Assembly: GCA_023247725.1 (NCBI GenBank)
Contig: JAHFFW010000010.1
Coordinates: forward strand, 7,734-71,733
From: Candidatus Omnitrophota bacterium
GTDB taxonomy: Bacteria > Omnitrophota > Gorgyraeia > Zapsychrales > JAHFFX01
DNA: 64,000 bases
Reading direction: 5' to 3'
Shown: positions 1 through 64,000 of the stretch, piece after piece
How positions within the stretch are numbered: the stretch's first letter is position 1
How the letters are laid out: each line of letters starts with the position of its first letter
The notes under the pieces: model-generated
Told to the model about the DNA's origin: nothing
The model's input: only the letters and a program-made list of their open reading frames with translations
The model's database searches: none
Program-made: the position numbers and the translations under genes

Positions 1-2
1 TG

Positions 3-191
3 CGCGTTCATACCCATCCGGGGGATGTCTGTTACGAACCTTTCAGCGGATCGGGATCGCAGATTATCGCCGGGGAGCGGCTGAACAGACGGGTCTTTGC
101 CATGGAAATCGAACCAGTCTTTTGTGATGTCGCTCTCAAACGTTGGGAGGAGTTCACTGGCAAGAAGGCTTGCTTAGAAACCCGTCTATGA
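3..191 (+). CDS. C-terminal fragment of a DNA (N6-adenine/N4-cytosine) methyltransferase, 5'-truncated by the window edge
   Basis: Frame-3 translation RVHTHPGDVCYEPFSGSGSQIIAGERLNRRVFAMEIEPVFCDVALKRWEEF matches the C-terminal 'DPFxGSG(T/S)...GR..iGiEi...Y..a..R' region of ParB-associated and phage DNA MTases. The stop TGA at 189-191 overlaps the next ATG (ATGA). Confidence 0.5.
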   Translation, partial: RVHTHPGDVCYEPFSGSGSQIIAGERLNRRVFAMEIEPVFCDVALKRWEEFTGKKACLETRL

Positions 192-796
192 CCGAACAGA
201 AGAAGAGCCTTGCGGAAATTGCAAAGAAACAACGGTATTTATATCTTGTCGAAAATCTTCAAAAAGGCAGGACGTTAACAAATAGGGAGATTGCGGAACT
301 TGAAAAATTTGAAGCGGAACCGTTGCCCGCAATGGTCGTTAAGACCTACCAGGAAGTGGCCAAGGTCCTGGAGGTTTCCATCAAGACGGTGCAGCGATGG
401 AAGAAGGAGGGGATGCCCGTCACCCAAGACGGCTATTACGATCTCGAGCAGATTAAAGAGTGGCAGATCAAAAGAATCGAAGAAAGCAAAAAATTCGACA
501 AGGAAAGCAAGGCCTACTGGGATCAAAAATTTTTAAGGGGGAAAGTCGAAAAGATTGAATTGGAAATCAAAAAGCTAAGAGAAGAATTAATCCCGAAAGA
601 AGATGTGGAACAGGAACGGGTGGCAAGGATCATGGCGGTCAAGCGGGCCTTTCTGGCACTGCCGACATCGCTGGCGCCGGTTCTGGCCATGAAAGAACCA
701 AGGGAAATTCAAAAAATTCTTTATGAAACGATAGGTGAGATCATCGATGACTTTGCCGGTGTCAGGAAAATCAAAAAGAATAAAAAGAAGAGATAG
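188..796 (+). CDS. phage terminase small subunit (HTH-containing)
   Basis: ~200 aa with an HTH-like segment (YQEVAKVLEVSIKTVQRWKK) and a coiled-coil, basic C-terminus. It lies immediately upstream of and overlaps the terminase large subunit. The start at ATG 188 (MTEQKK) overlaps the upstream stop. Confidence 0.6.
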   Translation: MTEQKKSLAEIAKKQRYLYLVENLQKGRTLTNREIAELEKFEAEPLPAMVVKTYQEVAKVLEVSIKTVQRWKKEGMPVTQDGYYDLEQIKEWQIKRIEESKKFDKESKAYWDQKFLRGKVEKIELEIKKLREELIPKEDVEQERVARIMAVKRAFLALPTSLAPVLAMKEPREIQKILYETIGEIIDDFAGVRKIKKNKKKR

Positions 797-2663
797 GAAT
801 CTGTGGACTCCGGCAGAGATTCTGGCATGGAAACGGCCGGAAAAAATGACGGTGAGTCAGTGGGCGGATCAAAACCGGGTTCTTAGCGCGGTCACATCCG
901 CAGAACCGGGGCGATGGAAGACCGGCCGGGTTCCGTATTTGGAAGAAATCATGGACGCCTTTTCCGATCCCTACGTTGAGGAAATTACGGTCATGTCCGC
1001 TTCTCAGGTGGGAAAAACGGAGGCCATGCTGAACATGCTTGGGTATGTCATTGATCAGGATCCGGGACCGACACTTGTCGTCATGCCTCGAGAAGATGAT
1101 GCCAAAGTGATCTCTTATGATCGGGTTCTTCCCATGATTCAAGATTCTTATGCGTTAAGGGAACATTTGCCGGTGTTGTCCGATGATATTAGTAAATTAG
1201 AATATCGATTGAGCAGGATGTTTTTGTATTTTGCCGGTTCGAACAGTCCGGCTGATTTGGCTTCACGGCCGATCAGGTATTTATTTCTGGACGAAATTGA
1301 CAAATATCCCAAGTTTTCCGGCAATGAAGCTGATCCGGTTAAATTGGCCATGGAGCGGCAGAAAACATTTTGGAATAAGAAAACAGTCAAAGTATCAACT
1401 CCCACTACGAGGCAGGGATATATTTTTCGTGAGTTCGAACTTTCGGACAAGAGGCGGTTTTACGTGCCGTGTCCGCATTGCGGGAGATATCAGATCTTGG
1501 TTTTAGGGCAGATTAAATGGCTGGAAGGTAAAGATTCTCCGGAACGGATAAAAAATGAACGGCTGGCCTGGTATGAGTGTTATTACTGCAAGAACCGCAT
1601 CGAGGACTATCACAAAAATAAAATGTTAAATTTTGGCAAATGGGTAGCCGAGGGAGCGCAAATCGACGCAAATGGGAATGTCGGCGGAAGCAAATTTAAG
1701 AGCAAGCACCGGGGGTTTTGGATAACATCGCTTTATTCACCGTGGCTTACGTGGAGCGACATTGCCTGCGAGTTTTTAAGATCAAAAGATTATATCGAGT
1801 TGTTGATGAATTTTGTCAATTCATGGCTGGCGGAGGTATGGGAAGAAAAGGTCAATAAAACAAAACCCGATGAGCTGGCTGAGCTTGCGTTGGATTACTC
1901 CCGGGAGATTGTTCCTGCCGGGGTAAGAGTTTTGACCGCGGGTGTGGACGTACAAAAAGATCATTTCTATTTAAGCATCCGGGGATGGGGTTATAGCCAG
2001 GAATCCTGGCTCATTCTGGCAACGAGGGTCGAGACTTGGGAGGATGTCATCCATGTCATATTTAAGACTCCATATCTCTCGGAAGCAAAGAATACCGCCC
2101 CTTTCCTCGTTAGATTGACCTGCATTGATAGCGGGCATAGGACGTCGGAAGTTTATGAAGTGTGCCGTGAGTGGCGGGACATTGCCCGGCCGATCAAAGG
2201 GCAACAGCATTTAAGCGGCATGCCTTTTAAAGTAAATAATATCGATAAGTTTCCGGAGACCGGACGCATGATCCCGGGAGGAATGTCCTTATGGCATATT
2301 GATACGTCTTATTTTAAAGATAAAGTGACCCGTCTTGTCCAGAACACAAAAATGGGCGGACCCGGCGGGTGGCATTTATACCAAGGCATTCATGCGGAAT
2401 ATCTAAAACAATTCTGCTCCGAGCAGAAAATTATTATTCGCGATCGAAAGAAGGGCAGGGCTACGGAGGAATGGCGGCCGGTTTCGGTTCATGCGGCGAC
2501 TCATTTTCTCGATACGGAGGTGTACGCTACCGCGGCCGCCGAGATGCTGAGACTGTTCTCATTGTTACCCGAAGAAACCAAGCCGGTCAATACCCCCAAA
2601 GAACAGAAACGCGCTGATCCGTGGATTGATGTTGGCGGGGGCTGGAACAGACGTAATGGATAA
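735..2663 (+). CDS. phage terminase large subunit, lambda GpA family
   Basis: SQWAD...GRW..VPYLEEIMDAFSDPYVEEITVMSASQVGKTE (Walker A-like) and VPCPHCGRYQIL parallel lambda gpA (VEWADANY..GRWETLPFQRAIMNAM..VVKSARVGYSK; VACPHCGEEQYL). The true start is probably ATG 846 (MTVSQW). Confidence 0.9.
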   Translation: MRSSMTLPVSGKSKRIKRRDRNLWTPAEILAWKRPEKMTVSQWADQNRVLSAVTSAEPGRWKTGRVPYLEEIMDAFSDPYVEEITVMSASQVGKTEAMLNMLGYVIDQDPGPTLVVMPREDDAKVISYDRVLPMIQDSYALREHLPVLSDDISKLEYRLSRMFLYFAGSNSPADLASRPIRYLFLDEIDKYPKFSGNEADPVKLAMERQKTFWNKKTVKVSTPTTRQGYIFREFELSDKRRFYVPCPHCGRYQILVLGQIKWLEGKDSPERIKNERLAWYECYYCKNRIEDYHKNKMLNFGKWVAEGAQIDANGNVGGSKFKSKHRGFWITSLYSPWLTWSDIACEFLRSKDYIELLMNFVNSWLAEVWEEKVNKTKPDELAELALDYSREIVPAGVRVLTAGVDVQKDHFYLSIRGWGYSQESWLILATRVETWEDVIHVIFKTPYLSEAKNTAPFLVRLTCIDSGHRTSEVYEVCREWRDIARPIKGQQHLSGMPFKVNNIDKFPETGRMIPGGMSLWHIDTSYFKDKVTRLVQNTKMGGPGGWHLYQGIHAEYLKQFCSEQKIIIRDRKKGRATEEWRPVSVHAATHFLDTEVYATAAAEMLRLFSLLPEETKPVNTPKEQKRADPWIDVGGGWNRRNG

Positions 2664-2898
2664 ATGGATCAATAAGAAAGGGTGGCTCGATGGATACGTT
2701 GATCCAATTAAACGGAAAGAAGAAACACCACAGGAACCGCCACGCGGCCGAGGGAATGTCACGGTACATGTCCCGTTGAAATGCCCGGGATGTCGTTCCC
2801 GGAAGGTCAGATGTTACGGGGCCGACAGGCCTGTTTTGTATTATAAATGCATGGATTGTATGCTCAAATTTAAGGTCATTGAAAAGGAGGATTATTAA
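2656..2898 (+). CDS. small zinc-ribbon protein (CxxC...CxxC), unknown function
   Basis: 80-aa ORF whose MDKWINKK start overlaps the terminase stop. It carries two Cys pairs (CPGC....C....CMDC). No family recognised. Confidence 0.4.
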   Translation: MDKWINKKGWLDGYVDPIKRKEETPQEPPRGRGNVTVHVPLKCPGCRSRKVRCYGADRPVLYYKCMDCMLKFKVIEKEDY

Positions 2899-3000
2899 AA
2901 GAATTTTCAGTATTTCTGAACCAGTTTATTGACTTTGTATTCTTATTGATGATAGGTTGAGATTGTAAATAAATTTAGGGGGACGCCTCTAAATTTACCA

Positions 3001-3050
3001 AGCGGCAGTTCAGGTGCCTGAACCACTTGACTGCCGCTTTTTCTTTTTTG
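3001..3050 (+). terminator. rho-independent terminator (nested hairpin + U-run)
   Basis: AAGCGGCAGT...ACTGCCGCTT forms a 10-bp stem enclosing the inner GTTCAGG-TGC-CCTGAAC hairpin, followed by TTTTTCTTTTTT. Confidence 0.6.
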
Positions 3051-3077
3051 GGCAGAAAAGCTGAAGGAGGGAGAAAC

Positions 3078-3533
3078 ATGCGACGTGCCATTTTCATGGG
3101 TTTGATTTTGGTGTTTTTTCTTTGCGGTCAAGCCTTCGCGCAGTGCGTTTGGAAGATTCAGTCCGTTGAGCAGGACCCGGACAGAGGATCGATCCTGGTC
3201 GTGACCCAGTATACGCTCAATGGTCAGGTGGCGCAGGTCGGGCATACGCGTTATGACGAGCAGAGCGGAGGTTTGGCAGACATCAAACTATTGATTCAAA
3301 AGGATCTTCAAGATCATTGTGCGGCTTTAATCCGCAGGATCCCGGAGAACGATGATTTTATACAGCTGGAAACCTTAAAGGCGCAGAAAGAATTGACCCA
3401 GCCGTTAATCCAGGCGCTTCAAACGGAAGCTGGGAAATCAGAATCAGTCAAACAGTCAGTCATTATCTGGAAGAGCAAGACAATAACGGTTACCGATGAC
3501 AGCAAGAATTCAATATCTAATATTATTCCTTAG
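3078..3533 (+). CDS. small secreted protein (signal peptide), unknown function
   Basis: RBS GAAGGAGGG precedes ATG 3078. The N-terminus MRRAIFMGLILVFFLCGQAFA-QC is a typical Sec signal peptide. No homology recognised. Confidence 0.5.
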   Translation: MRRAIFMGLILVFFLCGQAFAQCVWKIQSVEQDPDRGSILVVTQYTLNGQVAQVGHTRYDEQSGGLADIKLLIQKDLQDHCAALIRRIPENDDFIQLETLKAQKELTQPLIQALQTEAGKSESVKQSVIIWKSKTITVTDDSKNSISNIIP

Positions 3534-4323
3534 CCTGATTTTTGTTTCTCCAGCTTTCGGGGCAACGGATTGGACAGCAAACGCCAATACCAGGATAGCC
3601 CATAAGTTCGAAGAAACTTCCGGCAATTACCTGGATTCTTCGTCAAACGGGAATAACGGCATTATCGAGGGCTCTGTTACGAGAGGGTCTACCGGCAAAT
3701 TTGGTTCTTTGGCAGTTCAATTTACTGAAATTAATAATGCCGCCGTCCGCATTAATTCCTCCACGTCCTTAAACAATATCGATCCCATAACGGTTTGTGT
3801 TTGGGCTAACAACAATAGCGACGGGCAAAATAGCGTAAATACTTCGGATGCAGGATATGTCATCGAAAAGAATATTCGTTCTTGGATGCTCGCGCTAAAG
3901 CAAACCAATAAATTGAGATGGCTGGTTCATTATTCCGGCGGCAATACGCCTTGGGATACTTCTAATGCGGTTGTCGGCTACGGAACTTTCGAGCATTATG
4001 CGGTGGCTCACCAAAGAAGCGCTGGCGCCTCCCCTAAGCCGGTCATGTATGTCAACGGTGTTTCCGTAAGTTTGACCTCACCAAGTCCGTTTGGAACCAT
4101 TGATAACGATGCGGGGTCGCACATATATATCGGCATTTCAACCACAGGTGGTGTCAATGAGGCAGACGCCATATATGACGAGTTGTTGGTAAACGCGGCC
4201 ATACTGACGGCGACGGACATTAATGAGGTCATGGATTGCGGGCTGGATGGTTTGCAGTGCGCAGGGGCAACCTATTCGGGACGAGGATTAGGCCGCGGTT
4301 TTGGAAGAGGGATTGTGCGATGA
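3496..4323 (+). CDS. secreted LamG/concanavalin A-like lectin-fold protein
   Basis: Signal peptide MTARIQYLILFLSLIFVSPAFGA. The body has a LamG_3-like pattern (..VCVWANNNSDGQ..YVIEKN..W.L.LKQTNKLRW..HYAVAH....PVMYVNGVSV) and a Gly/Arg-rich C-terminus. Confidence 0.5.
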   Translation: MTARIQYLILFLSLIFVSPAFGATDWTANANTRIAHKFEETSGNYLDSSSNGNNGIIEGSVTRGSTGKFGSLAVQFTEINNAAVRINSSTSLNNIDPITVCVWANNNSDGQNSVNTSDAGYVIEKNIRSWMLALKQTNKLRWLVHYSGGNTPWDTSNAVVGYGTFEHYAVAHQRSAGASPKPVMYVNGVSVSLTSPSPFGTIDNDAGSHIYIGISTTGGVNEADAIYDELLVNAAILTATDINEVMDCGLDGLQCAGATYSGRGLGRGFGRGIVR

Positions 4324-6749
4324 GAAAAATATTGATTCTGGTTTTGGCGATTCTTTTATTCCCTTTGCCGGTGTACGCCGTTGAAATGGTCCGACAGAAA
4401 AATCAGGCTACCTACATCATGTTTCCGATTGTGGATGCCGATGGCGATGCGGTTTCCGCAGCTGCGGGACTGGACAGCGAAATCGATACCTGGTCCGATG
4501 GGACGGCTCCCAACGGCTTTGTGGACTGCACGAATGAAGCCACCGAGGTGGGGACTAACGGCGTTTATTATTTGAGCCTTACCGCGGCGGAGATGAACGT
4601 CGACTATATCTACATTCAGGTTAAAACCACAACTACCGGAGCCAAGACACAGCACATTTTAATCCGTACCCTTGTTGGGGATCCGCTGAATCTGGCCACC
4701 ACAGACGACGGCAGTGCGATTAACGTGACGTCCGGAGCCGTCGATACGGTTGCCAGCGTTTCCAACGATGTGGGAATTTCTCAAGCCGGCGCCGATAAGG
4801 TTTGGTCAACCACAACCAGAGCACTGACGGATAAAACCGGTTTCCGGTTATCAGCCTTAGGTGTTGACGATATCTGGGACGAATTGACGTCCGGCCACAC
4901 CACGGCAGGCAGTTACGGGAAGCTATTAACGGATAATATTGACGCTACGATCAGCAGCCGGTCGAGCCATGCGGCCGCGGACGTGTGGTCGGTAGGCACT
5001 CGCACCATCACCGGCGGCACCATTGACATCAATAATGACAAGTCCGGTTACAGTTTAACGCAAGGATTTCCAACAAACTTTTCTTCATTGGCAATTACCG
5101 TTGGCGGGGCCGTAACAGTTGGCACCAACAACGATAAGACCGGGTACACGGTTTCAACGGTTCAGGACAAGACGGGATATTCTTTGACGCAGGCCTTCCC
5201 GAGTAATTTTTCATCGCTGGCAATCACAGCGGGCGGGGCAGTGACAGCCGGGACCGTCAACGATAAGGCAGGATATTCTCTTTCTGCTTCCGGCATTGAT
5301 TCAATTTGGGATGAGTTGACCACCGGCCACACGACCACGGGTAGTTACGGGAAGTTGTTGACCGACAATATCGATGCGGCGATTTCCAGCCGGTCGACTT
5401 ATTCCGGCGGCGCGGTCGCCTCCGTTACCGGAAATGTCGGAGGGACAGTCAACGGATTAACGGCCACGGCCAAGACCGACGTTGAGAATGCGGTCTGGGA
5501 AGCAGCCGCATCAAGTCATAACAATGCCGGAACCATGGGCAATAAACTTAATTCGGCCGGAGATCCTTGGAACACCGCATTGCCCGGTTCATACGGTGCA
5601 GGAACGGCCGGGTATATCTTGGGAACGAATCTAAATGCGACCGTGGGCAGCCGTTCGACTTTAACCGCCGCGAATGTTTGGGATACAGACCTCTCCGGAT
5701 ATTCGACAGCGAATCTGGCCGGTACGCTTCTTAAGGGTGCCGGATCCGCGGGCGATCCCTGGTCAACGACGATCCCCGGAGCGTATGGAGCTGGAACAGC
5801 CGGTTACATTGTTGGCAACAATCTTAACGCGACCGTGGCCTCAAGAAGTTCTCACAGCGCCTCGGATGTTTGGGCTGTGGGGACCCGGACGGTTACTGGC
5901 GGCACGGTTAGCAACGTCACCAATGGTGTCACCGTTTTAACGAACAACGATAAAACCGGATACAGCTTAACGCAGGCCTTTCCCACCAATTTTTCAGCCC
6001 TTTCGATTGATGTCAGCGGCCGCATGGACCTTGGAAAATGGGTTGGCAATGCGCCGAACGCGCTCATTTCAGGGCGCGTAGATTCTAACGCCCAGGTCGT
6101 GGGCGATAAGTCAGGATATAGTTTAATCCAATCGTTTCCGTCCAACTTTTCCAGTCTTGCCATCACTGCCGGTGGAGCGGTCACGGTCGGAACGAATAAC
6201 GACAAGACTGGTTATGCTCTGACTTCTACACAAGAAGATGCGATTGTCGATAAAGTCTGGGATGAATTAAGGAGTGCTCACGTTACAAGCGGATCCTTCG
6301 GCCAAGGCGTGGCATCAATACAAGGCAATGTGACAGGGAGCGTCAACAGCGTTACATCGGGGGTTACGGTTTCAACAAACAACGATAAATCGGGATACCG
6401 TTTAAGCGCATCAGGCGTGGATGACATTTGGGATGAACCTCAGAGCGGTCATACCGGCGCGGGGACCTTCGGGAAATATCTGGATGTTCAATTGTCATCG
6501 ATTACAGCGCCTTCAGCGGCGACCATCGCAAGTGCTGTCTGGGAAGAAACGTCGAACCATGTGACTGACGGGACGATGGGCAAGAAATTAAACGACGCCG
6601 CGTTAGCAGGGGATCCTTGGGCGGCAGCTGGCATTTGTGATGGGTTAACCGCCGGGCAATGTTTGAGCGGTATTAAAGATGCAACGGACGGTGATAAAGA
6701 AGGCTCTGACTATACGGGCATCGAGAAGGCCATCCGTGCGCAGAGGTAA
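4320..6749 (+). CDS. large secreted repeat-rich protein (about 810 aa from ATG 4320)
   Basis: Signal peptide MRKILILVLAILLFPLPVYA, then an ~110-aa N-terminal domain, then many degenerate tandem repeats (NNDKTGYSLTQAFPSNFSSLAITAGGAVTVGT; IWDELTSGHTTAGSYGKLLTDNIDA.ISSRS; GDPWSTTIPGAYGAGTAGYI.G.NLNATV.SRS). Low-complexity G/S/T/A-rich composition. Confidence 0.6.
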   Translation: MRKILILVLAILLFPLPVYAVEMVRQKNQATYIMFPIVDADGDAVSAAAGLDSEIDTWSDGTAPNGFVDCTNEATEVGTNGVYYLSLTAAEMNVDYIYIQVKTTTTGAKTQHILIRTLVGDPLNLATTDDGSAINVTSGAVDTVASVSNDVGISQAGADKVWSTTTRALTDKTGFRLSALGVDDIWDELTSGHTTAGSYGKLLTDNIDATISSRSSHAAADVWSVGTRTITGGTIDINNDKSGYSLTQGFPTNFSSLAITVGGAVTVGTNNDKTGYTVSTVQDKTGYSLTQAFPSNFSSLAITAGGAVTAGTVNDKAGYSLSASGIDSIWDELTTGHTTTGSYGKLLTDNIDAAISSRSTYSGGAVASVTGNVGGTVNGLTATAKTDVENAVWEAAASSHNNAGTMGNKLNSAGDPWNTALPGSYGAGTAGYILGTNLNATVGSRSTLTAANVWDTDLSGYSTANLAGTLLKGAGSAGDPWSTTIPGAYGAGTAGYIVGNNLNATVASRSSHSASDVWAVGTRTVTGGTVSNVTNGVTVLTNNDKTGYSLTQAFPTNFSALSIDVSGRMDLGKWVGNAPNALISGRVDSNAQVVGDKSGYSLIQSFPSNFSSLAITAGGAVTVGTNNDKTGYALTSTQEDAIVDKVWDELRSAHVTSGSFGQGVASIQGNVTGSVNSVTSGVTVSTNNDKSGYRLSASGVDDIWDEPQSGHTGAGTFGKYLDVQLSSITAPSAATIASAVWEETSNHVTDGTMGKKLNDAALAGDPWAAAGICDGLTAGQCLSGIKDATDGDKEGSDYTGIEKAIRAQR
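4780..6520 (+). repeat. intragenic degenerate tandem repeat array (~35-40 codon units, at least three repeat classes)
   Basis: Recurring nucleotide and peptide units inside CDS 4320..6749 (DKTGYSLTQ x6 or more, GSYGKLLTDNID x2, GDPW..A/IPG.YGAGTAGYI x2, VWDEL/IWDEL x5). Confidence 0.6.
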
Positions 6750-6751
6750 GT

Positions 6752-7255
6752 ATGGATTACATCCAGGTCAATAAAGTTCATACGGAAGTGGTTGGTATCC
6801 CCGAATCAAATAGCGGGCATACCGTCACGTTCCAAGTTTATAAGGCCAGCGATAATTCTTTGTTTGCGTCCGGAGCGGCGGTTTATGTCGGCGGATTGAA
6901 TTGGAAAATAAGTTTCATGCCGACTTCTTTGGATGTCTATGCCGTTGATGTTCATAACCTAGACTTGGATGTCACGTATTCCAGGAGTGTTCAAGCAGTT
7001 AGCAGCGTCACTTTATCCCAGCCGGTAGGTGATGAGGAAACGACACCTACAATAAATGAGTTGATTGAATTGATCGATAAAGCCATTGCGGCGAGATTAC
7101 GTGGCGGGGCGGCGCAGTCCTATTCCATCGGCGGACGCAATTTGCAGTATATGACGTTGTCCGAACTTAGAAGCTTACGTGCCGAATTAAATAAACAATT
7201 GGCCGCCCAGAAAGGCGGCGGACGAAATTATGCAAAGTTTGTCGACCCAGACTAA
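6752..7255 (+). CDS. gpW-like head-tail joining protein with an N-terminal extra domain
   Basis: C-terminal SYSIGGRNLQYMTLSELRSLRAELNKQLAAQKG resembles lambda gpW (...[24 protein letters not shown]...). Positioned between terminase and portal as in lambda. The N-terminal ~100 aa are unrelated. Confidence 0.5.
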   Translation: MDYIQVNKVHTEVVGIPESNSGHTVTFQVYKASDNSLFASGAAVYVGGLNWKISFMPTSLDVYAVDVHNLDLDVTYSRSVQAVSSVTLSQPVGDEETTPTINELIELIDKAIAARLRGGAAQSYSIGGRNLQYMTLSELRSLRAELNKQLAAQKGGGRNYAKFVDPD

Positions 7256-8852
7256 AAAAACATTTGCGGACAGGGTGGATGATTTCATCGGAGTCTTTTC
7301 ACCCTATGCGGCGGCCAAACGCAAATATTTTCGTTTTTTGACAAGTTCGCTTTTGAGCGCTTACCGGGGAGCCGATATCGGCCGCTTGCGAGGATCATGG
7401 ATCCCGGGCGGCGGGTCAGCTGATTCCGATTTACATCCTGATCTTTCAAAACTGCGTGAACGCAGCCGGGACCTGATTCGCAATGACGGCATTGCCTCAG
7501 GGGCAATCGATACGGTTATCACCAACATCATTGGATCGGGCATTCAGATGCAGAGCCGCATCGATAAAGATACGTTGGCCGTTGGCGAGGAAATTGCCGA
7601 CAAACTTCAAAATCAGATCGAACACATCTGGGACCGATGGGTGCCCCATGCGGACGCCGGAAACAGGTTGAGCTTTTATGGGCTGGAGGAATTATCGGAG
7701 CGGCAAAGGTTCATTAACGGCGAATCGATCATTGTTCCGCTACGCATCGCCAACTCAAAAAAGAAAAGACCATATTCGCTGGCTTTACAGACGATCGAAT
7801 CCGACAGGCTGGATACACCGAGCGATTTAAGATCCAACAAAAACATTCGGGCCGGTGTGGAGGTCGGTGAGTACGGGGAACCTGTCGCCTATTACATTCG
7901 CAAGAACCACCCGGGAGATTTTCTCTATGGCCGCCGGTACGGCAATTCCAGCGAGAATTTCATCAAGTATCCGGCCTTAAACGATCTGGGAGATCCCAAC
8001 GTTTTTCATTTGTACCATGTGAAACGATCCGGGCAGACACGGGGGGAACCGTTTTTCTCACCCGTATTGAATATGTTTAAAGATCGCGTGGATTACATGG
8101 AAGCGGAAATCGTGGCCGCGCGCGTGGCGGCGTGCTTTGCGATCTTCATCAAGAAAACAAATTCTTACGAAGTCAGCCTGGCGAGGTCGAAATCCGAAAG
8201 CAACAAGCGCGTCGAAGAATTAAGCCCGGCGATGATCGAGTATTTGAACGAGAACGAAGAAATCCAGCCGTTTAATCCGAATCGTCCTGGCGGGACCTTC
8301 GGGATATTCATGGAACGGGTCCTTCGCGACATATCCGCCGGGTTAAACATCCCTTACGAGATTCTGGCCAAAGATTTTTCAAGGTCGAATTATTCCAATA
8401 CCCGGGCGGCCTTACTGGAAGCGCGTAGGTTTTTCATGATGCAACAGCGTTTTGTTTCAGAGAATCTTTGTCAGCATATTTTGGTCATGCTTTTGGAGGA
8501 GGCCTATTTAAAAGGTGAACTGTCGATTCTAGACTTTTATCAGAACCGGGATGCTTACGTGCGGACCCGCTGGATTGCCCCGGGGTGGCAGTGGGTGGAT
8601 CCGGAAAATGAGGTCAAGGCTTCTGTGGATGCCGTGGACAACAACCTCTCGACTCTGGCTGAGGAGGCAGCCGCCCAGGGGCAGGACTGGGAAGAAAATT
8701 TGGAACAACGAGCCAGAGAACTCAAAAAGATTAAGGATTTGGAACAGAAATACGGCGTTGATATGACCGTTGATAAAGAAAAGAAACCGGAGAGAGTGAC
8801 GGATGGCAAAAAGCCGGAACCTCAAGGGCAAAGCGCCCCGCAGGAAAACTAA
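7230..8852 (+). CDS. phage portal protein, lambda gpB family
   Basis: LRGSWIPGGGSADSDLHPDLSKLRERSRDLIRNDGIASGAIDTVITNIIGSGI mirrors the conserved lambda-type portal N-terminal region (RLRGDW..SADSDI..LRQRSRQLVRNN). Size is 540 aa. Position follows W. Confidence 0.85.
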   Translation: MQSLSTQTKKTFADRVDDFIGVFSPYAAAKRKYFRFLTSSLLSAYRGADIGRLRGSWIPGGGSADSDLHPDLSKLRERSRDLIRNDGIASGAIDTVITNIIGSGIQMQSRIDKDTLAVGEEIADKLQNQIEHIWDRWVPHADAGNRLSFYGLEELSERQRFINGESIIVPLRIANSKKKRPYSLALQTIESDRLDTPSDLRSNKNIRAGVEVGEYGEPVAYYIRKNHPGDFLYGRRYGNSSENFIKYPALNDLGDPNVFHLYHVKRSGQTRGEPFFSPVLNMFKDRVDYMEAEIVAARVAACFAIFIKKTNSYEVSLARSKSESNKRVEELSPAMIEYLNENEEIQPFNPNRPGGTFGIFMERVLRDISAGLNIPYEILAKDFSRSNYSNTRAALLEARRFFMMQQRFVSENLCQHILVMLLEEAYLKGELSILDFYQNRDAYVRTRWIAPGWQWVDPENEVKASVDAVDNNLSTLAEEAAAQGQDWEENLEQRARELKKIKDLEQKYGVDMTVDKEKKPERVTDGKKPEPQGQSAPQEN

Positions 8853-8932
8853 AGTCCGAACGATATCGTTGGTGAGGCCAGAGTGCATGGAAATAGCCAA
8901 GCATATCGAAATCAGAACTTCAGAAGAAGAGG

Positions 8933-10093
8933 ATGACCATGAGCAAAATTTTAATCGAAGAAGACAGGCTTGAAAAAGCTTTCGGAATCAAAGAGGGAAA
9001 GTCCGGTATTGATCGGTCTTATGAAGATGATTATTACAAAGGCGTCATTAAAGGATTTGCCGTCATCACCAAGGGTTTTGTAAAAGACGATCGCGGATGG
9101 GAGATCGATGACGTCACCCTTGAGCAAACGGTCGCGGCAGGCAACAGGATCACAGGTGGTCTTAAGTCACGGTTTGGTCATCCCAATTTGTGCGAGACCG
9201 CATTTGGAAAATTAATCGGAAGGGCAAGGAATCTCAGAAAAGATGGCGACATTGTTAGAGCGGATCTTTATTTAAACAAAAGTGCTTATGGTGCGCCCGC
9301 GGGGAATCTTGCTCAATACGTTTTGGATTTGGCGGAAAGCGATCCCGAAGCATTCGGAGCTTCGGTGGTGCTTGAAGAATACGAGCTGGAATACCCGATA
9401 GAGAAAAACAGCGTCCGCAAGAAAGACGAAGACGGCAAAGCACTTCCGCCCATGCTGAGGGTGAAGTCTCTGTTGGGGGTCGATATGGTGGACGAACCTG
9501 CGGCCAACAACGGAATATTCAGCAAAATCAACCACCCAGGTCTTGAACTCTCGGCGAAGGCCACGGCGTTTTTGAATAAACTTCTCGACAACCCCGATGC
9601 GCTGGAATTCGTGATTGTATTTCTGGAAAGGTATCGAGCCAATCGGGCTGACATAGATGCAGGGAAAAAACAACCTAAACAAGTTTCAAATAAGAAGGAG
9701 GAGGGCATGGAGATAAAAGATTTAACGGTAGAGGAGCTGAAGAAAGAACGACCGGACATGGTTTCGGTTTTGCAAAACGAAATCGTCAAAGATGAGCGGT
9801 CCCGGTGTTCAGCCATTGTCAAGGCGGCAAACAAGGAGTTTGCCAGCATGGGCATGGAGGTCATCGTTGAGGAAGCCATTGATAACGGCAAGACCGTGGA
9901 CGCGGCTTTGGCGGCCATGCGCGGGAAACGTCTTGAGGATCTCAAGCAGAATGCCAACAAGGCCCCAGGTGCCGACAAAGGTGATCCGGAAAAGACAAAG
10001 AGTCACTTGGAGGTCGCAAAGGAGTATCAAAGGGAGCATAAATGCAGTCTTCAGGAAGCCCTTAGCATGACGGCTGAACCAAGGGAAAAGTAA
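8933..10093 (+). CDS. prohead protease (HK97/S78-like) fused to a scaffold-like C-terminal region
   Basis: GFAVITKG..DDRGWEIDDVTLEQ....SRFGHPNLCETAFGKL...DGDIVRADLYL fits the S78 protease core with a candidate catalytic His in FGHPN. The C-terminal half is charged and coiled-coil (scaffold-like). Position lies between portal and decoration/capsid genes. Confidence 0.55.
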   Translation: MTMSKILIEEDRLEKAFGIKEGKSGIDRSYEDDYYKGVIKGFAVITKGFVKDDRGWEIDDVTLEQTVAAGNRITGGLKSRFGHPNLCETAFGKLIGRARNLRKDGDIVRADLYLNKSAYGAPAGNLAQYVLDLAESDPEAFGASVVLEEYELEYPIEKNSVRKKDEDGKALPPMLRVKSLLGVDMVDEPAANNGIFSKINHPGLELSAKATAFLNKLLDNPDALEFVIVFLERYRANRADIDAGKKQPKQVSNKKEEGMEIKDLTVEELKKERPDMVSVLQNEIVKDERSRCSAIVKAANKEFASMGMEVIVEEAIDNGKTVDAALAAMRGKRLEDLKQNANKAPGADKGDPEKTKSHLEVAKEYQREHKCSLQEALSMTAEPREK

Positions 10094-10132
10094 ATCATTA
10101 AAAGGTTTTAACTTTAAAACAGGAGGGATCAC

Positions 10133-10855
10133 ATGTCACAGGAAAATTTGGGATCAAAGTCTTTCGTTGCCGGTGAAGATTTGGAAGCGTATCGTCGCGT
10201 CAAGCTTTCCAGCGGGAACGTCGTCTACGCCGATGCCGGGGAAGAGTTTATCGGCGTCACCGGGCATAAGGCCGTAAGCGGTGAGCAGGTCACGGTCAAT
10301 TTAAGGTCGGCATCGCGCACTTACAAGATGGTTGCCTCCGGAGTCATAACCGCTGGGAATACGATTTATGGCGCCAATGACGGCAAAGTTTCAGCTTCGG
10401 CATCGGGGGTTGCCCAAGGTGTGGCTGTTGAAGCGGCTACAGCAGACGGTGATGTTATCGAGTGTTTCCAGAATAATGGCGTGGCCGGTGCTATCGATGG
10501 GGCATCTACGGCTATAGGTGATCCTGCTGTCAACGGAGCTGTTCCCGTTGTTTTTGCCAAACAGGGTATCACCGATGCGACCACATCTTTAACGATTGTG
10601 ACAGCGCCGTACAAATTCAGGATCGTTGATTGGTGGATTATTGCCCGGGATACCACAGCGGCCAACGTCAAATTAATCAATGTCAGCACCGATGCAACAG
10701 CCGTTAAAGCCAAGGGAACGACAAACGATGCCATCGTCAGAGGCGGGGACATCATAAATGCTCAAAAAGACGTGTCAGCCGGGAATGCCTTGAAAGTCAA
10801 TGCCAGTGCGGCCGCGGCTTTCGACATCTTTGTTGTGGCGATCAAAGTCAGCTAA
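10133..10855 (+). CDS. head decoration / capsid cement protein (DUF2190-like N-terminal domain)
   Basis: N-terminus SFVAGEDLEAYRRVKLSSGNVVYADAGEEFIGVT...GEQVTV matches the decoration-protein pattern. It sits immediately upstream of the major capsid gene, as lambda D does to E. Confidence 0.5.
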   Translation: MSQENLGSKSFVAGEDLEAYRRVKLSSGNVVYADAGEEFIGVTGHKAVSGEQVTVNLRSASRTYKMVASGVITAGNTIYGANDGKVSASASGVAQGVAVEAATADGDVIECFQNNGVAGAIDGASTAIGDPAVNGAVPVVFAKQGITDATTSLTIVTAPYKFRIVDWWIIARDTTAANVKLINVSTDATAVKAKGTTNDAIVRGGDIINAQKDVSAGNALKVNASAAAAFDIFVVAIKVS

Positions 10856-10889
10856 AAAATCAATCATTTAAAATTGGAGGGACCTTAAC

Positions 10890-11852
10890 ATGCCAGTCGA
10901 TCAAGTAGGAATAAGAGCAACACCGCGGTTAGATTTAGGCGCGGCTTTGGAGGAGTACGTCCAGAACGCCGGTGATTTTATCGGGACGAGGCTGTTCCCG
11001 ATCTTCAAAACACCGCAGAAGGCCGCCAATTTTTCCGCCATCACGCGCGAGAGTTTAACGCAAACGCCGGACACTAAACGCGCGCCCAACGGGAAATATA
11101 ACCGCGGAAGTATCGGGGCAAAGGACGTTGGATACAGCTGTGAGGAGAACGGGTTTGAAATGCCGCTGGATGACGGCGAACGCAAGAATTACGCCAAGGA
11201 CTTTGACGCGGAGCTGGCCGTTTCCAAGGCAGCCATGAACATCGTTCTTCGGGGACAGGAATCCCGCATTGCCGCGGCCGCCATAAATACGTCCGTATTC
11301 ACCGGGGCGGCTCTTTTGACGGACGTGTCCGGAACCAATCCTTGGAGCGATCCCACCAAGGACATCATCAAAACCATAAGGGATGGTAAGGCAAAGATCA
11401 GAACGAACTGCGGCATGTTGCCCAACATGCTCTTGATGAGTTATACGAACCTCAATCTGTGTTTGGGCAATAACGGTATCAAAGATGCTATCAAATACAC
11501 CGCGCGGCCGACAGAGGCTGAAATCATCAATGCCTTAAAAGACCTTTTCGGTGTTCAAAACATTCTTATCGGCAACGCCATCAAAAACAGTGCCAAGGAA
11601 GGGCAGGTGTTTTCTGGGGCCGATATCTGGAGCTCGACTTATGCCTTATTAGCGATATCTGCTCAGGACGGTCAGGATCCAACACAACCGTCTCTGGGCA
11701 GAACGTTTTTATGGGCGAATGACAGTCCGGAGAATGTGATGGTTGAGCAATACCGTGATGAGTCCATTCGTTCCGACGTTTTCCGTTCGCGCCAGCATAC
11801 AGATGAGCTGTTGCTTGATAAGTATTTCGGGCATCTTTTAAAAGTCGTTTAA
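10890..11852 (+). CDS. major capsid protein (lambda gpE-like family)
   Basis: 320 aa, follows the decoration gene, RBS GGAGGG upstream. Size and position fit the E-family major capsid protein. Confidence 0.65.
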   Translation: MPVDQVGIRATPRLDLGAALEEYVQNAGDFIGTRLFPIFKTPQKAANFSAITRESLTQTPDTKRAPNGKYNRGSIGAKDVGYSCEENGFEMPLDDGERKNYAKDFDAELAVSKAAMNIVLRGQESRIAAAAINTSVFTGAALLTDVSGTNPWSDPTKDIIKTIRDGKAKIRTNCGMLPNMLLMSYTNLNLCLGNNGIKDAIKYTARPTEAEIINALKDLFGVQNILIGNAIKNSAKEGQVFSGADIWSSTYALLAISAQDGQDPTQPSLGRTFLWANDSPENVMVEQYRDESIRSDVFRSRQHTDELLLDKYFGHLLKVV

Positions 11853-11897
11853 ACCGTAATGGAGATCCCGGGGCCCTGCGGGTCCCGGGATTCTGAT

Positions 11898-12245
11898 ATG
11901 AGTTTTAAAGACAATTTAAGAAGAGATGCCTTGAATTCTTTCCTCAACACAAACGAATTCGCCGAATCGATTCAGTACACGCCCAAAGGCGGCACGCCCA
12001 AAACCATCAAGGCGGTCATCAATCGAAAACGCCTGACTCCAGGTGGGGAAGAATCTGGGCGGGTCCTGCAGGATCAGGTTGAAATATTAATTGCCAATGA
12101 TCCCGTTTATGGCGTTTCGGTGATCAACAAGGGCGGTGACGAAGTTTTATTTCCTGAAGTCTTAGGTGGAATTGATGTCAACTTCGTCGTTATCGATGTA
12201 TTGGGAGAGGATCAAGGGATGTGGCATCTCTTGGTGCAGAAATAA
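11898..12245 (+). CDS. head-tail adaptor/connector protein (FII-like by position)
   Basis: ~115 aa ORF (MSFKDNLRRDALNSF...) directly after the capsid gene. Assignment rests on synteny only. Confidence 0.3.
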   Translation: MSFKDNLRRDALNSFLNTNEFAESIQYTPKGGTPKTIKAVINRKRLTPGGEESGRVLQDQVEILIANDPVYGVSVINKGGDEVLFPEVLGGIDVNFVVIDVLGEDQGMWHLLVQK

Positions 12246-12266
12246 AATGGTGAGCGAAGTCGAACC

Positions 12267-12872
12267 ATGACAGAACTAACGACGGAAATCAACACGAAGA
12301 ACTTGGAAACTGCGCTTCGGGTGTTCCCTAAGGAGTTGAAATTCCAGCTTGCCGACGGCATGGATCATATCAGCAGGAAGTTTTTAAAGCAGTTTTACCA
12401 GACGCGTCTGCAGGGCCCTCCTGGGGTCAAGGCGCGGCCGCACGGTATTTTTACGCATTTTAGGCGGGCGTCTTTGGTTTCGCAGACGATCGAAGGCATG
12501 GGAATGATTATTTTTTCGGATTCCAAGATATCAAAATTACATGAGGAGGGCGGAATTATAAAGAATCCCGGAGGCACGAAATTGGCGGTCCCATTATCGG
12601 CGCGTATCGAGCTTTTTACGTCAGACGGCCGACTCAAGAAACGATACCGTCAGCCGAGGCTTTTGAAAAACGTCGTTCCCATCAAGCTTAGGGGGAAAAC
12701 GTTCTTGGCAAAAATTCAGAAAAGGCTGAGGAACATTTTGCCTTTGTTTGTCTTAAAGAACCAGATTCGCATCCGGCCTAGACTGGGGTTTTACAAAACA
12801 TGGGATGACATGCAAAACGTGAGGATTGATATTCTGAATAAATCAATTCAAAAAACCTTGGATAAGGTCTGA
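12267..12872 (+). CDS. virion morphogenesis / tail completion protein (gpZ-like position)
   Basis: 201 aa and basic. Assignment rests on synteny between the head and tail modules. Confidence 0.3.
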   Translation: MTELTTEINTKNLETALRVFPKELKFQLADGMDHISRKFLKQFYQTRLQGPPGVKARPHGIFTHFRRASLVSQTIEGMGMIIFSDSKISKLHEEGGIIKNPGGTKLAVPLSARIELFTSDGRLKKRYRQPRLLKNVVPIKLRGKTFLAKIQKRLRNILPLFVLKNQIRIRPRLGFYKTWDDMQNVRIDILNKSIQKTLDKV

Positions 12873-12873
12873 T

Positions 12874-13335
12874 ATGCCAACTGTCAGAGAAAACATTTTA
12901 ACGAACGTCAAGACGACCTTAGAAACTATCACCGTTGCGAATGGTTATGTCAATACGATTGCCAGCGTGCAGAGGTGGGATAAACGCGGCAATGCGTTGC
13001 GGCAGGTCCCATGTATCGTGGTCAATGCCGGGCAGGAAGAAAAACAGATGTCACCCAATCCATTATTCAGCTGTAGGTTGTCGGTTTATCTCGATCTCTG
13101 GACTCGGCAGGATGAAGCCGACTCACAGCCGACCGATTCGATATTAAGCAGTTTGCTGGGTGATATTGAAAAGGCGCTCATGGTCGACAACACCCGGGGA
13201 GGCTATGCGATAGACACCAGCATCAAAAGCAATGTTCCTTTTGAAACGGTGGAAGGACAGCCGCACGCCGGTCTTACGATCGAGCTTGAGATTTTATATC
13301 AGCATAAACAATCCGATCCATCGGTTGCCGGATAA
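12874..13335 (+). CDS. tail terminator protein (gpU-like)
   Basis: 153 aa. Pattern L..i...L..I.....G....I..V......P.IVV.....E.......L.V.L........D.....L...I..AL similar to lambda gpU. Lies immediately upstream of the major tail gene. Confidence 0.4.
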   Translation: MPTVRENILTNVKTTLETITVANGYVNTIASVQRWDKRGNALRQVPCIVVNAGQEEKQMSPNPLFSCRLSVYLDLWTRQDEADSQPTDSILSSLLGDIEKALMVDNTRGGYAIDTSIKSNVPFETVEGQPHAGLTIELEILYQHKQSDPSVAG

Positions 13336-13349
13336 CGAGGAGGTTTGAA

Positions 13350-14492
13350 ATGTTAACACGAAAAAGACAAGTTGTTTCAAAGATTGAAGTCTCGGAAGGA
13401 GTGGCCGAAACATTGGCGGTTGCCGATGCCAAGACGCTGGCATATAACCCGCGGATTAGCTTTGATCCTGAAATGTTCCCGCGCAATCCCGTGAGGCTTA
13501 CCTTTACGAATATCGGCAAGGTTGTCGGGAAACGCCCGGGAGCTTTAAATTTTGGTCTGGAGTTAAGGGGATCAGGCGCCGCGGCCACGGCTCCGGACTG
13601 GGGCAAGCACTTCCAAAACTGCGGATGCGGCGTCAATTTATTGAAGTCGATTAATATCGGGGCCGTGACTGCCGGGCCTTTTGTGCATGGCGAAACGATT
13701 ACCGGCGGCACTTCCAGCGGCAAGGGGCGGGTGATCATCAACACCGCCAACGGGGCAAGTGCCATTTATTATGTGGTCATCTCCGGAACTATCCAAAGCG
13801 GTGAGGTTATTACCGGCGGCACTTCGGGAGCCACGGCAACCACGTCATCATCTCCAACAACGATTGGCAACGTAATTGAGCCGATTACCGACAACATCCC
13901 CAGCCAGACGATGTCCGGGTACGAAGATGGAATCAGAAAATTGTTAAGAGGATGCCGCGGTAAATTAAAAATCAACTTCAAAAGCGGCGAGCCGGTCCTT
14001 GTCAATTTTGAGTATATGGGAGTCGAGTCGGGCATTGCCGATGTTTCTTTGTTTACCAATCCCGCGTATGAAACCACGAAGCCGCCAGCGTTTCTTAACG
14101 CTTCGTTTTCTATGGATGCTTATGCGGCCAAGATCGCATCGCTCGAAATCAATCAGGAGAACAAATTGGCGCCCCGGGACGATGTCAGTAACGACCGCGG
14201 TCTTCTGTCTTTTTTGATCACCGACCGCGACGTCAACGGTTCCTATGATCCGGAGACGGTCTTTGTTGCGACCCACGATTTTCATTCCAAATGGTTCGGC
14301 GGAACGGAGATGGTTCTGGATACCGCTTGGGGAAGTGTCGCCGGTAACAAGTTCAGGTTATTTGCGCCGCGCGCGCAATACACAAAAGTGGAGGACGAGG
14401 AACGCGACGGCATTGCTGTTGCCAAGTGTTCTTTCGATTTAAACGGCAGTCTTTTGCCCGGCAATGATGAATGGGCATTACTGTGTCTTTAA
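13350..14492 (+). CDS. major tail (tube) protein
   Basis: 380-aa ORF with a strong RBS (AGGAGG), located directly before the G/GT chaperone pair and tape measure. Contains a Gly/Thr-rich insert, possibly an Ig-like decoration. Confidence 0.55.
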   Translation: MLTRKRQVVSKIEVSEGVAETLAVADAKTLAYNPRISFDPEMFPRNPVRLTFTNIGKVVGKRPGALNFGLELRGSGAAATAPDWGKHFQNCGCGVNLLKSINIGAVTAGPFVHGETITGGTSSGKGRVIINTANGASAIYYVVISGTIQSGEVITGGTSGATATTSSSPTTIGNVIEPITDNIPSQTMSGYEDGIRKLLRGCRGKLKINFKSGEPVLVNFEYMGVESGIADVSLFTNPAYETTKPPAFLNASFSMDAYAAKIASLEINQENKLAPRDDVSNDRGLLSFLITDRDVNGSYDPETVFVATHDFHSKWFGGTEMVLDTAWGSVAGNKFRLFAPRAQYTKVEDEERDGIAVAKCSFDLNGSLLPGNDEWALLCL

Positions 14493-14509
14493 AAAAGGAG
14501 GATTGAGTT

Positions 14510-14935
14510 ATGTTTACTGGAATTGATCGTAACGAAACCAAGCGGTATAAATCGCCCAATGATCCGGATCCTTCCAACCCAACGGTATTCATTCTTGGGT
14601 TATTGGATCCGACCGTCCGTAATTACATCGAGGACATCACCAGCTCTCTCGATGTCGATCCCAAGAATCCCAACGACAAAGCCAAGATGAATTTCAGTCT
14701 GGGGCGGCGTAATCATCTGATTGTCAAGTACGGGTTAAAGGGAATTGAGGGGTTCCTTCATCCAAAGACCAAAGAGCCGGTCAAGTTTGAAACGACCAAC
14801 GGGCATTTTGCGGGGAAACTCATCGAGGGAGTCAGCGAGGATGTCTTGAACATGATTCCCAGTAATCTGAAGACGGAATTGGCCGAGGTTATCTGGAACG
14901 AGGACAAGTTTCATGAGGACGACGCAAAAAACTAA
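14510..14935 (+). CDS. tail assembly chaperone (gpG-like)
   Basis: 141 aa with RBS AGGAGG. Ends ...DDAKN* with the slippery heptamer A_AAA_AAC at 14926-14932. Followed by a start-less ORF in the -1 frame. Confidence 0.6.
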   Translation: MFTGIDRNETKRYKSPNDPDPSNPTVFILGLLDPTVRNYIEDITSSLDVDPKNPNDKAKMNFSLGRRNHLIVKYGLKGIEGFLHPKTKEPVKFETTNGHFAGKLIEGVSEDVLNMIPSNLKTELAEVIWNEDKFHEDDAKN

Positions 14936-15249
14936 GACTGGCAGTCTGGCTTAGTTTTTCCAGAGGCCAGCTGGACTGCCCGAAACTTAAATCACAGGCC
15001 AAGGACAATCAGTGCGCTAAGGAGGAATGTGAGGATAGCATTTGGAATTTCAACGGCGAGGAATTTAAGGGGTGTCCGGTCAAGAAGATCAGTGCAAGGA
15101 GCTGGGAGTATTTAAGGGCGTTCATATTCTACAACCGGGGATTTCTGCCGAATCCGGGCGGATGGATTGACCAACCTAAAAAGTTTATGCGGGCGATGGA
15201 GATCATCGAATTCGAGATGATCAATATCAAAGAAAAAGAGGGAAAGTAA
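14510..15249 (+). CDS. tail assembly chaperone GT-like fusion produced by programmed -1 ribosomal frameshift
   Basis: The -1 frame from 14917 is open for 111 codons with no ATG start (..KKLRLAVWLSFSRGQLDCPKLKSQAKDNQCAKEECEDSIWNFNGEEF...GWIDQPKKFMRAMEIIEFEMINIKEKEGK*). It ends in TAATG, overlapping the tape-measure start. Slippery site A AAA AAC is at 14926-14932. Confidence 0.55.
14926..14932 (+). promoter_or_regulatory. -1 programmed ribosomal frameshift slippery heptamer A_AAA_AAC
   Basis: X_XXY_YYZ motif in the zero frame (gca aaa aac) two codons before the gpG-like stop. Confidence 0.5.
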
Positions 15250-16796
15250 TGCCAACGAATCGCGAACTTGAAATCATCATGCGGCTTCGTGATGAAGTAA
15301 CGAAGCGATTGAAAGGAATCGAGGGCGCCTTTATCCGTTTTAAAAACGCCGTCAAGGAACTGGGCACTCACATGAAGCAGCTGGGCCGGGATATTTCGCA
15401 GGTCGGCCATGCCGTGAGTCTTTTGGGGGCGTCAATCACCGGCCCCATGCTTCTGGCGTTCAGGAATTCCACGGAATACTCGTCACGCGTCAGCGCCCAA
15501 ATGGAACGGCTCAAGAACGTCACAACGGCTTTTCAGATTACTATCGGTGAGGCTTTGGCGCCGATTATGGAAAGGTTTACGAACATTCTTGGGGCCCTTC
15601 TTGACCGGTGGAATGCTCTTGGACCCGTCCAGCAACAGGCGATTATCCAGGCAACGTTCATGGCCGGTGTGTATTTGACCGCTACGGGAATCATCACAAC
15701 GATGACCGGCAAAATCATTGCCCTTGCCGGTGGAGTGCTGAAATTAGCCGCGGCGTTTTTGAGTCTGTCGGGGAGTCAAATGGCGCTTGTCGCGTTGATT
15801 GCGGCCGTGGCGGCTCTTATTTTGTACTGGGACAAGCTTGGCAAGGTAGCGGTCCCGGTTCTTAACGCGCTTGAGATTGGATCCAAGATGGTTGCTATCG
15901 GATTTCTGTCGATCGTCCGTGTCATCAATCAGGCGTTATCGGCGATGCTGGATAAGGCATCGCTCATATACGAAAAGGTCAGTCAGTTCAAACTGCTTCC
16001 CGAGAGCATGAAGGTCAATTACAGCATTGCGGCGTTATCTCTAAAGGATATGTCGAATCAACTGCGGGCGAATGCGTCGATCACGGACAATTACATCAAA
16101 AGTCTGGAAGGAGGAATTTCGAAGATATTTCTCGAAGGGCAGGGGGATTTGGTCGTCTTTTTTGAAAATACTCATGCCAAGATCAAATCGATTTTTGATT
16201 TGTTTAAGAATCCGCCCAAGGTCGACATTCAGCCGATTGTAAAGCAATTCAATGCCATCAAGGACATCGCGCAGAATACGGCTCAGGCGATGAGTCAAAG
16301 TCTGGGTGATTTTTTCTTTAATGTCGTTACAGGTCAGCTCAACAATCTCAAGCAGGTATTCGCGGATTTTGGAAGAAGCATCCTACGGATCCTATCCAAT
16401 GCCCTAGCCAAACTTCTGTTGGTTAAAACAATCGGCCGGATGTTTCCGGGGCTTGGGCAGTTTTTTCATCAAGGGGGAATGGTTTATCATGCCGGGGGCA
16501 TCATCCAGAGGGCGCATTCGGGGATGCTGGCCTCTGATGAGGTCCCGATCATTGCTCAATCCGGTGAAGGAGTTTTGTCCCGCCGGGGGATGTCGGCTTT
16601 GGGGATTGAGAATTTCAACCGGATCAATCGAGGCGAGAGGATGAGGGAGGGCGGCATCGAAATCAACATCCCGGTCATTATCCAAGCCTGGGATGTCCAG
16701 GATATCAATCGAAACAAGAGAGCCATCAGCGACATCGTTGGCGAGGCCATCCGGAACAACAGCTCTATTCGTGATCTTATAAGGAGATACACCTAA
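15249..16796 (+). CDS. tail tape measure protein
   Basis: 515 aa with coiled-coil N-terminus, central hydrophobic segments and C-terminal FHQGGMVYHAGGI..SGEGVLSRRG motif typical of tape measure proteins. Follows the G/GT pair. Confidence 0.8.
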   Translation: MPTNRELEIIMRLRDEVTKRLKGIEGAFIRFKNAVKELGTHMKQLGRDISQVGHAVSLLGASITGPMLLAFRNSTEYSSRVSAQMERLKNVTTAFQITIGEALAPIMERFTNILGALLDRWNALGPVQQQAIIQATFMAGVYLTATGIITTMTGKIIALAGGVLKLAAAFLSLSGSQMALVALIAAVAALILYWDKLGKVAVPVLNALEIGSKMVAIGFLSIVRVINQALSAMLDKASLIYEKVSQFKLLPESMKVNYSIAALSLKDMSNQLRANASITDNYIKSLEGGISKIFLEGQGDLVVFFENTHAKIKSIFDLFKNPPKVDIQPIVKQFNAIKDIAQNTAQAMSQSLGDFFFNVVTGQLNNLKQVFADFGRSILRILSNALAKLLLVKTIGRMFPGLGQFFHQGGMVYHAGGIIQRAHSGMLASDEVPIIAQSGEGVLSRRGMSALGIENFNRINRGERMREGGIEINIPVIIQAWDVQDINRNKRAISDIVGEAIRNNSSIRDLIRRYT

Positions 16797-16797
16797 G

Positions 16798-17136
16798 ATG
16801 CCGGATTTTACCTATACGCCGGATTTTGTTTTGGAAGAGGATATCGGATACAACACCCGCGTTTCGAATTTTGAAAACGGCATTGAGCAGCGCCGCGCGA
16901 TCCGCTCTCGGAGCATTCGAAAGTTCAAATTGAATTTCCAGAACAGGACGAAAACCCAAATGGAGCAGATCAGGGATTTTTTTATTTCCAAGCTCGGGAA
17001 ACTAACGTCCTTTACCTGGACGAATCCGACCGATTCCGTGACCTATACGGTGCGTTTTGATGAAGATTCCTTTATTTTCGATAACCACTCGGCGAACCTC
17101 TATAACTTTTCATTTACGTTTGTTGAGGTTCTATGA
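16798..17136 (+). CDS. minor tail protein, lambda gpM-like
   Basis: GYNTRVSNFENGIEQRR...KFKLNF......EQIRDFFISKLGKLTSFTWTNPTD..YTVRFDEDSF matches the gpM pattern (GYSQRAP.GLN...Y.V.L.....EA..LE.FL..HGG.KSFLWTPP). Confidence 0.7.
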   Translation: MPDFTYTPDFVLEEDIGYNTRVSNFENGIEQRRAIRSRSIRKFKLNFQNRTKTQMEQIRDFFISKLGKLTSFTWTNPTDSVTYTVRFDEDSFIFDNHSANLYNFSFTFVEVL

Positions 17137-17747
17137 GAGCCATTAATTCAACATTCAAGACGGAAAAGAATAATGCCGCCAACAAGCCTATCCGGTTGTA
17201 TGCGCTTCACGATTATGACGGCCTGGGGACAAACCTTTATTTTGCCGAATACGATACGGATGTCACTTTTAACGGCATTGCCTACACCAAGTTTCCCATC
17301 ACCATAGATACGATTTCGGAAAACAATAAGGGCGCGATCGATTCCGTCAATCTTATCGTGGCGAACGTTTCCCGCTTTATCCAATTCTATTTGGAAAGCA
17401 AGGATCTGCGGGGCAAAAAGGTTTCCATAAAAACAGTGTGGGCGAATCAGTTAGCGGATACAAACGCCTACATCGAAGATGTCTTTTACGTCGATTCCTA
17501 TTCGGCGGATCAGGATAACGTTAATTTTATCCTAACGAGTAAATTCGACGTCCTGGATGTCGAACTTCCGTTGCGAAGGTATTCCCGGAATTATTGCAAT
17601 TGGAAATTTAAAGGCACTGAATGCGGTTATTCCGGGAGCGAATCGGTCTGTAACAAAACTAAGCAGGATTGTAAAACTACCAAAAATAATTTTAAGAGGT
17701 TCGGCGGGTTTCCTTCGATTCAATCCAACAGGATCCTTTTGGGATGA
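17133..17747 (+). CDS. minor tail protein, lambda gpL-like
   Basis: C-terminal YCNWKFKGTECGYSG.ESVCNKTKQDCK...NNFKRFGGFPSIQ matches lambda gpL (CTWTYRGDECGYSG...DKCSKCLSGCKFRNNVGNFGGFLSI). Confidence 0.8.
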   Translation: MRAINSTFKTEKNNAANKPIRLYALHDYDGLGTNLYFAEYDTDVTFNGIAYTKFPITIDTISENNKGAIDSVNLIVANVSRFIQFYLESKDLRGKKVSIKTVWANQLADTNAYIEDVFYVDSYSADQDNVNFILTSKFDVLDVELPLRRYSRNYCNWKFKGTECGYSGSESVCNKTKQDCKTTKNNFKRFGGFPSIQSNRILLG

Positions 17748-18166
17748 GGGACAAAGATATCATCAGGAAATATTTAGGGATCCCGTTTAAACACCGGGGA
17801 CGCGCAATCGAAGAAGGGCTGGATTGCTGGGGTCTCATCAAAGCGATCTATGCGGATTGCGGCATAGATTTATTCGACCTTGATTCTTACGAAGTCGACT
17901 GGCCGCAGAATGGCAGGAACCATTTTATGGAATATTACTGTAGGCAATGGGAAAAAGTCGACCGGCCGCAATTCATGGATGTTGTTTTGTTTCGGGCCTC
18001 ACCCATGGTGGTGAATCACGCCGGTTTAGTCTTGAGCGAATCCCGATTTATTCATGCGGCCCGGCCGGGTGTGGTTGTTTCCCGTCTTGGCGAACTGCAG
18101 GTCTTTAAGAAAATCGAGGGCTATTACAGGTTTAAAAATGATCAAGATAAAGTACATTCCCAATAG
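17744..18166 (+). CDS. tail assembly protein, gpK-like NlpC/P60 domain
   Basis: GLDCWGLIKAIY (catalytic Cys) ... VVNHAGLVL (His) in an NlpC/P60 fold. Sits in the lambda K position. Confidence 0.7.
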   Translation: MRDKDIIRKYLGIPFKHRGRAIEEGLDCWGLIKAIYADCGIDLFDLDSYEVDWPQNGRNHFMEYYCRQWEKVDRPQFMDVVLFRASPMVVNHAGLVLSESRFIHAARPGVVVSRLGELQVFKKIEGYYRFKNDQDKVHSQ

Positions 18167-21100
18167 ATTTGAACGTGCCGGGGTAATCGAGAAAGAGGTC
18201 TCATTCAGCCGGGAATTCCGGCTTCGCCATTATATTTCGGCCTTCGATGATCTCCCGCCGGTTGATTTTGAGAAATTCGATTGTATTGTTTCCGGGAAGA
18301 ACGTCAAGGATCTGGATCAATTCATCAATGACGGCGATGAAATTATCATCACTCCCAAGATCGAAGACCCGGGTACAATCTTTGGCATCATTGCCACCAT
18401 TGCGACCGCCTTAGGAGCATCCGCGACCGTTGCGGCTACAATCGCAACAATCGGTACGGCTATTGTCATCGGCGCCACTTTAGCGGCTATCGGGTATTCA
18501 ATCTATCTGGCCACACAAAAACCCAGTCTTCCTTCGTTTGGAACGACCTCCGGAGGCGGCGGTCTGGATGAGGGTTCGCCGACCTATAGCTGGGACGGGA
18601 TACGGACAAACCGCGACGTTAATATGCCGGTGCCGGTTATTTACGGAGAACATAAAGTGGGAGGGACAGCGGTCAATGAATACATCTGGACAGATGGGGA
18701 TAAGAATTTTTTGTACACGCTTCTTGCCCTTTGCGAAGGGGAGATAGAAAGTGTTTCCAATATCAAAATCAATGATAACCCGATTGCGAATTATTCCGGT
18801 GTATCGACAACGACAAAATTGGGGACGAACAGTCAAACGGTCATCCCGAATTTTGAAGATCTCCACAACATCATCTCGGTAAACATTCAGTTGCTTAAAG
18901 ACAGCTCGTATATTTATACGACCTTGGATAGCGATGTGGAGGCCTTTGAAATTAAGTTTAATTTCCCGGGCGGCCTTTACCAAGCGGACAGCGCAAGCGG
19001 CGAGATCCTTTCCTGGCAAGTTACGTATCGGGTGGAATACAAATTAGCCGCATCCGGAACATGGATCGATTTGGGGACAACGACCGTCAGCGAAAAGACG
19101 CGTTCGGCGATCAAAAGAGTTTTTCGTAAAGATGGTTTAACCGCGGGCCGTTACGATATCCGGGTAACCAGGACCTCGGAAAATTCTTCCTTAAGTCCGA
19201 CCAAACAGGGCGATCTCTATCTTCAAAGCGTTGATGAAATCAAAACTGATGATCTTTCTTATCCCAATACCGCACTTTTAGCTATTGAGGCGATCGCGCA
19301 GGAACAATTGTCCGGAGCATCGCCCAATTATAGTTGCGTTGTAAAGGGGAGGAAAGTGTCTGTGCCGCGGGTGATGAATGGCGGAGTTGAGGTTAATTGG
19401 GAAAACTATTATTGGGACCCGAATACAAATCAATTCAAATTATTAGCCGATTCGGCCGTGCTTTCTTGGGATGACACAACCTACGTTGATAAATGGTCGG
19501 CCAATCCCATTTGGTGCCTTAAGGATCTACTGACGAATACCAGGTATGGTTTGGGGGATTTCATCAATGCCTCGCAGATCGATTCCGCGTTGTTTTTGGA
19601 AATGGCCAAGTACTGCGAGGAACGCATTCCCGATGGATCTGGAGGCTATGAAAAGCGTTTCCGGTTGGATGTGGCCATTGACAGTGTAACCAAGGCCTTG
19701 GATCTAATCAATCAGCTTTCGGCCACATTCAATGCCTTCGCCTTTTATTCGGCAGGCAGCGTCAAGTTCTATATCGATAAGCCAGCGGATCCGGCGCAAG
19801 TCTTCGGGATGGGAAATATTATCGAAAATTCATTTCAACAATCTTGGAAATCCATTAAAGAAACGCCCAACATGATCGAAGTCCAATATCTCGATAGCGT
19901 CAAGGATTACGAACAGGAAACGGTTGCGATTATCGATGAGGCTTCTTTAACCGCCGGTGAGCCGATCAGAAAGCACAGGATCCGATTGTTCACAACCAAG
20001 ACTTCTCAGGCCTTAAGAATCGGCCGCTACGCGCTAAAGGTCGCGCAAAATATTGATCGCATCATAAATTTTAAGGCTTCAATTGATGCGATCGCCTGTC
20101 AGGTCGGTGATTTAATCGATGTTTCACACGATGTTCCGCAATGGGGTTTTTCGGGAAGGGTTAATTCTGGATCAAGTACCACCTCCATTGTCCTAGATCA
20201 GGAGATTACGATTGTTTCAGGGAAAACTTATAAGATGGAAATCAGATTTCCCGATGACGTCATTGAGGAAAGAACGGTTTCCAACGCGCCGGGCAACTAT
20301 ACAACATTGACCGTCAGCAGCGCCTTCAGCCAGGCCCCGGCCGCTTATTCGGTCTACGCGTTTGGTGAAACGGACATTCAAACGAAACCATTCAGGATTA
20401 TATCAATCCAGCGCGATAACAAGGATGAAGCGATCCTATCGGCGGTCGAGTATAACGCGGCGATTTATGACGATTCCGTGATAGTCATTCCGGCAAGCAA
20501 TTATTCCGCTTTGAGCCGTGACATTCCCGTGGTCACCAGTTTATCCATTGTGGAAAAGAACGTCATTCTAAGTGACGGAACGATAGGAAGTATCATCGAG
20601 GTTTATTTTTTAAAACCAATCCAAACCAGTTACCTGGTGTCGAGGTACAAAGAGGCCAAGATTTATCTTTCCGATGACAATGGCGTCAGCTGGCAGGCGG
20701 CCGGTTCCACCTCGGAAGAATTCTTTGCGACCAAAGACACTTTAAAAACAGGATCCAGTTATAAGGTGGCCGTTGTCAGCGTTTCTACCGAAGGGGCGGA
20801 AAGCTCGATAAATTCAAGCCCCCAGGCCTCGATAACGATTGCAGGCAAAAGCCTACCTCCGGCCAACATCACCGGCTTTGCTATCAGCCAACACGGCGAT
20901 CAGCTCAATTTAAGCTGGAATCCTGTCCCGGACTTGGATCTGGCAAGGTATGTCATTAAAAAAGGAAGTGAGTGGGCGACCGGCGATTTGATTGCGGAAA
21001 AGGTCGATGTGACGGAATTTTCATCGCCCATTGGCCAGATCGGCGAGCAGACGTACATGATCAAGGCAGTGGATACCTCCGGCAATGAAAGCGTAAATAC

Positions 21101-21866
21101 CGCCTTGTACACCATCAATGTCTCACCGCCGCCGGAGATGAATTTTGTCGTTCAGATCAATCCGTGGTCTTTAAACCGGGAATACAAGCTTGCCAATATC
21201 GCCAAAGAGCAGATGAGTCTTTACAGCCCCGATTATGCCAGGGATGTCTTTTCCTTGGTGACGACTTCCACATGGGAGGACAAAGAAGCCCTGGGGCAGG
21301 GGTGGGAGCAACTGGAGGCCTCTGGCGACTTAGACTTTAATAAACTTTTTACCGCATCGGGAGAGATTGAGCAAATCATCCCCTATGATTTGGGCACCAT
21401 ATTTGAATTTAACATTCTCTCGGACCTAAGATTTGAGAATGTTTCCGGCGGTAGCTTGACCCTTCAGATCTCCACAAGCGAAGACGGAGTGAATTATACG
21501 GCCTTTGCCAATGTCAACGCATCCACCAATTATCGAGCGAGGTATCTTAAGTTCAAATCCCTTCTGGCCACATCCGACAGCAACAATAATATTTATTTCT
21601 ATTCCGGAACGATTTTTGTTAACGCGCCCACCGTCAAGGTGGACTATGGCCGAAATCTTTTGGTTTCAGCCAGCGGGACCCACGTTACTTTTCGGGGAGA
21701 TTTTACCGCGGTCCCGCGCGTAACCAGTCTGAATATCGTCAATGGAATTAAAGGCCGGCCGTATTCAAATAATGTGGCAATGAGCGGCATGGATATTTAT
21801 GTGGCCGATAAAGACGATGTTTTAATCGGCACGGCCCGGATCGATTGGGAGGTTAAAGGAAGCTGA
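18138..21866 (+). CDS. fused gpI-gpJ-like tail tip / host specificity protein with FN3 domains
   Basis: N-terminal ~200 aa resemble lambda gpI (ubiquitin-like N-terminus, hydrophobic Gly/Ala-rich segment IIATIATALGASATVAATIATIGTAIVIGATLAAIG, then ...MPVPVIYGEHKVGGTAVNEY, compare ...VLPVLYGEMRVGSRVVSQ). The remaining ~1000 aa are J-like with FN3-type segments (LPPANITGF..SQHGDQLNLSWNPVPDLDLARYVIK). Start taken at ATG 18138 (MIKIKY). Confidence 0.75.
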   Translation: MIKIKYIPNRFERAGVIEKEVSFSREFRLRHYISAFDDLPPVDFEKFDCIVSGKNVKDLDQFINDGDEIIITPKIEDPGTIFGIIATIATALGASATVAATIATIGTAIVIGATLAAIGYSIYLATQKPSLPSFGTTSGGGGLDEGSPTYSWDGIRTNRDVNMPVPVIYGEHKVGGTAVNEYIWTDGDKNFLYTLLALCEGEIESVSNIKINDNPIANYSGVSTTTKLGTNSQTVIPNFEDLHNIISVNIQLLKDSSYIYTTLDSDVEAFEIKFNFPGGLYQADSASGEILSWQVTYRVEYKLAASGTWIDLGTTTVSEKTRSAIKRVFRKDGLTAGRYDIRVTRTSENSSLSPTKQGDLYLQSVDEIKTDDLSYPNTALLAIEAIAQEQLSGASPNYSCVVKGRKVSVPRVMNGGVEVNWENYYWDPNTNQFKLLADSAVLSWDDTTYVDKWSANPIWCLKDLLTNTRYGLGDFINASQIDSALFLEMAKYCEERIPDGSGGYEKRFRLDVAIDSVTKALDLINQLSATFNAFAFYSAGSVKFYIDKPADPAQVFGMGNIIENSFQQSWKSIKETPNMIEVQYLDSVKDYEQETVAIIDEASLTAGEPIRKHRIRLFTTKTSQALRIGRYALKVAQNIDRIINFKASIDAIACQVGDLIDVSHDVPQWGFSGRVNSGSSTTSIVLDQEITIVSGKTYKMEIRFPDDVIEERTVSNAPGNYTTLTVSSAFSQAPAAYSVYAFGETDIQTKPFRIISIQRDNKDEAILSAVEYNAAIYDDSVIVIPASNYSALSRDIPVVTSLSIVEKNVILSDGTIGSIIEVYFLKPIQTSYLVSRYKEAKIYLSDDNGVSWQAAGSTSEEFFATKDTLKTGSSYKVAVVSVSTEGAESSINSSPQASITIAGKSLPPANITGFAISQHGDQLNLSWNPVPDLDLARYVIKKGSEWATGDLIAEKVDVTEFSSPIGQIGEQTYMIKAVDTSGNESVNTALYTINVSPPPEMNFVVQINPWSLNREYKLANIAKEQMSLYSPDYARDVFSLVTTSTWEDKEALGQGWEQLEASGDLDFNKLFTASGEIEQIIPYDLGTIFEFNILSDLRFENVSGGSLTLQISTSEDGVNYTAFANVNASTNYRARYLKFKSLLATSDSNNNIYFYSGTIFVNAPTVKVDYGRNLLVSASGTHVTFRGDFTAVPRVTSLNIVNGIKGRPYSNNVAMSGMDIYVADKDDVLIGTARIDWEVKGS

Positions 21867-22210
21867 TGGAAGGGTATTGTCAAAGTTGCGGACAGATAGT
21901 CGACATGGAGAACGTCCAGACCGTGCGGCTTCCTAATTTATCTTTTATTCAAAAAGGGATTTGCAGCCGGAAAGATTGTTTGGGCGTTATCTTTAAACTT
22001 GTAGAGGATCATGAAATTATTATTAATGCGGCCGGACATAAATTTCCTAAGGAAGTTTATGTTGGTCCTGAAACGCCGAGAAAATTGTTCGATAAGGACA
22101 ACGGACAGACGATTTTTAAAGGGAATGAAATTGTAAGAACAAAACTTAAGAACGATCAGATCAAAACAGTAAAAGAAATCAAGGAGAAATTAAATGGCCG
22201 ACGAGATTAG
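21866..22210 (+). CDS. hypothetical Cys-rich small protein (possible tail fibre assembly factor)
   Basis: 114 aa with CQSCGQ...C....C. Lies between the J-like gene and the tail fibre gene. Confidence 0.3.
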   Translation: MEGYCQSCGQIVDMENVQTVRLPNLSFIQKGICSRKDCLGVIFKLVEDHEIIINAAGHKFPKEVYVGPETPRKLFDKDNGQTIFKGNEIVRTKLKNDQIKTVKEIKEKLNGRRD

Positions 22211-23981
22211 ATATCAATATGACGACAATTTCCCCGGGGGCTCTTTTTCGTTGGCTAATTTTAGGGCAACGTTAAGAGCCTTGCATGAACAGGATCTCAT
22301 GCCGTTACGGCCCCGGGCTAAGCGGATATTGGATGGGATGGAATACAGCACCGATGCCTCAGCGCAGGCTGAATATTCGGGAGTTGGGGTCACCATCACA
22401 AAAGAAGGAACGATCAAACAAGAGGGGAGTTTTTCTCTAAAGGCGGTAACCGATGCGACCGCCAATCGGTCTTTCAGCCGGGCCTTTTCAATAAACTTAA
22501 GCGCATTTCAAAAGATTACGCTTTGGGAAAGGTCGTCCGGCGTGTCGCAAACAATTCGTTTTTATGTCCAGGACGGAAGCGGAAACCAGAGCTACTGGAA
22601 TATCACGACCAATGGAACAGCCAATACTTGGCAACAAGACACTTTAACCTTAAGTACGCCTTCCGGGAATAATGGCGCAAACGCGAATTTATCCAATATT
22701 ACGGTTTACGGGTTTCAAAACTTAAGCGCTTCGACGACGTATTACTTCGATACGATCAAGGCGATTGTGGACATGACGGTGGCTATCTTAGGCACTGATT
22801 TAGGCGCCTATTATCGCCATGTGTATTTAACCAATCAGCCCTTACAAGTCAATGCCCAGGCGGCTTCAACGATCACAGCGCCAGCAGGCAATCCAAGAAT
22901 CGACATTTTGACAATCGATTCAGCCGGAGCTTTATCTTGGATCATGGGGACAGAAGCATCATCGCCATCGGCGCCGTGGTCAAGCATGCCCGCAAACAAA
23001 ATTCCTATTTGTTTGGTTTATCAAAAGACGACAATGACCAAGGTTTTGGATTTTGAAGATAAAGATACCGACACCAATCAAGGTTACATTCTGGCCGATG
23101 TCCGGCCGTTTATGAAAAATGGGTTTACCTTTTTTAAAGGAGCGGACGTCGCCAGCGCCTCAACCGTTAATTTAGGTAACGACGGGAATTTTTTCAATAT
23201 TACGGGAACGACAGCAATCACTTCAATAACAGCTAAACCAGCGGGAACGGTCGTGTGGCTGAGGTTTACCGGAATTCTAACAGTAACAAATGGAAGCAAC
23301 CTCAAGTTGAACGGCAATTTCGTAACCGCGGCCGACTCCATGCTTCAGTTGGTCAGCGACGGAACGAATTGGTATGAGGTGAGCCGCCAACCCACAACCA
23401 CAACATTTTTGGGATTAAGCGATACGCCGAGCAGTTATTCGGGGCAGGCGAATAAACTCGTCCGGGTTAATGCGGGCGAGACAGGTTTGGAATTTATTAT
23501 TGGCATACCCGTGGGGCTTGGGCCGCTTCCCTGGCCAACGGATACACCTCCCTCTGGATGGTTGTTGTGCGACGGAAGCGCGGTATCCCGGACAACCTAT
23601 TCCGCTCTTTTTGCAGTGATTGGCACAACCTTTGGACCCGGAGATGGAAGCACCACGTTTAATTTGCCGGATATGCGCGGCCGCGTTCCGCTGGGGCAGG
23701 ATGACATGGGTGGGGTTTCCGCAAACAGAGTCACGAATGCTCAGGCTGATATTATCGGTGGTTCGGCGGGCGCGGAAAATCATCAATTGACCATTGCGGA
23801 GATGCCATCGCACAATCATGGGGTTCAAATCAATGATGCAACAAGTGCCGGTCCTAACAGGAAACCAGAGACGGCCGGGATTCAAAATACATACGCTTGG
23901 CCTTCCGACTACACTGGAGGTAATCAAGTCCACAATAATATGCAGCCTTATTTGACTCTGAACTACATCATCAAATATTAA
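22194..23981 (+). CDS. tail fibre protein with C-terminal phage tail-collar domain
   Basis: C-terminus PSGWLLCDGSAVSRTTYSALFAVIGTTFGPGDGSTTFNLPDMRGRVPLG is the Collar (PF07484-type) signature P.GW..CDG..ls...Y..Lf..iG..yG.gdg.ttFnLPDlRGr. Confidence 0.75.
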   Translation: MADEIRYQYDDNFPGGSFSLANFRATLRALHEQDLMPLRPRAKRILDGMEYSTDASAQAEYSGVGVTITKEGTIKQEGSFSLKAVTDATANRSFSRAFSINLSAFQKITLWERSSGVSQTIRFYVQDGSGNQSYWNITTNGTANTWQQDTLTLSTPSGNNGANANLSNITVYGFQNLSASTTYYFDTIKAIVDMTVAILGTDLGAYYRHVYLTNQPLQVNAQAASTITAPAGNPRIDILTIDSAGALSWIMGTEASSPSAPWSSMPANKIPICLVYQKTTMTKVLDFEDKDTDTNQGYILADVRPFMKNGFTFFKGADVASASTVNLGNDGNFFNITGTTAITSITAKPAGTVVWLRFTGILTVTNGSNLKLNGNFVTAADSMLQLVSDGTNWYEVSRQPTTTTFLGLSDTPSSYSGQANKLVRVNAGETGLEFIIGIPVGLGPLPWPTDTPPSGWLLCDGSAVSRTTYSALFAVIGTTFGPGDGSTTFNLPDMRGRVPLGQDDMGGVSANRVTNAQADIIGGSAGAENHQLTIAEMPSHNHGVQINDATSAGPNRKPETAGIQNTYAWPSDYTGGNQVHNNMQPYLTLNYIIKY

Positions 23982-23993
23982 AGGAAGGAAAGA

Positions 23994-24236
23994 ATGTCAG
24001 ATAACGAAATCCACTTAACACCGAGGGAACTGGAAGAAATCAAAGACGATGTTGCTTTTAAAACAAAAACAACATTGACGTTAAAGCATGTTTTAAAAAA
24101 GCTCGATGATCTAAACGGGGTCCGGGATGAGGTCACCTCATTAAAGACACACCGGAACATCCATTGGTTTTTGATTTCGGTCATTATCACCGGACTATTC
24201 GGGATCACGTTTTGGTTGATGCAAGGGAATCATTAA
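23994..24236 (+). CDS. XhlA-like lysis-associated membrane protein
   Basis: 80 aa with N-terminal coiled coil (LEEIKDDV...LKKLDDLNGVRDEVTSLK) and a single C-terminal TM (WFLISVIITGLFGITFWL). Same architecture as the XhlA haemolysin family. Confidence 0.45.
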   Translation: MSDNEIHLTPRELEEIKDDVAFKTKTTLTLKHVLKKLDDLNGVRDEVTSLKTHRNIHWFLISVIITGLFGITFWLMQGNH

Positions 24237-24265
24237 ATAACAAAACAAAAGAAAGGGGTGCAGAA

Positions 24266-24484
24266 ATGAATCCAATCGATTATCTCAATAATTTTGCACA
24301 GCAACATGCGTGGATTGGTCTTGCAATTGCAATTGTCATCGCAGTGCATACCGGTCTCAAAGCTTTGCGCGATGCTATCGATAGCACGCCGCAGACCGAT
24401 GACAATTGGTTTGAGCGGATCGTGACTATTTTGGGCAAAATCACCGGTTATCTGGCCGGGTTTCGCGCCAAGAAAAACCCTTAG
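24266..24484 (+). CDS. putative holin (single-TM small membrane protein)
   Basis: 72 aa with RBS AAAGGGG. TM helix AWIGLAIAIVIAVHTGL followed by a charged C-terminus. Lies adjacent to the XhlA-like gene. Confidence 0.4.
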   Translation: MNPIDYLNNFAQQHAWIGLAIAIVIAVHTGLKALRDAIDSTPQTDDNWFERIVTILGKITGYLAGFRAKKNP

Positions 24485-24489
24485 ACGTC

Positions 24490-24741
24490 TTGCCACTTAA
24501 ATATCGCCTGTTGGCCAAGACGATTTTGTTTTTGTGCGGGTTTAAAATTTACCGCCAGCGGTTCGGCGATGCAGGGTTTTGGTTGATCACTAATAAACCT
24601 TTACCCAAAGAAATTCACGATGAAGACGTTGTGTTCGAAAATAAGAACGCCCAGAAAGGCCAGATCCGCACAGCCAAGCTGGTTTGCGAGGGCGAAGAGG
24701 GGCGGGTGAAGTGCCGGTGGATATTTGATATTCAGAAATAA
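24490..24741 (+). CDS. hypothetical protein
   Basis: 83-aa ORF with no recognised motif. Confidence 0.25.
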   Translation: MPLKYRLLAKTILFLCGFKIYRQRFGDAGFWLITNKPLPKEIHDEDVVFENKNAQKGQIRTAKLVCEGEEGRVKCRWIFDIQK

Positions 24742-24800
24742 ATTACCTTGATTAAGATTGCAGACTATGGCCTACTCACTCCCTCGAAAGGAGGGCGAAA

Positions 24801-25073
24801 ATGCTCAAAGAAAATTTGACGGTTAAAAAGACGCGCTACATCTGCGTCAGCATCGGTGAGATGGAGGTCTACATTGAGAATATCTCGGCCACAGGGGCGA
24901 TGATAGATCACCTTCCGGCCGTGAGGTTACGTTTGCGGGAGATCCAGAAGGTCATGCCGATGGGGCAGTGGTCGGTCAGGATTGAACAGCAATGGCCGGA
25001 AAAAGGCGTCCGGCATTACCAGTGGATTGATGCCGCGACAGGTAAACTACACAAACGTAAAGGGGGAAATTGA
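24801..25073 (+). CDS. hypothetical protein
   Basis: 90-aa ORF with RBS AAAGGAGGG upstream and no recognised motif. Confidence 0.3.
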   Translation: MLKENLTVKKTRYICVSIGEMEVYIENISATGAMIDHLPAVRLRLREIQKVMPMGQWSVRIEQQWPEKGVRHYQWIDAATGKLHKRKGGN

Positions 25074-25074
25074 C

Positions 25075-25326
25075 ATGGGGAAAAAGGCTAAAAAGAAAAG
25101 TACTGTGCAGGCTCAGCCGGAAGTCAAGCTGACCCGCAATGAGCTAATGTCGCAGGCCAAGGAACGGGGTATCAAGAATTTTCGTGTTCTTAACAAGGAA
25201 GAGCTGGGGCAGGTTTTGGTTGATGGCACCACACCGGAACAAATCGAGAAAGTCGTTTCCGGCGCCGTCGCCAGATGGAAGTCCGGCTGGGGCAAGAAAA
25301 AGGATAAAAATGAAAGTCAAAGCTGA
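25075..25326 (+). CDS. small basic protein with Rho-N/SAP-like motif
   Basis: RBS AAAGGGGGA. LTRNELMSQAKERGIKNFRVLNKEEL resembles the Rho termination factor N-terminal (SAP-like) helix-extension-helix. Confidence 0.3.
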   Translation: MGKKAKKKSTVQAQPEVKLTRNELMSQAKERGIKNFRVLNKEELGQVLVDGTTPEQIEKVVSGAVARWKSGWGKKKDKNESQS

Positions 25327-25627
25327 ACTTGATTTGAAGGTCGAGATGGGGGGCGTGGCGGCCAATGGCACTGGATTTCAGGGCTATCTGCCGGAAGGCA
25401 CGCGGTATGAGAATGTAGCCAGGGTATTCGGCAATCCCCAGTTCGGTAAATCGCCGGACAGTAAGATCAAGGTGGAGTGGGTTGGCAGGATCAACGGGCT
25501 GGTGTTTACAATTTACGATTACAAGTCACGTGTGGAACCAGACCGGAATACCGACTGGCATATTGGAGGGAAGGTAAAATTAACCGCAGTGTTGGTGAAT
25601 TTATTCTATAAGGCAAATCAAAAGTAG
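25310..25627 (+). CDS. hypothetical protein
   Basis: 105-aa ORF overlapping the previous stop. No recognised motif. Confidence 0.3.
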   Translation: MKVKAELDLKVEMGGVAANGTGFQGYLPEGTRYENVARVFGNPQFGKSPDSKIKVEWVGRINGLVFTIYDYKSRVEPDRNTDWHIGGKVKLTAVLVNLFYKANQK

Positions 25628-25643
25628 TTTTGGAATTAATAAA

Positions 25644-25678
25644 AACCTCCGTTTAATTATCTAGCGGAGGTTTTTTCT
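25644..25678 (+). terminator. rho-independent terminator ending the phage late/lysis transcription unit
   Basis: AACCTCCG-tttaattatcta-CGGAGGTT stem-loop followed by TTTTTTC. Confidence 0.6.
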
Positions 25679-25680
25679 TG

Positions 25681-25709
25681 TTGGCAATCCAAATCATCGG
25701 TGATACAAT
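25681..25709 (+). promoter_or_regulatory. sigma70-like promoter (TTGGCA-17-TACAAT)
   Basis: ttggca atccaaatcatcggtga tacaat lies ~40 nt upstream of the HTH gene start. Confidence 0.5.
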
Positions 25710-25747
25710 GTGTAACACTTTGGACAATCCCTTTTAGAGGAAATTGA

Positions 25748-25945
25748 ATGGTGAAAAAGGAAGAAGTTTTAACCGCAGAAGAAGTTGCGGAATATCTAAG
25801 GATTCATCCGTACACGCTGAGACGATTAGCCCGGGCAGGCAAACTCCCGGGCTTTAAAATTGGTGGGCAGTGGAGGTTTCGGAAAGATGAAATCGACGCA
25901 TGGTCAAAAGGATCTAAGAATAAGAAGAAAAAAGGGAAATCATAA
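25748..25945 (+). CDS. excisionase-family / MerR-type HTH DNA-binding protein
   Basis: LTAEEVAEYLRIHPYTLRRLARAGKLPGFKIGGQWRFRKDEIDAW is the 'excisionase family DNA binding domain' HTH pattern. 65 aa. The stop overlaps the next ATG. Confidence 0.6.
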   Translation: MVKKEEVLTAEEVAEYLRIHPYTLRRLARAGKLPGFKIGGQWRFRKDEIDAWSKGSKNKKKKGKS

Positions 25946-28900
25946 TGCCGAGAATCTTTGACAATATCGATCTTGATTTATTAACGGCCTTAAAAGAAAC
26001 TTTAAACGTTTCTAATCGTGCTGATTTCTGCGTTGGCTATTTTAATTTGAGGGGATGGAGGCAGATAGATTCTTATATTGAACGTTGGGCCGGTGGTGAG
26101 GGAAAGTGCTGCCGGTTGTTGGTCGGGATGTCAAAGTTACCCCAGGATGAATTGCGAGAAGCGCTAAGCCTTGTGAAGAACGAGGAAGGAATTGATAACC
26201 AAACGGCTTTACGCCTTAAGAAGAAACTAGCCGAGGAATTCCGAAACCAGTTAGCTTGGGGTATACCTACAAATGAAGATGAAGTTGGTCTGCGGCGTTT
26301 GGCATCACAAATTAAGGCTCAAAAGGTTGTGGTCAAGCTATTCCTGCGACACCCTCTCCATGCAAAACTCTATCTGCTTTTTCGTCCTGACCCCATTAAC
26401 CCTACTGTGAGTTATCTTGGCAGTAGCAATCTAACTTTCGCTGGTCTATCTAAACAAGGCGAGTTAAACATTGACGTGTTAGACCACGACGCTTGCCAGA
26501 AATTGTCCAGATGGTTTGAAGATAGATGGGATGATCACCGGTGCATTGATATTTCAAAAGAACTGGCAGATATAATTGATGAGAGTTGGGCGCGCGAGGA
26601 GCAGCCCATTCCTTATTACATATATCTTAAAATGGCTTATCACTTATCGCAGGAGGCTCGAGTTGGTCTGTCTGAATTTAAAATTCCAAAGGAGTTTGGT
26701 CAAAAGCTTTTTGAATTTCAAACAGCGGCGGTTAAGATAGCGGCTCACCATATTAATAAACGTGGTGGTGTGCTAATAGGTGATGTTGTGGGCTTGGGAA
26801 AAACACTAATGGCCACGGCCGTCGCGCGCATTTTCGAAGACGATCACGGACTCGAAACCTTAGTCATCTGCCCCAAGAACTTGGTCCCTATGTGGGAAGA
26901 CTACCGAGAGCAATATCGTTTACATGCCAAAGTGCTTTCCATCAATCGTGCGGCGCGAGAGCTTCCAAGTTTACGCCGATACCGCTTAGTTATTATCGAT
27001 GAGAGTCACAATCTTCGTAATCGTGAGGGGAAACGCTATCGAGCAATTCAAGAATATTTGCAGGAAAATGAAAGTAAGGTAATACTGCTTTCGGCTACTC
27101 CCTATAATAAAACCTATTTGGATTTATCTAATCAATTACGGCTTCTCGTTTCTGCTGATAGTGATATCGGGATTCGCCCCGAACGAAAATTGCGTGAAAT
27201 GGGTGAAACCGAATTTATCCGCCAGCATCAGTGTTCAGTTCGTTCTCTCGCCGCATTTGAAAAGAGTGAATATGCCGATGACTGGCGTGAGCTGATGCGC
27301 CTCTATCTTGTGCGCAGAACACGCACGTTCATCCAGGATAATTACGCTGAAACTGATCCAACGAATGGAAGAAAGTTTTTAACATTTGAAGACGGCACGC
27401 GATCCTATTTCCCGACCCGCATACCAAAGACTGTACCGTTTCATATTGACGATCATAATCCATCAGACCAGTATGCTCAGCTTTATGCGCCTGACGTTGT
27501 CGATATAATCAACCATCTCAATTTACCCAGATATGGTCTAGGCAATTATGTAGCCGCCACCCCCCATAAGCCGCCAACGGCAACTGAGCAAAAGATTTTA
27601 CAAGATCTTTCTCGTGCTGGTCGAAGACTCATGGGTTTCTCGCGAACAAACCTATTTAAACGTCTGGAGAGCAGCGGGCATGCTTTTCTCCAATCGGCTG
27701 AACGGCATATCTTACGGAATTTTATCTTTCTTCACGCTATCGAGAATGACCAGCCGATACCCATTGGAACGCAAGACGCCGAGATTCTCGATACACGATT
27801 CTCTGATGAAGATAAAACAGTTGAGTTATTTAACGATAATGATGACGATGGAGAAGTGGCTGAGGAAACGACATCACTAAGGAGTGAAAAAGATTTCAAA
27901 AATCGAGCTTCAGAAGTTTATTCAGAGTATTTCAAATTACACAAACATCGTTTTAAATGGCTGCCGCCGGAATTTTTCGTTAAATCACTGGCTAATGATT
28001 TACGAGCTGACATAGATACACTTATGAGAATTTTGAACAAATGCAAGCAGTGGGACCCTGCCAAGGATGCGAAACTCGATGCGCTTTACGACCTGTTAAT
28101 AAAAAAATACCCGAATGACAAAGTCCTGATTTTTACCCAATTCGCCGACACGGTACGTTATCTTGAGAAACAACTAACTGATCGTAAGGTTGCAAAACTG
28201 GCTGGCGTTACCGGTGACTCTTCTAATCCCACTGCCTTAGCCTGGCGCTTTAGCCCAATTAGCAATAACAAACAAGAGTATATTAAACCAGCTGATGAAC
28301 TTCGTGTATTAATTGCGACGGATATCCTGAGCGAGGGGCAAAACCTCCAGGATTGTTCCGTTGTGGTCAATTTCGACCTGCCCTGGGCTATCATTCGTTT
28401 AATTCAGCGGGTTGGACGCGTAGACCGTATCGGACAGAAAGCCGAGAAAATATTATGTTATTCATTTCTGCCAGCCGAGGGGGTTGAGCAAATTATTAAT
28501 TTGCGCAACCGTGTGCGACAGAGACTCAGTGAAAATGCCGAAGTGGTAGGGACAGATGAGGCATTTTTCGAAGACGACCGCGATGACAGAAGAGTGCTCG
28601 ATCTATATCACGAAAAATCCGGAATCTTGGATGGAGATGCTGACAGCGAAGTGGATCTTGCATCCTATGCCTACCAGATTTGGAAAAATGCTATTACAGA
28701 GAATCCGGAGTTGCAAAAAGTTATTCCTGAACTGCCGGATGTCGTTTACTCTACAAAACCAATTAAGCCAACTGAAAAAGAACCAGAGGGAGTATTGGTT
28801 TATCTTCGCACGGCAGAAGGAAATGACGCGCTCACTTGGGTCAGTAAAGACGGAAAAAGTGTTACCGAATCACAACTTACAATTCTTAAAGCCGCTGAGT

Positions 28901-29322
28901 GCGCGTCCAATACCCCTACAGTCCAGCGCATGGAAGAACATCATCAGTTAGTTCAGAAAGGCGTTGAGCTGATTGTCGCAGAAGAAAAGTCTGTCGGTGG
29001 CCAGTTAGGACGTCCATCGGGTGCGCGTTTCCGGACATACGAGCGTTTGAAACGATATGTAGAGGAAGTAAAAGGCACTCTTTTCGAATCCCAAGAACTA
29101 CTCAAAGCTATTGAGGAAATATACCGCTATCCCCTGCGGTCGACTGCCCTAGACACCCTCAACCGTCAATTAAGAAGCGGTATATCTGATCAGACATTGG
29201 CGGAATTGGTCGTGGCCCTCCGTGATGAAGGCCGATTGTGTATTATTAATGAGGAAGAGCAGGTTCACGAACCGCAGATTATCTGTTCTCTTGGGCTCGT
29301 TTCTAAGCGGGAGGCCAAGTAA
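25945..29322 (+). CDS. fused PLD-family (HKD) nuclease + SNF2-family helicase
   Basis: N-terminal HAKLYLL.....LGSSNLT (HxK...GSxN HKD motif). Then SNF2 motifs GDVVGLGKTLMA (I), VIIDESHNLRN (II, DExH), LLSATPYNK (III), QRVGRVDRIGQ (VI). 1125 aa. Confidence 0.85.
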   Translation: MPRIFDNIDLDLLTALKETLNVSNRADFCVGYFNLRGWRQIDSYIERWAGGEGKCCRLLVGMSKLPQDELREALSLVKNEEGIDNQTALRLKKKLAEEFRNQLAWGIPTNEDEVGLRRLASQIKAQKVVVKLFLRHPLHAKLYLLFRPDPINPTVSYLGSSNLTFAGLSKQGELNIDVLDHDACQKLSRWFEDRWDDHRCIDISKELADIIDESWAREEQPIPYYIYLKMAYHLSQEARVGLSEFKIPKEFGQKLFEFQTAAVKIAAHHINKRGGVLIGDVVGLGKTLMATAVARIFEDDHGLETLVICPKNLVPMWEDYREQYRLHAKVLSINRAARELPSLRRYRLVIIDESHNLRNREGKRYRAIQEYLQENESKVILLSATPYNKTYLDLSNQLRLLVSADSDIGIRPERKLREMGETEFIRQHQCSVRSLAAFEKSEYADDWRELMRLYLVRRTRTFIQDNYAETDPTNGRKFLTFEDGTRSYFPTRIPKTVPFHIDDHNPSDQYAQLYAPDVVDIINHLNLPRYGLGNYVAATPHKPPTATEQKILQDLSRAGRRLMGFSRTNLFKRLESSGHAFLQSAERHILRNFIFLHAIENDQPIPIGTQDAEILDTRFSDEDKTVELFNDNDDDGEVAEETTSLRSEKDFKNRASEVYSEYFKLHKHRFKWLPPEFFVKSLANDLRADIDTLMRILNKCKQWDPAKDAKLDALYDLLIKKYPNDKVLIFTQFADTVRYLEKQLTDRKVAKLAGVTGDSSNPTALAWRFSPISNNKQEYIKPADELRVLIATDILSEGQNLQDCSVVVNFDLPWAIIRLIQRVGRVDRIGQKAEKILCYSFLPAEGVEQIINLRNRVRQRLSENAEVVGTDEAFFEDDRDDRRVLDLYHEKSGILDGDADSEVDLASYAYQIWKNAITENPELQKVIPELPDVVYSTKPIKPTEKEPEGVLVYLRTAEGNDALTWVSKDGKSVTESQLTILKAAECASNTPTVQRMEEHHQLVQKGVELIVAEEKSVGGQLGRPSGARFRTYERLKRYVEEVKGTLFESQELLKAIEEIYRYPLRSTALDTLNRQLRSGISDQTLAELVVALRDEGRLCIINEEEQVHEPQIICSLGLVSKREAK

Positions 29323-29325
29323 ACT

Positions 29326-32300
29326 ATGCCCGTTGCCGTCGTCAATTGCAGGAATTACCTGAGGAATTTTGATCTAAATTCATTGTTTATCGAACAACTG
29401 GGCTGGGACATTCATGCCCAAACGTTGGAAGTCGCTGTTGACGGGAAAAATTTTATTTTAAATGCTGTAGCTCAAAAACGAGGCATGGCCGCATTTGTCC
29501 TTAATGGCCGCATTCCTGATTATTCCACGCGACGCAAAATTGAGCGTCAGGTAGCTAAGTCCGCCCATGAACACCTGATCATTTTTACTGATCCTGATCA
29601 GACAGTCCAAACATGGCAGTGGGTAAAGCGCGAGGCCGGGAAGCCAATCGCCTGCAGAGAGCATATTTATCACCGCAACCAATCCGGAGACGGGCTGATT
29701 CAGAAACTTCAAGCGATTGCCATTAGCATTGAAGAGGAAGAAAGCTTAACGCTTCCTCAAGTCGTTAACCGTGCGCGGACAGCCTTTGATGTCGAACGTG
29801 TCACTAAACGCTTCTATGATTGCTTCAAAACCGAACATGATGCTTTCTTCCGATTTATCAAAGGGATTCCTGATGATGAACTGCACCGCTGGTATGCTTC
29901 CGTTATGCTCAACCGGCTGATGTTCATCTATTTCATTCAAAAAAAAGGCTTCCTCGATGGTGATACTAATTACCTTCAGACGAAATTGATGCAAGCTAAG
30001 CAGCGGGGCAAAGATTGTTTCTATCGCGAACAGCTCTGCCCGCTATTCTTTGAGGGTTTCGCCAAAAAGCCCTCCCAGCGATCAGCCTCAAGTAACAAAC
30101 TTTTGGGCAAAGTGCCTTATCTAAACGGCGGGATCTTTCAACGTCATCAAATTGAAGAGCTTCATGGAAAACAAATTCAGATTTCCGATGCCGCCTTCGA
30201 GAAATTATTCAGTTTCTTTGAACAATACCACTGGCATTTGGACGAACGCCCGCTTCGCTCCGATAATGAAATCAACCCGGATGTTCTTGGTTACATTTTC
30301 GAAAAATACATCAACCAGAAGCAGATGGGGGCGTATTACACCAAAGAAGATATCACGGGCTACATCAGCAAATACACGATCAGTCCGTTCCTCTTCGAGG
30401 CGGCCCGCGGCAAATGCAAAGTGGCTTTTGAAAACCCTAAGGGACCTACTATCTGGGATTTGCTTAAAACCGATCCGGATCGTTATATCTATAATGCTGT
30501 CAAAAAAGGGATGAATCTGCCCCTGCCTCCGGAAATCGCGGCCGGGGTTAAGGACGTTGCCAAGCGCACCGAATGGAACAAACAAGCGTCCGAAGAATAT
30601 GCCCTTCCACCCGAAATTTGGCGCGAAGTCATTGAGCGGCGCAAACGCTATGAAGAAGTTAAAAGGAAACTAACCACAGGAGAAATCAAGGATATCAACG
30701 ATCTCATCACCTATAACCTCGACATTCGCCAGTTTGCCCAGGATGTCATAGAAAATTGTGAAGGCCCGGAATTGCTCCGTGCCTTTTGGCATGGTATTGA
30801 ACCAATTACCGTGCTCGACCCGACCTGCGGCAGCGGGGCGTTTTTGTTTGCCGCCGTGAACATTCTTGAGCCGCTTTACGAAGCCTGCCTTGACCGGATG
30901 GAGATGTTTGTTGAAGAGATGGAGTGTTCTGCTCAAAAACACCGCCCTGAGAAATTTTCCGATTTTCGCAAAATCCTAGAGCGTGTTGCTCAGCATCCCA
31001 ATCGCAGATATTTTATTTTCAAATCTATCATCGTCAATAACCTTTACGGTGTGGATATTATGGAAGAGGCTGTCGAAATCTGCAAGTTGCGCCTGTTTCT
31101 CAAGCTTGTTGCGCAGATTGACCGTGAAGAGCAAATCGAACCGTTGCCCGACATCGACTTCAATATCCGGGCCGGTAATACACTGATTGGCTATGCCACT
31201 TACGAGGAGATGAAAAGCGCCATTACAAGCCGGCTTGATTTTGATAATGCCTTGGATCGTATTGAAAAAAGGGCTCAGGATGTGGATCGACTGTTTAGTT
31301 TATTTCGTCAACAACAGACTGAATTAGGTGGCGAGGTCGCAGCTGAAGATAAACAGGTTTTACGAGATCGCCTTAAATCTCTTGAAGATGAACTCAATCA
31401 GTACCTCGCCAACGAATACGGCGTGGATACCAAGAAGCACGGTCCTTACGAACAATGGCTGAAAACGCATCATCCGTTTCATTGGTTTATCGAATTTTAC
31501 GGCATCATGAAGAAAGGCGGGTTCAATGTCATAATCGGTAACCCGCCATACCTTGAATTACGCGAAGTACGGTATACTCCCCAAAATTTTAAATGTGGGA
31601 ATAGTGGGGCAATCCATGCGATGTGTATCGAACGCAGTGTGCAGTTACTCCATCGACAGGGATGCATGAGCATGATTGTTCCATTGTCCTTGGTCTCAAC
31701 ACAACGAATGCAGATCGTTCAGGAAGTTCTAGAAACTAAACGAAACGCTTGGTATTCAAATTACTCGTGGCGCCCGGGTAAGCTTTTCGATACAGTTAAC
31801 CGCGCCCTGACTATCTTCGCTAGCACGCCATCAGAAAAAGGTAGAACATTCTCGACTAACTATCAGAAATGGACATCTGATAGTCGTGATTTACTTATGT
31901 TAAAACTCAACTTCATTGAAATCTTTCGACCGCGACCGGCTTGTTGGATTCCCAAACTTGGTAATGAGATAGAACCTTCAATTTTAAAGAAATGTTTACA
32001 AGTAAAAGTCCCATTAGGCAGTTTTATCCGAAATAATAATTACAGGATTTACTATCGCACCACTGGAGGCCTCTATTGGAAAGTATTTACAGATTTTCCA
32101 CCCGCATTCAAAGTTAATGGAAAGGTCGGTCACTCCAGTCGAGAAACTAAGTTTTCGTTAACCGACGCAAGATTTGTTTTTCCTGTCATAGCTGTTTTAA
32201 GCAGCGATCTGTTTTGGTGGTGGTACACTATCACAACTAATTGTCGTGATCTTAACCCTTATGATATACAGAATTTTCCTATTCCTGAATCTGCGATAAC

Positions 32301-32562
32301 TGACGCAGCGCTGTCAAGCTTAGGAGAAAAATACCTGAAAGATATTAAGCAAAATAGCATCATGCTGGTTCGTGTTCAAAGACAAACTGGCAGGACTCAA
32401 ACTCAGTCGTTTAAAATCCAAAAGACTAAGGCGATCATCGATGAAATTGACCAAGTGATAGCTAATCATTATAGGCTTAATCAAGAAGAGATAGACTTTA
32501 TCACAAATTATGACATCAAGTACCGCTTAGGTTTCGATGATGAAGATAACGATGAAGAATAG
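29326..32562 (+). CDS. MmeI/PglX-family (type IIG / BREX-like) N6-adenine DNA methyltransferase
   Basis: KVPYLNGGIFQ...LGYIFEKYINQKQMGAYYTKEDITGYI parallels MmeI (FPYINGKLFE...IFGSLFQSI...LGAHYTSEANI). Motif I VLDPTCGSGAFLFAAV and motif IV VIIGNPPYLE (NPPY). The N-terminal ~100 aa contain a possible degenerate PD-(D/E)xK (IIFTD...QWVK). ~1078 aa with a long C-terminal TRD-like region. Confidence 0.85.
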   Translation: MPVAVVNCRNYLRNFDLNSLFIEQLGWDIHAQTLEVAVDGKNFILNAVAQKRGMAAFVLNGRIPDYSTRRKIERQVAKSAHEHLIIFTDPDQTVQTWQWVKREAGKPIACREHIYHRNQSGDGLIQKLQAIAISIEEEESLTLPQVVNRARTAFDVERVTKRFYDCFKTEHDAFFRFIKGIPDDELHRWYASVMLNRLMFIYFIQKKGFLDGDTNYLQTKLMQAKQRGKDCFYREQLCPLFFEGFAKKPSQRSASSNKLLGKVPYLNGGIFQRHQIEELHGKQIQISDAAFEKLFSFFEQYHWHLDERPLRSDNEINPDVLGYIFEKYINQKQMGAYYTKEDITGYISKYTISPFLFEAARGKCKVAFENPKGPTIWDLLKTDPDRYIYNAVKKGMNLPLPPEIAAGVKDVAKRTEWNKQASEEYALPPEIWREVIERRKRYEEVKRKLTTGEIKDINDLITYNLDIRQFAQDVIENCEGPELLRAFWHGIEPITVLDPTCGSGAFLFAAVNILEPLYEACLDRMEMFVEEMECSAQKHRPEKFSDFRKILERVAQHPNRRYFIFKSIIVNNLYGVDIMEEAVEICKLRLFLKLVAQIDREEQIEPLPDIDFNIRAGNTLIGYATYEEMKSAITSRLDFDNALDRIEKRAQDVDRLFSLFRQQQTELGGEVAAEDKQVLRDRLKSLEDELNQYLANEYGVDTKKHGPYEQWLKTHHPFHWFIEFYGIMKKGGFNVIIGNPPYLELREVRYTPQNFKCGNSGAIHAMCIERSVQLLHRQGCMSMIVPLSLVSTQRMQIVQEVLETKRNAWYSNYSWRPGKLFDTVNRALTIFASTPSEKGRTFSTNYQKWTSDSRDLLMLKLNFIEIFRPRPACWIPKLGNEIEPSILKKCLQVKVPLGSFIRNNNYRIYYRTTGGLYWKVFTDFPPAFKVNGKVGHSSRETKFSLTDARFVFPVIAVLSSDLFWWWYTITTNCRDLNPYDIQNFPIPESAITDAALSSLGEKYLKDIKQNSIMLVRVQRQTGRTQTQSFKIQKTKAIIDEIDQVIANHYRLNQEEIDFITNYDIKYRLGFDDEDNDEE

Positions 32563-33151
32563 AACTCCTGCGGATATGGAAACTCGTGAAGTTTCAAGAG
32601 GCCATCACGATTATCCGAATCAACTCATTCGTTGTTTTGAGAATAGATCGCCTTTAATTATCACTATGCAAGGCAACATTTCGATTTTTCGAAATGATAA
32701 ATTGGCCCTCTTTTGTTCGGTCAAATGTCCCGGCAAGGTCATCATTACGCTTTATGACTATATGCAAGCTTTGTGTGAGCAAGGCCAAACGGTCATCAGC
32801 GGTTTTCATTCACCCTTGGAGAAAGAATGCCTCCGCATTCTGCTCCGCGGCCGACAACCAGTTATTATCTGCCCGGCTCGAGCTATTCAAAATATGCGCT
32901 TGCCGGAGGACTGGAAGAAACCGCTTCAAGAAGGCCAACTGCTTTTGATATCGCCTTTCAAGGGAAACCAACGTCGGGTTACTATAGATCATGCTCAACA
33001 ACGAAATGAATTTGTCGCAGCCCTAGCGGACAGGATATTGATTCCCTATTCGTTCCCTGGTGGACGAACGGAAAAACTGCTTGAAAAGATTTCGCGCTGG
33101 AATAAACCCATTCTAACAGATATCGGATCAACCATGCAGTTTGCAAGATAA
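32537..33151 (+). CDS. DprA/Smf-like Rossmann-fold (SLOG) protein
   Basis: YPNQLIRCFENRSPLIITMQGN...LALFCSVKCPG...VISGFHSPLEKECLRILLRG...VIICPA...LLLISPF....RNEFVAALADRILI matches the DprA core (YP.LL..i.dpP.vLy.rG...vAiVGSRk.s...SGlA.GID..aH..aL..gG.tiaVl..gl...vvSE.....RNriiagLs..vlvve). The start overlaps the MTase stop (translational coupling). Confidence 0.65.
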   Translation: MMKITMKNRTPADMETREVSRGHHDYPNQLIRCFENRSPLIITMQGNISIFRNDKLALFCSVKCPGKVIITLYDYMQALCEQGQTVISGFHSPLEKECLRILLRGRQPVIICPARAIQNMRLPEDWKKPLQEGQLLLISPFKGNQRRVTIDHAQQRNEFVAALADRILIPYSFPGGRTEKLLEKISRWNKPILTDIGSTMQFAR

Positions 33152-33235
33152 ATAGTGACAGCGACCATTAGCCGAGATTGAAATGGTCGAGAATTTCGAT
33201 TAATAAAAAACTAAGAGATTTTCAATATTTATGAC

Positions 33236-33270
33236 GGCAAGGCCTAAGATTGGTTTTGCCATTTTTTATT
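33236..33270 (+). terminator. weak terminator-like hairpin after the MTase/DprA-like operon
   Basis: GGCAA-(15 nt)-TTGCC followed by ATTTTTTATTTATT. A second hairpin CGACCATT-N12-AATGGTCG lies at 33162-33189. Confidence 0.3.
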
Positions 33271-33305
33271 TATTGGGATCTGTTTTTGCTCGTTAAAGAT
33301 TTTCA

Positions 33306-33334
33306 TTGACAAAAATAAAGTCAATTGATATAGT
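33306..33334 (+). promoter_or_regulatory. strong sigma70-like promoter (TTGACA-17-TATAGT) driving the Ubl-conjugation operon
   Basis: ttgaca aaaataaagtcaattga tatagt lies ~40 nt upstream of the first ORF of the operon. Flanked by two CAATTG palindromes, a possible operator. Confidence 0.55.
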
Positions 33335-33375
33335 ATGTGCAATTGTAACAGTTTAATTGAATATGGAGGTGTGAA

Positions 33376-33549
33376 ATGGTCGCAAAACCAACGATTCAGG
33401 AGCTAGAGGCTCTTTTAAATAGTGAAGAGGAGACGCCTATGCAAATTCTTCCTAATGGGGAAATCAGAGCCGTTGGGCAGACAAATCCTGCTGATCTTGC
33501 AGGGAAGAAGCCAATAACCATGAAAGAAGATTTAGGTGGAGAATATTGA
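33376..33549 (+). CDS. 57-aa ORF ending ...KEDLGGEY; candidate ubiquitin-like/Pup-like modifier or conjugation substrate
   Basis: Not in the ORF track because it is under 60 aa. RBS GGAGGTG 6 nt upstream of ATG 33376. The stop overlaps the start region of the E2 gene. Translation: MVAKPTIQELEALLNSEEETPMQILPNGEIRAVGQTNPADLAGKKPITMKEDLGGEY. It is the first gene after the strong promoter. The di-Gly lies 2 residues from the C-terminus, in an operon that encodes E1, E2 and a JAB peptidase. Confidence 0.4.
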   Translation: MVAKPTIQELEALLNSEEETPMQILPNGEIRAVGQTNPADLAGKKPITMKEDLGGEY

Positions 33550-33551
33550 TT

Positions 33552-33926
33552 ATGGATACTGGTCGTATTCAAAGAGAATTTTTAGAAGCCCAAAGAGCCT
33601 TTTCCTACATTGAGCTTCACCCTACTATCGATGGCAAGGTGTACGTAAAGACAGCGCTCCAAGCTTCAAATCAAATGTATATTCTATCCATTAAGTTCCC
33701 AGATGGTTATCCGAACGAGATGCCAAGAGTATTTGTTGATACCCCAGCCATAACGACTGCTCCACACAGATATCAAAATGGCCATATCTGTTATCTTCAC
33801 CCTACGATGTGGAATCCAGGAATTCACAATATTTCTTTTGTAATTGCGCGGGCAGCAAAATGGTTAAACAAATATGAGATTTGGAAACGTCAAGGTCAGT
33901 GGCCCGGTGCGGAGATTAAACACTAA
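33552..33926 (+). CDS. E2-like ubiquitin-conjugating enzyme (UBC fold, catalytic Cys)
   Basis: FPDGYPNEMPRVFV.....PHRYQNGHICYLHPTMWNPG matches the UBC core (..P..PP.v.F.t.i.HPN....G.ICLdiL...WsP). Start taken at ATG 33552 (MDTGRIQ) with GGTGGAG as RBS. Confidence 0.65.
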   Translation: MDTGRIQREFLEAQRAFSYIELHPTIDGKVYVKTALQASNQMYILSIKFPDGYPNEMPRVFVDTPAITTAPHRYQNGHICYLHPTMWNPGIHNISFVIARAAKWLNKYEIWKRQGQWPGAEIKH

Positions 33927-33938
33927 GAGAAGGTAACT

Positions 33939-34472
33939 ATGAAAATAGATTTTAAAACTTTAAAAATGATGGAATTGAGAAGTTCTCCTGGAGAGGTTTT
34001 AGATCGGGTAGCCAGAGATGGGGAGGTATTTGTCATTGAGAGAAATGGTCAGCCCAAAGCATGCCTTGTTCCGGTTTCTTTTCTTCTGCCTGATATTTCT
34101 CCAGAAAGGATAACGGAGGAGTTAAATAAACTTCGCGATAAAAAGGAAAATTATAAATTAACGATTAATGATCATAAGGAACTTGAGATTAAATTTCAGG
34201 AGAGTGCTGCTGGCGAAAATATTGTAATCAGTATCGTGCTGCCACACGGGTATCCCAACGCTGCTCCCAGAATTGACGCACAGGGTATTCCAGAAAACAC
34301 GCCCCATCGATGGCAAGATGGGTCTTTATCGATTTTTGGAACCATAGCAACGTGGAATACCAAGAGTCACGATATCATTTACGCATTAATTGTAGCCAGA
34401 AGTTGGCTTAAGCAATACGCGAAATGGCGAAAAACTGGTGAATGGCCAAAAGATTTGCAGGACGGATCATGA
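33939..34472 (+). CDS. Phd/YefM-like N-terminal domain fused to a catalytically inactive E2 variant (UEV-like)
   Basis: N-terminus LKMMELRSSPGEVLDRVARDGEVFVIERNGQPKACLVPVSFL matches the Phd/YefM antitoxin fold pattern. C-terminus LPHGYPNAAPRIDA....PHRWQDGSLSIFGTIATWN is paralogous to the upstream E2, but the active-site Cys is replaced by Ser. Confidence 0.55.
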   Translation: MKIDFKTLKMMELRSSPGEVLDRVARDGEVFVIERNGQPKACLVPVSFLLPDISPERITEELNKLRDKKENYKLTINDHKELEIKFQESAAGENIVISIVLPHGYPNAAPRIDAQGIPENTPHRWQDGSLSIFGTIATWNTKSHDIIYALIVARSWLKQYAKWRKTGEWPKDLQDGS

Positions 34473-35323
34473 AAAAAGATCAAACATTCGAGAGAATTGA
34501 CTCCCTTTTTGATATTCAACTTTTGGCACCTGTCCGGGTGCTATTCGCTGGCTGTGGCTCCGGTGGAGGAAGTGTAGCTCTCCAACTTGTCATGTCGGGA
34601 ATTCGTAATTTTACACTTTTAGATCGGGATATCCTTGGAGCAGAAAATGTTATTAGGCATGTTTGCGGAAGAAGTTTTATAGGGAAAAAGAAAGTCGATG
34701 CCTTAACGGAAATTTTACAGGACAGGAATCCAAATATCGATGTCAAAAAGATAGAAGCGGACATAATGAATTTTTCGGATATTGAATCAGAAATTTGCGG
34801 ATCTGATGTTGTTGTTTTGGCGACGGACAACGAACCATCCCGTTATAAAATTAATGAAATTTGCGTAAAAAATGAAATTCCTTTTGTCGTGGGACGGGTT
34901 TTTACCAGAGGTATTGGAGGCGAGGTCTTTAGTTATCGACCTGACTCTGGGGGATGTTTGGCTTGTCTTGAATCTTTTTTGCAGCGTACTTCATATAGAG
35001 AAGGGATAAGGGAGATAGATCTTGTTTCTGAGGAAGAGCGGGAGAAAATTTATGGTATGGAAATTTCAGAAATAAAAGACTCCCCCGGTCTGGCGGTGGA
35101 TATTTCCTTTATTACTTCTTTCCATACAAGGTTTGTATTGGACGCTATTGCGCGGCGTTTGAAAGATCGGCCTAAGTATTTGAATTTGATAGATGAAAAT
35201 TATTTAGTTTGGGGGAACCGGCCGGTGCATCCGTTTAAGAAACATTTTCAGTTGCAAAGATTTAATTTAGATCGTCAGGAGAGTTGCGCACTATGCTCGG
35301 AGAGGAATGTGGCCGATGTTTAA
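34469..35323 (+). CDS. E1-like ubiquitin-activating enzyme (ThiF/MoeB family)
   Basis: VLFAGCGSGGGSVALQLVMSGIRNFTLLDRDILGAENVIRH (Rossmann GxGxxG + D.D.v..sNl.RQ) and two CxxC pairs (GGCLACLE...CALCSE). ATG 34469 overlaps the upstream stop (ATGA). Confidence 0.8.
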   Translation: MKKDQTFERIDSLFDIQLLAPVRVLFAGCGSGGGSVALQLVMSGIRNFTLLDRDILGAENVIRHVCGRSFIGKKKVDALTEILQDRNPNIDVKKIEADIMNFSDIESEICGSDVVVLATDNEPSRYKINEICVKNEIPFVVGRVFTRGIGGEVFSYRPDSGGCLACLESFLQRTSYREGIREIDLVSEEEREKIYGMEISEIKDSPGLAVDISFITSFHTRFVLDAIARRLKDRPKYLNLIDENYLVWGNRPVHPFKKHFQLQRFNLDRQESCALCSERNVADV

Positions 35324-36236
35324 ATCAAAAAAGCCAGAGGTTAATATTTATATTCCGAAATCAGCACTTGGTGTGATTTATGATGAATGTGATCAGTATG
35401 ACCTTGATGAAACAGGCGGCAGGCTCATTGGAAATTATAAAAAAAATGGTAATAAATATACAATTGAGGTCTCAGGGATTATAGAACCCGGCCCAAAAGC
35501 GACAAGGACAGCAACGAGCTTTTTTCAGGACGGAGAATATCAGGAGAAGATTTTTAGATCAGTTGAAGAAAAACATCCCGACGTTGAACATCTGGGAAGT
35601 TGGCACACACATCACGTTAATGGCCTTGATACTTTGAGTTCTGGTGATAGGGCTACTTACCAGAGGATTGTCAATCACCATATGCATAATACGGATTTTT
35701 TCTATGCGCTTTTAGTTGTTGAAAAGAAAACCGGCGGGCAACAAAGGTATACGATCAAACATTATTTCTTGCGTCGCAAAGATTCGGCGATTTATGAAAT
35801 TCCGGACTCACAGGTTCACATTATAGATAAGCCCCTCATTTGGCCGTTCAGCGGCGCAAATAATTATTTACCGTCGTCTATACCTAAGGCTGTGGAGGTC
35901 AAAAGCAACTCCAATCAGGAACGTGTCAAAGATCAAGAATTTTTCGCTGAATTTTATTCCGGCTTTAAGCCTTTATTCTCAAAGAACACGAATGCCTTTT
36001 ATTGGAAAGGTAAATTGAATCTTGTTGATAACACCTTTTTAGACGTGGTGGTTATAGAAAATCAGGATGATCATGGATGGGCCTATTCGATCGCTGTTGC
36101 TGATCAGATCCCATCAATATCCAATATTTTGACAAGTTACAAAGATCGTACCTTTAAATCTGCAAGGCTTGCCGTGTTTAATATAGAGAGAAACATCAAT
36201 CAAGGAATTTATCTTAAAAAGGAATCAAATGTATGA
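35307..36236 (+). CDS. JAB/JAMM (MPN+) metallopeptidase, deubiquitinase-like
   Basis: ETGGRLIG ... HLGSWHTHHVNGLDTLSSGD fits the JAMM motif E...H(S/T)H-x7/8-S-x2-D. Confidence 0.8.
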   Translation: MWPMFKSKKPEVNIYIPKSALGVIYDECDQYDLDETGGRLIGNYKKNGNKYTIEVSGIIEPGPKATRTATSFFQDGEYQEKIFRSVEEKHPDVEHLGSWHTHHVNGLDTLSSGDRATYQRIVNHHMHNTDFFYALLVVEKKTGGQQRYTIKHYFLRRKDSAIYEIPDSQVHIIDKPLIWPFSGANNYLPSSIPKAVEVKSNSNQERVKDQEFFAEFYSGFKPLFSKNTNAFYWKGKLNLVDNTFLDVVVIENQDDHGWAYSIAVADQIPSISNILTSYKDRTFKSARLAVFNIERNINQGIYLKKESNV

Positions 36237-37072
36237 ACATTATCACAGTCAATGTTGGTCAAGGTGCCCTTTCCTTGGTAAGACATAATAAGGAAGCAAT
36301 TGTAATTGATTCTAGAATTCCACCTTCAGATGACAAAACTGTCGCTTATGTGAAAGAAATGTTGATGGTGTCGCTAAAGGATCACTATGTTAAGGGTCTT
36401 ATATTAACCGGTTTTGATAGTGATCATTCGGATATAACGGGAGTTTCTATTATTCTCCGTAAGTATCGCCCTGATTGGGTCGTGTATCCCAAGTACTATA
36501 AGGAGAGTGAAGAGGCGAGATCGGTTTTTGAACGAATAGAACAAGAGGAAAAAGAAAGATGCAGTTCAACAAATCCTTTGAAAAGAATTTCTGTTAGACT
36601 TGATCAACTAAAGAATCGAAAACTTGTGGGGCTCTCTTCAAACTTTGAGTTTGAATTATTTTCTCCCCATATTGAGGATATGGACTGTTCTAACAATTGC
36701 AGTATTGTACTTAAATTGTCTGGAATCGGGGCAGGCGGTTTTTCATATTTGATAACGGGCGATACAGAAAATGAAAGATGGGAAACAATTAGCAAATTTT
36801 TTGGCGAGGCTCTTAAATCTCATATTTTGGCTGCGCCGCATCATGGCTCAAAAAACGCTACCCATCCCGCATCCCTGCTTCATATTGAACCTCACACTGT
36901 ACTTATCAGCGCTGGCGTAGACAATCAATATGGCCATCCCGACCCGGAGGCCTTAAGAGTTTATAGCCGGGTTGCAAAATTTGTATTCTCCACAAATATG
37001 CAAAACGGTGTTTCACTTTTTACGCGGGACGGAATAACCGGATTTACCACGGAATTGATCCCAAGTAATTAG
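36233..37072 (+). CDS. MBL-fold protein, ComEC/Rec2 C-terminal nuclease-like, degenerate motif I
   Basis: VNVGQGALSLV...AIVIDS...LILTGFDSDHSD (HxHxDH degenerated to GFDSDH) ... ITGDTE...ILAAPHHGSKNA (ComEC-type HHGS). ATG overlaps the JAB stop (ATGA). Confidence 0.65.
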   Translation: MNIITVNVGQGALSLVRHNKEAIVIDSRIPPSDDKTVAYVKEMLMVSLKDHYVKGLILTGFDSDHSDITGVSIILRKYRPDWVVYPKYYKESEEARSVFERIEQEEKERCSSTNPLKRISVRLDQLKNRKLVGLSSNFEFELFSPHIEDMDCSNNCSIVLKLSGIGAGGFSYLITGDTENERWETISKFFGEALKSHILAAPHHGSKNATHPASLLHIEPHTVLISAGVDNQYGHPDPEALRVYSRVAKFVFSTNMQNGVSLFTRDGITGFTTELIPSN

Positions 37073-37148
37073 TATATGTGCAATGCTATGTTAAGAGTTC
37101 TGTTATTCTTGTGTGTCAACGCAGTCGGAAAATATCGAAATGAGGTAA

Positions 37149-38249
37149 ATGGATATGGGTTATGATGTAGATTTTTTACCGGTAGGTGACGGAGAGAAGG
37201 GGGGCGATGCGATTGCTGTGCGATGGGGAAATCTAAACGGGAATCGCACAGAACAGAAAGTAATGGTCATTGATGGAGGGACGAAAGATTCAGGGAATGC
37301 TCTTGTAAAACACATTAAAGAATATTACAAAACTGATTTTGTTGATTATGTATTTTGTACTCATCCGGATGCCGATCATGCCTCTGGATTAACGGTTGTC
37401 TTAGAAGAATTAAAAGTTGGTATCTTGTGTATGCATCGTCCATGGGAACATGCCGCAGATATTAAAAATTTGTTTCAGAATGGGAAGATAACAGCAACGA
37501 GTCTCAGAGAAAATCTTCGTAAGGCACTCGAGAACGCGCATGAACTTGAAAGCATTGCGACTAAAAAAGGTATCAAGATTTTTGAGCCGTTTTCCGATAG
37601 TGTTACGAATTCAAATTCTCCATTGACAATTTTAGGACCCAGTGAGGAATTTTATCAATTGATGCTTGCTAATTTTCGGGAAACGCCCAAGCCGAAGGAT
37701 AATGTTAATATTCTCGGTCGCAGTGCTATACTTACCGCCGTTCGGGAAGCAATCCGATGGATAGGGGAAACATGGGGAGTGGAAACCCTTGCAGATCCTG
37801 AGGAGTTTGAAACGAGTGCAGAAAATAATTCCAGCGTTATACTTCTTTTACAGGTTGATGGAAATAAGCTTCTCTTTACGGGCGATGCAGGTGTTGAATC
37901 TCTTGATGCTGCTATTAATAAAGCAATTACTTTGGGGATTGATTTAACGGGTATTTCCTTTATTCAAATTCCGCATCATGGGAGTAAGCATAATGTCAGT
38001 CCATCTCTACTCGATAAACTGGTTGGTCCTAAATTAACCAATGATATTTCTAATAAAACAGCGTTTGTGAGTGTGCCCTTAAAGGGAGATCCAAAGCATC
38101 CATCAAGGAAAGTGACAAATGCCTTCAAAAGGCGAGGTGCGAAGGTTATAGCAACAAAAGAAAGCACGAAACATCATTTTAAAGATGCCCCTGATCGCGG
38201 CTGGGTTAAGGCGGAACCATTGCCTTTCTATGACCAAGTTGCTGATTAG
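37149..38249 (+). CDS. MBL-fold protein, ComEC/Rec2 C-terminal nuclease-like (paralogue of 36233..37072)
   Basis: VDFLPVGDGEKGGDAIAV...VMVIDGGT...YVFCTHPDADHASG ... LLFTGDAGVESLD...IQIPHHGSKHN. The start may be ATG 37155, which has better RBS spacing. Confidence 0.65.
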   Translation: MDMGYDVDFLPVGDGEKGGDAIAVRWGNLNGNRTEQKVMVIDGGTKDSGNALVKHIKEYYKTDFVDYVFCTHPDADHASGLTVVLEELKVGILCMHRPWEHAADIKNLFQNGKITATSLRENLRKALENAHELESIATKKGIKIFEPFSDSVTNSNSPLTILGPSEEFYQLMLANFRETPKPKDNVNILGRSAILTAVREAIRWIGETWGVETLADPEEFETSAENNSSVILLLQVDGNKLLFTGDAGVESLDAAINKAITLGIDLTGISFIQIPHHGSKHNVSPSLLDKLVGPKLTNDISNKTAFVSVPLKGDPKHPSRKVTNAFKRRGAKVIATKESTKHHFKDAPDRGWVKAEPLPFYDQVAD

Positions 38250-38972
38250 ATGTTAAAAGGAATCGATGTGATAAGACACGATAACTATACTTGGTATGCG
38301 CGGATCTATCCGGTCTTCATTGTTATCTTTCCGATAACCCTTGTTTGCATGGTTTGGTTTCAACCGTTGCTAGGATTTCTGACGGGTATCCTAAGTTCAG
38401 GGATAGCGAGTATTTTGTTTTCGCAGTTAGGGCGTGACCAAGGGAAATACAAGGAATCTAAATTATTTGAACTGTGGGGAGGGAATCCCGCTGTTCGCAT
38501 GCTTAGATATCGTGATTCGGTGTTAAGTCAGGTTACGGTTAGACGGATTCATGAGAAGCTTGCGAGTTTGGTGGCCAATACATATGCTGTGAACGAGAAA
38601 GAAGAAAAGGAAGATGCGGTAAAAGCGGATACTGTTTACACGTCGTGGGTTGAATGGTTGCGATCAATGACGCGGGATCAGAGTAAATTTTATCTTCTTT
38701 TTGCAGAAAATAAAAATTATGGATTCCGAAGAAATCTTTGGGGCATGAAATCCATAGGAATTTTGGTTTCCGTTTTATCATTAGTTGCGATCACTATTGC
38801 GCTTTATAGTGAATGGATGCGGATCGGATCTATTTCTTCGATAACTTTAGGGGCTTTTCTTTTCGTCATCTTTTGTTTTATTTTTTGGGTCTTTTGCTGT
38901 ACACCAAAATGGATACGCATTACTGCTGAAGCATATGCTAAACAACTGTTAGAGACTGTAGATCAGTTATAA
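38250..38972 (+). CDS. 4-TM membrane protein (2 TM + soluble loop + 2 TM), candidate effector or anchor
   Basis: Hydrophobic helices at ~18-40 and ~42-62 (IYPVFIVIFPITLVCMVWF; GFLTGILSSGIASILFSQL) and ~165-185 and ~195-215 (IGILVSVLSLVAITIALY; ITLGAFLFVIFCFIFWVFCC). Last gene of the operon; the start abuts the MBL2 stop. Confidence 0.5.
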   Translation: MLKGIDVIRHDNYTWYARIYPVFIVIFPITLVCMVWFQPLLGFLTGILSSGIASILFSQLGRDQGKYKESKLFELWGGNPAVRMLRYRDSVLSQVTVRRIHEKLASLVANTYAVNEKEEKEDAVKADTVYTSWVEWLRSMTRDQSKFYLLFAENKNYGFRRNLWGMKSIGILVSVLSLVAITIALYSEWMRIGSISSITLGAFLFVIFCFIFWVFCCTPKWIRITAEAYAKQLLETVDQL

Positions 38973-39051
38973 TTTTCGCAGTAGAATTAGCAAAGAGGAT
39001 CTGGGAGTAGATTAGAGCTTTATCAGGCGATCAATAGTTTGTTTGTGGGCT

Positions 39052-39447
39052 TCAAGAATGATTATTATTTGGTTGAGAGCTTTGGGCAAGGTTGCACAGT
39101 TGTTTGACGTTCATTTGGCGGAGGATTTTGGGGTCGTTACAATTGGCAAGTTCTGTGATAAGATTTGATGGTAGTCGATTAGCGATTGTGAGGAGTTTTG
39201 AGATGCGTTTACGGGGGATGTTCAATTTGGCGGCCGCGGAGAGGCAGGTTTCGTCCGGGTGCGCGGTCATGAAATTCTTCACCTGGAGCGCTTCAAGGAT
39301 GCAGTTTTGTGGCGGGGCCGGGGCCCGCGATCGTATTTCGGGCAGGGGCAGGTCGATTGAGGCCTGTAAAGCGCCGTAGCGTCTGGCATGGAATCTCATA
39401 ACCAATTGCGCCACAGGCGGTTCGCGGTTTTGACTTCCGCCAAGCAA
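39052..39447 (-). pseudogene. ParB-like (nuclease/HTH) gene remnant, N-terminally truncated
   Basis: RFHARRYGALQASIDLPLPEI resembles the ParB GERRyRAaklaGl..iPaiV box. The downstream region ...LSAAAKLNIPRKRISKLLTIANRLPSNLITELA...LRQMNVKQLCNLA resembles the ParB HTH region. The ~60 aa upstream of the box are missing. Flanked by AT-rich DNA. Confidence 0.35.
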
Positions 39448-39627
39448 CAGACCCCAGATTTTTACCCCGACAGGATGTTCGAACTCTTTCCAAAATTTTC
39501 TTAAAGCCCGATAATAAAATTTTTTTAAGAAGTTGAGATATTCGGCAAAGAATAATTTAGTTTTGAAATGTAAGGAGTTTATATTAGAATCAGAAAAAAT
39601 TTGAGATAAGTAAAAAGGAGTTCATTC

Positions 39628-40764
39628 ATGAAACTACGAGCGGTTGTTTTAGGGGCAGGTTTTGGTGGACTTGAACTGACCACCATACTTTCTGAAGCTC
39701 TCGGCGATCGCCTGGATCTCACGCTCATTGATAAGAACGACGCTTTCTATTTTGGTTTTTCAAAACTGGATGTTATGGTCGGCCATGAGAAGCCCGCAAA
39801 TGTGCGCGTCCCTTACCATCACATTAACAAACCCGGCGTGAAATTTCGCCGAGAGGAGATAACCTCCATTGATCCAGCCGCAAAACGCGTTAAAACGGAT
39901 AAGGCGGTTTACGACGCGGATGTTTTGGTTATCGCCTTGGGATCTGATTATGATTTTAAGGCGACACCTGGGCTCGTCGAATACGGACATGAATTCTATA
40001 GTCTTGAAGGTGCCGAGCGTCTAAGTAAATTGCTTCCGAATTTTTCAAAAGGCCGTATTGTGATCGGTGTCAGTGGAACTCCTTTCAAGTGTCCGCCTGC
40101 GCCCAGCGAAGCGGCGCTCATGCTGCATGATTATCTCACGAAACGCGGTGTACGTAAAAATTGTGAAATAACTCTCGCCATGCCTTTTGGTGTCCCCATT
40201 CCTCCATCGCCGGAAACCTCTCAGGCGCTCTTAGTTGCTTTTGCTGAACGCAACATAACCTTTGTCCCTAAAAAAACGGTAGTGGCGCTCGACCCGGGCA
40301 AGAGTGTTGTACAGTTTGATGATAACAGCACGTTACCTTATGATTTATATCTCGGAATTCCGAAACATTGTGTTCCAGCGGTGGTTGCCTCAAGCGGTTT
40401 GACAGAGGAAGGATGGGTAGTCCCCAACCCCAAGAATCTCAAAACTAAGTTTCCTGGCGTATATGCGGTGGGTGATGTGACGAGAATTGGGCCCCCGAAA
40501 GCGGGGTTGTTCGCGGAAGGGGCCGCAAAAGTGGCCGCTGCCACGATTCTAGCGGATCTTCAAGGTGGTGAATATCCTGCGGCTTATGACGGGGCGGGAA
40601 CCTGTTATATTGAGTTTGGGGGAGGCAAGGTTGGGCGTGTAGATGTAAAATTCCTTGCAGGACCAACGCCTACGGGGCGTTATTTCGCACCTTCCACTGA
40701 TCTCGTCGTTGAAAAGAAGTATTTTGGATCCAGTCGCCGGGCTCGCTGGTTTGGATTGCGATAA
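39628..40764 (+). CDS. FAD-dependent pyridine nucleotide-disulfide oxidoreductase, sulfide:quinone oxidoreductase-like
   Basis: N-terminal AVVLGAGFGGLE (FAD GxGxxG), GTPFKCPPAPSEAAL (SQR-like Cys motif), second dinucleotide fold GVYAVGDV. RBS AAAGGAG. Confidence 0.6.
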   Translation: MKLRAVVLGAGFGGLELTTILSEALGDRLDLTLIDKNDAFYFGFSKLDVMVGHEKPANVRVPYHHINKPGVKFRREEITSIDPAAKRVKTDKAVYDADVLVIALGSDYDFKATPGLVEYGHEFYSLEGAERLSKLLPNFSKGRIVIGVSGTPFKCPPAPSEAALMLHDYLTKRGVRKNCEITLAMPFGVPIPPSPETSQALLVAFAERNITFVPKKTVVALDPGKSVVQFDDNSTLPYDLYLGIPKHCVPAVVASSGLTEEGWVVPNPKNLKTKFPGVYAVGDVTRIGPPKAGLFAEGAAKVAAATILADLQGGEYPAAYDGAGTCYIEFGGGKVGRVDVKFLAGPTPTGRYFAPSTDLVVEKKYFGSSRRARWFGLR

Positions 40765-41012
40765 ATGAGGTTCTAACCTTCTTCAGCCAGCCACCTCAGG
40801 TAGGATAATCCGTCGAACTATTGTAAGAGTTTAAGAAAGAAAAGTTTTATCAAAAGTGTTACAAAGACTATACGAGCTTTTGTCAGGAACAAATGGCTCA
40901 AATGACCGGTACAAAGTAAGCCAGTGACCTAGGGGCCAACTCCGCCGTTTTGTAAAGCAAATCAGTGATGGTTGCTAAAGAATTTAGCTAAAACTTTTTA
41001 CAAGGAGATCCA

Positions 41013-41351
41013 ATGAATAATTTTATAGTTTGGTTTGAAACACCTGTCAAAGATTTAAAAAGAGCGATCAAATTTTACTCCAAAGTAATGGCTGTTGAGC
41101 TACAGCCTGTGGATGGGCCGAGTAAAATGGCACTTTTCCCTTTTGCTCCAAGGGTGGCATCAGGCGCTCTTGTTGAGACCAAGGAAAATACACCCAGCGA
41201 AAGAGGCACGCTCGTTTATCTCAATGGCGGTGAGGACCTGTCAGTTCCACTAAAGCGAGTAGAAGGAGCGGGAGGAAAAATTATTCAGAATAAAATTAGC
41301 ATTGGAGATCACGGCTTCTTAGCGGCTTTTATTGACCTTTCTTCCATTTAA
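41013..41351 (+). CDS. VOC (glyoxalase/bleomycin-resistance) family protein
   Basis: 112 aa. N-terminal WFETPVKDLKRAIKFYSKVM and C-terminal IGDHGFLAAFID fit the VOC beta-alpha-beta-beta-beta module pattern. Confidence 0.45.
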   Translation: MNNFIVWFETPVKDLKRAIKFYSKVMAVELQPVDGPSKMALFPFAPRVASGALVETKENTPSERGTLVYLNGGEDLSVPLKRVEGAGGKIIQNKISIGDHGFLAAFIDLSSI

Positions 41352-41555
41352 AGCATTGCTGTGGAAGTCAATACTGCCTTTTCCCGAGGAGAAGAAAGGT
41401 TTAATACTGGCTTCCACTCTGCTTTTGGATAGGAAAAGGCCAGTAAAGATACTGAAGGCAACAAAGTTGTTTTGCACAGTATGAAGTGAGTTGGAATATA
41501 GAAGTAGATGCTCTTCAGGAAAGCAGGGGATTAATATGCGGAAGGAAAAAAATAA

Positions 41556-41885
41556 ATGGCTTATGATGAAAAATTGGCAAAACGTTTGAGTCAATTGATT
41601 GCTCAACGTAATGATTTTTATGAACAGAAAATGTTCGGTGGGGTGGGATTCCTCCTGCACGGAAATATGTGTTTCGGCATTTACAAAAATTACTTAATTC
41701 TACGCCTGGGAGAAGAGCAAGCCAAAAAGGCCTTGAAGAAAGCAGAGACCAAACCGTTTGACATCACCGGCCGTGTGATGAAAGGTTGGGTCATGGTAAC
41801 ACCCGCCGGAATGAGTTCAGAGAATACTTTACGGCGATGGGTGACAAAGGCGATTGCTTTTGTTTCTCAGTTGCCTCGCAAATGA
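41556..41885 (+). CDS. TfoX N-terminal domain protein
   Basis: LAKRLSQLIAQRNDFYEQKMFGGVGFLLHGNMCFGIYKNYLILRL matches the TfoX_N signature (..MFGg.g.y.ng.mfa.i....l.lk). Confidence 0.55.
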   Translation: MAYDEKLAKRLSQLIAQRNDFYEQKMFGGVGFLLHGNMCFGIYKNYLILRLGEEQAKKALKKAETKPFDITGRVMKGWVMVTPAGMSSENTLRRWVTKAIAFVSQLPRK

Positions 41886-41924
41886 GTTTTATGAACTGAT
41901 TGCTGAAGAGAAGCGTATTTCTCA

Positions 41925-42481
41925 ATGCTCATCGAAGCAACACAGAAAGCCTTTCAGGAGAAGCGATTTCCCTCCCTTTTAATCATTGGTAATTTTATCG
42001 TCGAGTTTCTACTCATTCATCCCTTTCAAGACGGCAACGGCCGCGTCTCCCGCGTTTTGACCAATCTCTTGCTGTTAAAAAACGGCTATGAATATACACT
42101 TTATATTTCTCATGAGAAATTGATTGAGGATAACAAGGCCGACTATTACATGAGCTTGCGCAAGGCGCAAAAGACCATGAGGACCAAAAATTCGGATATT
42201 GTACCCTGGCTGGATTTTTTTTGACGATTATGTATCAGCAATCAACGATGGCTTTGGAGCTGCTTTCCAAGGAGCATGCCGAAAAAATCTTTTCTTCGAA
42301 ACAAATTGCGGTCTGGGAATATTTGAAATCAGTGGAAGAAGCTGCACCAGGCGAGATTTCCAAACGCACTAAGGTCGCGCGCCCAACGGTGGCCCAGGTG
42401 TTGGATAAACTGCTTCGGTTAAAGAAAATCGAACGGATTGGATTAGGGCGATCAACCCGATATAGAAAATTGTTATTATAA
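41925..42481 (+). pseudogene. Fic/Doc family gene remnant (N-terminally truncated and frameshifted from its C-terminal wHTH part)
   Basis: 41925..42224 encodes only the Fic core HPFQDGNGRVSRVLTNLLLL, with in-frame stops immediately upstream. 42221..42481, in another frame, encodes a winged-helix segment (..ISKRTKVARPTVAQVLDKLLRLKKIERIG.GRSTRY) of the kind found C-terminal in Fic proteins. Confidence 0.5.
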
Positions 42482-42705
42482 TTTGACTCAACTACGTAGA
42501 ATAAAGGAAGGTCTATAGACAGTTTACCAAAAGCCCCCCGCCCCAGTGATGAATAAAACAATTCCATCCTCCAGGTTTATTTATTCAATGCTTTGGTTTG
42601 CCTCCAATTCAATGAACAAGAATAGCAAATTGGCTAAGAGGAAGGAATTGTTTCGCAATTGCTTGGTCGTTCAATAATTGCGTAAAGCCTCGATAGTCCC
42701 CCAAT

Positions 42706-43629
42706 ATGACTGTAACCATTCGCCGTCTTCTCTTATATGCAATAGTCTTCGCGGTCCTTTTCTATTGCTACGTACAAATAAAAACAGTAGCACATACCAA
42801 TCCCTCCCAATCTTATGTAAAATTTACTAATCAACCGGTTCGTCTCAAGGTGGGACCAGGCGTTAACACTTTAGAAAAAGAAATTATTCTCAATGAGCCT
42901 ATGGAGCTTGATTTTAAGACTCGGGCTGAGATTATGGATATAAGAAAATATTATGTGGATCAATATCGTGATTTGCTGGAGGGGGAATACGTTCCGTATG
43001 GTCCTCTTTTTTTAAGGATTGTAGACAACCGTCCTTGGTGGGGGATTGAAGGTGAATTTTGTCATGGAGTTGGCCAACATAGTATCGATGGTGCGTCTGA
43101 GGAAACGCGTTTCTTCATCAATCCATTCTTATTATTAGGATTAGATGAGAGCAAGGTGTTTACTTTCTCACCTGATACGCCCTGTTCGCCGACCTTCCCA
43201 CGGCCGGTAACATTACACTGGCACGCATCGGATGCGAAGGCAGTTGTTACCTATGACATTTCTCGTTTTTTCCGTGAACGCGGTAGACAGCCGAAATCAT
43301 GGGGAGATTATCATATCCTTTCCTTTGAAAGTTTTAATGCCCGTGATTTCGGATATGAATATATTTTTGCCTCGCCAGCGTTATCACAAAATGTAACTGG
43401 AGTCGACCAGAGTCACATGTTTCATGAGGCATGCCCATTACGGAGTTTTATCCATTGTGGAAGAAGCTGTGGATATCCGGGAGGGTGCAATAATGAAAGC
43501 CCATATGAACCAGATTTGAGATTTCGTATTACGGATACACCAGCGACGCTTTACTGCAAGCTTTGGAAAAATAAACCCGATAGTGTTGATGATCCGGCAG
43601 ATTTTATTTTTGTGATTCAAATGAATTGA
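42706..43629 (+). CDS. hypothetical membrane-anchored/secreted protein
   Basis: 307 aa with an N-terminal hydrophobic anchor LLLYAIVFAVLFYCYV and several Cys residues. No family recognised. Confidence 0.3.
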   Translation: MTVTIRRLLLYAIVFAVLFYCYVQIKTVAHTNPSQSYVKFTNQPVRLKVGPGVNTLEKEIILNEPMELDFKTRAEIMDIRKYYVDQYRDLLEGEYVPYGPLFLRIVDNRPWWGIEGEFCHGVGQHSIDGASEETRFFINPFLLLGLDESKVFTFSPDTPCSPTFPRPVTLHWHASDAKAVVTYDISRFFRERGRQPKSWGDYHILSFESFNARDFGYEYIFASPALSQNVTGVDQSHMFHEACPLRSFIHCGRSCGYPGGCNNESPYEPDLRFRITDTPATLYCKLWKNKPDSVDDPADFIFVIQMN

Positions 43630-43774
43630 AAGGCATCAACGCTCCGACGGCGCCCAAGTCCTTCGACTTTGCTTAAGGACCTTTCGAAGGACTTGGGCGC
43701 CGCTGCGTGTTATGCGTTGAAAAGGTTGACTTGCTTAAGAAAAAGTCCTACAGTATTCCAAGAATTTTTAGGGA

Positions 43775-46207
43775 GTGCATATGACCCCATCCCATGCTCC
43801 TGGCTGGCCTGGAATTGCCCCTCGCTGGACCTCCAGTGCGAAAAATGGCATTGGCACAGCCCATCGCCATCAAAGTCCTCTCTGGTTTACCCTCAGCCAC
43901 GGTATCTTAAACGAAATTTATTATCCCGGTATTGATCAGGCCTGTACGCGCGATATGGGATTGATCGTCACCAATGGAAAAGATTTTTTCTCTGAGGAAA
44001 AAAGGCACGCGAAAAGCCAAATCCGCTTCTTGACGGAAGGGGTTCCGGCTTATCAGTTGGTCAATACCTGTCATGAGGGCCGCTATATCATTGAAAAAGC
44101 GATTCTCGCTGATCCCAAGCGTCCGGTTTTATTGCAGAGGATCCGTTTCCAGCCGCGGAAAGGTTCACCAGGCGATGATCGTTTGTATGTTTTACTGGCG
44201 CCTCATTTAGGCAACTGCGGTTACGGCAACACCGCCTGGATTGACGATTACAAGGGTGTTCCCACGCTGTTCGCCAAAAGGGAAGGCTATGCGCTGGCCC
44301 TGGCGAGTTCCGCGGCGTGGCTTAAACGCAGCGTGGGTTTTGTCGGTTTCTCCGACGGGTGGCAGGATTTATCCGTCCATAAACAACTCACCCGGGATTA
44401 CACGCTGGCGGAAAATGGCAATGTGGCCTTAACCGGAGAAATCGATTGGCAGCCCACGGGCGGAGAATTCATCCTGGCCTTAGGGTTTGGCGTTGACGCA
44501 GCGGAGGCAGCCCATCGCGCCCGCAGCTCGCTGCAGGAGGGTTTTGACATCGCCCAGGCCCTCTACACTCAAGCGTGGAAACATTGGCAAAATTCCCTCC
44601 TCAATCTGGATAAACCAAGGGTCGGTGATAAGAACAATATCTACCGCGCGAGCACGATCGTCATGCGGTCTCATGAGTCGACCAATTTTCCCGGCGGAAT
44701 GATTGCGAGCCTGTCGGTCCCCTGGGGTTTTGACAAAGGCGACGAAGATCTGGGAGGTTACCATCTGGTGTGGCCGCGCGACCTGGTGCAAACCGCCGGT
44801 GGACTTCTGGCCGCGGGCGCCCACGAAAATGCGCGTCGGGTGCTGAGCTTTTTCCAGGCCACTCAAGAAGCAGACGGCCACTGGGGACAAAATATGTGGT
44901 TGGATGGAACTCCCTATTGGAATGGAATTCAAATGGATGAGACGGCCTTGCCTATTCTCCTTGTGGATTTGGCCTGGCGCGAAAAGGCCTTGACGCAAGA
45001 AGATCGATGGCGATTTTGGCCGATGGTTCGGCAGGCGGCGATTTATTTGCTTCGTAACGGTCCCATCAGCCCGCAGGACCGATGGGAAGAAGTGTCGGGT
45101 TATTCGCCTTTTACCGTCGCAACGGAAATCGTGGCCTTACTGGTGGCCGCTGAATTGGCGGAATTGAATCAGGAGTCCTCGACGGCATTGTATCTTCGCG
45201 AAGTCGCCGACAATTGGTACGCCGCAATTGACCGCTGGATGTATGTCACGGACAACGATTGGTCCCGGAAATATCAAGTGGACGGTTACTACATTCGCAT
45301 TGCGACCATGGATGCGGGGCAGGAGATTAGCGGTCAGGAAAAAATTTTTGTAAAAAATGTGACTTGTGATGAAGCCGTGCAATTGGCCGACCATTTGGTC
45401 AGTCCAGATGCGTTAGCCCTGGTTCGTTTTGGGTTGCGTGCCCCGGATGATTCCCGGATCCTCAATACAATCAAAATTATTGACGCCTTGTTAAAAACCG
45501 AAACCCCCGGCGGTTCCATCTGGCACCGATATAACGGTGACGGTTACGGCGAGCATGCCGATGGTTCCGCATTTGATGGAACCGGCCTTGGCCGGGCCTG
45601 GCCCTTACTCACTGGCGAACGGGCGCACTATGAGCTGGCGGCCGGCCATAAAGAGGAAGCGAGGAAACTTTTAAAGGCCATGGAATTTTTTGCTAACGAG
45701 GGAGGCCTTATTCCGGAACAAATCTGGGATGCGGGTGATATTCCTGAGCACGGGCTTTATTTTGGCCGGCCTTCCGGCTCAGCCATGCCTTTGGTATGGG
45801 CGCATGCCGAGTATGTCAAACTGCTGCGTTCTTTGCGCGACGGAACCATCTTTGACCTGCCGCCGCAAACCGTGCAACGGTATCTGGTCGATCAAGCGGT
45901 CTCGCCTCACACCCTTTGGCGTTTGAATTATCAGCGCCCGTCCATGCCTTGCGGTAAGATCCTGAGGGTTGAGACGATCGCGCCTGTTCTGGTTCACTGG
46001 AGCGCGGACAATTGGAGAACCTCGTCGGACGAAAGAGCGTTCGATACAGGCTTGGGAATTCATGTTGCCGATTTACCGACGCAAAAGCTTTCGGCGGGAC
46101 AAAAGATTCAATTCACGCTGTATTGGCCGCAGGCGAATCGCTGGGAAGGAACAGATTTTTCTGTCGATGTCGTTCCGGATAAAGAAAAACCAGGAAGACA
46201 ATCATGA
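43775..46207 (+). CDS. glucoamylase / glucodextranase-type glycoside hydrolase family 15 protein
   Basis: N-terminal beta-sandwich domain plus (alpha/alpha)6 catalytic region with GGYHLVWPRDLVQTAGGLLAAG...WNGIQMDETA...WEEVSGYSPFT, typical of prokaryotic GH15 enzymes. Confidence 0.75.
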   Translation: MHMTPSHAPGWPGIAPRWTSSAKNGIGTAHRHQSPLWFTLSHGILNEIYYPGIDQACTRDMGLIVTNGKDFFSEEKRHAKSQIRFLTEGVPAYQLVNTCHEGRYIIEKAILADPKRPVLLQRIRFQPRKGSPGDDRLYVLLAPHLGNCGYGNTAWIDDYKGVPTLFAKREGYALALASSAAWLKRSVGFVGFSDGWQDLSVHKQLTRDYTLAENGNVALTGEIDWQPTGGEFILALGFGVDAAEAAHRARSSLQEGFDIAQALYTQAWKHWQNSLLNLDKPRVGDKNNIYRASTIVMRSHESTNFPGGMIASLSVPWGFDKGDEDLGGYHLVWPRDLVQTAGGLLAAGAHENARRVLSFFQATQEADGHWGQNMWLDGTPYWNGIQMDETALPILLVDLAWREKALTQEDRWRFWPMVRQAAIYLLRNGPISPQDRWEEVSGYSPFTVATEIVALLVAAELAELNQESSTALYLREVADNWYAAIDRWMYVTDNDWSRKYQVDGYYIRIATMDAGQEISGQEKIFVKNVTCDEAVQLADHLVSPDALALVRFGLRAPDDSRILNTIKIIDALLKTETPGGSIWHRYNGDGYGEHADGSAFDGTGLGRAWPLLTGERAHYELAAGHKEEARKLLKAMEFFANEGGLIPEQIWDAGDIPEHGLYFGRPSGSAMPLVWAHAEYVKLLRSLRDGTIFDLPPQTVQRYLVDQAVSPHTLWRLNYQRPSMPCGKILRVETIAPVLVHWSADNWRTSSDERAFDTGLGIHVADLPTQKLSAGQKIQFTLYWPQANRWEGTDFSVDVVPDKEKPGRQS

Positions 46208-47313
46208 AAGCCATCGCGGTTTTTCCTGACGAAAAAAAAGTCAGATTGATCGACCATGCGCCTGCGAAGATAATGGGTCCCACGCAAGTGAAAATCCGCA
46301 TGCTCGAAGTGGGCGTCTGCGGCACCGACCGGGATATTTGCAATTTTCAATATGGAGCGCCGCCGGCCAATTCCCCTTATTTGGTCATTGGCCATGAATC
46401 GTTGGGAGAGGTGGTGGACGTGGGGCCGGAGGTCTCGCGGGTGGGCGTCGGAGATTTGGTGGTCCTCATGGTTCGACGACCTTGTCCCCATGAGGATTGT
46501 TTTGCCTGCCGCAATGGCCGACAGGATTTTTGTTCGACCGGCGACTTCACGGAACGAGGGATCAAGGAAGTCCACGGTTTCATGACCGAATTTGTCGTCG
46601 ATAGTGAGGAATATGTGAATCGAGTTCCCGCCAATCTGCGGGAGGTGGCGATCCTGACGGAGCCCTTGACCATTGCCGAAAAGGCCCTGATTGAGGTGCG
46701 GCAAGTCCAAGAGCGATTACCCTGGGGGCCGCATCCCGCGGGGCAACCGCTCGGCTATTGCCACAAAGCCGTTGTGCTGGGGGCGGGCCCGGTGGGTCTG
46801 CTCGGGGCCATGGTGCTATTGCATGCCGGGTTTGCAACCTATGTTTATTCGCGCGGTTCATTAGCGAGTCCCGAGGCAGCTTTGGTCCAATCGATCGGGG
46901 CCGTTTTCATTTCATCGTCGACAGATTCCCCCGCGGATTTGCAAAAGAAGGTGGGCCAAATCGATTTGGTCTATGAGGCCACTGGTGCGGCCCAGATTTC
47001 TTTTGAGGTGATGGAAGTTTTGGGCGCCAACAGTGTGATGGTCTTTACGGGAATTCCCGGATTGAAAGCCCCCATTGCCGTGGACGCAGATCTCATCATG
47101 CGAAACCTGGTTTTGAAGAACCAAATATTTTTTGGAACGGTCAATGCCAACCGGGCCGCCTTTGAATATGCGATCAGGGATCTGGGCGCATTGATGGAGA
47201 AGTGGCCGCAGGCGGTGCGGTCGCTCATCAGCGGACGCTATCCTCTCGAATCCTATGAGGACATTCTTCTGGGCCCGAAAAAAGGAATTAAAAATGTTTT
47301 CTTGTTTGAGTGA
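46204..47313 (+). CDS. Zn-dependent medium-chain dehydrogenase, glucose 1-dehydrogenase-like
   Basis: VGVCGTDRDI...GHESLGEVVDVG (catalytic Zn site), CPHEDCFACRNGRQDFC (structural Zn), VLGAGPVGLLG (NAD(P) fold). Resembles archaeal-type glucose dehydrogenases. Confidence 0.65.
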   Translation: MKAIAVFPDEKKVRLIDHAPAKIMGPTQVKIRMLEVGVCGTDRDICNFQYGAPPANSPYLVIGHESLGEVVDVGPEVSRVGVGDLVVLMVRRPCPHEDCFACRNGRQDFCSTGDFTERGIKEVHGFMTEFVVDSEEYVNRVPANLREVAILTEPLTIAEKALIEVRQVQERLPWGPHPAGQPLGYCHKAVVLGAGPVGLLGAMVLLHAGFATYVYSRGSLASPEAALVQSIGAVFISSSTDSPADLQKKVGQIDLVYEATGAAQISFEVMEVLGANSVMVFTGIPGLKAPIAVDADLIMRNLVLKNQIFFGTVNANRAAFEYAIRDLGALMEKWPQAVRSLISGRYPLESYEDILLGPKKGIKNVFLFE

Positions 47314-48011
47314 AACCCGGAGGCAGCGTGGCTTCTGATTGGATCGATATTTCCCTCACCCTCAAATCCGCAATGGTGCACTGGCCCGGAGATCCTGAGG
47401 TTCAGATCACACCGGTGCATGAAATCGCCAGAGGGGCACAAGCGAATGTCTCGCATCTTTCCCTGGGTTCGCACACCGGGACCCACATGGATGCGCCCTA
47501 TCATTTTTTGGCTTCGGGAAAAGGCATCGATCAGTTGCCCTTCAATGCAACCATTGGTCCTGCCCGAGTGATTGAAATTCACGATCGGGTTTCGATCAAG
47601 CCAGAGGAATTGAAGGCCCATAGAATCCGTCGAGGCGAGCGGATTTTATTGAAGACCTATAATTCCCAACACCACTGGAAGCGCACGGCCTTCGTGGAAG
47701 ATTTTGTATACATTTCGCCCAACGCCGCGCGATTCCTGGCCCAACGCCAAATAAAAAGTGTCGGCATTGATTATCTTTCCGTGGGAGGCTTCCACGATGA
47801 TGGCGCAGCCACGCATCGTGCGCTTTTAGGTGCCGGCATTTGGATTATGGAAGGGCTTAACCTTGCGAAGGTGAAATCCGGCCTCTATGAGCTCATCTGT
47901 CTTCCACTCAAATTGCATCACGGCGACGGGGCTCCGGCCCGGGCCATTGTCCAGCCTATCATAGAGAAGAGAAGGGGTGTGGTATGGAAATCAAAAAGGA
48001 ATGGGGATTGA
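47310..48011 (+). CDS. cyclase family protein (kynurenine formamidase-like)
   Basis: SLGSHTGTHMDAPYHF (HxGTHxDxPxH cyclase motif). GTG start. Confidence 0.7.
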   Translation: MKPGGSVASDWIDISLTLKSAMVHWPGDPEVQITPVHEIARGAQANVSHLSLGSHTGTHMDAPYHFLASGKGIDQLPFNATIGPARVIEIHDRVSIKPEELKAHRIRRGERILLKTYNSQHHWKRTAFVEDFVYISPNAARFLAQRQIKSVGIDYLSVGGFHDDGAATHRALLGAGIWIMEGLNLAKVKSGLYELICLPLKLHHGDGAPARAIVQPIIEKRRGVVWKSKRNGD

Positions 48012-48955
48012 TCGGTTTGGGCCGGATGGGAGGCAATCTGGCTTTGCAGGCGATGCAAAAAGGCATGAAGGTGGTCGGCTACGATCTTAAGCAAGCCTCC
48101 GAAGAATTAATCAACGCCGGATTTATTCAGGTGCAGAATTTAGAAGACTTCCAAAAGAATCTTTCCCGGCCAAGAGCGATTTTTCTTTATATTCCTGCCG
48201 GTCCGGCGGTTGACTCTGTCTTGGCAGCCCTGACCGCAAAACTGGAGACCGGAGATATCATTGTCGACGGAGGAAATTCCTATTGGGGCGATTCTATCCG
48301 TCGGTATGAGCGATTGAAGAGCAAGGGGATTCATTTTGTGGATCTGGGAACGAGCGGCGGCGTCGAGGGAGCGCGCCAGGGTGCCTGTTTCATGGCGGGC
48401 GGAGAAAGCCAGGCGATGGAGAGGATCGAACCGATTTTAAAGGATCTGGCCGTGGCCGACGGTTATGTGCATGCCGGCCCACCGGGCGCGGGACATTTCA
48501 CCAAGCTCGTTCATAACGGGATTGAATTCGGAATGCTGCAGGCCATTGGTGAAGGCGTGGATTTATTGGAGCATTACCAGGATCGTCTCGATGTGGCGGA
48601 GATCTTGCGCTCTTGGCGGCATGGCTCGGTCATTCGTTCCTGGCTCGTCGATCTTATGGAAGCGGCATATAGAGGCGAAGGCGGCCTGGGAAAAATTCCG
48701 GCTTACGTGGAAGACACCGGCGAAGTCAATTGGCTGGTGGATGACGCCATTCACATGGAAGTTCCGGTACCGGTCATTGCCCAATCGGTGATGCAGCTTT
48801 TTACCTCGCGTGACGAGAAAAAGAATTGGGCTCGCGCCATTGCCATGATGCGCCACGGTTTCGGCGGTCATCCGTTCGGTCAAGATGAACGGATTGTTCG
48901 CGAACGTAAGGAAGGGCGCATCGGCGGATTCTATAAGGCGCCGGGAAATCAATGA
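47984..48955 (+). CDS. 6-phosphogluconate dehydrogenase (decarboxylating)-like, short form
   Basis: N-terminal GLIGLGRMGGNLA (NAD(P) GxGxxG), ...GTSGGVEGARQGACFMAGGE..., C-terminal all-helical domain. ~320 aa, like Gnd-like/YqeC proteins. Confidence 0.7.
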   Translation: MEIKKEWGLIGLGRMGGNLALQAMQKGMKVVGYDLKQASEELINAGFIQVQNLEDFQKNLSRPRAIFLYIPAGPAVDSVLAALTAKLETGDIIVDGGNSYWGDSIRRYERLKSKGIHFVDLGTSGGVEGARQGACFMAGGESQAMERIEPILKDLAVADGYVHAGPPGAGHFTKLVHNGIEFGMLQAIGEGVDLLEHYQDRLDVAEILRSWRHGSVIRSWLVDLMEAAYRGEGGLGKIPAYVEDTGEVNWLVDDAIHMEVPVPVIAQSVMQLFTSRDEKKNWARAIAMMRHGFGGHPFGQDERIVRERKEGRIGGFYKAPGNQ

Positions 48956-49241
48956 AGCATGAATAAACTACAATAGCTTTGGTTTAACCCCTTGATGGGA
49001 CGTGAGAACCCATTTTAATCCGCCCATCCGTTTCGATTAACCTCGTCGGAAATCTCCCCACTTAGCCCGAAGTGCATTTACGCTCTAAAACCCTTGCGAT
49101 TAATAGTTGCAAGGATTTTTTTGCGGCTTTGCTTATTTTTCATTAAATCCTCGTCAGATTTGACCACCCGCTTGGATATTCAATTTGACTATCAAAGTAA
49201 TTTATGTTGATATTCAAAATAAATTATGGCATATTGGGAAC

Positions 49242-49712
49242 ATGAAAACTCGTATCCATCCAGAAGCCAAGAACGTGGCAGCGATTTTTTTCCCCACGTC
49301 TGCTGCCTTTTTACGGCTGATGCACGCTAGCCGTATGGTCCCCGAAGGCCTGACTCAGCAACAAATTAAAATTATTATGGAACTGAGCATCACCAGCCGA
49401 TTAAGGCTCTCGGATCTTTCCCGATGCGCGGCAGTGACACATGGCACAATGACGGTCGCCGTCCAGAAACTTCTTAAAAAAGGGCTCATCGTCAAAACCA
49501 AAGACCCGAAAGACAACCGGGCTATCGGTCTGTCCTTGACCGCTAAGGGGAAGACCATCAGTAAGCAGATAGAGAAGGGGACCGAAGATCTGTTCCATAT
49601 GGTTTGTGAGGAACTTTCTAAAGTGGAACGCAAGAAGCTGATTGAGAGCTTTCGTTTTTTATTGAAAACCTATCAAAAGATTCTTGAAAAGAAAGGTGCT
49701 TTAAAAGAATGA
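49242..49712 (+). CDS. MarR family transcriptional regulator
   Basis: LTQQQIKIIMELSITSRLRLSDLSRCAAVTHGTMTVAVQKLLKKGLIVKTKDPKDNRAIGLSLTAKG is a MarR wHTH. Lies upstream of the RND pump genes. A sigma70-like promoter TTGACT-17-TGATAT with a palindromic element is at ~49175-49215. Confidence 0.7.
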   Translation: MKTRIHPEAKNVAAIFFPTSAAFLRLMHASRMVPEGLTQQQIKIIMELSITSRLRLSDLSRCAAVTHGTMTVAVQKLLKKGLIVKTKDPKDNRAIGLSLTAKGKTISKQIEKGTEDLFHMVCEELSKVERKKLIESFRFLLKTYQKILEKKGALKE

Positions 49713-49718
49713 GTAAAA

Positions 49719-50849
49719 ATGAGTAAATCCGTTTATCTATGTCTAGGATTGAGTTTAGTTTTATTATCCGCCGGTTGTCGACCTAAAACTCCGGAGGCGA
49801 GAGAGGCCCCTGCGCCCGAGGTGGGCGTGGTGACGATCACCTCTGAATCTTTGCCAATCATAACGGAATTACCAGGACGCTTGAATGCCGTTCGGAGCGC
49901 CGAGGTCCGGGCCAGGGCCACCGGTATTTTATTGAAAAGAACATTTGAAGAAGGCGCCGATGTTAAAGAAGGCCAGGTGCTTTTTCAAATCGATCCGGCC
50001 CCGCTGCAAGCCAGTTATGACAGCGCCCAGGCATCTTTATCCAAGGCAAAAGCGGTACTGGAACAAGCGGAAGGCAAGGCTAAACGGTTCAAATCTTTAC
50101 TCGATATTCGTGCCGTCAGCCAACAGGACTACGACGACATAATGTCCCTGACTTTGCAAAGTAAGGCGGATTTGGAGTTGGCGAAAGCCGCATTGGAAAC
50201 CGCGCGGTTGAATCTCGGTTATGCAACCGTGACCGCTCCCATTACGGGCCGCATCGGGACCGCGAAGGTCACCGAAGGCGCACTGGTCAGCCAGACGGCC
50301 GGAACGGAATTAGCGGTCATTCAGCAATTGGATCCCATCTATTTTGATTTTACCCAATCGAGTACGGAAGTGCTTCGTTTAAAACAGGCCTTTGAGGGTG
50401 GCAAACTAAAGAGTGTTGCCCCCGGGCAGGCCAAGGTCACTTTGTTATTGGAAGACGGAACAACTTATCCGCTTCCTGGAAAATTACTTTTCTCCGGCAT
50501 CAGTGTTGAGGCAACGACGGGGATGATTACATTAAGGGCTGAATTTCCTAACCCCGATGATCTACTTTTGCCAGGCATGTTCGCCCGAGGACAATTGGAA
50601 CAGGCCGTGGATTCCAAGGCAATTAAAGCCCCCCAGCGGGGAGTGACGCTGGGCCCGAGTGGTACAGCCACGGCGATGGTCGTTACGCAAGACAATAAAG
50701 TTGAATCGAGACCAATTAGAATATCTTCCGCCATCGGCGATCAATGGGTCGTGTCTTCCGGATTACAGGCTGGAGATAAAATTATTGTAGAAGGTTTACA
50801 AAAAGTTAAACCGGGAATGACGGTCCACCCGGTTTCGTTTACCCCGTAG
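49719..50849 (+). CDS. RND efflux pump periplasmic adaptor subunit (AcrA/MexA family lipoprotein)
   Basis: Lipobox LLSAGC. Coiled-coil and lipoyl/beta-barrel MFP pattern (GRLNAVRSAEVRARATGIL...VLFQIDPAPLQA). Confidence 0.8.
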   Translation: MSKSVYLCLGLSLVLLSAGCRPKTPEAREAPAPEVGVVTITSESLPIITELPGRLNAVRSAEVRARATGILLKRTFEEGADVKEGQVLFQIDPAPLQASYDSAQASLSKAKAVLEQAEGKAKRFKSLLDIRAVSQQDYDDIMSLTLQSKADLELAKAALETARLNLGYATVTAPITGRIGTAKVTEGALVSQTAGTELAVIQQLDPIYFDFTQSSTEVLRLKQAFEGGKLKSVAPGQAKVTLLLEDGTTYPLPGKLLFSGISVEATTGMITLRAEFPNPDDLLLPGMFARGQLEQAVDSKAIKAPQRGVTLGPSGTATAMVVTQDNKVESRPIRISSAIGDQWVVSSGLQAGDKIIVEGLQKVKPGMTVHPVSFTP

Positions 50850-51002
50850 AGGGAAGGCCGCCGACGAAGTCAGCAGTTTCATCTAGAATTTTTTTAGGAT
50901 GGTTTAGAGCGACCCACGAAAACACCCCTTTATACGGGGTTTATTCCGACGGGTGTGAATAGTTCACAAGCCCTGGCGCCCGCAAATCCATTAGAGAACG
51001 AT

Positions 51003-54000
51003 ATGGCCAAATTTTTTATCGATCGCCCGATTTTCGCTTGGGTTGTTTCTTTATTGATTATCATTTTAGGTGCTATTGCCATCACGCAATTGCCGGTGGC
51101 TCAATATCCGAGCGTTGCCCCGCCTTCCATTTCGATTAACACCAGTTATGCAGGGGCCTCGGCGGAAACTTTACAGAATACCGTTACCTCTATTATTGAA
51201 CAGCAAATGAACGGCATTGATCATCTGCTGTACATGTCTTCCAGCAGTAATGCCAGCGGACAGTCCACGATCACTCTGAGTTTTCAGCCCGGCACTAATC
51301 CTGACGTAGCCCAGGTGCAGGTGCAAAATAAACTGCAATTGGCCCTGCCGAGTTTACCTCAAGTTGTTCAACAGTCCGGAGTCACGGTCGCTAAATCCAC
51401 CCGCAATTATTTGATGTTTTTTACTCTTTCATCCCTGGATGGAAGCATGGACGAAATTGCTTTAGGTAACTATATCGCTTCCAGCGTGCTTGATCCTATC
51501 CGTCGGGTGACCGGGGTAGGGGAAGCGAACATGTTTGGGACGGAAAATGCGATGCGCATCTGGCTTAATCCGCAGAAGCTTTATAGTTTTAATATGACGG
51601 CCAATGACGTGATTGCCGCCATCGGTGCGCAAAATATTCAGGTCCCCATCGGCCAGTTAGGCGGGCGTCCTTCCATTGCGGGCCAGCAGTTAAATGTGAC
51701 TTTGCAGGGTCAAAGCACGTTAAGGAACCCGGAAGAATTCGGGAATATCCTTTTGCGGGTGAATCCCGACGGCTCAACGGTGTATTTGCGCGATGTGGCC
51801 AAGGTGGCCTTGGGCGGTTTGGATTATACGACCCAGGCCCGCGTGAACGGTCGTCCTTCGGCGGCGGTTGCGATCAAGCTTTCTCCGACGGCAAATGCGG
51901 TTGCCACCGCCGATGCCGTGCGGGCCAAGGTGAAGGAACTTTCCAAATTTTTCCCGGCCGGTGTACGGGTCGATTATCCCTTGGACCAGTCGGCGTTCGT
52001 GCGCATTTCCATTGAGGAAGTCGTCAAAACGCTTTTGATTGCGATTTTTCTGGTCTTTTTAGTCATTTATCTGTTTTTGCAAAATATTCGCGCCACCTTG
52101 ATCCCGACGATTGTTGTGCCGGTGGCTTTGATGGGGACCTTTGTCATTTTAAAGTTCTGTAGCTTTTCGATCAATGTCTTAACCATGTTCGGTATGGTTT
52201 TGGCGATCGGCATTTTGGTGGATGACGCCATTGTCGTCGTTGAGAACGTCGAACGGATTATGAGTGAGGAAGGACTCTTCCCCCGAGAAGCCAGCCGCAA
52301 GGCCATGGACCAAATCACCGGCGCTTTGATCGGCATCAGCTTGGTTTTAACCGCCGTGTTTATTCCGATGGCCTTCTTTGGCGGATCAGTCGGGGCCATT
52401 TACCGTCAATTTTCTTTGTCCTTGATCTCCTCGATGTTATTTTCCATTTTTTTAGCGATGTCTTTGACGCCGGCCTTGTGCGCATCCTTGCTTAAACCCG
52501 TCGAGAAAGGCCACAAGCACGAGAAAAAGGGATTCTTCGGCTGGTTTAATCACGGTTTTAAGAAAGGCACGGACAAATATCAAACGCTCGTAGGCCGTAC
52601 CCTTAAAACAACGTGGCCGTATCTTCTGCTTTATTTATTGATTGTTATTGTCGTAGGTTGGCTCTATGTCGGCTTGCCCTCATCATTCTTGCCCGAGGAG
52701 GATCAGGGGTACTTCATCACCAGTATTTCTTTGCCTGTCGGGGCAACTCAGGAGCGCACCTTGGAAGTTTTAAAGCAGGTAGAGGACTATTTTCTTAAAC
52801 AATCGGAAACGGAAAGTATTATTACCGTGGCTGGTTTTAGTTTCAACGGACGCGGCCAGAATTCCGCCCTTTCCTTTATCCGTTTGAAAGATTGGAAAGA
52901 ACGTCCGGGCGATGAACATAAGACGCCGGCCATTATCCACCGGTCATTCGGCGCTTTTGCCAGAATCAAAGACGCTATTATTTTTCCCATCAACCTGCCG
53001 CCGATTCCGGAATTGGGGACCTCGTCCGGATTTGATCTTCAGCTGGAAGACCAATCCGGACTGGGGCATGAAAAACTGATGGCTGCCCGGGATCAATTAA
53101 TGGCCTTGGCGGCAAAAAATCCGAATGTGGCAGCGGTCCGGATGCAGGGCTTGGAGGATGCGTCGCAGTTGAAAATTCATATCCAAAAAGACAAGGCCAG
53201 CGCCATGGGGGTTTCCTTGGCAGATATCAATACCGCCCTCCAGGCTAATATGGGTTCATTCTATGTCAATAATTTTGTTAACGGCAATCGCGTGCAGCGG
53301 GTCATTGTTCAATTAGAGGCGCCGTATCGAATGCTGCCGGATGATATCGGTAAGATATATGTCCGGAATCATCAGGGCCAAATGGTTTCTCTGGCCGAGC
53401 TGATCGAACTGGAGTGGACATACGGTTCGCCGCAGCTGCAACGTTATAACGGGTTTCCGGCGATAGAGATCGTCGGTTCGGCACCTCCCGGCAAAAGCAC
53501 CGGTCATGCCATGAACGCGATGGAAGATATGGTCAAACAATTACCCGCGGGATTCGGCTTTGAATGGAGCGGACAATCCTACGAGGAACGACTCTCCGGC
53601 GCGCAGGCACCGGCATTATATGCGATTTCTTTAATCGTCGTATTTTTAGCTTTAGCGGCGTTGTATGAAAGCTGGTCGATTCCTTTTGCCGTTATGCTCG
53701 TTGTTCCCTTAGGTGTCCTGGGATCTTTGCTGGCAGCAAACATACGCGGGTTGCCTAACGACGTTTATTTTAAAGTAGGGCTTTTGGCGATCATCGGTTT
53801 GTCGACGAAAAACGCGATCCTTATTGTTGAATTTGCGAAAGACCTGCAGGCGCAGGGAAAGAGCTTGGTTGAGGCAACGCTAGAAGCGGTCCATTTGCGA
53901 TTGCGTCCGATTTTAATGACATCGTTCGCTTTTATCCTCGGAGTTATGCCTTTGGCTTTAAGCACCGGCGCCGGCTCGGCCAGTCAGCATGCCATTGGCA

Positions 54001-54173
54001 CCGGCGTTGCCGGCGGGATGTTGACGGCGACCGTTTTAGCGATTTTTTTGGTTCCCGTGTTTTTTGTATCGGTGAGAAGTCTATTTAAACCCAAAACGCC
54101 GGCTCACCGTTTATCGGATGAGGATAAAATATTCAATGAAGCTGTTTTTAAAGATGCGGACACCCCGTCATGA
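51003..54173 (+). CDS. RND multidrug efflux transporter permease (AcrB/MexB family)
   Basis: [27 protein letters not shown]... 12-TM ~1050-aa architecture with conserved AcrB N-terminus. Start at ATG 51003. Confidence 0.9.
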
Positions 54174-55570
54174 ATAAATTCCGGTTGATCGGTGTCCTTA
54201 TATGTTTAACCGGTTGTACCTTGATCCCTGACTATCAGCGTCCCGGATTGCCGGTATCATCGGTCTGGCCGGGCCCGCCTTCCAACATCCAGTCTGAGGT
54301 TGTGGCAGATATCGGTTGGCGTGAATTCTTTGCCGACGAACGTCTGCAAAAACTCCTTGAATTAGCCCTGGCTAATAATCGCGATTTGCGTATTGCCGCA
54401 TTGAATGTCGAGCAAATCCGCGCGCAATACCGCATTTTTACTTATGCGTTTTTTCCCAGTCTCGACGGCAAGACAACGGTCCTTCGCCAGCGCGAGGTAT
54501 CATCGTCCGGACAATATACGACGAGCAGTAAATATAGCGTCGGTCTCAATACTTCTTATGAGATGGATTTATTTGGGCGCATTAGAAGTCTCAAGGCTCA
54601 GGCGCTGGAACAATATTTTGCAACCGACGAGGCTAGAAGAAGCGCCCAGATCGTTCTTGTTTCCGAGGTCGCCATTCAATATTTGAATGAACGCGCCTTG
54701 AATGAAGAATTGGTTTTGTCGCAGGAAACACTGAAATCGGTGCAGGCGTATTATGAATTAATTAAAAGCAGTTACGATCTAGGCCACAGGTCTGCATTGG
54801 ATCTGCATTCCGCTGAGGCCCAGGTCCAAACTGCCCAGGCTAATATTGCGGCGTATGAACGCCAGCACGCCCAAGCGGAAAACGCTTTGGTTTTTTTAAT
54901 CGGTCAGTCTTTGCCGGCTGATTTGCCGCCGCCGCAACCTTTGGCGACGCAGCGTTTGCTGAAGGATTTGACGCCGGGTCTACCCTCAGATTTATTGGAA
55001 CGCCGTCCGGATATACTTCAGGCAGAACATGAGTTGAAGGCAGCGAATGCGAATATTGGAGCGGCCCGCGCTGCATTCTTTCCAGAAATTACACTCACGG
55101 CCGCGGGCGGATCTGCCAGCGCGGAATTATCCAAACTTCTGACTCCCGGTTCAGAGGTCTGGAATTTTTCCCCGCAAATCACCATTCCTATTTTTAATCA
55201 GAATACCAATGCGGCTCAATTGGATGTCGCGCGTATTGGTAAATCCATCGCCGTGGCTCGATATGAAAAAGTCATCCAGAATGCTTTTCGAGAGGTTTCC
55301 AATGCGCTGGTCGCGACCGGCACGCTGCAGGATCAAGTCAAGGCTCAGAAGGCTTTAGTGGAGGCTCTAACTCAGCGCTACAAATTAGCCGACGAGCGTT
55401 ATCGCAATGGCGCCGATAGTTATTTGACGGTCTTAACCGCCCAGCAGGATCTTTATGCGGCCCAGCAGAATTTTATTCAGGTGGAATTTACCAGACTTGC
55501 TAATTTGGTGTCTTTCTATAACGCCCTCGGCGGCGGTTGGCAAGAGTCCACTCCCTCAAAAAGTCAGTAA
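54170..55570 (+). CDS. RND efflux outer membrane factor lipoprotein (OprM/NodT family)
   Basis: Lipobox LTGCTL. Two TolC-like repeats. Translationally coupled to the permease. Confidence 0.85.
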
Positions 55571-55732
55571 ATAGGTTCGGATTTGGTTCAGCCACAGACC
55601 CCAGGCTTCGTTCTATAAGATGAGATAAGAGCCGTATTACGTTCTTGACGCAATTTTCTATACGGCCTATAGTGTGACACGCAGTGTCGAAATCAAATAA
55701 GATTTTGCCGCACTGAAAAAAGGAAGGCAAAA

Positions 55733-56455
55733 ATGAAAAACACCTTAAAAAATACTTCCGTCAAAGTCAGACGCGCCAAAGAACGCGGCCACGCCAACCA
55801 CGGCTGGTTGGATAGTTACCACACTTTTTCTTTTGCCGGCTATTACGATCCGAACCACATGGGTTTCCGTTCTTTAAAAGTGATTAATGAAGACAGGGTT
55901 GGCCCTGGCAAGGGTTTCGGCAGTCATCCGCATGAGGATATGGAAATATTCAGCTATGTCATCGAAGGGGCCTTGACGCACAAAGACAGCATGGGGAATA
56001 GCTCGACGATCAAGGCCGGCGACGTGCAGAAGATCACGGCGGGCAGCGGAATTGTCCACAGTGAGTTCAATGGTTCAACAAAGGAAAAAGTTCATTTCCT
56101 GCAAATCTGGATTTTACCGGACAAGAAAGGACTCAAGCCGTCTTATCAAGAATATTCTCTCGCTTTATCCGATCCAAAGGCACCAGTGACCTTGATTGGT
56201 TCTCCGCAAGGCGGAAACAATGTGGTCCAATTTCATCAAGATGTCTACATCTATAAAGGCTCATTGGGGCAAGCAGAAATTTGCCGGCATGATATAAAGC
56301 CCGGACGGGGATTATGGATTCAAATGATTAAAGGCAAAGTGAGCCTTGATGACAATGAGTTATCCGCCGGGGATGGGGCGGCCCTTGAAAACCAAAGAAC
56401 CATCACCGCCAAGGCTCTGGAAGACGCGGAATTCCTTTTAATGGATTTAGCTTAA
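55733..56455 (+). CDS. pirin family protein
   Basis: RGHANHGWLDSYHTFSFAGYYDP..MGF..LKVINEDRV.PGKGFGSHPHEDMEIFSYVIEGAL is the pirin N-terminal cupin signature. Confidence 0.8.
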   Translation: MKNTLKNTSVKVRRAKERGHANHGWLDSYHTFSFAGYYDPNHMGFRSLKVINEDRVGPGKGFGSHPHEDMEIFSYVIEGALTHKDSMGNSSTIKAGDVQKITAGSGIVHSEFNGSTKEKVHFLQIWILPDKKGLKPSYQEYSLALSDPKAPVTLIGSPQGGNNVVQFHQDVYIYKGSLGQAEICRHDIKPGRGLWIQMIKGKVSLDDNELSAGDGAALENQRTITAKALEDAEFLLMDLA

Positions 56456-56665
56456 TCAATGAAATTACCAAGGAGTTCCATGGCTCAAGCGAATATTATA
56501 TTGATGTCAGACCTTATTCCATCGTAAATTTATTGAATCAAAATATTAAAGATGATCCTGAAATGCTCGAGAAAGAGTTTATTGTCTATGATGTTCTTTA
56601 CGCTCACTGTCAACAGAAGATAAAAAATAAATCATAATTTGCCAATTTCAGAAAAGGATAATTTT

Positions 56666-57613
56666 ATGGAAAGTAAAATTTTGTTGACGATCAGTCTTAT
56701 TGTTTCGTTAATTTTAATGCCGCACATTTTAAAAGCTGAAGAAAAAGGAAAAAATATCCCATCATCTAAATCCATACAGGCAGCAACTTGGTATGGAAAA
56801 ATCGAGGAGCTTACCGGCGCTAAAGGAAGATTTAATGAAAAAGAAAATGTTTTTAAAGTCAGTTTTCCGCGCTCCGATATTGATGTCACCTCCTCGGGAG
56901 TGAAGATCACCCCGCCCATGGGATTGACGGTATGGGTGGCATTTAAATCCATGGGAAACCATACCATGGTGATGGGAGATATGGTGTTGCTGGAAGATCA
57001 GGTCAATCCGGTTATGAGTGTGGCGTTGGACAACGGTTTGGAGGTCACGGCTCTGCATAATCATTTCTTTTGGGATTCTCCCAAGGTGATGTTCATGCAT
57101 ATTGGCGGCATGGGCGATCCGGAGATTTTGGCTCGTGCGGTCGGTAAAGTTTTCGCCAAGATTAAGGAGACAAGTGGTGGTAAGGGAGATAAGCCATTCT
57201 TGGAAATTGATCCTACCAAGACAACCCTTGATCCCAAAAAGATTGAGGAGATTCTTGGCGTTTCCGGAGAATTAAAAGATGGGGTTTATAAAGTTACTAT
57301 AGGTCGAACGACAACGATGAATGGACATGAAATGGGAAACACCATGGGCATAAATACTTGGGCAGCTTTTATTGGTAGCGATGAAAGGGCTGTTGTCGAC
57401 GGAGACTTTGCCATGCTGGAGTCGGAGGTTCAATCCGTTTTGAAAGCCTTACGGGGCGCTGGGATTAACATCGTTGCGATTCACAACCACATGACGATGG
57501 AAAATCCCAGAATTATTTTTTTACACTTTTGGGGAATTGGGTCAACTACCGATTTGGCCAAAGGTTTAAAAGCGGCATTAGATACACAACACTTAAAAAG
57601 CGTTAAAAAATAA
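56666..57613 (+). CDS. DUF1259 (LpqO/LppY-like) secreted protein
   Basis: Signal peptide, then duplicated ..ALHNHFFWD.. / ..AIHNHMTMENP.. motifs characteristic of DUF1259. Confidence 0.55.
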   Translation: MESKILLTISLIVSLILMPHILKAEEKGKNIPSSKSIQAATWYGKIEELTGAKGRFNEKENVFKVSFPRSDIDVTSSGVKITPPMGLTVWVAFKSMGNHTMVMGDMVLLEDQVNPVMSVALDNGLEVTALHNHFFWDSPKVMFMHIGGMGDPEILARAVGKVFAKIKETSGGKGDKPFLEIDPTKTTLDPKKIEEILGVSGELKDGVYKVTIGRTTTMNGHEMGNTMGINTWAAFIGSDERAVVDGDFAMLESEVQSVLKALRGAGINIVAIHNHMTMENPRIIFLHFWGIGSTTDLAKGLKAALDTQHLKSVKK

Positions 57614-57626
57614 CAAGGAGGGCAAA

Positions 57627-58241
57627 ATGAACAGAAGCAAAAATTTGGTTAAGCTTCTTTTAGTTGGTCTTATCGGAATGTTTTTATCTTTAGGAATTTT
57701 AAACTGTCAACGGGTTTTGGCTGAGGATGAAGAACAGGAAAGGGATTCCGGCGCCTTATTAAGAGCCCTTTCACAAAGCCAGGTATCTCTTTCCGATGGA
57801 ATCAAAAAATCCACAAAAGGGGCGGAGGTACCGATTTCGGCTAAATATGAGTTGGATGAGAAAGATAAACTTTCCCTTTCTGTTTATACGGCTGAAAAAG
57901 GTTTGAATGTAGATCCGCAGAGTAATACTTTTAAAGAAATATCCGGCAGCCCGGTATCAGCGACATGGAATCCGGAGGCAGAGGTAATCAAAGATGAAGA
58001 TGATGTAAAAGCAGCTAAGGAGCAATTAACGGTTCTATCAAAAGCCAAGGTTTCATTGCTTGATATTGTCGAAAAAGCAGCGAAGGAAAATCAAGGGACA
58101 GTTTTTGCCGCTACCCCTGAAATGGAAGACAATAAGTCCGTTATTGAAGTGAAGGTCGCTAAAGACGACAACGTCAGCGAGCATCATTACGATATTGCCA
58201 GCGGTAACGAAATTAAAATGGAAGATGACGATCAGTATTAA
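57627..58241 (+). CDS. secreted PepSY-domain protein (two PepSY-like repeats)
   Basis: Signal peptide. Two segments of the form ..S..A...A......G.v.e.ELdeE.gkL.Y.V. Confidence 0.5.
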   Translation: MNRSKNLVKLLLVGLIGMFLSLGILNCQRVLAEDEEQERDSGALLRALSQSQVSLSDGIKKSTKGAEVPISAKYELDEKDKLSLSVYTAEKGLNVDPQSNTFKEISGSPVSATWNPEAEVIKDEDDVKAAKEQLTVLSKAKVSLLDIVEKAAKENQGTVFAATPEMEDNKSVIEVKVAKDDNVSEHHYDIASGNEIKMEDDDQY

Positions 58242-58422
58242 TCCGTTGGCCAAAATTACAAACTATTTTTAAGAAAGGGTTTGGCTAAGAGAATTCTAAA
58301 ACACATCATCTTTAGGATGAGGATTGCGGACTCAATCTCGGCTCCGGGAATAGATTTTTATTGGGATTACAAGATCAATTGGGAAATGCTTTTCGTTTTG
58401 AAAGCCCTGCGTTAAGCCACCA

Positions 58423-59676
58423 ATGAGATTAAAAAATTTATTTCTTCCAGCCGATGGCCGATTGTTATTTATTTCGCGTACCGTTCGGCTATTCGCGTAT
58501 GGCTTTATTGCCACCATTCTGGTCATTTACTTAGCTGAGATTGGTTTAAGCAATAATCAAATCGGCTTATTGCTCGCTTTGACCTTAATTGGGGATGCTG
58601 CCATTTCTTTATGGTTGACGACGGTGGCTGACCGTGTAGGCAGAAAAAAGATGCTGGTCCTGGGTGCGTTTCTCATGATTTTTGCCGGTGGGTTGTTTGC
58701 ATCGACCAGCCATATTGATCTGTTGATCGTAGCCGCAATCTTAGGCGTGATAAGTCCCAGTGGCAATGAGGTAGGGCCTTTTCTGGCCATCGAGCAGGCC
58801 GCCCTTTCGCAGGTTGTCACTGAACAAATGAGAACAAAGGTTTTTGCATGGTATAACCTCGTTGGTTCATTGGCGACAGCTTTTGGGGCATTATGTTCCG
58901 GAGCAGGAGTCCAGTTATTACAAAAGGCTGGTTTTACTTTATTATCCAGTTGTCGAGTTGCTGTGGTTAGCTATGCGGTTTTTGGATTCATTCTCCTTAG
59001 TGTATTTTATTTTTTATCTTCTAACATTGAAGTTCGAAAGAATAATCCGCCAGCCAACCCTTTCCCCAGACTCTGTCGTTGGTTAGGATTGCGTCATTCA
59101 ACGGGAATGGTTGTTAAGTTATCCCTTTTGTTCGCCTTGGATGCTCTTGGCGGCGGGTTTGTTATGCAAAGCATCGTTTCCTATTGGTTTCATATTCGTT
59201 TCGGCGCAGAACCTTTGTTCCTCGGCGGTATCTTTTGGGGCGCGAATATGCTGGCTGGTTTTTCCGGATTGATTGCGGCGAAGATGGCGGCACGCATTGG
59301 ATTGATTAAGACGATGGTTTTTACTCATGTTCCTTCCAACGTTCTTCTGATATTAGTTCCGCTCATGCCGAATGTATTTCTGGCTGTGGCGGTTCTTCTT
59401 TTACGTTTTGGTGTCTCTCAGATGGATGTCCCGACGCGGCAATCCTATACGATGGCCGTGGTCTCACCTGACGAACGCTCTGCCGCTTCGGGAATAACCA
59501 ATGTGGCGCGTACTTTAGGGGCTTCTATTTCTCCATTATTGATTGCTCCATTATTTGGTTCTGCGGTCACCTTAAGGATTGCCTTTTTTGCAGCGGGAGG
59601 ATTAAAACTTGCTTACGATTTTTTGCTTTACCAGGGATTCCAGAAAATTAAGCCAATGGAAGAAAAGCAGGCATGA
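58423..59676 (+). CDS. MFS transporter
   Basis: 12 predicted TM helices, with the MFS signature loop DRVGRKKML between TM2 and TM3. Confidence 0.75.
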   Translation: MRLKNLFLPADGRLLFISRTVRLFAYGFIATILVIYLAEIGLSNNQIGLLLALTLIGDAAISLWLTTVADRVGRKKMLVLGAFLMIFAGGLFASTSHIDLLIVAAILGVISPSGNEVGPFLAIEQAALSQVVTEQMRTKVFAWYNLVGSLATAFGALCSGAGVQLLQKAGFTLLSSCRVAVVSYAVFGFILLSVFYFLSSNIEVRKNNPPANPFPRLCRWLGLRHSTGMVVKLSLLFALDALGGGFVMQSIVSYWFHIRFGAEPLFLGGIFWGANMLAGFSGLIAAKMAARIGLIKTMVFTHVPSNVLLILVPLMPNVFLAVAVLLLRFGVSQMDVPTRQSYTMAVVSPDERSAASGITNVARTLGASISPLLIAPLFGSAVTLRIAFFAAGGLKLAYDFLLYQGFQKIKPMEEKQA

Positions 59677-59805
59677 CACTTTTTTGAAGAGGCCAAAACA
59701 GTTTTTTATGATGAGAATGCTTTGGAGTCCTATGATCCCGGTTTAATAGATTTAGCCTAATCAACCAAATTATCAAGGAGTCCCATAGATCGCTTCCTCA
59801 ATTCT

Positions 59806-60375
59806 ATGTCCTACGAATTTAGAATATTAGCGCTTTTTGTGTTTATAGCGATCATGTTGATTTTTGATTTAAGAAATCCTCCGGATAAACGATTTAGATT
59901 CAAGACATACTGGTTCATTTTATCCCTTGGTGGAGTTGGGGCATTATTGGGTATGGCGATCGATTCCATCACTTCAAGGATCTCAATTGATTATTTTATT
60001 TACGGAAAAGGTTTATTGGCCGGTTCAATGTTGAAGCGAGATATATTAGCCCTGGGAGCCAAGGCTGGATTCTCTGCAGGAGTTTTTGCGGGGTGCTTCC
60101 TTATTATGGCTAATCCATTAAAGCAGCATGTCATCCACCTATACCGTTTTATTTCAATACCTTTATTGATCAGTGTTCTTCTAGGATTTCTTTTGGGAGC
60201 AATTCAATATGCAACCAATATCGTTTTCTTAGATCAGGTTTCTTTTTTGGGAGAAGACCATTCGCGTCTGTTTGCAACGGTATGGCTAATTCACATAGGT
60301 GTTTATCTGGGGGCATTATTGGGATTGTTGCTCGTTTGCCATCGGGTACGAACGCTGGGTATTAACCGGTCCTAA
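59806..60375 (+). CDS. hypothetical integral membrane protein
   Basis: 189 aa with ~5 hydrophobic helices. No recognised motif. Confidence 0.35.
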   Translation: MSYEFRILALFVFIAIMLIFDLRNPPDKRFRFKTYWFILSLGGVGALLGMAIDSITSRISIDYFIYGKGLLAGSMLKRDILALGAKAGFSAGVFAGCFLIMANPLKQHVIHLYRFISIPLLISVLLGFLLGAIQYATNIVFLDQVSFLGEDHSRLFATVWLIHIGVYLGALLGLLLVCHRVRTLGINRS

Positions 60376-60488
60376 TCTTGCAGAAAATGGAATGGCTGAT
60401 GTTATCTTCCCTTAATATATAGAAATCGATCCGGCCCCTTGCTTTTGACCGGGGAATTTGTTATCCTTAAACCCAGAAAGGTTCCCCT

Positions 60489-60908
60489 ATGAACAAGTCG
60501 CGGCAAGCCTTTGTGAGCGGAGTTTCCGTCTTCTTCTTTATCTCTGCTTTGTTTTGCTGTTCCTTCTGTCGCCTGGCCGAGGCGAGGACTGACGCGCAAA
60601 GACCGACCCCATCGGTTTTGTCCGGCACGTTAGCCAAGATGCAGCATTCTTGCTGCCCGACGGACAATAAAGCCTCGCATTCCCAAAGGAAATGCCAAGA
60701 GCTCAATTCTTCACCCCTTTTGCAATTGGAAAAATTCAATGACCTTGGCCACAAAATTCTCACTCAGGTTTCTCAATTAACTCTGCTTTTTCCCCTCATT
60801 GGTGAAGGAACTCCGCATTCTCTGATTCGTGTTGCCTCTTTTTCTCCACCGCAGTTCCTGCCAGAATCTGTTCCGATTTATCTTTTCGATCGCGCCCTGC
60901 GCATCTAA
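60489..60908 (+). CDS. hypothetical secreted Cys-rich protein upstream of heavy-metal efflux genes
   Basis: Signal-peptide-like N-terminus. HSCCPTD and scattered His/Cys. Possible metal-binding periplasmic protein. Low confidence. Confidence 0.3.
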   Translation: MNKSRQAFVSGVSVFFFISALFCCSFCRLAEARTDAQRPTPSVLSGTLAKMQHSCCPTDNKASHSQRKCQELNSSPLLQLEKFNDLGHKILTQVSQLTLLFPLIGEGTPHSLIRVASFSPPQFLPESVPIYLFDRALRI

Positions 60909-61000
60909 TCTCATAGTCCCAGAATTGGCGGATCACCTTTTCCCTTATTCTTCAGGAAAAGTGCGTGCGAGTTTTTATATTCCACTAAATTGAGGACACT

Positions 61001-62317
61001 ATGAGCATTTCCAAAAAATCAGCTTTCATCAATTTACTTGTGATTGGTAGTTTCTTGACATGGTTGAGTGGATCACCTTGGGCCAGCGCAGAGGAATTAT
61101 CGGAATTATCTTCATTCAATCGGTCTGCCGAATTATTTTCCCTCCTTCATGAAGCTTTAAATAACAACCCAGAAATTATGACGGCTCAGGCCCAGTGGCA
61201 GGCGGCGAAGAAGCGAATCCCCCAAGCCGCGGCCTTGCCGGATCCGACCGCGGGTTACACCTATATGGGCCCCACGCCGGATACGCTCAATGGTCCGGAA
61301 AAGGATCGTTATGAATTTGAGCAAATGATTCCTTTTCCAGGAAAATTAGCCGGCCGGCGCAATGCCGCCAAGGCCGAAGCCGCGGCGCAAGAGGCTCGAT
61401 TGCGTATGGTGGAACGGGACATCATGTTCAAGGTTTCGCAAGCGTATTATGATCTTGTGGTCACGCAAAGGACCTTGGCGCTCGTCGATGAAATCAAAAG
61501 CGCGTTAAGGCAAGCGGAGGCCGCGCTCCAGGCGCAGTATTCTACCAGTAAAGTCACCCAGAGCGAGTTACTGAAAAGCCAAATGGAGATTGCGCAAAAT
61601 TCCCAGAGAATTTTTGAACTGGAACAAAGGCGCGATACGTTAAAGATTTTATTGCAGTCGCTTTTGAACCGCTCATCGCCGCCGGAGGTGGAAGCCAAGG
61701 AGCTTCCAGTGCCGACGCTGCCTTTGTCCTGGGAAGACATTGAAGCGAAGGCCCGCCAAAATCGTCCCGGATTGAAAGAATCTCGGGCCATGCTTAAAAA
61801 AAGCCAGCATGATTTGAATTTGGCGAAACTAGAAAACGCGCCGGATTTTAGTATCGGATTTGAATACAGCCGCATCGATGCTGGAGAGAGCACCTCGGCC
61901 AATGCCGGACAAGATGCCTGGATGATCCCGATCAAAGTGACGATTCCCTTATGGCAAAATCGGATTGGTTCGGCGATTGACGAAGCGCGCGCGAATTGGA
62001 AAGCGGCCCAGGCTCGACTCAAAGGATCGGAAAACTCGACGGACTATGAGGTCAAGGCCGCTTATTATCGTTTTGTGACTGCCCAAAAAACCGTTTTGTT
62101 GTACGAAAATACCCTCCTGCCGCAGGCCCGCTTGATGCTGCGATCCCAACAAGCCGGTTACGGCGCGGGCGAACAAGACGCGGTCAATTATGTGGCCAGC
62201 CAGATCAATTTTTTTAACCTGCAGGCCGCCTATTCCGAGGCCGTTGCCAATGCCCTCAAAGAATTGGCGTCTTTAGAAAAAGAAGTTGGCGCAGATTTGA
62301 TTGAAGGAGAAGATTAA
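61001..62317 (+). CDS. TolC-family outer membrane efflux protein (CusC-like)
   Basis: Signal peptide. Two OEP repeats. Immediately precedes the CusB-like and CusA-like genes. Confidence 0.8.
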   Translation: MSISKKSAFINLLVIGSFLTWLSGSPWASAEELSELSSFNRSAELFSLLHEALNNNPEIMTAQAQWQAAKKRIPQAAALPDPTAGYTYMGPTPDTLNGPEKDRYEFEQMIPFPGKLAGRRNAAKAEAAAQEARLRMVERDIMFKVSQAYYDLVVTQRTLALVDEIKSALRQAEAALQAQYSTSKVTQSELLKSQMEIAQNSQRIFELEQRRDTLKILLQSLLNRSSPPEVEAKELPVPTLPLSWEDIEAKARQNRPGLKESRAMLKKSQHDLNLAKLENAPDFSIGFEYSRIDAGESTSANAGQDAWMIPIKVTIPLWQNRIGSAIDEARANWKAAQARLKGSENSTDYEVKAAYYRFVTAQKTVLLYENTLLPQARLMLRSQQAGYGAGEQDAVNYVASQINFFNLQAAYSEAVANALKELASLEKEVGADLIEGED

Positions 62318-63533
62318 CATGAAAACCGAAAGAAAAAAACTATGGATTGCGGTCGGCATCATCCTCCTCCTCGCCGGAGCCGTAGTCTTTTGGCCCAAGG
62401 GTCAGAACACATCTCAAAAGGTTGCGCACAAGGATATTTATTTTTGTCCCATGCATCCGACTTATACCAGCGATAAGCCGGGAATATGTCCGATTTGTCA
62501 GATGAAATTAGAAAAAAGAGAAACTCCGACAGAGTCAACGCAAAGGACTTCACCAACGGGTCCCGGAACCAAAGGAAAAGAGAGAAAAATTCTTTATTGG
62601 ACGGATCCCATGATCCCGGGATACAAGGCCTCCGGTCCGGGCAAATCGCCGATGGGAATGGATTTGATTCCCGTCTATGAGGAGGAAGAAAACGAAGCCG
62701 CGGGAACATCCGTGGAAGGGCATGCCTCCGTATCGTTGACTTATCCCAAGCAACATCTGATCGGCATTAAAACGGAAAAGGTCAGTGTTCGACGCTTGAC
62801 GAAAGCCATCCGTGCCGTCGGTACTGTAGCCCATGACACGGAACTTTATCAGACCCAGTCGGAATATCTACAGGCTATTGCGGCATTCAAACATGCCGAG
62901 GCCAGCGGCTTCTCGGAAATCATTGAGCAATCCAGGGCCGTGGTCGATGCCATTCGTCTGCGTTTGATTCACATGGGATTTCACGAAGGATTGATTGAGG
63001 AATTAGAACAGAAAAACCAACCCGATGAAAGTTTGCTGATCGTGGAAACCGGGCCAGTGTGGGTCTATGCCCAAATTTATCAATATGAACTTCCTTACGT
63101 GGAGGTGGGAACCCCGGTCCAGGTAACGCTCCCCTCATTTCCCCAGGAAACCTTTGAAGGCATGGTCCGCGCCGTCGATCCGATGGTCGATATGATGACC
63201 CGCACGGTCCGTATCCGCATTCAGATTAAAGATGCCAAAGGTGTTTTAAAGCCGGATATGTTTGTTAATGCCTGTATGGATATTGATCTGGGCGTTGTTC
63301 TGGCGGTGCCGCAGGAGGCCGTCTTTCATACCGGGGAAAGGGACATTGTCTTTGTCGATTCTGGCAAAGGTGTTTTTGAGCCCCGGCCAGTGACGCTTGG
63401 GACCGAAGCCGAAGGATATGACGAAATTAAATCGGGACTAAAAGAAGATGAGGTGGTGGTAACCAACGGCAATTTTCTCCTCGATTCCGAAAGCCGTTTA
63501 AAGGCCGCGATTGAAGGAGGGCCGGCCCAATGA
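62301..63533 (+). CDS. heavy-metal efflux RND periplasmic adaptor (CusB/CzcB-like)
   Basis: N-terminal metal-binding motif YFCPMHPTYTSDKPGICPICQMKL, then MFP beta-barrel/lipoyl domains. Translationally coupled to the next gene. Confidence 0.8.
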   Translation: MKEKINMKTERKKLWIAVGIILLLAGAVVFWPKGQNTSQKVAHKDIYFCPMHPTYTSDKPGICPICQMKLEKRETPTESTQRTSPTGPGTKGKERKILYWTDPMIPGYKASGPGKSPMGMDLIPVYEEEENEAAGTSVEGHASVSLTYPKQHLIGIKTEKVSVRRLTKAIRAVGTVAHDTELYQTQSEYLQAIAAFKHAEASGFSEIIEQSRAVVDAIRLRLIHMGFHEGLIEELEQKNQPDESLLIVETGPVWVYAQIYQYELPYVEVGTPVQVTLPSFPQETFEGMVRAVDPMVDMMTRTVRIRIQIKDAKGVLKPDMFVNACMDIDLGVVLAVPQEAVFHTGERDIVFVDSGKGVFEPRPVTLGTEAEGYDEIKSGLKEDEVVVTNGNFLLDSESRLKAAIEGGPAQ

Positions 63534-64000
63534 ATCATAATTCTCCCCGGGAAACCTGGATTGAAAAGCTCATTGATTTTTCGGTCCATAATAAATTCTT
63601 GGTGCTGATCTTTGTGGTCGTGGCCATTGTGGCCGCGGTATGGTCGGCTAAAAATATTCCCCTGGATGCGATTCCGGATTTATCGGATACTCAGGTGATT
63701 GTGTATTCTCGCTGGGATCGCAGTCCGGATATCATTGAAGACCAAGTGACGTACCCCATTGTCTCTTCGTTGTTGGGGGTCCCCGGAATCAAAGCGATTC
63801 GGGGTTTTTCGGATTTCGGATTTTCCTACGTCTATGTCATTTTCAAAGATGGAACTGACCTTTATTGGGCGCGCAGCCGAGTCCTGGAATATTTAAGTAA
63901 AATCCTGCCCCGGCTTCCGGAAGGAGTTCAAACCGAATTAGGCCCGGATGCAACCGGCGTCGGTTGGGTTTTCCAGTATGCGCTGGTGGATGAAACCGGC
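63530..64000 (+). CDS. CusA/CzcA-family heavy-metal efflux RND permease, 3'-truncated by the window end
   Basis: ATG 63530. Translation MNHNSPRETWIEKLIDFSVHNKFLVLIFVVVAIVAAVWSAKNIPLDAIPDLSDTQVIVYSRWDRSPDIIEDQVTYPI... is the conserved HME-RND N-terminus. It runs off the window. Confidence 0.8.
   Translation, partial: MNHNSPRETWIEKLIDFSVHNKFLVLIFVVVAIVAAVWSAKNIPLDAIPDLSDTQVIVYSRWDRSPDIIEDQVTYPIVSSLLGVPGIKAIRGFSDFGFSYVYVIFKDGTDLYWARSRVLEYLSKILPRLPEGVQTELGPDATGVGWVFQYALVDETG

Follow-up and report, generated by a model that had tools for sequence, protein, structure and literature searches.

The window analysed here, a stretch of 64,000 nucleotides from a Candidatus Omnitrophota bacterium, carries a ubiquitin-like conjugation operon in which a conventional-looking E2 gene is followed directly by a paralogue that appears to have dispensed with catalysis and whose N-terminus is a domain of the Phd/YefM antitoxin type. 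Our preferred reading, which we hold tentatively and with somewhat less than even confidence, is that this fusion protein, hereafter Phd-E2', acts as an autorepressor in dimeric form and binds a partner from the same pathway through its pseudo-E2 domain; that it binds DNA, and which partner it binds, are points that we infer. An initial annotation of this DNA had claimed that two consecutive genes here are E2-like, and both open reading frames were recovered at the positions listed below, their products being 33% identical in a BLASTP alignment of 92 residues (E=3e-17).

The cassette and its neighbourhood

The two genes belong to a core of six, in the order 57-aa LGGEY protein, E2, Phd-E2', ThiF-type E1, JAB peptidase and ComEC-like MBL hydrolase, and this cassette is conserved, mobile in the sense of being horizontally spread, and self-contained. 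The six genes, with the hairpin that precedes them and the two genes that follow them in the window, are the following.

33236..33260, + strand: terminator-like hairpin and T-run (9-pair stem, then ATTTTTTATT)
33376..33549, + strand: 57-aa protein with an invariant C-terminal LGGEY, candidate modifier or E1 substrate
33552..33926, + strand: CBASS-type E2, 124 aa (ATG at 33552, stop at 33926; PF26395 E2-CBASS)
33939..34472, + strand: Phd-E2' fusion, 177 aa (Pfam, TIGRFAM, BLASTP to E2, AF2, Foldseek)
34469..35323, + strand: ThiF/MoeB-type E1 adenylating enzyme (Pfam ThiF 4.9e-31; PADLOC Cap2-type E1-E2 models)
35316..36236, + strand: JAB/JAMM peptidase (Cap3-like core, residues ~10-140)
36233..37072, + strand: MBL-fold hydrolase 1, ComEC-like (TIGR00361 ComEC_Rec2 1.8e-26, under cutoff)
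37155..38249, + strand: MBL-fold hydrolase 2, accessory (PADLOC PDC-M48B 3.3e-102)
38268..38972, + strand: predicted membrane protein in a variable downstream slot (gene calls)

The E2 and Phd-E2' genes are adjacent in 24 of 24 related loci, and Phd-E2' always stands between E2 and E1. The start of the E1 gene overlaps the stop of Phd-E2' (ATGA), an (A/G)TGA overlap being found in about 18 of the 24 loci. The motifs of the E1 are conserved (GSGG, TDN and the CxxC pairs), and in the JAB protein, whose C-terminal extension of ~170 aa has no family match, E34 and the stretch HLGsWHTHH...S.GD are invariant. MBL hydrolase 1, the final gene of the conserved core, occurs in all 24 loci, with D62, D64, H65, H146, D177, H203, H204 and H235 invariant. 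What lies 3' of the core differs from locus to locus and may be a patatin, a membrane protein or a second MBL. A patatin follows the cassette in 13 loci, MBL hydrolase 2 is present only here and at one other locus (L024), and the membrane protein of the window is weakly similar (E=0.002) to a family of ~225 aa found after MBL 1 in 8 loci.

Upstream of the cassette stand an HKD-Snf2 helicase, a type IIG RM enzyme (1022 bits) and a PsyrA-like protein, and the hairpin at 33236..33260 divides these upstream helicase, RM and DprA-like genes from the cassette. The setting is that of a bacterial defence island, and the cassette itself presumably serves in defence. Members of the Phd-E2' family are plentiful in metagenomes from soil and freshwater, across several phyla, and lack a functional annotation; the fusion is common, with >1000 clusters at 90% identity, many of them named 'prevent-host-death family protein'.

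The E2 and its paralogue

To judge by its sequence, the first copy should form a thioester as conventional E2s do. Its precomputed Pfam family is E2-CBASS, its Pfam UQ_con score (23.7 bits) is under the gathering score of 27, and it resembles human UBE2W (E=6e-5) through the catalytic stretch, PHRYQNGHIC in the one and PHVYSNGHIC in the other. What is more, a profile built from 40 of its homologues matches 110 E2 chains. The cysteine that the initial annotation had read in GHICYL is indeed kept: Cys80 (codon 33789-33791) is found, together with the HPN-like His72, in 121 of 121 homologues and in all 24 loci, and the C-terminal residue, His124, is invariant as well.

The second protein consists of two domains.

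33951..34079, + strand: Phd/YefM-type domain, residues ~5-47, beta-alpha-alpha-beta-beta (Pfam residues 7-47; AF2 secondary structure)
34101..34448, + strand: E2-like UBC-fold domain, residues ~55-170 (BLASTP, AF2, Foldseek), with Ser131 at 34329-34331

The motif that had been described as common to the two proteins is present in both, except that the second reads LP.GYPN and not FP.GYPN. The BLASTP alignment pairs NGHICYL with DGSLSIF and thus places Ser131 opposite Cys80. An AF2 model of Phd-E2' (pLDDT 82.1) retrieved Ubc13, Mms2 and the Vps23 UEV domain from the PDB in Foldseek (prob 1.0, E 5e-4 to 1e-3, TM 0.45-0.53). Of the two proteins, the first belongs to the UBC superfamily by sequence, and the second has the UBC fold in its predicted structure. 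A profile of the whole fusion had no matches in the PDB. E2' is most closely related to the E2s of the cassette itself. E2 and E2' are CBASS-type E2 genes that form a pair duplicated in tandem, and the loss of the required nucleophile in E2' is an independent one, within a bacterial E2 lineage.

How much is the residue at the active-site position needed? Among 121 close homologues of Phd-E2', position 131 is Ser in 93 (77%), Ala in 22 (18%), Gln in 3 and Cys in 1, and in other, wider family members it is Gly, Pro or Asp. Family-wide, Cys at this position is confined to a sister clade within the fusion family, which also retains WNPG; in the window protein the replacement of Cys by Ser is confirmed. 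Position 123, equivalent to the HPN-like His, varies among K, H, N and R, and Ser129 beside Ser131 is itself replaceable (by A or T). Elsewhere the Phd-E2' alignment has 46 invariant columns, and with >1000 intact homologues the rest of E2' is under strong constraint. Since the nucleophile and the HPN-like His are dispensable, E2' probably works by binding rather than by catalysis, that is, as a pseudo-E2; an active E2 beside a paralogue that needs no nucleophile, as first proposed, is thus what the variable positions indicate.

One could nevertheless argue that Phd-E2' is a second active conjugating enzyme, forming an oxyester on Ser131 or charged on another residue. Bub E2s do use a catalytic serine (10.1101/2024.11.21.623953), the window protein has Ser at the Cys position, and in the sister clade that keeps Cys and WNPG some members may still be charged. 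That said, the frequent Ala and the occasional Gly, Pro, Asp or Gln at position 131, the replaceable Ser129 and the unconserved HPN-like His all speak against such an enzyme, and Pfam and PADLOC find no BubE/DUF6527 gene in the cassette. We consider this possibility very improbable and, in view of these substitutions, have rejected a Bub-like serine E2: that Ser131 is not kept family-wide argues against it and for a pseudo-E2 that only binds.

A binding role would also suit an Mms2/UEV-like cofactor, which is the main rival to the autorepressor. Phd-E2' would then pair with the E2 and position the acceptor, which would be either a lysine of the target or a further copy of the 57-aa protein, and so provide specificity for chain or target, with the Phd domain there only to dimerise the complex. 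The resemblance in fold to Ubc13, Mms2 and Vps23 UEV, the descent from a common ancestor with the neighbouring E2, the dispensable nucleophile, the unbroken adjacency of the E2 and E2' genes, and the nearly invariant Lys45 of the 57-aa protein all agree with it. However, Pfam UEV has no match to the second protein at E<=1, where just sub-threshold RWD and Prok-E2_B appear, and the translational coupling of E2' is to the E1, not to the E2. Two further observations, namely that conservation within the protein is highest in the Phd domain and that the promoter carries an operator-like element, are left unaccounted for by this explanation, and we think it rather unlikely to be the right one.

The Phd/YefM-type domain and the promoter

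The Phd/YefM-like N-terminus proposed at the outset is upheld by family thresholds. Pfam PhdYeFM_antitox (PF02604) scores 30.1 bits (E=4.2e-7), narrowly over its gathering score of 29.8, and is matched by 52 of 52 aligned homologues; TIGR01552 phd_fam scores 24.1 bits against a cutoff of 20.8. An hhalign comparison of the Phd-E2' family with the single E. coli YefM sequence (checked against 2a6q) is weak (E=0.3, 14 columns), and phmmer with the N-terminal 69 residues found nothing in the PDB. The Pfam match covers model positions 3-43 of 74 alone, which is the globular dimerisation and DNA-binding half, whereas positions 44-74, the toxin-binding tail, are unmatched, and residues 55-170 form the UBC fold instead. 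Residues 10-52 are almost invariant across 121 sequences, more so than any other part of Phd-E2', and the Phd region is still highly similar in a clade whose overall identity is no more than 47-50%. In the homologue P0121 two Phd domains stand in tandem, as would be expected of a single-chain dimer. The Phd domain might act as a dimeriser only; Pfam, PADLOC and NCBIfam revealed no further DNA-binding domain among the cassette proteins.

Could the protein simply be a canonical type II antitoxin, fused by chance to an E2-like domain and with its cognate toxin in the operon? The Pfam and TIGRFAM matches over threshold are those of such an antitoxin. Yet no toxin family (Doc, YoeB, ParE or other) is present among the 9 neighbouring proteins in Pfam, PADLOC and NCBIfam, the toxin-binding C-terminal region has been replaced, and the gene keeps its place between E2 and E1 in 24 of 24 loci. 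With toxin gene and toxin-binding tail both absent, we have rejected a canonical toxin-antitoxin pair, and find the idea barely credible.

The region 5' of the cassette contains two features.

33306..33334, + strand: cassette promoter, TTGACA-17 nt-TATAGT, extended TG (11/12 matches)
33322..33359, + strand: operator candidate, with CAATTG at 33322-33327 and 33340-33345, TGTGCAATTGTA at 33336-33347 and TAATTG at 33354-33359

Operators of Phd/YefM proteins are typically short palindromic repeats laid out around the -10 box, and here two CAATTG copies flank the -10 box. In an alignment of 21 related upstream regions both the -35 and the -10 boxes are conserved, and besides them TGTGCAATTGTA and the CAATTG-type repeats are the sole conserved upstream element, with an enrichment equal to that of the -35 hexamer. 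Namely, TGTGCAAT is present in 9 of 23 upstream regions as against 7 of 920 background windows, figures that overstate independence, as the loci share ancestry. A single exact copy of the 12-mer TGTGCAATTGTA is present in the window, and 8 loci likewise have one copy apiece, in every case 28-45 nt 5' of the small gene; a copy with 2 mismatches at 37077-37088 is no better than chance. The element is an imperfect palindrome whose second half-site is variable, and the promoter was found to contain just short CAATTG-type repeats, with no perfect long palindrome. The element could instead be a site for a host factor, or a signal of the 5'-UTR or the initiation region.

The initial annotation had suggested a protein-protein switch in the style of toxin-antitoxin systems. 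This suggestion is weakened by the missing tail and toxin gene and by an E1 as the next gene, and the conserved operator-like element points to DNA binding rather than to such a switch. All that is left of the antitoxin analogy is the architecture, with an N-terminal DNA-binding and a C-terminal partner-binding domain. According to the autorepressor reading, a dimer of Phd-E2' would sit on the CAATTG/TGTGCAATTGTA element around the -10 box and thereby keep the operon repressed, and its pseudo-E2 domain would bind the translationally coupled E1, or else charged E2 or the GG-EY protein. In that case either transcription or the availability of E1 would track the state of the conjugation machinery. 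It would be antitoxin logic without a toxin, with DNA bound at one end of the protein and a partner at the other.

A different possibility is a decoy inhibitor that does not bind DNA at all. Here the pseudo-E2 would block the E2 site on a dimeric E1, or cap the MBL or another effector, holding the system off until a trigger, possibly proteolysis. ThiF/MoeB proteins are dimers, which a dimeric Phd module would suit, and the overlap of the E2' stop with the E1 start in most loci, the dispensable nucleophile and the antitoxin-type architecture can all be read in this manner. On the other hand, the part of Phd/YefM that binds toxin is the very part that is missing, nothing points to instability or to a protease partner, and the promoter element is again unaccounted for. 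For these reasons we see the decoy as distinctly unlikely.

The 57-aa protein, the remaining piece of the pathway, is a candidate modifier. Its residues L53, G54, G55, E56 and Y57 do not vary, and beyond GGEY variable tails are present in 70 of 120 homologues. The AF2 model (pLDDT 84.6) shows a helix and a beta-hairpin with a tail, and Foldseek gave no match for it in the PDB at E<4; the sequence of the protein has no match in Pfam, NCBIfam or the PDB. Given such a model and the failure of both kinds of search, a beta-grasp Ubl is unsupported. One can extend the autorepressor reading to a pseudo-E2 transcription factor, in which the dimer represses a defence operon and is freed by the E1 or by the charged modifier, with the 57-aa protein as a non-beta-grasp modifier whose EY is trimmed after GG; this fuller version we regard as unlikely.

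Relation to known systems

One close comparison is with type II CBASS, whose conjugation module joins a Cap3 JAB to a Cap2 E2-E1 fusion or, in E2-CBASS, to a stand-alone E2. The E2 matches PADLOC CBASS E2 models (2.7e-13), the E1 matches Cap2-type models (1.5e-32), the JAB protein matches Cap3-type ones (2.1e-16; the Cap3 model NF050170 gives it 23.5 bits, under cutoff), and in related loci the cassette is followed by patatin or membrane proteins, as CBASS operons are by their effectors. In E2-CBASS, the E2 is recruited by a C-terminal motif of a helix and a beta-sheet whose end lies close to a conserved Gly, and the trailing residues are removed (PMC12948482); the 57-aa protein with its helix, hairpin and GG-EY parallels this recruitment motif. 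However, the CD-NTase cyclase of type II CBASS is absent: no full-length CD-NTase was found among the cassette proteins with Pfam and PADLOC, and the one PADLOC cyclase model with a match, PDLC00816, aligns to the E2 at model positions 421-542 only. The cassette further differs by its free-standing 57-aa protein, its Phd-fused pseudo-E2 and its obligatory MBL gene and, in contrast to the Cap2 fusion, has E2, E1 and JAB as separate genes. Membership in type II CBASS was rejected, as the cyclase is missing.

The 6A-MBL system, in which an E2-E1-JAB triple fusion accompanies an MBL (Iyer 2006, row 6a; PMC1779556), is, according to a review, an antiphage system (PMC13276650). It shares with the cassette the same domain set (E2, E1, JAB, MBL) and the defence context, but here the genes are split, and the 57-aa protein and Phd-E2' are added. 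NF058523 scores 51.2 bits on the E1 and 43.0 on the JAB protein against a cutoff of 320, and NF058524 scores 39.0 and 33.5 bits on the two MBLs against a cutoff of 220. With scores so far under the NCBIfam cutoffs and no triple fusion, membership in 6A-MBL was likewise rejected.

With the eukaryotic Ubc13-Mms2/UEV pair the cassette shares an active E2 beside a UBC-fold paralogue without a required nucleophile, but the paralogue lacks a UEV family match and has an N-terminal domain of a DNA-binding type. Phd/YefM antitoxins are alike in the N-terminal domain over family thresholds and in the promoter repeats around the -10 box, and unlike in having a toxin-binding tail and a toxin gene where Phd-E2' has a UBC-fold C-terminus. 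Finally, Bub (6E/DUF6527) also offers a bacterial E2-like protein with Ser for the catalytic Cys; here, in contrast, the Ser is variable, and the operon also has a Cys E2 and a JAB protein, without BubE or a beta-grasp Ubl. Related bacterial conjugation operons are often paired with dedicated transcription regulators, CapW or CapH/CapP (10.1101/2024.11.21.623953), which speaks for the autorepressor reading.

That the fusion had not been described, as the initial annotation supposed, is in keeping with our literature searches joining YefM with E2, JAB and E1, which found no paper on a Phd-E2 fusion. Bacterial E1/E2/JAB systems such as CBASS type II, Bil, Bub and 6A-MBL are being investigated both for their antiviral role and as the origin of eukaryotic ubiquitination, and the cassette brings three features not seen together in any of these four. 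The first is an E2/pseudo-E2 pair that arose by duplication inside the operon, a bacterial parallel to Ubc13/Mms2. The second is that the pseudo-E2 is fused to a DNA-binding module of the antitoxin type, which suggests a built-in link between the state of conjugation and transcription, and the third is a candidate modifier of very small size that carries a GG motif and lacks the ubiquitin fold. If a pseudo-E2 transcription factor and a trimmed 57-aa tag proved to be true, ubiquitin-like conjugation would be tied directly to bacterial gene control, by way of a minimal tag without the ubiquitin fold. Functional work on one cassette would annotate >1000 genes.

An active-type E2 and its fused paralogue

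The two E2-like genes sit within one operon together with genes for a 57-aa protein, a ThiF-type E1, a JAB peptidase and a ComEC-like MBL hydrolase, and the identical six-gene order was found in 24 further loci.

Features of the cassette in the window
33236-33260, + strand: terminator-like hairpin upstream of the cassette
33306-33334, + strand: cassette promoter, near-consensus TTGACA-17-TATAGT (11 of 12)
33376-33549, + strand: 57-aa protein, conserved in related loci
33552-33926, + strand: E2, 124 aa from ATG (ORF listing and direct sequence reading)
33939-34472, + strand: Phd-E2', 177 aa (ORF listing and direct sequence reading)
34469-35323, + strand: ThiF-type E1 (Pfam 4.9e-31)
35316-36236, + strand: JAB peptidase, intact E...HxH...S..D motif
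36233-37072, + strand: ComEC-like MBL hydrolase (family match and conserved residues)

The first gene had been taken for an active E2, and its sequence agrees with this. Namely, the residues invariant in 121 homologues, and likewise in 24 genomic loci, include Cys80, the HPN-type His72, His83, a WNPG motif and His92, and human UBE2W matches the protein over the catalytic stretch (PHRYQNGHIC in the E2, PHVYSNGHIC in UBE2W; E=6e-5). What is more, a profile of 40 E2 homologues matches 110 solved E2 chains, the PADLOC stand-alone CBASS E2 models match at 2.7e-13, and the precomputed Pfam family is 'E2-CBASS'. Judged by these features, the first protein, whose family comprises 447 clusters at 90% identity, is predicted to be an ordinary active-type E2. 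On sequence reading, a TTG lies two codons 5' of its ATG. Its C-terminus (...WPGA.I.H) ends at His124 (codon 33921-33923), the final residue in 24/24 loci and 120/121 homologues, and a C-terminus this strictly kept is unusual among E2s.

In the second protein, an E2-like domain (E2') follows a Phd/YefM-type N-terminus. BLASTP aligns the two proteins at 33% identity over 92 residues (E=3e-17), and the motif that the initial annotation described as common to both is real, although the second protein reads 'LP.GYPN' and not 'FP.GYPN'; the same alignment pairs Cys80 of the E2 (GHICYL, codon 33789-33791) with Ser131 of Phd-E2' (GSLSIF, codon 34329-34331), just as that annotation held. The Phd/YefM likeness stands as well: Pfam PhdYeFM_antitox covers residues 7-47 with 30.1 bits (gathering score 29.8), TIGR01552 matches the N-terminus at 24.1 bits (cutoff 20.8), and the Pfam family is matched by 52/52 aligned homologues. 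PDB sequence searches with the whole Phd-E2' family or with the N-terminal domain alone gave no matches, and hhalign of the family against verified E. coli YefM was weak, so that the Phd assignment is based on the order of secondary structure together with the pair of curated family models. In particular, in an AF2 model built from 52 sequences (pLDDT 82.1), residues 5-43 form a beta-alpha-alpha-beta-beta unit, after which come one helix, a meander of four strands and, at the C-terminus, a long helix. Structure prediction had been proposed as a check on the E2-like domain, and Foldseek with this model against the PDB returned Ubc13, Mms2 and Vps23-UEV chains (probability 1.0, E ~5e-4 to 1e-3, TM 0.45-0.53). 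The initial annotation knew of no description of the fusion, and in the literature searched no paper joins YefM with E2, E1 or JAB terms; neither PADLOC 2.0 nor NCBIfam 20 has a model specific to the fusion, to the E2 or to the 57-aa protein. The fusion family counts 1008 clusters at 90% identity, many labelled only 'prevent-host-death family protein'.

A dispensable nucleophile

Residues at position 131 (Cys-equivalent) of Phd-E2' homologues
121 close homologues, 70-88% identity: Ser 93, Ala 22, Gln 3, Cys 1
Clade at 47-50% identity (loci L021, L022, L023, L026; proteins P0121-P0125, P0137, P0142): Cys, WNPG also kept
Loci L024, L025: Gly
Protein P0129: Pro
Protein P0146: Asp

Ala or Thr can take the place of the neighbouring Ser129, and Lys, His, Asn and Arg all occur at the His-equivalent position 123 among the 121 close homologues; elsewhere, 46 columns of the E2' family are invariant. 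Outside the fusion family, nothing stands closer to the E2' domain than the E2s of the cassette, so the domain arose by tandem duplication. As read from these alignments, the nucleophile is one inherited from an E2 ancestor and then repeatedly lost, while so many other columns stayed invariant; the function common to the family cannot need it. This supports a binding-only pseudo-E2 in the window's clade, and the description of the second protein as an inactive paralogue can be kept with one refinement, namely that a sister clade retains Cys. In that clade (L021, L022, L023, L026; Phd-E2' genes at ~8254-8773), usually His and WNPG are kept too, and part of the family may still be capable of catalysis. 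For Phd-E2' itself, a role as second active E2 is very improbable given the residues that stand in for Cys. A serine oxyester mechanism, which in Bub-type E2s needs a conserved Ser (10.1101/2024.11.21.623953), is ruled out, as Ser131 is not conserved.

The cassette, its neighbours and its relatives

The cassette occurs in Alphaproteobacteria (including a complete Bradyrhizobium chromosome), Acidobacteriota, Omnitrophota, Longimicrobiales and Gammaproteobacteria. Its proteins are ~75% identical across phyla and its flanks differ (TrwC relaxase, type I RM), which indicates horizontal spread. In the window it is preceded by a separate unit (25945-33151), closed by the hairpin at 33236-33260, which encodes an HKD(PLD)-Snf2 helicase (PADLOC C3a139, 1.2e-53), a type IIG restriction-modification enzyme (1022 bits) and a DprA/PsyrA-like protein (4.4e-18); by its gene content, this neighbourhood together with the cassette is a putative defence island.

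The gene 3' of the MBL varies (L005, L007, L008, L010, L014, L017, L018, L020, L025 and others). In 13 loci it encodes a patatin-like phospholipase (Pfam 2.7e-15), in 8 a ~225-aa four-helix membrane protein; the window and L024 carry a second MBL (PADLOC PDC-M48B, 3.3e-102, almost full-length) and then a membrane protein without family match.

Examples of genes after the core MBL
L020 11451-12665: gene directly after the MBL
Window 37155-38972, + strand: MBL 2 and membrane protein, a pair present only in the window's lineage and L024

Such modular choice of a downstream effector resembles CBASS, and the cassette enzymes are CBASS-type, but no cyclase is present. According to PMC1779556 and PMC13276650, the domain set equals that of 6A-MBL; however, the genes here are split and score far under the NCBIfam cutoffs, which makes the cassette a relative of 6A-MBL and not a member. 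'MBL pathways' are mentioned in 10.1101/2024.11.21.623953. Identity with Bil is ruled out by the lack of a beta-grasp Ubl, and with Bub by the lack of a conserved Ser and of BubE.

Several cassette proteins have features of their own. Among known families the core MBL comes nearest to the ComEC/Rec2 MBL domain; in its HxHxDH motif the first His is missing (it reads G-F-D-x-D-H), its invariant residues being D62, D64, H65, H146, D177, H203, H204 and H235. At its C-terminus the JAB peptidase is extended by ~170 residues (~150-306; window 35760-36236) with conserved motifs RY, yWkG and SA..AV...N...Y and no family match. In L026, Prok-E2_A, ThiF, JAB and patatin domains all occur in a single 1138-aa protein directly downstream of the cassette (12584-16000), which joins a Cap2/Cap3-like module to its effector in one chain.

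The 57-aa protein (201 clusters at 90% identity) has no family match and no PDB sequence match. The LGGEY at its end does not vary in 60 aligned sequences or in 25 loci, and its codons differ synonymously. Among 120 homologues, 49 end at Tyr, 70 run on past GGEY by a variable 2-15 residues and one is without the motif. HGY or HGH closes many of these tails, as the small ORF has lost its stop and continues, in another frame, across the E2 start codons (seen in L011). Tolerance of such tails would imply C-terminal processing. From the sulfur carrier QbsE, the JAMM enzyme QbsD removes the two residues that follow GG. In E2-CBASS, a C-terminal helix and three-stranded sheet of the cyclase, ending near a conserved Gly, recruit the E2, and residues trailing that Gly are removed (PMC12948482). 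The AF2 model of the 57-aa protein (helix, beta-hairpin, extended tail; pLDDT 84.6) is not a beta-grasp and gave no match in a fold search. By analogy, the protein is likely an E1 substrate or modifier, and a candidate for a minimal one.

A promoter element and a regulator model

The most conserved part of Phd-E2' is the Phd domain: residues 10-52 are nearly invariant in the close family, and similarity stays high even in the clade at 47-50% identity. The Pfam match spans only model positions 3-43 of 74, the globular dimerisation and DNA-binding half and not the C-terminal toxin-binding tail. With that tail outside the matched positions, a true antitoxin is the least probable of the readings considered, and the toxin-antitoxin-style switch of the initial annotation gives way to a model of a DNA-binding regulator.

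In 21 aligned upstream regions, the sole conserved element besides the -35 and -10 boxes is TGTGCAATTGTA, immediately 3' of the -10 box and accompanied by a CAATYG-type copy within the promoter spacer; in the window, CAATTG flanks the -10 box at 33322-33327 and 33340-33345. An unbiased k-mer count found TGTGCAAT in 9/23 upstream regions versus 7/920 background windows, an enrichment equal to that of TTGACA. The exact 12-mer of this region (33336-33347), a candidate operator, has a single copy in the 64-kb window and a single copy in each of 8 loci, always 28-45 nt 5' of the small gene; a copy with 2 mismatches at 37077-37088, in the gap before MBL 2, is not above chance.

An Mms2-like cofactor of the adjacent E2, in keeping with the Ubc13/Mms2 arrangement named in the initial annotation, would fit both the fold of E2' and the adjacency of the genes, but would leave the extreme conservation of the Phd domain and the promoter element unexplained, and we consider it rather unlikely. 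A decoy that blocks E1 or an effector without binding DNA appears more doubtful still. In the best-supported model, which we favour tentatively, Phd-E2' would act as a dimeric autorepressor, with its pseudo-E2 domain as the binding site for a pathway partner. Besides the Phd conservation and the promoter element, it draws on the fact that the cassette encodes no other DNA-binding domain. Moreover, one homologue (P0121, 253 aa) has two tandem Phd domains ahead of its E2-like domain. That arrangement would suit a unit that functions in dimeric form; P0121 may be either a dimer in one chain or an artefact of assembly. In ~18/24 loci the stop codon of E2' and the start codon of E1 overlap ((A/G)TGA), which suggests that Phd-E2' and E1 are made together, and dedicated regulators commonly accompany other bacterial conjugation operons (10.1101/2024.11.21.623953). 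Within the autorepressor model, we infer both that Phd-E2' binds DNA and which partner it has. Namely, a dimer of Phd-E2' would repress its own cassette, and its pseudo-E2 domain would bind E1, the modifier or the charged E2. In other words, Phd-E2' would be an antitoxin architecture minus the toxin.

Follow-up and report, generated by a model that had tools for sequence, protein, structure and literature searches.

A ubiquitin-like gene cassette with two ComEC-type MBL-fold proteins in a Candidatus Omnitrophota bacterium: a putative anti-phage operon

In a 64,000-nucleotide stretch of Candidatus Omnitrophota DNA (the window, hereafter), two neighbouring genes for MBL-fold proteins and a gene for a small membrane protein follow genes for E1, E2 and JAB functions, and the question is whether the three form a unit of their own. 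A sequence-only reading had taken the MBL proteins for partly degenerate paralogues, a nuclease with its regulator or a heterodimer, and had proposed that with the membrane protein they are an effector under the control of the ubiquitin-like (Ubl) machinery. The three genes are real (MBL1, MBL2 and TM protein in Table 1), with 1677, 2770 and 359 homologous clusters, respectively. Our full explanation, to which we assign a probability of about 0.55, is that the region 33.3-39.0 kb would be a single anti-phage operon of the 'ubiquitin-like machinery plus MBL enzyme' kind.

Operon anatomy and the six-gene cassette

Both MBL genes and those for E1, E2 and JAB lie in one apparent transcription unit. 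Its start is likely the promoter-like site of Table 1, 3' of a terminator-like hairpin (33236-33260); a weak hairpin (34303-34322) occurs within the region of the first three genes, past which the next plus strand terminator-like site in the promoter/terminator scan is at 39312. Promoter and terminator matches do not exceed chance in their total number, which makes these sites no more than suggestive. Further upstream, a DprA-like gene (32537-33151) encodes a protein that matches the defence protein PsyrA (4.4e-18).

Table 1. Features of the operon, in window coordinates
Feature	Position	Strand	Basis or remark
Promoter-like site, TTGACA-17-TATAGT with TG	33306..33334	+	11/12 matches
57-aa protein ending in DLGGEY, first cassette gene	33376..33549	+	ORF; 4-nt overlap with E2a
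E2a, UBC-like E2	33546..33926	+	UQ_con 4e-5; CBASS E2 model 2.6e-13
E2b, Phd/YefM-like N-terminus fused to a second E2/RWD-like domain	33939..34472	+	PhdYeFM_antitox 4.2e-7; RWD weak; E2 models
E1, ThiF-type adenylating enzyme	34442..35323	+	ThiF 4.9e-31; CBASS E1-E2 model 1.5e-32
JAB/MPN peptidase, C-terminal extension of ~170 aa	35307..36236	+	Prok-JAB; JAB model 2.1e-16
MBL1, 279 aa, ComEC-like MBL fold, invariant sixth cassette gene	36233..37072	+	ORF; structure and profile matches
Spacer, 76 nt between MBL1 and MBL2	37073..37148	+	With MBL2, the segment missing from the closest related operon
MBL2, 366 aa, PDC-M48B-type ComEC-like MBL, ~100 extra residues	37149..38249	+	PDC-M48B 3.3e-102
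TM protein, 2+2-TM, 240 aa as ORF	38250..38972	+	ORF; hydrophobicity; homologues

The first six genes (57-aa protein ending in LGGEY, E2, Phd-E2-like protein, E1, JAB, MBL1) form a ubiquitin-like cassette that is widespread, apparently undescribed and a relative of the 6A-MBL system. The 57-aa protein matched no curated family in the curated profile search; E(N/D)LGGEY is invariant in its 48 distinct homologues, and it is a candidate for a small GG modifier. E2a is kept in all full related loci. E2b has a Ser where the catalytic Cys is expected, within DGSLS or DGALS in 44 of 57 loci. JAB stands before MBL1 in every one of the 66 related loci that extend 1 kb or more upstream, and of the 44 that extend 3.6 kb or more, 42 have all five upstream genes in the same order: MBL1 is a core gene native to the cassette, not an exchangeable effector. 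Of the translational coupling proposed with JAB upstream and the membrane protein downstream, that of JAB and MBL1, which overlap at ATGA, holds; MBL1 and MBL2 are not coupled to each other because the spacer, in which the scan found no terminator and no strong promoter, separates them.

Two distant MBL-fold proteins

Both MBL proteins are of ComEC type, as had been recognized: ComEC MBL domains are the best solved-structure matches of either sequence (E down to 1.9e-16 for MBL1), and HHGS is kept in each as PHHGS. The term 'paralogous' is too strong, as the two are 21-25% identical over two short segments (E 2e-4, BLASTP) and belong to separate large families. The motif 2 strings had also been read correctly, but the conclusion that both are altered applies to MBL1 only, which is without the first His; HPDADH in MBL2 corresponds to the motif that ComEC natively has, H598-x-D600-x-D602-H603 (PMC12455585), and the ComEC chains 9ic4 and 30bt read THPDADH exactly as MBL2 does.

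In MBL1 the motif is LTGFDSDH (G60-F-D62-S-D64-H65), with G60 aligned to ComEC H598, whose mutation to Ala leaves ComEC virtually inactive (PMC12455585); D-x-D-H, the motif-4 Asp, HHGS and GHP are retained. Degeneration is not an apt description of this sequence, since TGFDxDH is invariant in 35 homologues (80% mean column identity), as are H146, D177, H203, H204, S206 and H235. The first His needed for the ComEC nuclease is permanently lost in MBL1, which argues for a specialised core rather than a generic DNase; we infer from the sequence a role in conjugation-regulated DNA binding or processing. MBL1 might still be an active hydrolase with H146 or H18 as a ligand. Its predicted structure is poor (pLDDT 65.6), and its best curated match is ComEC_Rec2 (92.5 bits, cut-off 190).

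MBL2 carries all of the ComEC catalytic residues. Among 36 homologues of MBL2, D42, H72, D76, H96, H101, D246, H276, H277, S279 and H317 are invariant, and D74 and H77 nearly so. The model of MBL2 (pLDDT 87.5, with a low-confidence loop at 190-200) has the ComEC nuclease domain 9ic4 as its best solved match (E 2.7e-13, TM-score 0.76 on the target). Sequence and model together predict a metal-dependent DNase, likely a DNA-degrading effector; DNase activity is proven for relatives, namely the ComEC CTD (PMC12455585, PMC8579336), HamM/CanC (PMC12799240) and VcMBL (PMC12642450).

The variable slot behind MBL1

L020, the operon most closely related to that of the window, aligns only to 33283-37072 (79% DNA identity) and 38266-38912 (76%), and is without exactly 37073-38265. 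MBL2 is a mobile gene for a predicted ComEC-type nuclease, present as a one-gene indel before the TM partner of the cassette; MBL1 and the TM protein, but not MBL2, belong to the cassette natively. Elsewhere, MBL2-type genes are found with a small TM protein, and all the independent contexts that were read lack MBL1 and E1/E2/JAB; these stand-alone contexts include R-M genes of types I, II and IIG, and prophage-like contigs, and in IMG/VR 37 of 40 MBL2-type loci are without a cap2_3-like gene and 40 of 40 without MBL1.

The first gene after MBL1 in 70 loci encodes a 2+2-TM protein in 40 cases, a patatin in 22, an MBL in 2 and some other protein in 4; the counts become 41 and 23 for TM and patatin if L096, missed by the ORF filter, and L013, respectively, are included. 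NYN follows in 5 of the 70 loci. What lies behind the core is a variable output slot, filled here by the native 2+2-TM protein preceded by the inserted MBL2.

The 2+2 layout proposed for the TM protein is borne out by four hydrophobic segments (~19-37, 41-59, 168-186 and 198-216; the segment scan fused the first two, which were separated by hand), with a conserved cytoplasmic loop of ~100 aa carrying GRDxGK, WGGxP and YGFRRNLWG. The ATG of the ORF adjoins the MBL2 stop TAG, but the true start is probably the GTG at 38268, behind AAGGA, because the database gene P0241 (234 aa) is called from there and homology to L020 sets in at that point. Homologues of the TM protein occur directly 3' of MBL1 (L020, L099), after MBL2-type genes (L008, L109 and L113, in the last after the MBL alone), together with 6A-MBL genes in L112 (MBL, Cap2-like protein, JAB), and after bona fide 6A-MBL_enzyme and cap2_3 genes (L111; 438 and 566 bits); the same TM families serve MBL1 and MBL2-type genes. 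Occurrence without Ubl genes is common for MBL2 and the TM family and counts in part against the earlier reading, but the contexts are always those of defence or mobile elements and never housekeeping ones.

Relation to known systems and competing explanations

6A-MBL, the type 6a operon of Iyer, Burroughs and Aravind (2006), is represented in NCBIfam by NF058523 (cap2_3) and NF058524 (MBL enzyme). It shares with the operon studied here an MBL-fold protein encoded beside E2, E1 and JAB functions, a defence or mobile-element setting, and a TM gene nearby: a homologue of the window TM gene in L111, as described, and TM genes next to 6A-type ones in L143 and L146. It differs in that E2, E1 and JAB are separate genes in this operon, which adds the Phd-fused E2-like protein, the 57-aa protein and the variable slot (TM, patatin, NYN, extra MBL); the first motif-2 His, absent in MBL1, is kept in 6A-type MBLs, which end in Gly or Ala, whereas MBL1 ends in ...IPSN. 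Because the window proteins fall well short of the curated thresholds (E1 51 and JAB 43 bits vs 320 for cap2_3; MBL1 39 and MBL2 33.5 bits vs 220 for the enzyme), a defence role would be transferred from a relative and not from membership. 6A-MBL itself counts among the validated anti-phage systems (PMC11601596 ref. 27, PMC13276650, 10.1101/2025.09.30.679545), and the NCBIfam names mark it as such.

The proposed kind of system is also that of 6A-MBL, and the operon layout parallels that of type II CBASS (CD-NTase, Cap2 E1-E2, Cap3 JAB, variable effector). The E1, E2 and JAB proteins match CBASS models (Table 1), an invariant enzyme is combined with an effector that can be exchanged (patatin, TM or nuclease), and a type I-like version without Ubl genes exists (MBL and TM alone); however, the operon has no nucleotidyltransferase or recognised cyclic-nucleotide sensor domain, its E1 and E2 are unfused, and a separate small GG protein is present. 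In such an anti-phage operon, infection would be sensed, E1 and E2 would conjugate a protein (the GG-protein or MBL1), and JAB would process the conjugate or undo it; release of the membrane protein and of the MBL2 nuclease would follow, and kill or arrest the infected cell.

MBL2 itself resembles components of three other groups. Like the C-terminal MBL domain of ComEC (PDB 9ic4, 30bt; a Mn-dependent DNase), it has the fold, THPDADH, the motif-4 Asp, HHGS and GHP/KHP; unlike ComEC, the window MBLs are soluble, predicted cytoplasmic and without OB or channel domains, MBL2 has its extra residues and MBL1 no equivalent of the essential H598. ComEC-like MBL modules have also been recruited by unrelated defence systems as protease-gated pro-nucleases (HamM, VcMBL, CanC; Hachiman, AVAST, Lamassu, DRT, canu): MBL2 matches PADLOC LmuA (8.4e-29), RTasMBL (3.2e-22) and Avs1a (4.5e-13) and has extra segments including the 190-200 loop, but its curated Avs1a score, 61, does not reach the cut-off (420), and its neighbour is a TM protein, with no trypsin-, caspase- or subtilisin-like protease adjoining. 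The third is PDC-M48, a PADLOC candidate (M48A small TM protein and M48B MBL) for which a literature search found no published test. MBL2 matches M48B over its full length and has a small 2+2-TM protein as its partner; L001 and L104 show the same pairing, with M48A (1.6e-66) as the TM protein. The window TM protein is of another family, which no M48A model recognises, and here a Ubl operon surrounds the pair.

On another reading MBL2, alone or together with the TM protein, could be a self-contained PDC-M48-type module that landed by the Ubl cassette in a defence island, functionally uncoupled from it. The M48B match speaks for this. Stand-alone MBL2 and TM pairs beside R-M genes or on prophage-like contigs, together with its own upstream spacer, suggest that MBL2 may act independently of the cassette. 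We nevertheless consider complete uncoupling unlikely: MBL2 lies within the operon, flanked by MBL1 and by a TM gene which in L020 is native to the cassette, the spacer offers neither terminator nor strong promoter, GC and GC3 of MBL2 equal those of its neighbours, and TM families are common to both MBL types.

Rather improbable, in our view, is a CBASS-like signalling scheme, in which MBL1 would be the counterpart of CD-NTase, a conjugation-primed sensor enzyme making or releasing a small nucleic-acid-derived signal for the TM, patatin, NYN and MBL2 effectors. An architecture like that of CBASS types I and II (invariant enzyme, Cap2/Cap3-like genes, variable slot), the weak match of the patatin proteins to CBASS phospholipase effector models (3.2e-5), the extreme conservation of MBL1 in spite of its missing His and a TM loop conserved like a binding site are all consistent with it. 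Yet no SAVED, CARF, STING or other recognised sensor domain came up in profile searches of the TM and patatin proteins, the nuclease site is complete in stand-alone MBL2-type proteins, and we know of no MBL-fold signal synthase.

The nuclease/regulator pair or heterodimer, acting with the TM protein as one Ubl-controlled module, has slightly poorer prospects still. The MBL genes are adjacent in one operon, and the catalytic His is absent in MBL1 while MBL2 is complete; but 59 of the 70 loci, L020 among them, have no second MBL beside MBL1, MBL2 types manage without MBL1 wherever they stand alone, the identity of the two is low, and effectors vary around an invariant MBL1. From this proposal there remain a region with defence-like Ubl, nuclease-type and membrane-type genes, and the weaker idea that the cassette can recruit a second, different MBL, of varying subfamily, which stands behind it in 11 of the 70 loci; the three-gene effector module does not, as MBL1 is core and MBL2 an indel. 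A split ComEC-like device for DNA uptake or processing, or a set of housekeeping hydrolases, is very improbable: the ComEC_Rec2 match of MBL1 and the upstream DprA-like gene point that way, but both MBL scores for that model fall below its cut-off, a profile search found no competence channel domain, the MBL N-termini are unlike signal peptides while the MBL domain of ComEC is extracytoplasmic, the DprA-like protein itself matches a defence protein, the contexts of the related genes are all R-M, integrase, toxin-antitoxin or prophage-like, and their patchy distribution across phyla suggests horizontal transfer.

Gene order and the six-gene cassette

The operon of the window that encodes two ComEC-like MBL proteins, MBL1 (279 aa) and MBL2 (366 aa), and a small protein with 2+2 transmembrane segments (the TM protein) is, with a probability that we put at about 0.55, a defence system. 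The ORFs downstream of the promoter-like site listed in the table lie all on the + strand and overlap or are separated by short gaps; a pattern scan of the + strand for terminator-like sites before 39312 returned only one weak hairpin (34303-34322), the number of promoter and terminator pattern matches being not above chance. The ORFs from the promoter-like site to 39312 probably form a single transcription unit. The translational coupling of JAB to MBL1 and of MBL2 to the TM protein, proposed in the sequence-only reading, agrees with the gene ends: an ATGA overlap in the first case, a stop codon abutting an ATG of the next ORF, whose homologous start is GTG 38268, in the second.

Features of the operon in window coordinates (ORF calls are mechanical)
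Feature	Position	Strand	Remark
Promoter-like site, TTGACA-17-TATAGT with upstream TG	33306-33334	+	pattern match; directly 3' of a terminator-like hairpin
57-aa ORF	33376-33549	+	4-nt overlap with E2 start
E2 (E2a)	33546-33926	+	
Phd/YefM-E2-like protein (E2b)	33939-34472	+	
ThiF-type E1	34442-35323	+	
JAB peptidase, 309 aa	35307-36236	+	ATGA overlap with MBL1
MBL1	36233-37072	+	
MBL2	37149-38249	+	76 nt from MBL1
TM protein ORF	38250-38972	+	an ATG abuts the MBL2 stop; homologous start is GTG 38268 behind AAGGA

The six genes from the 57-aa ORF to MBL1 form a cassette. MBL1 is very conserved: its homologues fall into 1677 clusters, the best 120 at more than 70% identity, and are present in Mesorhizobium, Xanthobacteraceae, Acidobacteriaceae, Terriglobales and elsewhere. 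With 326 confirmed metagenome stretches added, the distribution covers Acidobacteriota, Alphaproteobacteria and other groups. The loci examined were 10 from genomes and 80 from metagenomes, the latter being the best 80 of the 326 matches and biased to close relatives. The linkage of MBL1 to the cassette is strict: JAB lies immediately 5' of MBL1 in 66/66 loci having at least 1 kb upstream, and all five upstream genes occur in the window's order in 42 of the 44 loci having at least 3.6 kb, the remaining two being without only a detectable small ORF. A tblastn search of a plasmid collection for a 6A-MBL example, with MBL1 and E1 as queries, yielded none: besides the six-gene cassette on a Mesorhizobium plasmid, it found only genes of true ComEC, systems of the type II CBASS kind and a JAB/E1/TIR locus that is not related. 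PADLOC and NCBIfam contain no model specific to the cassette proteins, none of the operon types described by Iyer et al. 2006 (PMC1779556) is composed like the cassette, and no literature description of such a split six-gene cassette was found.

The 57-aa protein matches no Pfam or NCBIfam family. Its C-terminus is E(N/D)LGGEY in 48/48 distinct versions, a few of which extend 5-10 residues beyond, making it a candidate Pup-sized GG modifier. The N-terminus of E2b resembles the Phd/YefM antitoxins, and the position expected for the E2 catalytic Cys is occupied by a Ser (DGSLS), a replacement conserved in most related loci; E2b may thus be a UEV-like partner without activity, or else an E2 of the Ser type known from the Bub systems. 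JAB models match only residues ~1-150 of JAB; the C-terminal part of ~160 aa matches no family, and its conservation is lower (~50% identity) than that of the remaining cassette (~72%). In one locus (L018, 10001-12501) MBL1 has lost its 3' end, with 232 of 279 residues left, and is followed by a 449-aa ORF that looks by eye like a reverse transcriptase, which may represent an intron or retroelement insertion.

Motif 2 and the catalytic residues of the two MBL proteins

ComEC MBL domains are the best solved-structure matches for both MBL1 and MBL2. Motif 2 reads THPDADH in the ComEC chains 9ic4 and 30bt, and according to the structure paper the H-x-H-x-D-H motif in ComEC 'consists of H598-X-D600-X-D602-H603', with the mutants H598A, D602A, H603A and D700A virtually inactive and D600A reduced about five-fold (PMC12455585). 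Since the chains and the paper show the same motif, the H72-P-D74-A-D76-H77 of MBL2, of the form H-x-D-x-D-H, is canonical for the ComEC clade. Motif 2 had been described in the sequence-only reading as altered in both proteins: this stands for MBL1, which is without the first His, and falls for MBL2. To read the normal HxDxDH of ComEC as a degenerate HxHxDH is a tempting mistake, which is corrected here.

In the MBL2 family, 36 homologues show no variation at D42, H72, D76, H96, H101, D246, H276, H277, S279 and H317 and almost none at D74 and H77. In the GFDSDH of MBL1 only the H598 equivalent is missing, replaced by G60; the invariant residues among 35 homologues (80% mean column identity) are T59-G60-F61-D62-x-D64-H65, H146, D177, H203, H204, S206 and H235. 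Judging from this alignment, the loss of the first His is a fixed character of the MBL1 family, under strong selection. The motif-4 Asp and the HHGS motif correspond to D177, H203, H204 and S206 in MBL1 and to D246, H276, H277 and S279 in MBL2, the Ser being invariant inside each family's own alignment. In a superfamily alignment that also included one true ComEC, a pair of bona fide 6A-MBL enzymes and further MBLs associated with cassettes, the Asp of motif 1 and that of motif 4, the D-H of motif 2 and the HH do not vary; the first His of motif 2 is replaced by Gly in MBL1 and by Asn in the 'MBL3' subfamily, and nowhere else.

The model of MBL2 is a confident one (pLDDT 87.5, pTM 0.89), and among solved structures it matches best 9ic4, the nuclease domain of ComEC (E 2.7e-13; TM-score on the target 0.76). 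It is ~100 residues longer than the ComEC domain, ~70 of the extra residues lying between motif 2 and the NNSS strand, and contains a low-confidence loop at 190-200. The MBL2 family also has a conserved acidic C-terminal tail, LPFYxxVEE. For MBL1, whose alignment is shallow (sequences >70% identical), the predicted structure reached a pLDDT of 65.6, and a fold search with this low-confidence model gave only 'MBL fold, Pce-like'.

Exchangeable genes 3' of MBL1 and the 2+2-TM partners

The gene position or positions directly 3' of MBL1 form a modular slot, whose content was counted in the 70 loci having at least 900 bp downstream of MBL1. The first slot gene encodes a 2+2-TM protein in 40 loci (41 with L096, missed by the ORF filter), a patatin-like phospholipase in 22 (23 with L013), an MBL in two (L021, L049) and something else in four. 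Some loci have a further slot gene, which encodes an NYN nuclease (5 loci) or a second MBL (11 loci). These second MBLs belong to different subfamilies: those of L013, L019, L053 and L083 match the PDC-M48B model 04674, that of L092 is MBL2-like, and that of L049 is a bona fide 6A-MBL_enzyme (296.7 bits) with a cap2_3-like gene behind it. The genes of these loci lie close together, from 4-nt overlaps to ~20 nt apart. In L049 (8001-13525) the order is cassette, 6A-MBL_enzyme, 768-aa cap2_3-like protein, patatin-like protein, which makes two Ubl/MBL systems, in tandem or fused.

The slot TM proteins form three sequence families, present respectively in 30 loci, in 12 loci and, for the window's type, in L020 (68% identity) and L099. 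The window's family consists of 359 clusters, all unnamed, and with matches accepted up to an E of 1 the window protein still hit none of the PADLOC models. By the positive-inside rule we predict that both termini and the ~100-aa loop are cytoplasmic. In the loop (residues ~60-165) the motifs GRDxGK, WGGxP and YGFRRNLWG are 97-100% conserved in 120 homologues (99-100% for YGFRRNLWG), a pattern more in keeping with a binding or catalytic site than with passive pore formation.

Window-type TM genes also follow MBL2-type genes (L008, L109, L113); in L111 (Oscillatoria) one stands directly after a bona fide 6A-MBL_enzyme (438.6 bits) and cap2_3 (565.9 bits), and in L112 one precedes an MBL, a Cap2-like E2-E1 protein and a JAB. 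TM genes of the M48A type stand behind MBL1 in L081 and behind an MBL2-type gene in L001 and L104, and the TM protein of the L084 type matches the partner in L107. When the TM families were compared by hhalign, the highest probability was 79.5%, for the window type versus the L004 protein, and two other pairs reached 57-59%; there was no signal between the window type and M48A, nothing between G0 (the commonest family) or M48A and the other families, and an HMM of G0 found none of the others. The families have their architecture in common, and their homology can be proposed only tentatively. The recurring unit is a dyad of a ComEC-like MBL and a small 2+2-TM protein, to which the Ubl genes are an optional addition. 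The shared partner families link 6A-MBL, PDC-M48 and the split cassette, which are catalogued apart, and this suggests that a component of MBL-based defence, the TM protein, has been overlooked. In L111 (2450-6732, Oscillatoria sp. FACHB-1407), L143 and L146 a 2+2-TM gene of the families described above goes with bona fide 6A-MBL_enzyme and cap2_3 genes; 6A-MBL may have in this gene an unrecognised third component. The next genes after the 6A-MBL/TM set of L111 are those of a pPIWI-RE system.

MBL2 matches the PADLOC model PDC-M48B (PDLC04676) with an E of 3.3e-102, residues 2-364 aligning with 2-355 of the 357 model positions, while MBL1 matches it at 4e-10 only; weaker PADLOC matches of MBL2 are to MBLs attached to Lamassu, DRT and Avs1. 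In six independent contexts of MBL2 homologues (50-68% identity) a small unannotated protein (160-253 aa), which is a TM protein wherever checked, is encoded 3-55 nt after the MBL gene, and R-M genes (type I, II or IIG) or integrases are nearby in 6/6. The search for MBL and TM genes standing apart from the Ubl genes, raised in the sequence-only reading, was productive: E1/E2/JAB genes are absent from all six contexts, where the MBL2-type gene has only its small partner gene behind it. The partner in L001 is PDC-M48A (1.6e-66). IMG/VR contains 41 MBL2-type loci, with a TM partner gene, usually adjacent, in the 40/40 having an intact ORF; no relative of MBL1 was found in this collection. In 18 prophage-like loci of IMG/VR (L116-L131, L145, L154) the best-matching M48A-like TM ORF is on the opposite strand, and in 17 of them it lies at most ~35 nt downstream and convergent, adjacent yet not co-transcribed with the MBL2-type gene; the partner gene of L137 is of the window type and lies 70 nt upstream.

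The operon closest to the window's, L020, is 79% identical in DNA to window 33283-37072 and 76% to 38266-38912, and is without exactly 37073-38265, that is the spacer and MBL2. The GC and GC3 of MBL2 are those of the neighbouring genes, so that composition does not set the direction of this indel; a recent foreign origin, as judged by composition, was rejected. MBL2 is a mobile PDC-M48B gene. The PDC-M48B match, the dyads standing alone and the 76-nt spacer speak for the reading that cassette and MBL2/TM genes are independent neighbouring systems; the place of MBL2 between MBL1 and a TM gene that in L020 belongs to the cassette, the equal GC and GC3 and the TM families shared by MBL1 and MBL2-type genes speak against it, and we regard independence as unlikely.

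Relation to known systems and a proposed mechanism

None of the bacterial E1/E2/JAB immune pathways is, to our knowledge, as poorly understood as 6A-MBL. By its definition the operon type combines a specialised MBL with a protein in which E2, E1 and JAB are fused (Iyer 2006, PMC1779556); it is cited as a validated anti-phage pathway in PMC11601596 (citing van den Berg 2024), PMC13276650 and 10.1101/2025.09.30.679545, where the passages concerned refer to P. aeruginosa 6A-MBL only. The window is similar in that its MBL gene lies directly beside the E1/E2/JAB genes, and differs in that these are separate. The model of the fused protein (NF058523, cut-off 320 bits) is not reached by E1 (51.2 bits) or JAB (43 bits), the L111 control scoring 565.9, and that of the 6A-MBL_enzyme (NF058524, cut-off 220 bits) is not reached by MBL1 (39) or MBL2 (33.5), with 438.6 and 296.7 for the L111 and L049 controls. 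Because the window fails these curated models widely and the control loci pass, its system is a relative of 6A-MBL and not a member. The locus thus reveals a widespread sister architecture to 6A-MBL, with split genes, a candidate small GG modifier and exchangeable outputs, features that make the conjugation target, the role of the MBL and the killing agent separately testable by genetics.

While the layout of the operon, the tie of MBL1 to the cassette, the modular slot, the conserved catalytic residues, the fold of MBL2 and its indel are direct observations, the way in which the defence works is inferred. The most likely course is the following. E1 and E2a, with E2b as a non-Cys partner, would conjugate either the LGGEY protein or MBL1 itself, and JAB would trim or reverse the conjugate. 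MBL1, which is without the residue required for ComEC activity (the H598 equivalent), would be a regulated DNA-binding or processing core and no bulk DNase, and membrane and DNA damage would be carried out by the TM protein and by MBL2 as a complete nuclease.

Two known designs are close to the MBL2/TM part. PDC-M48, a PADLOC candidate name not found in the literature, shares with the window the M48B component (MBL2) and the architecture of a small 2+2-TM neighbour, and differs in its M48A partner, the window TM protein being of a different family. In Hachiman, AVAST, Lamassu, DRT and canu the ComEC-like MBL is a DNase zymogen, which a protease encoded next to it activates (PMC12799240, PMC12642450), and two linkers occluding the active site are a mark of this group; MBL2 is related to these, but has a TM partner in place of the protease. 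No trypsin-, caspase- or subtilisin-like protease was found in the operon, whose only peptidase is JAB, and the Avs1a-type MBL model NF041809 (cut-off 420 bits) is not reached by MBL2 (61.3 bits) or MBL1 (22.2 bits).

With type II CBASS the operon shares Cap2-like E1/E2 and a Cap3-like JAB (CBASS-model matches 1.5e-32 for E1, 2.6e-13 for E2a and 2.1e-16 for JAB), here as separate proteins, and with CBASS types I and II the overall logic: the enzyme does not vary, Cap2/Cap3-like genes may be present or not, and the output (patatin, TM or nuclease) can be exchanged. That MBL1 has a signalling role as in CBASS would fit this logic; a search of the operon proteins for a CD-NTase found no nucleotidyltransferase, and we hold such a role to be quite unlikely. 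Equally doubtful is a broader scheme, in which ComEC-like MBLs and 2+2-TM partners would make up a third immune-pathway family built like CBASS and Pycsar, with a 'type I' of MBL and TM protein (PDC-M48) and a 'type II' with Ub-like priming (6A-MBL, split six-gene cassette). The His-less MBL1 would there be no bulk nuclease but a sensor enzyme making or releasing a nucleic-acid-derived signal for the TM protein, patatin, NYN or MBL2, and the 57-aa LGGEY protein a Pup-sized modifier handled by E1, E2 and JAB.

The sequence-only reading had proposed that the paired paralogues are a nuclease with its regulator, or a heterodimer. MBL1 and MBL2 do lie side by side in the window; their identity is 21-25% over two segments (E 2e-4), as of superfamily relatives and no recent pair, and MBL2 is absent from L020. 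The heterodimer model is in our judgement very unlikely, and an obligate MBL1-MBL2 heterodimer was rejected. A competence or housekeeping role, suggested by the ComEC likeness of the domains, is hardly credible, and a split ComEC was likewise rejected: the polytopic (DNA channel) domain of ComEC/Rec2 is absent, a Pfam scan of MBL1 and MBL2 gave only Lactamase_B-type matches, neither has TM segments, and TIGR00361 (cut-off 190 bits) is not reached by MBL1 (92.5 bits) or MBL2 (42.6 bits).

The MBLs of the 6A type end in Gly or Ala (...PHG in L111, ...RYG in L112, ...RHA in L049), as conjugated CD-NTases likewise do. Upstream of the cassette the window encodes, at 25945-32562 (+), a PLD+SNF2 helicase (1125 aa; PADLOC 'HKD+Snf2' 1.2e-53) and a type IIG Eco57I-like methyltransferase (1078 aa). 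The end of the methyltransferase gene is overlapped by that of a 204-aa DprA-like protein (32537-33151, +; DNA_processg_A 1e-9), which matches the PADLOC defence protein PsyrA at 4.4e-18 and is followed by a terminator-like hairpin. A similar helicase/methyltransferase pair lies directly 5' of an MBL2-type gene and a TM gene in L004 (2268-9986) and L007 (118-7836).
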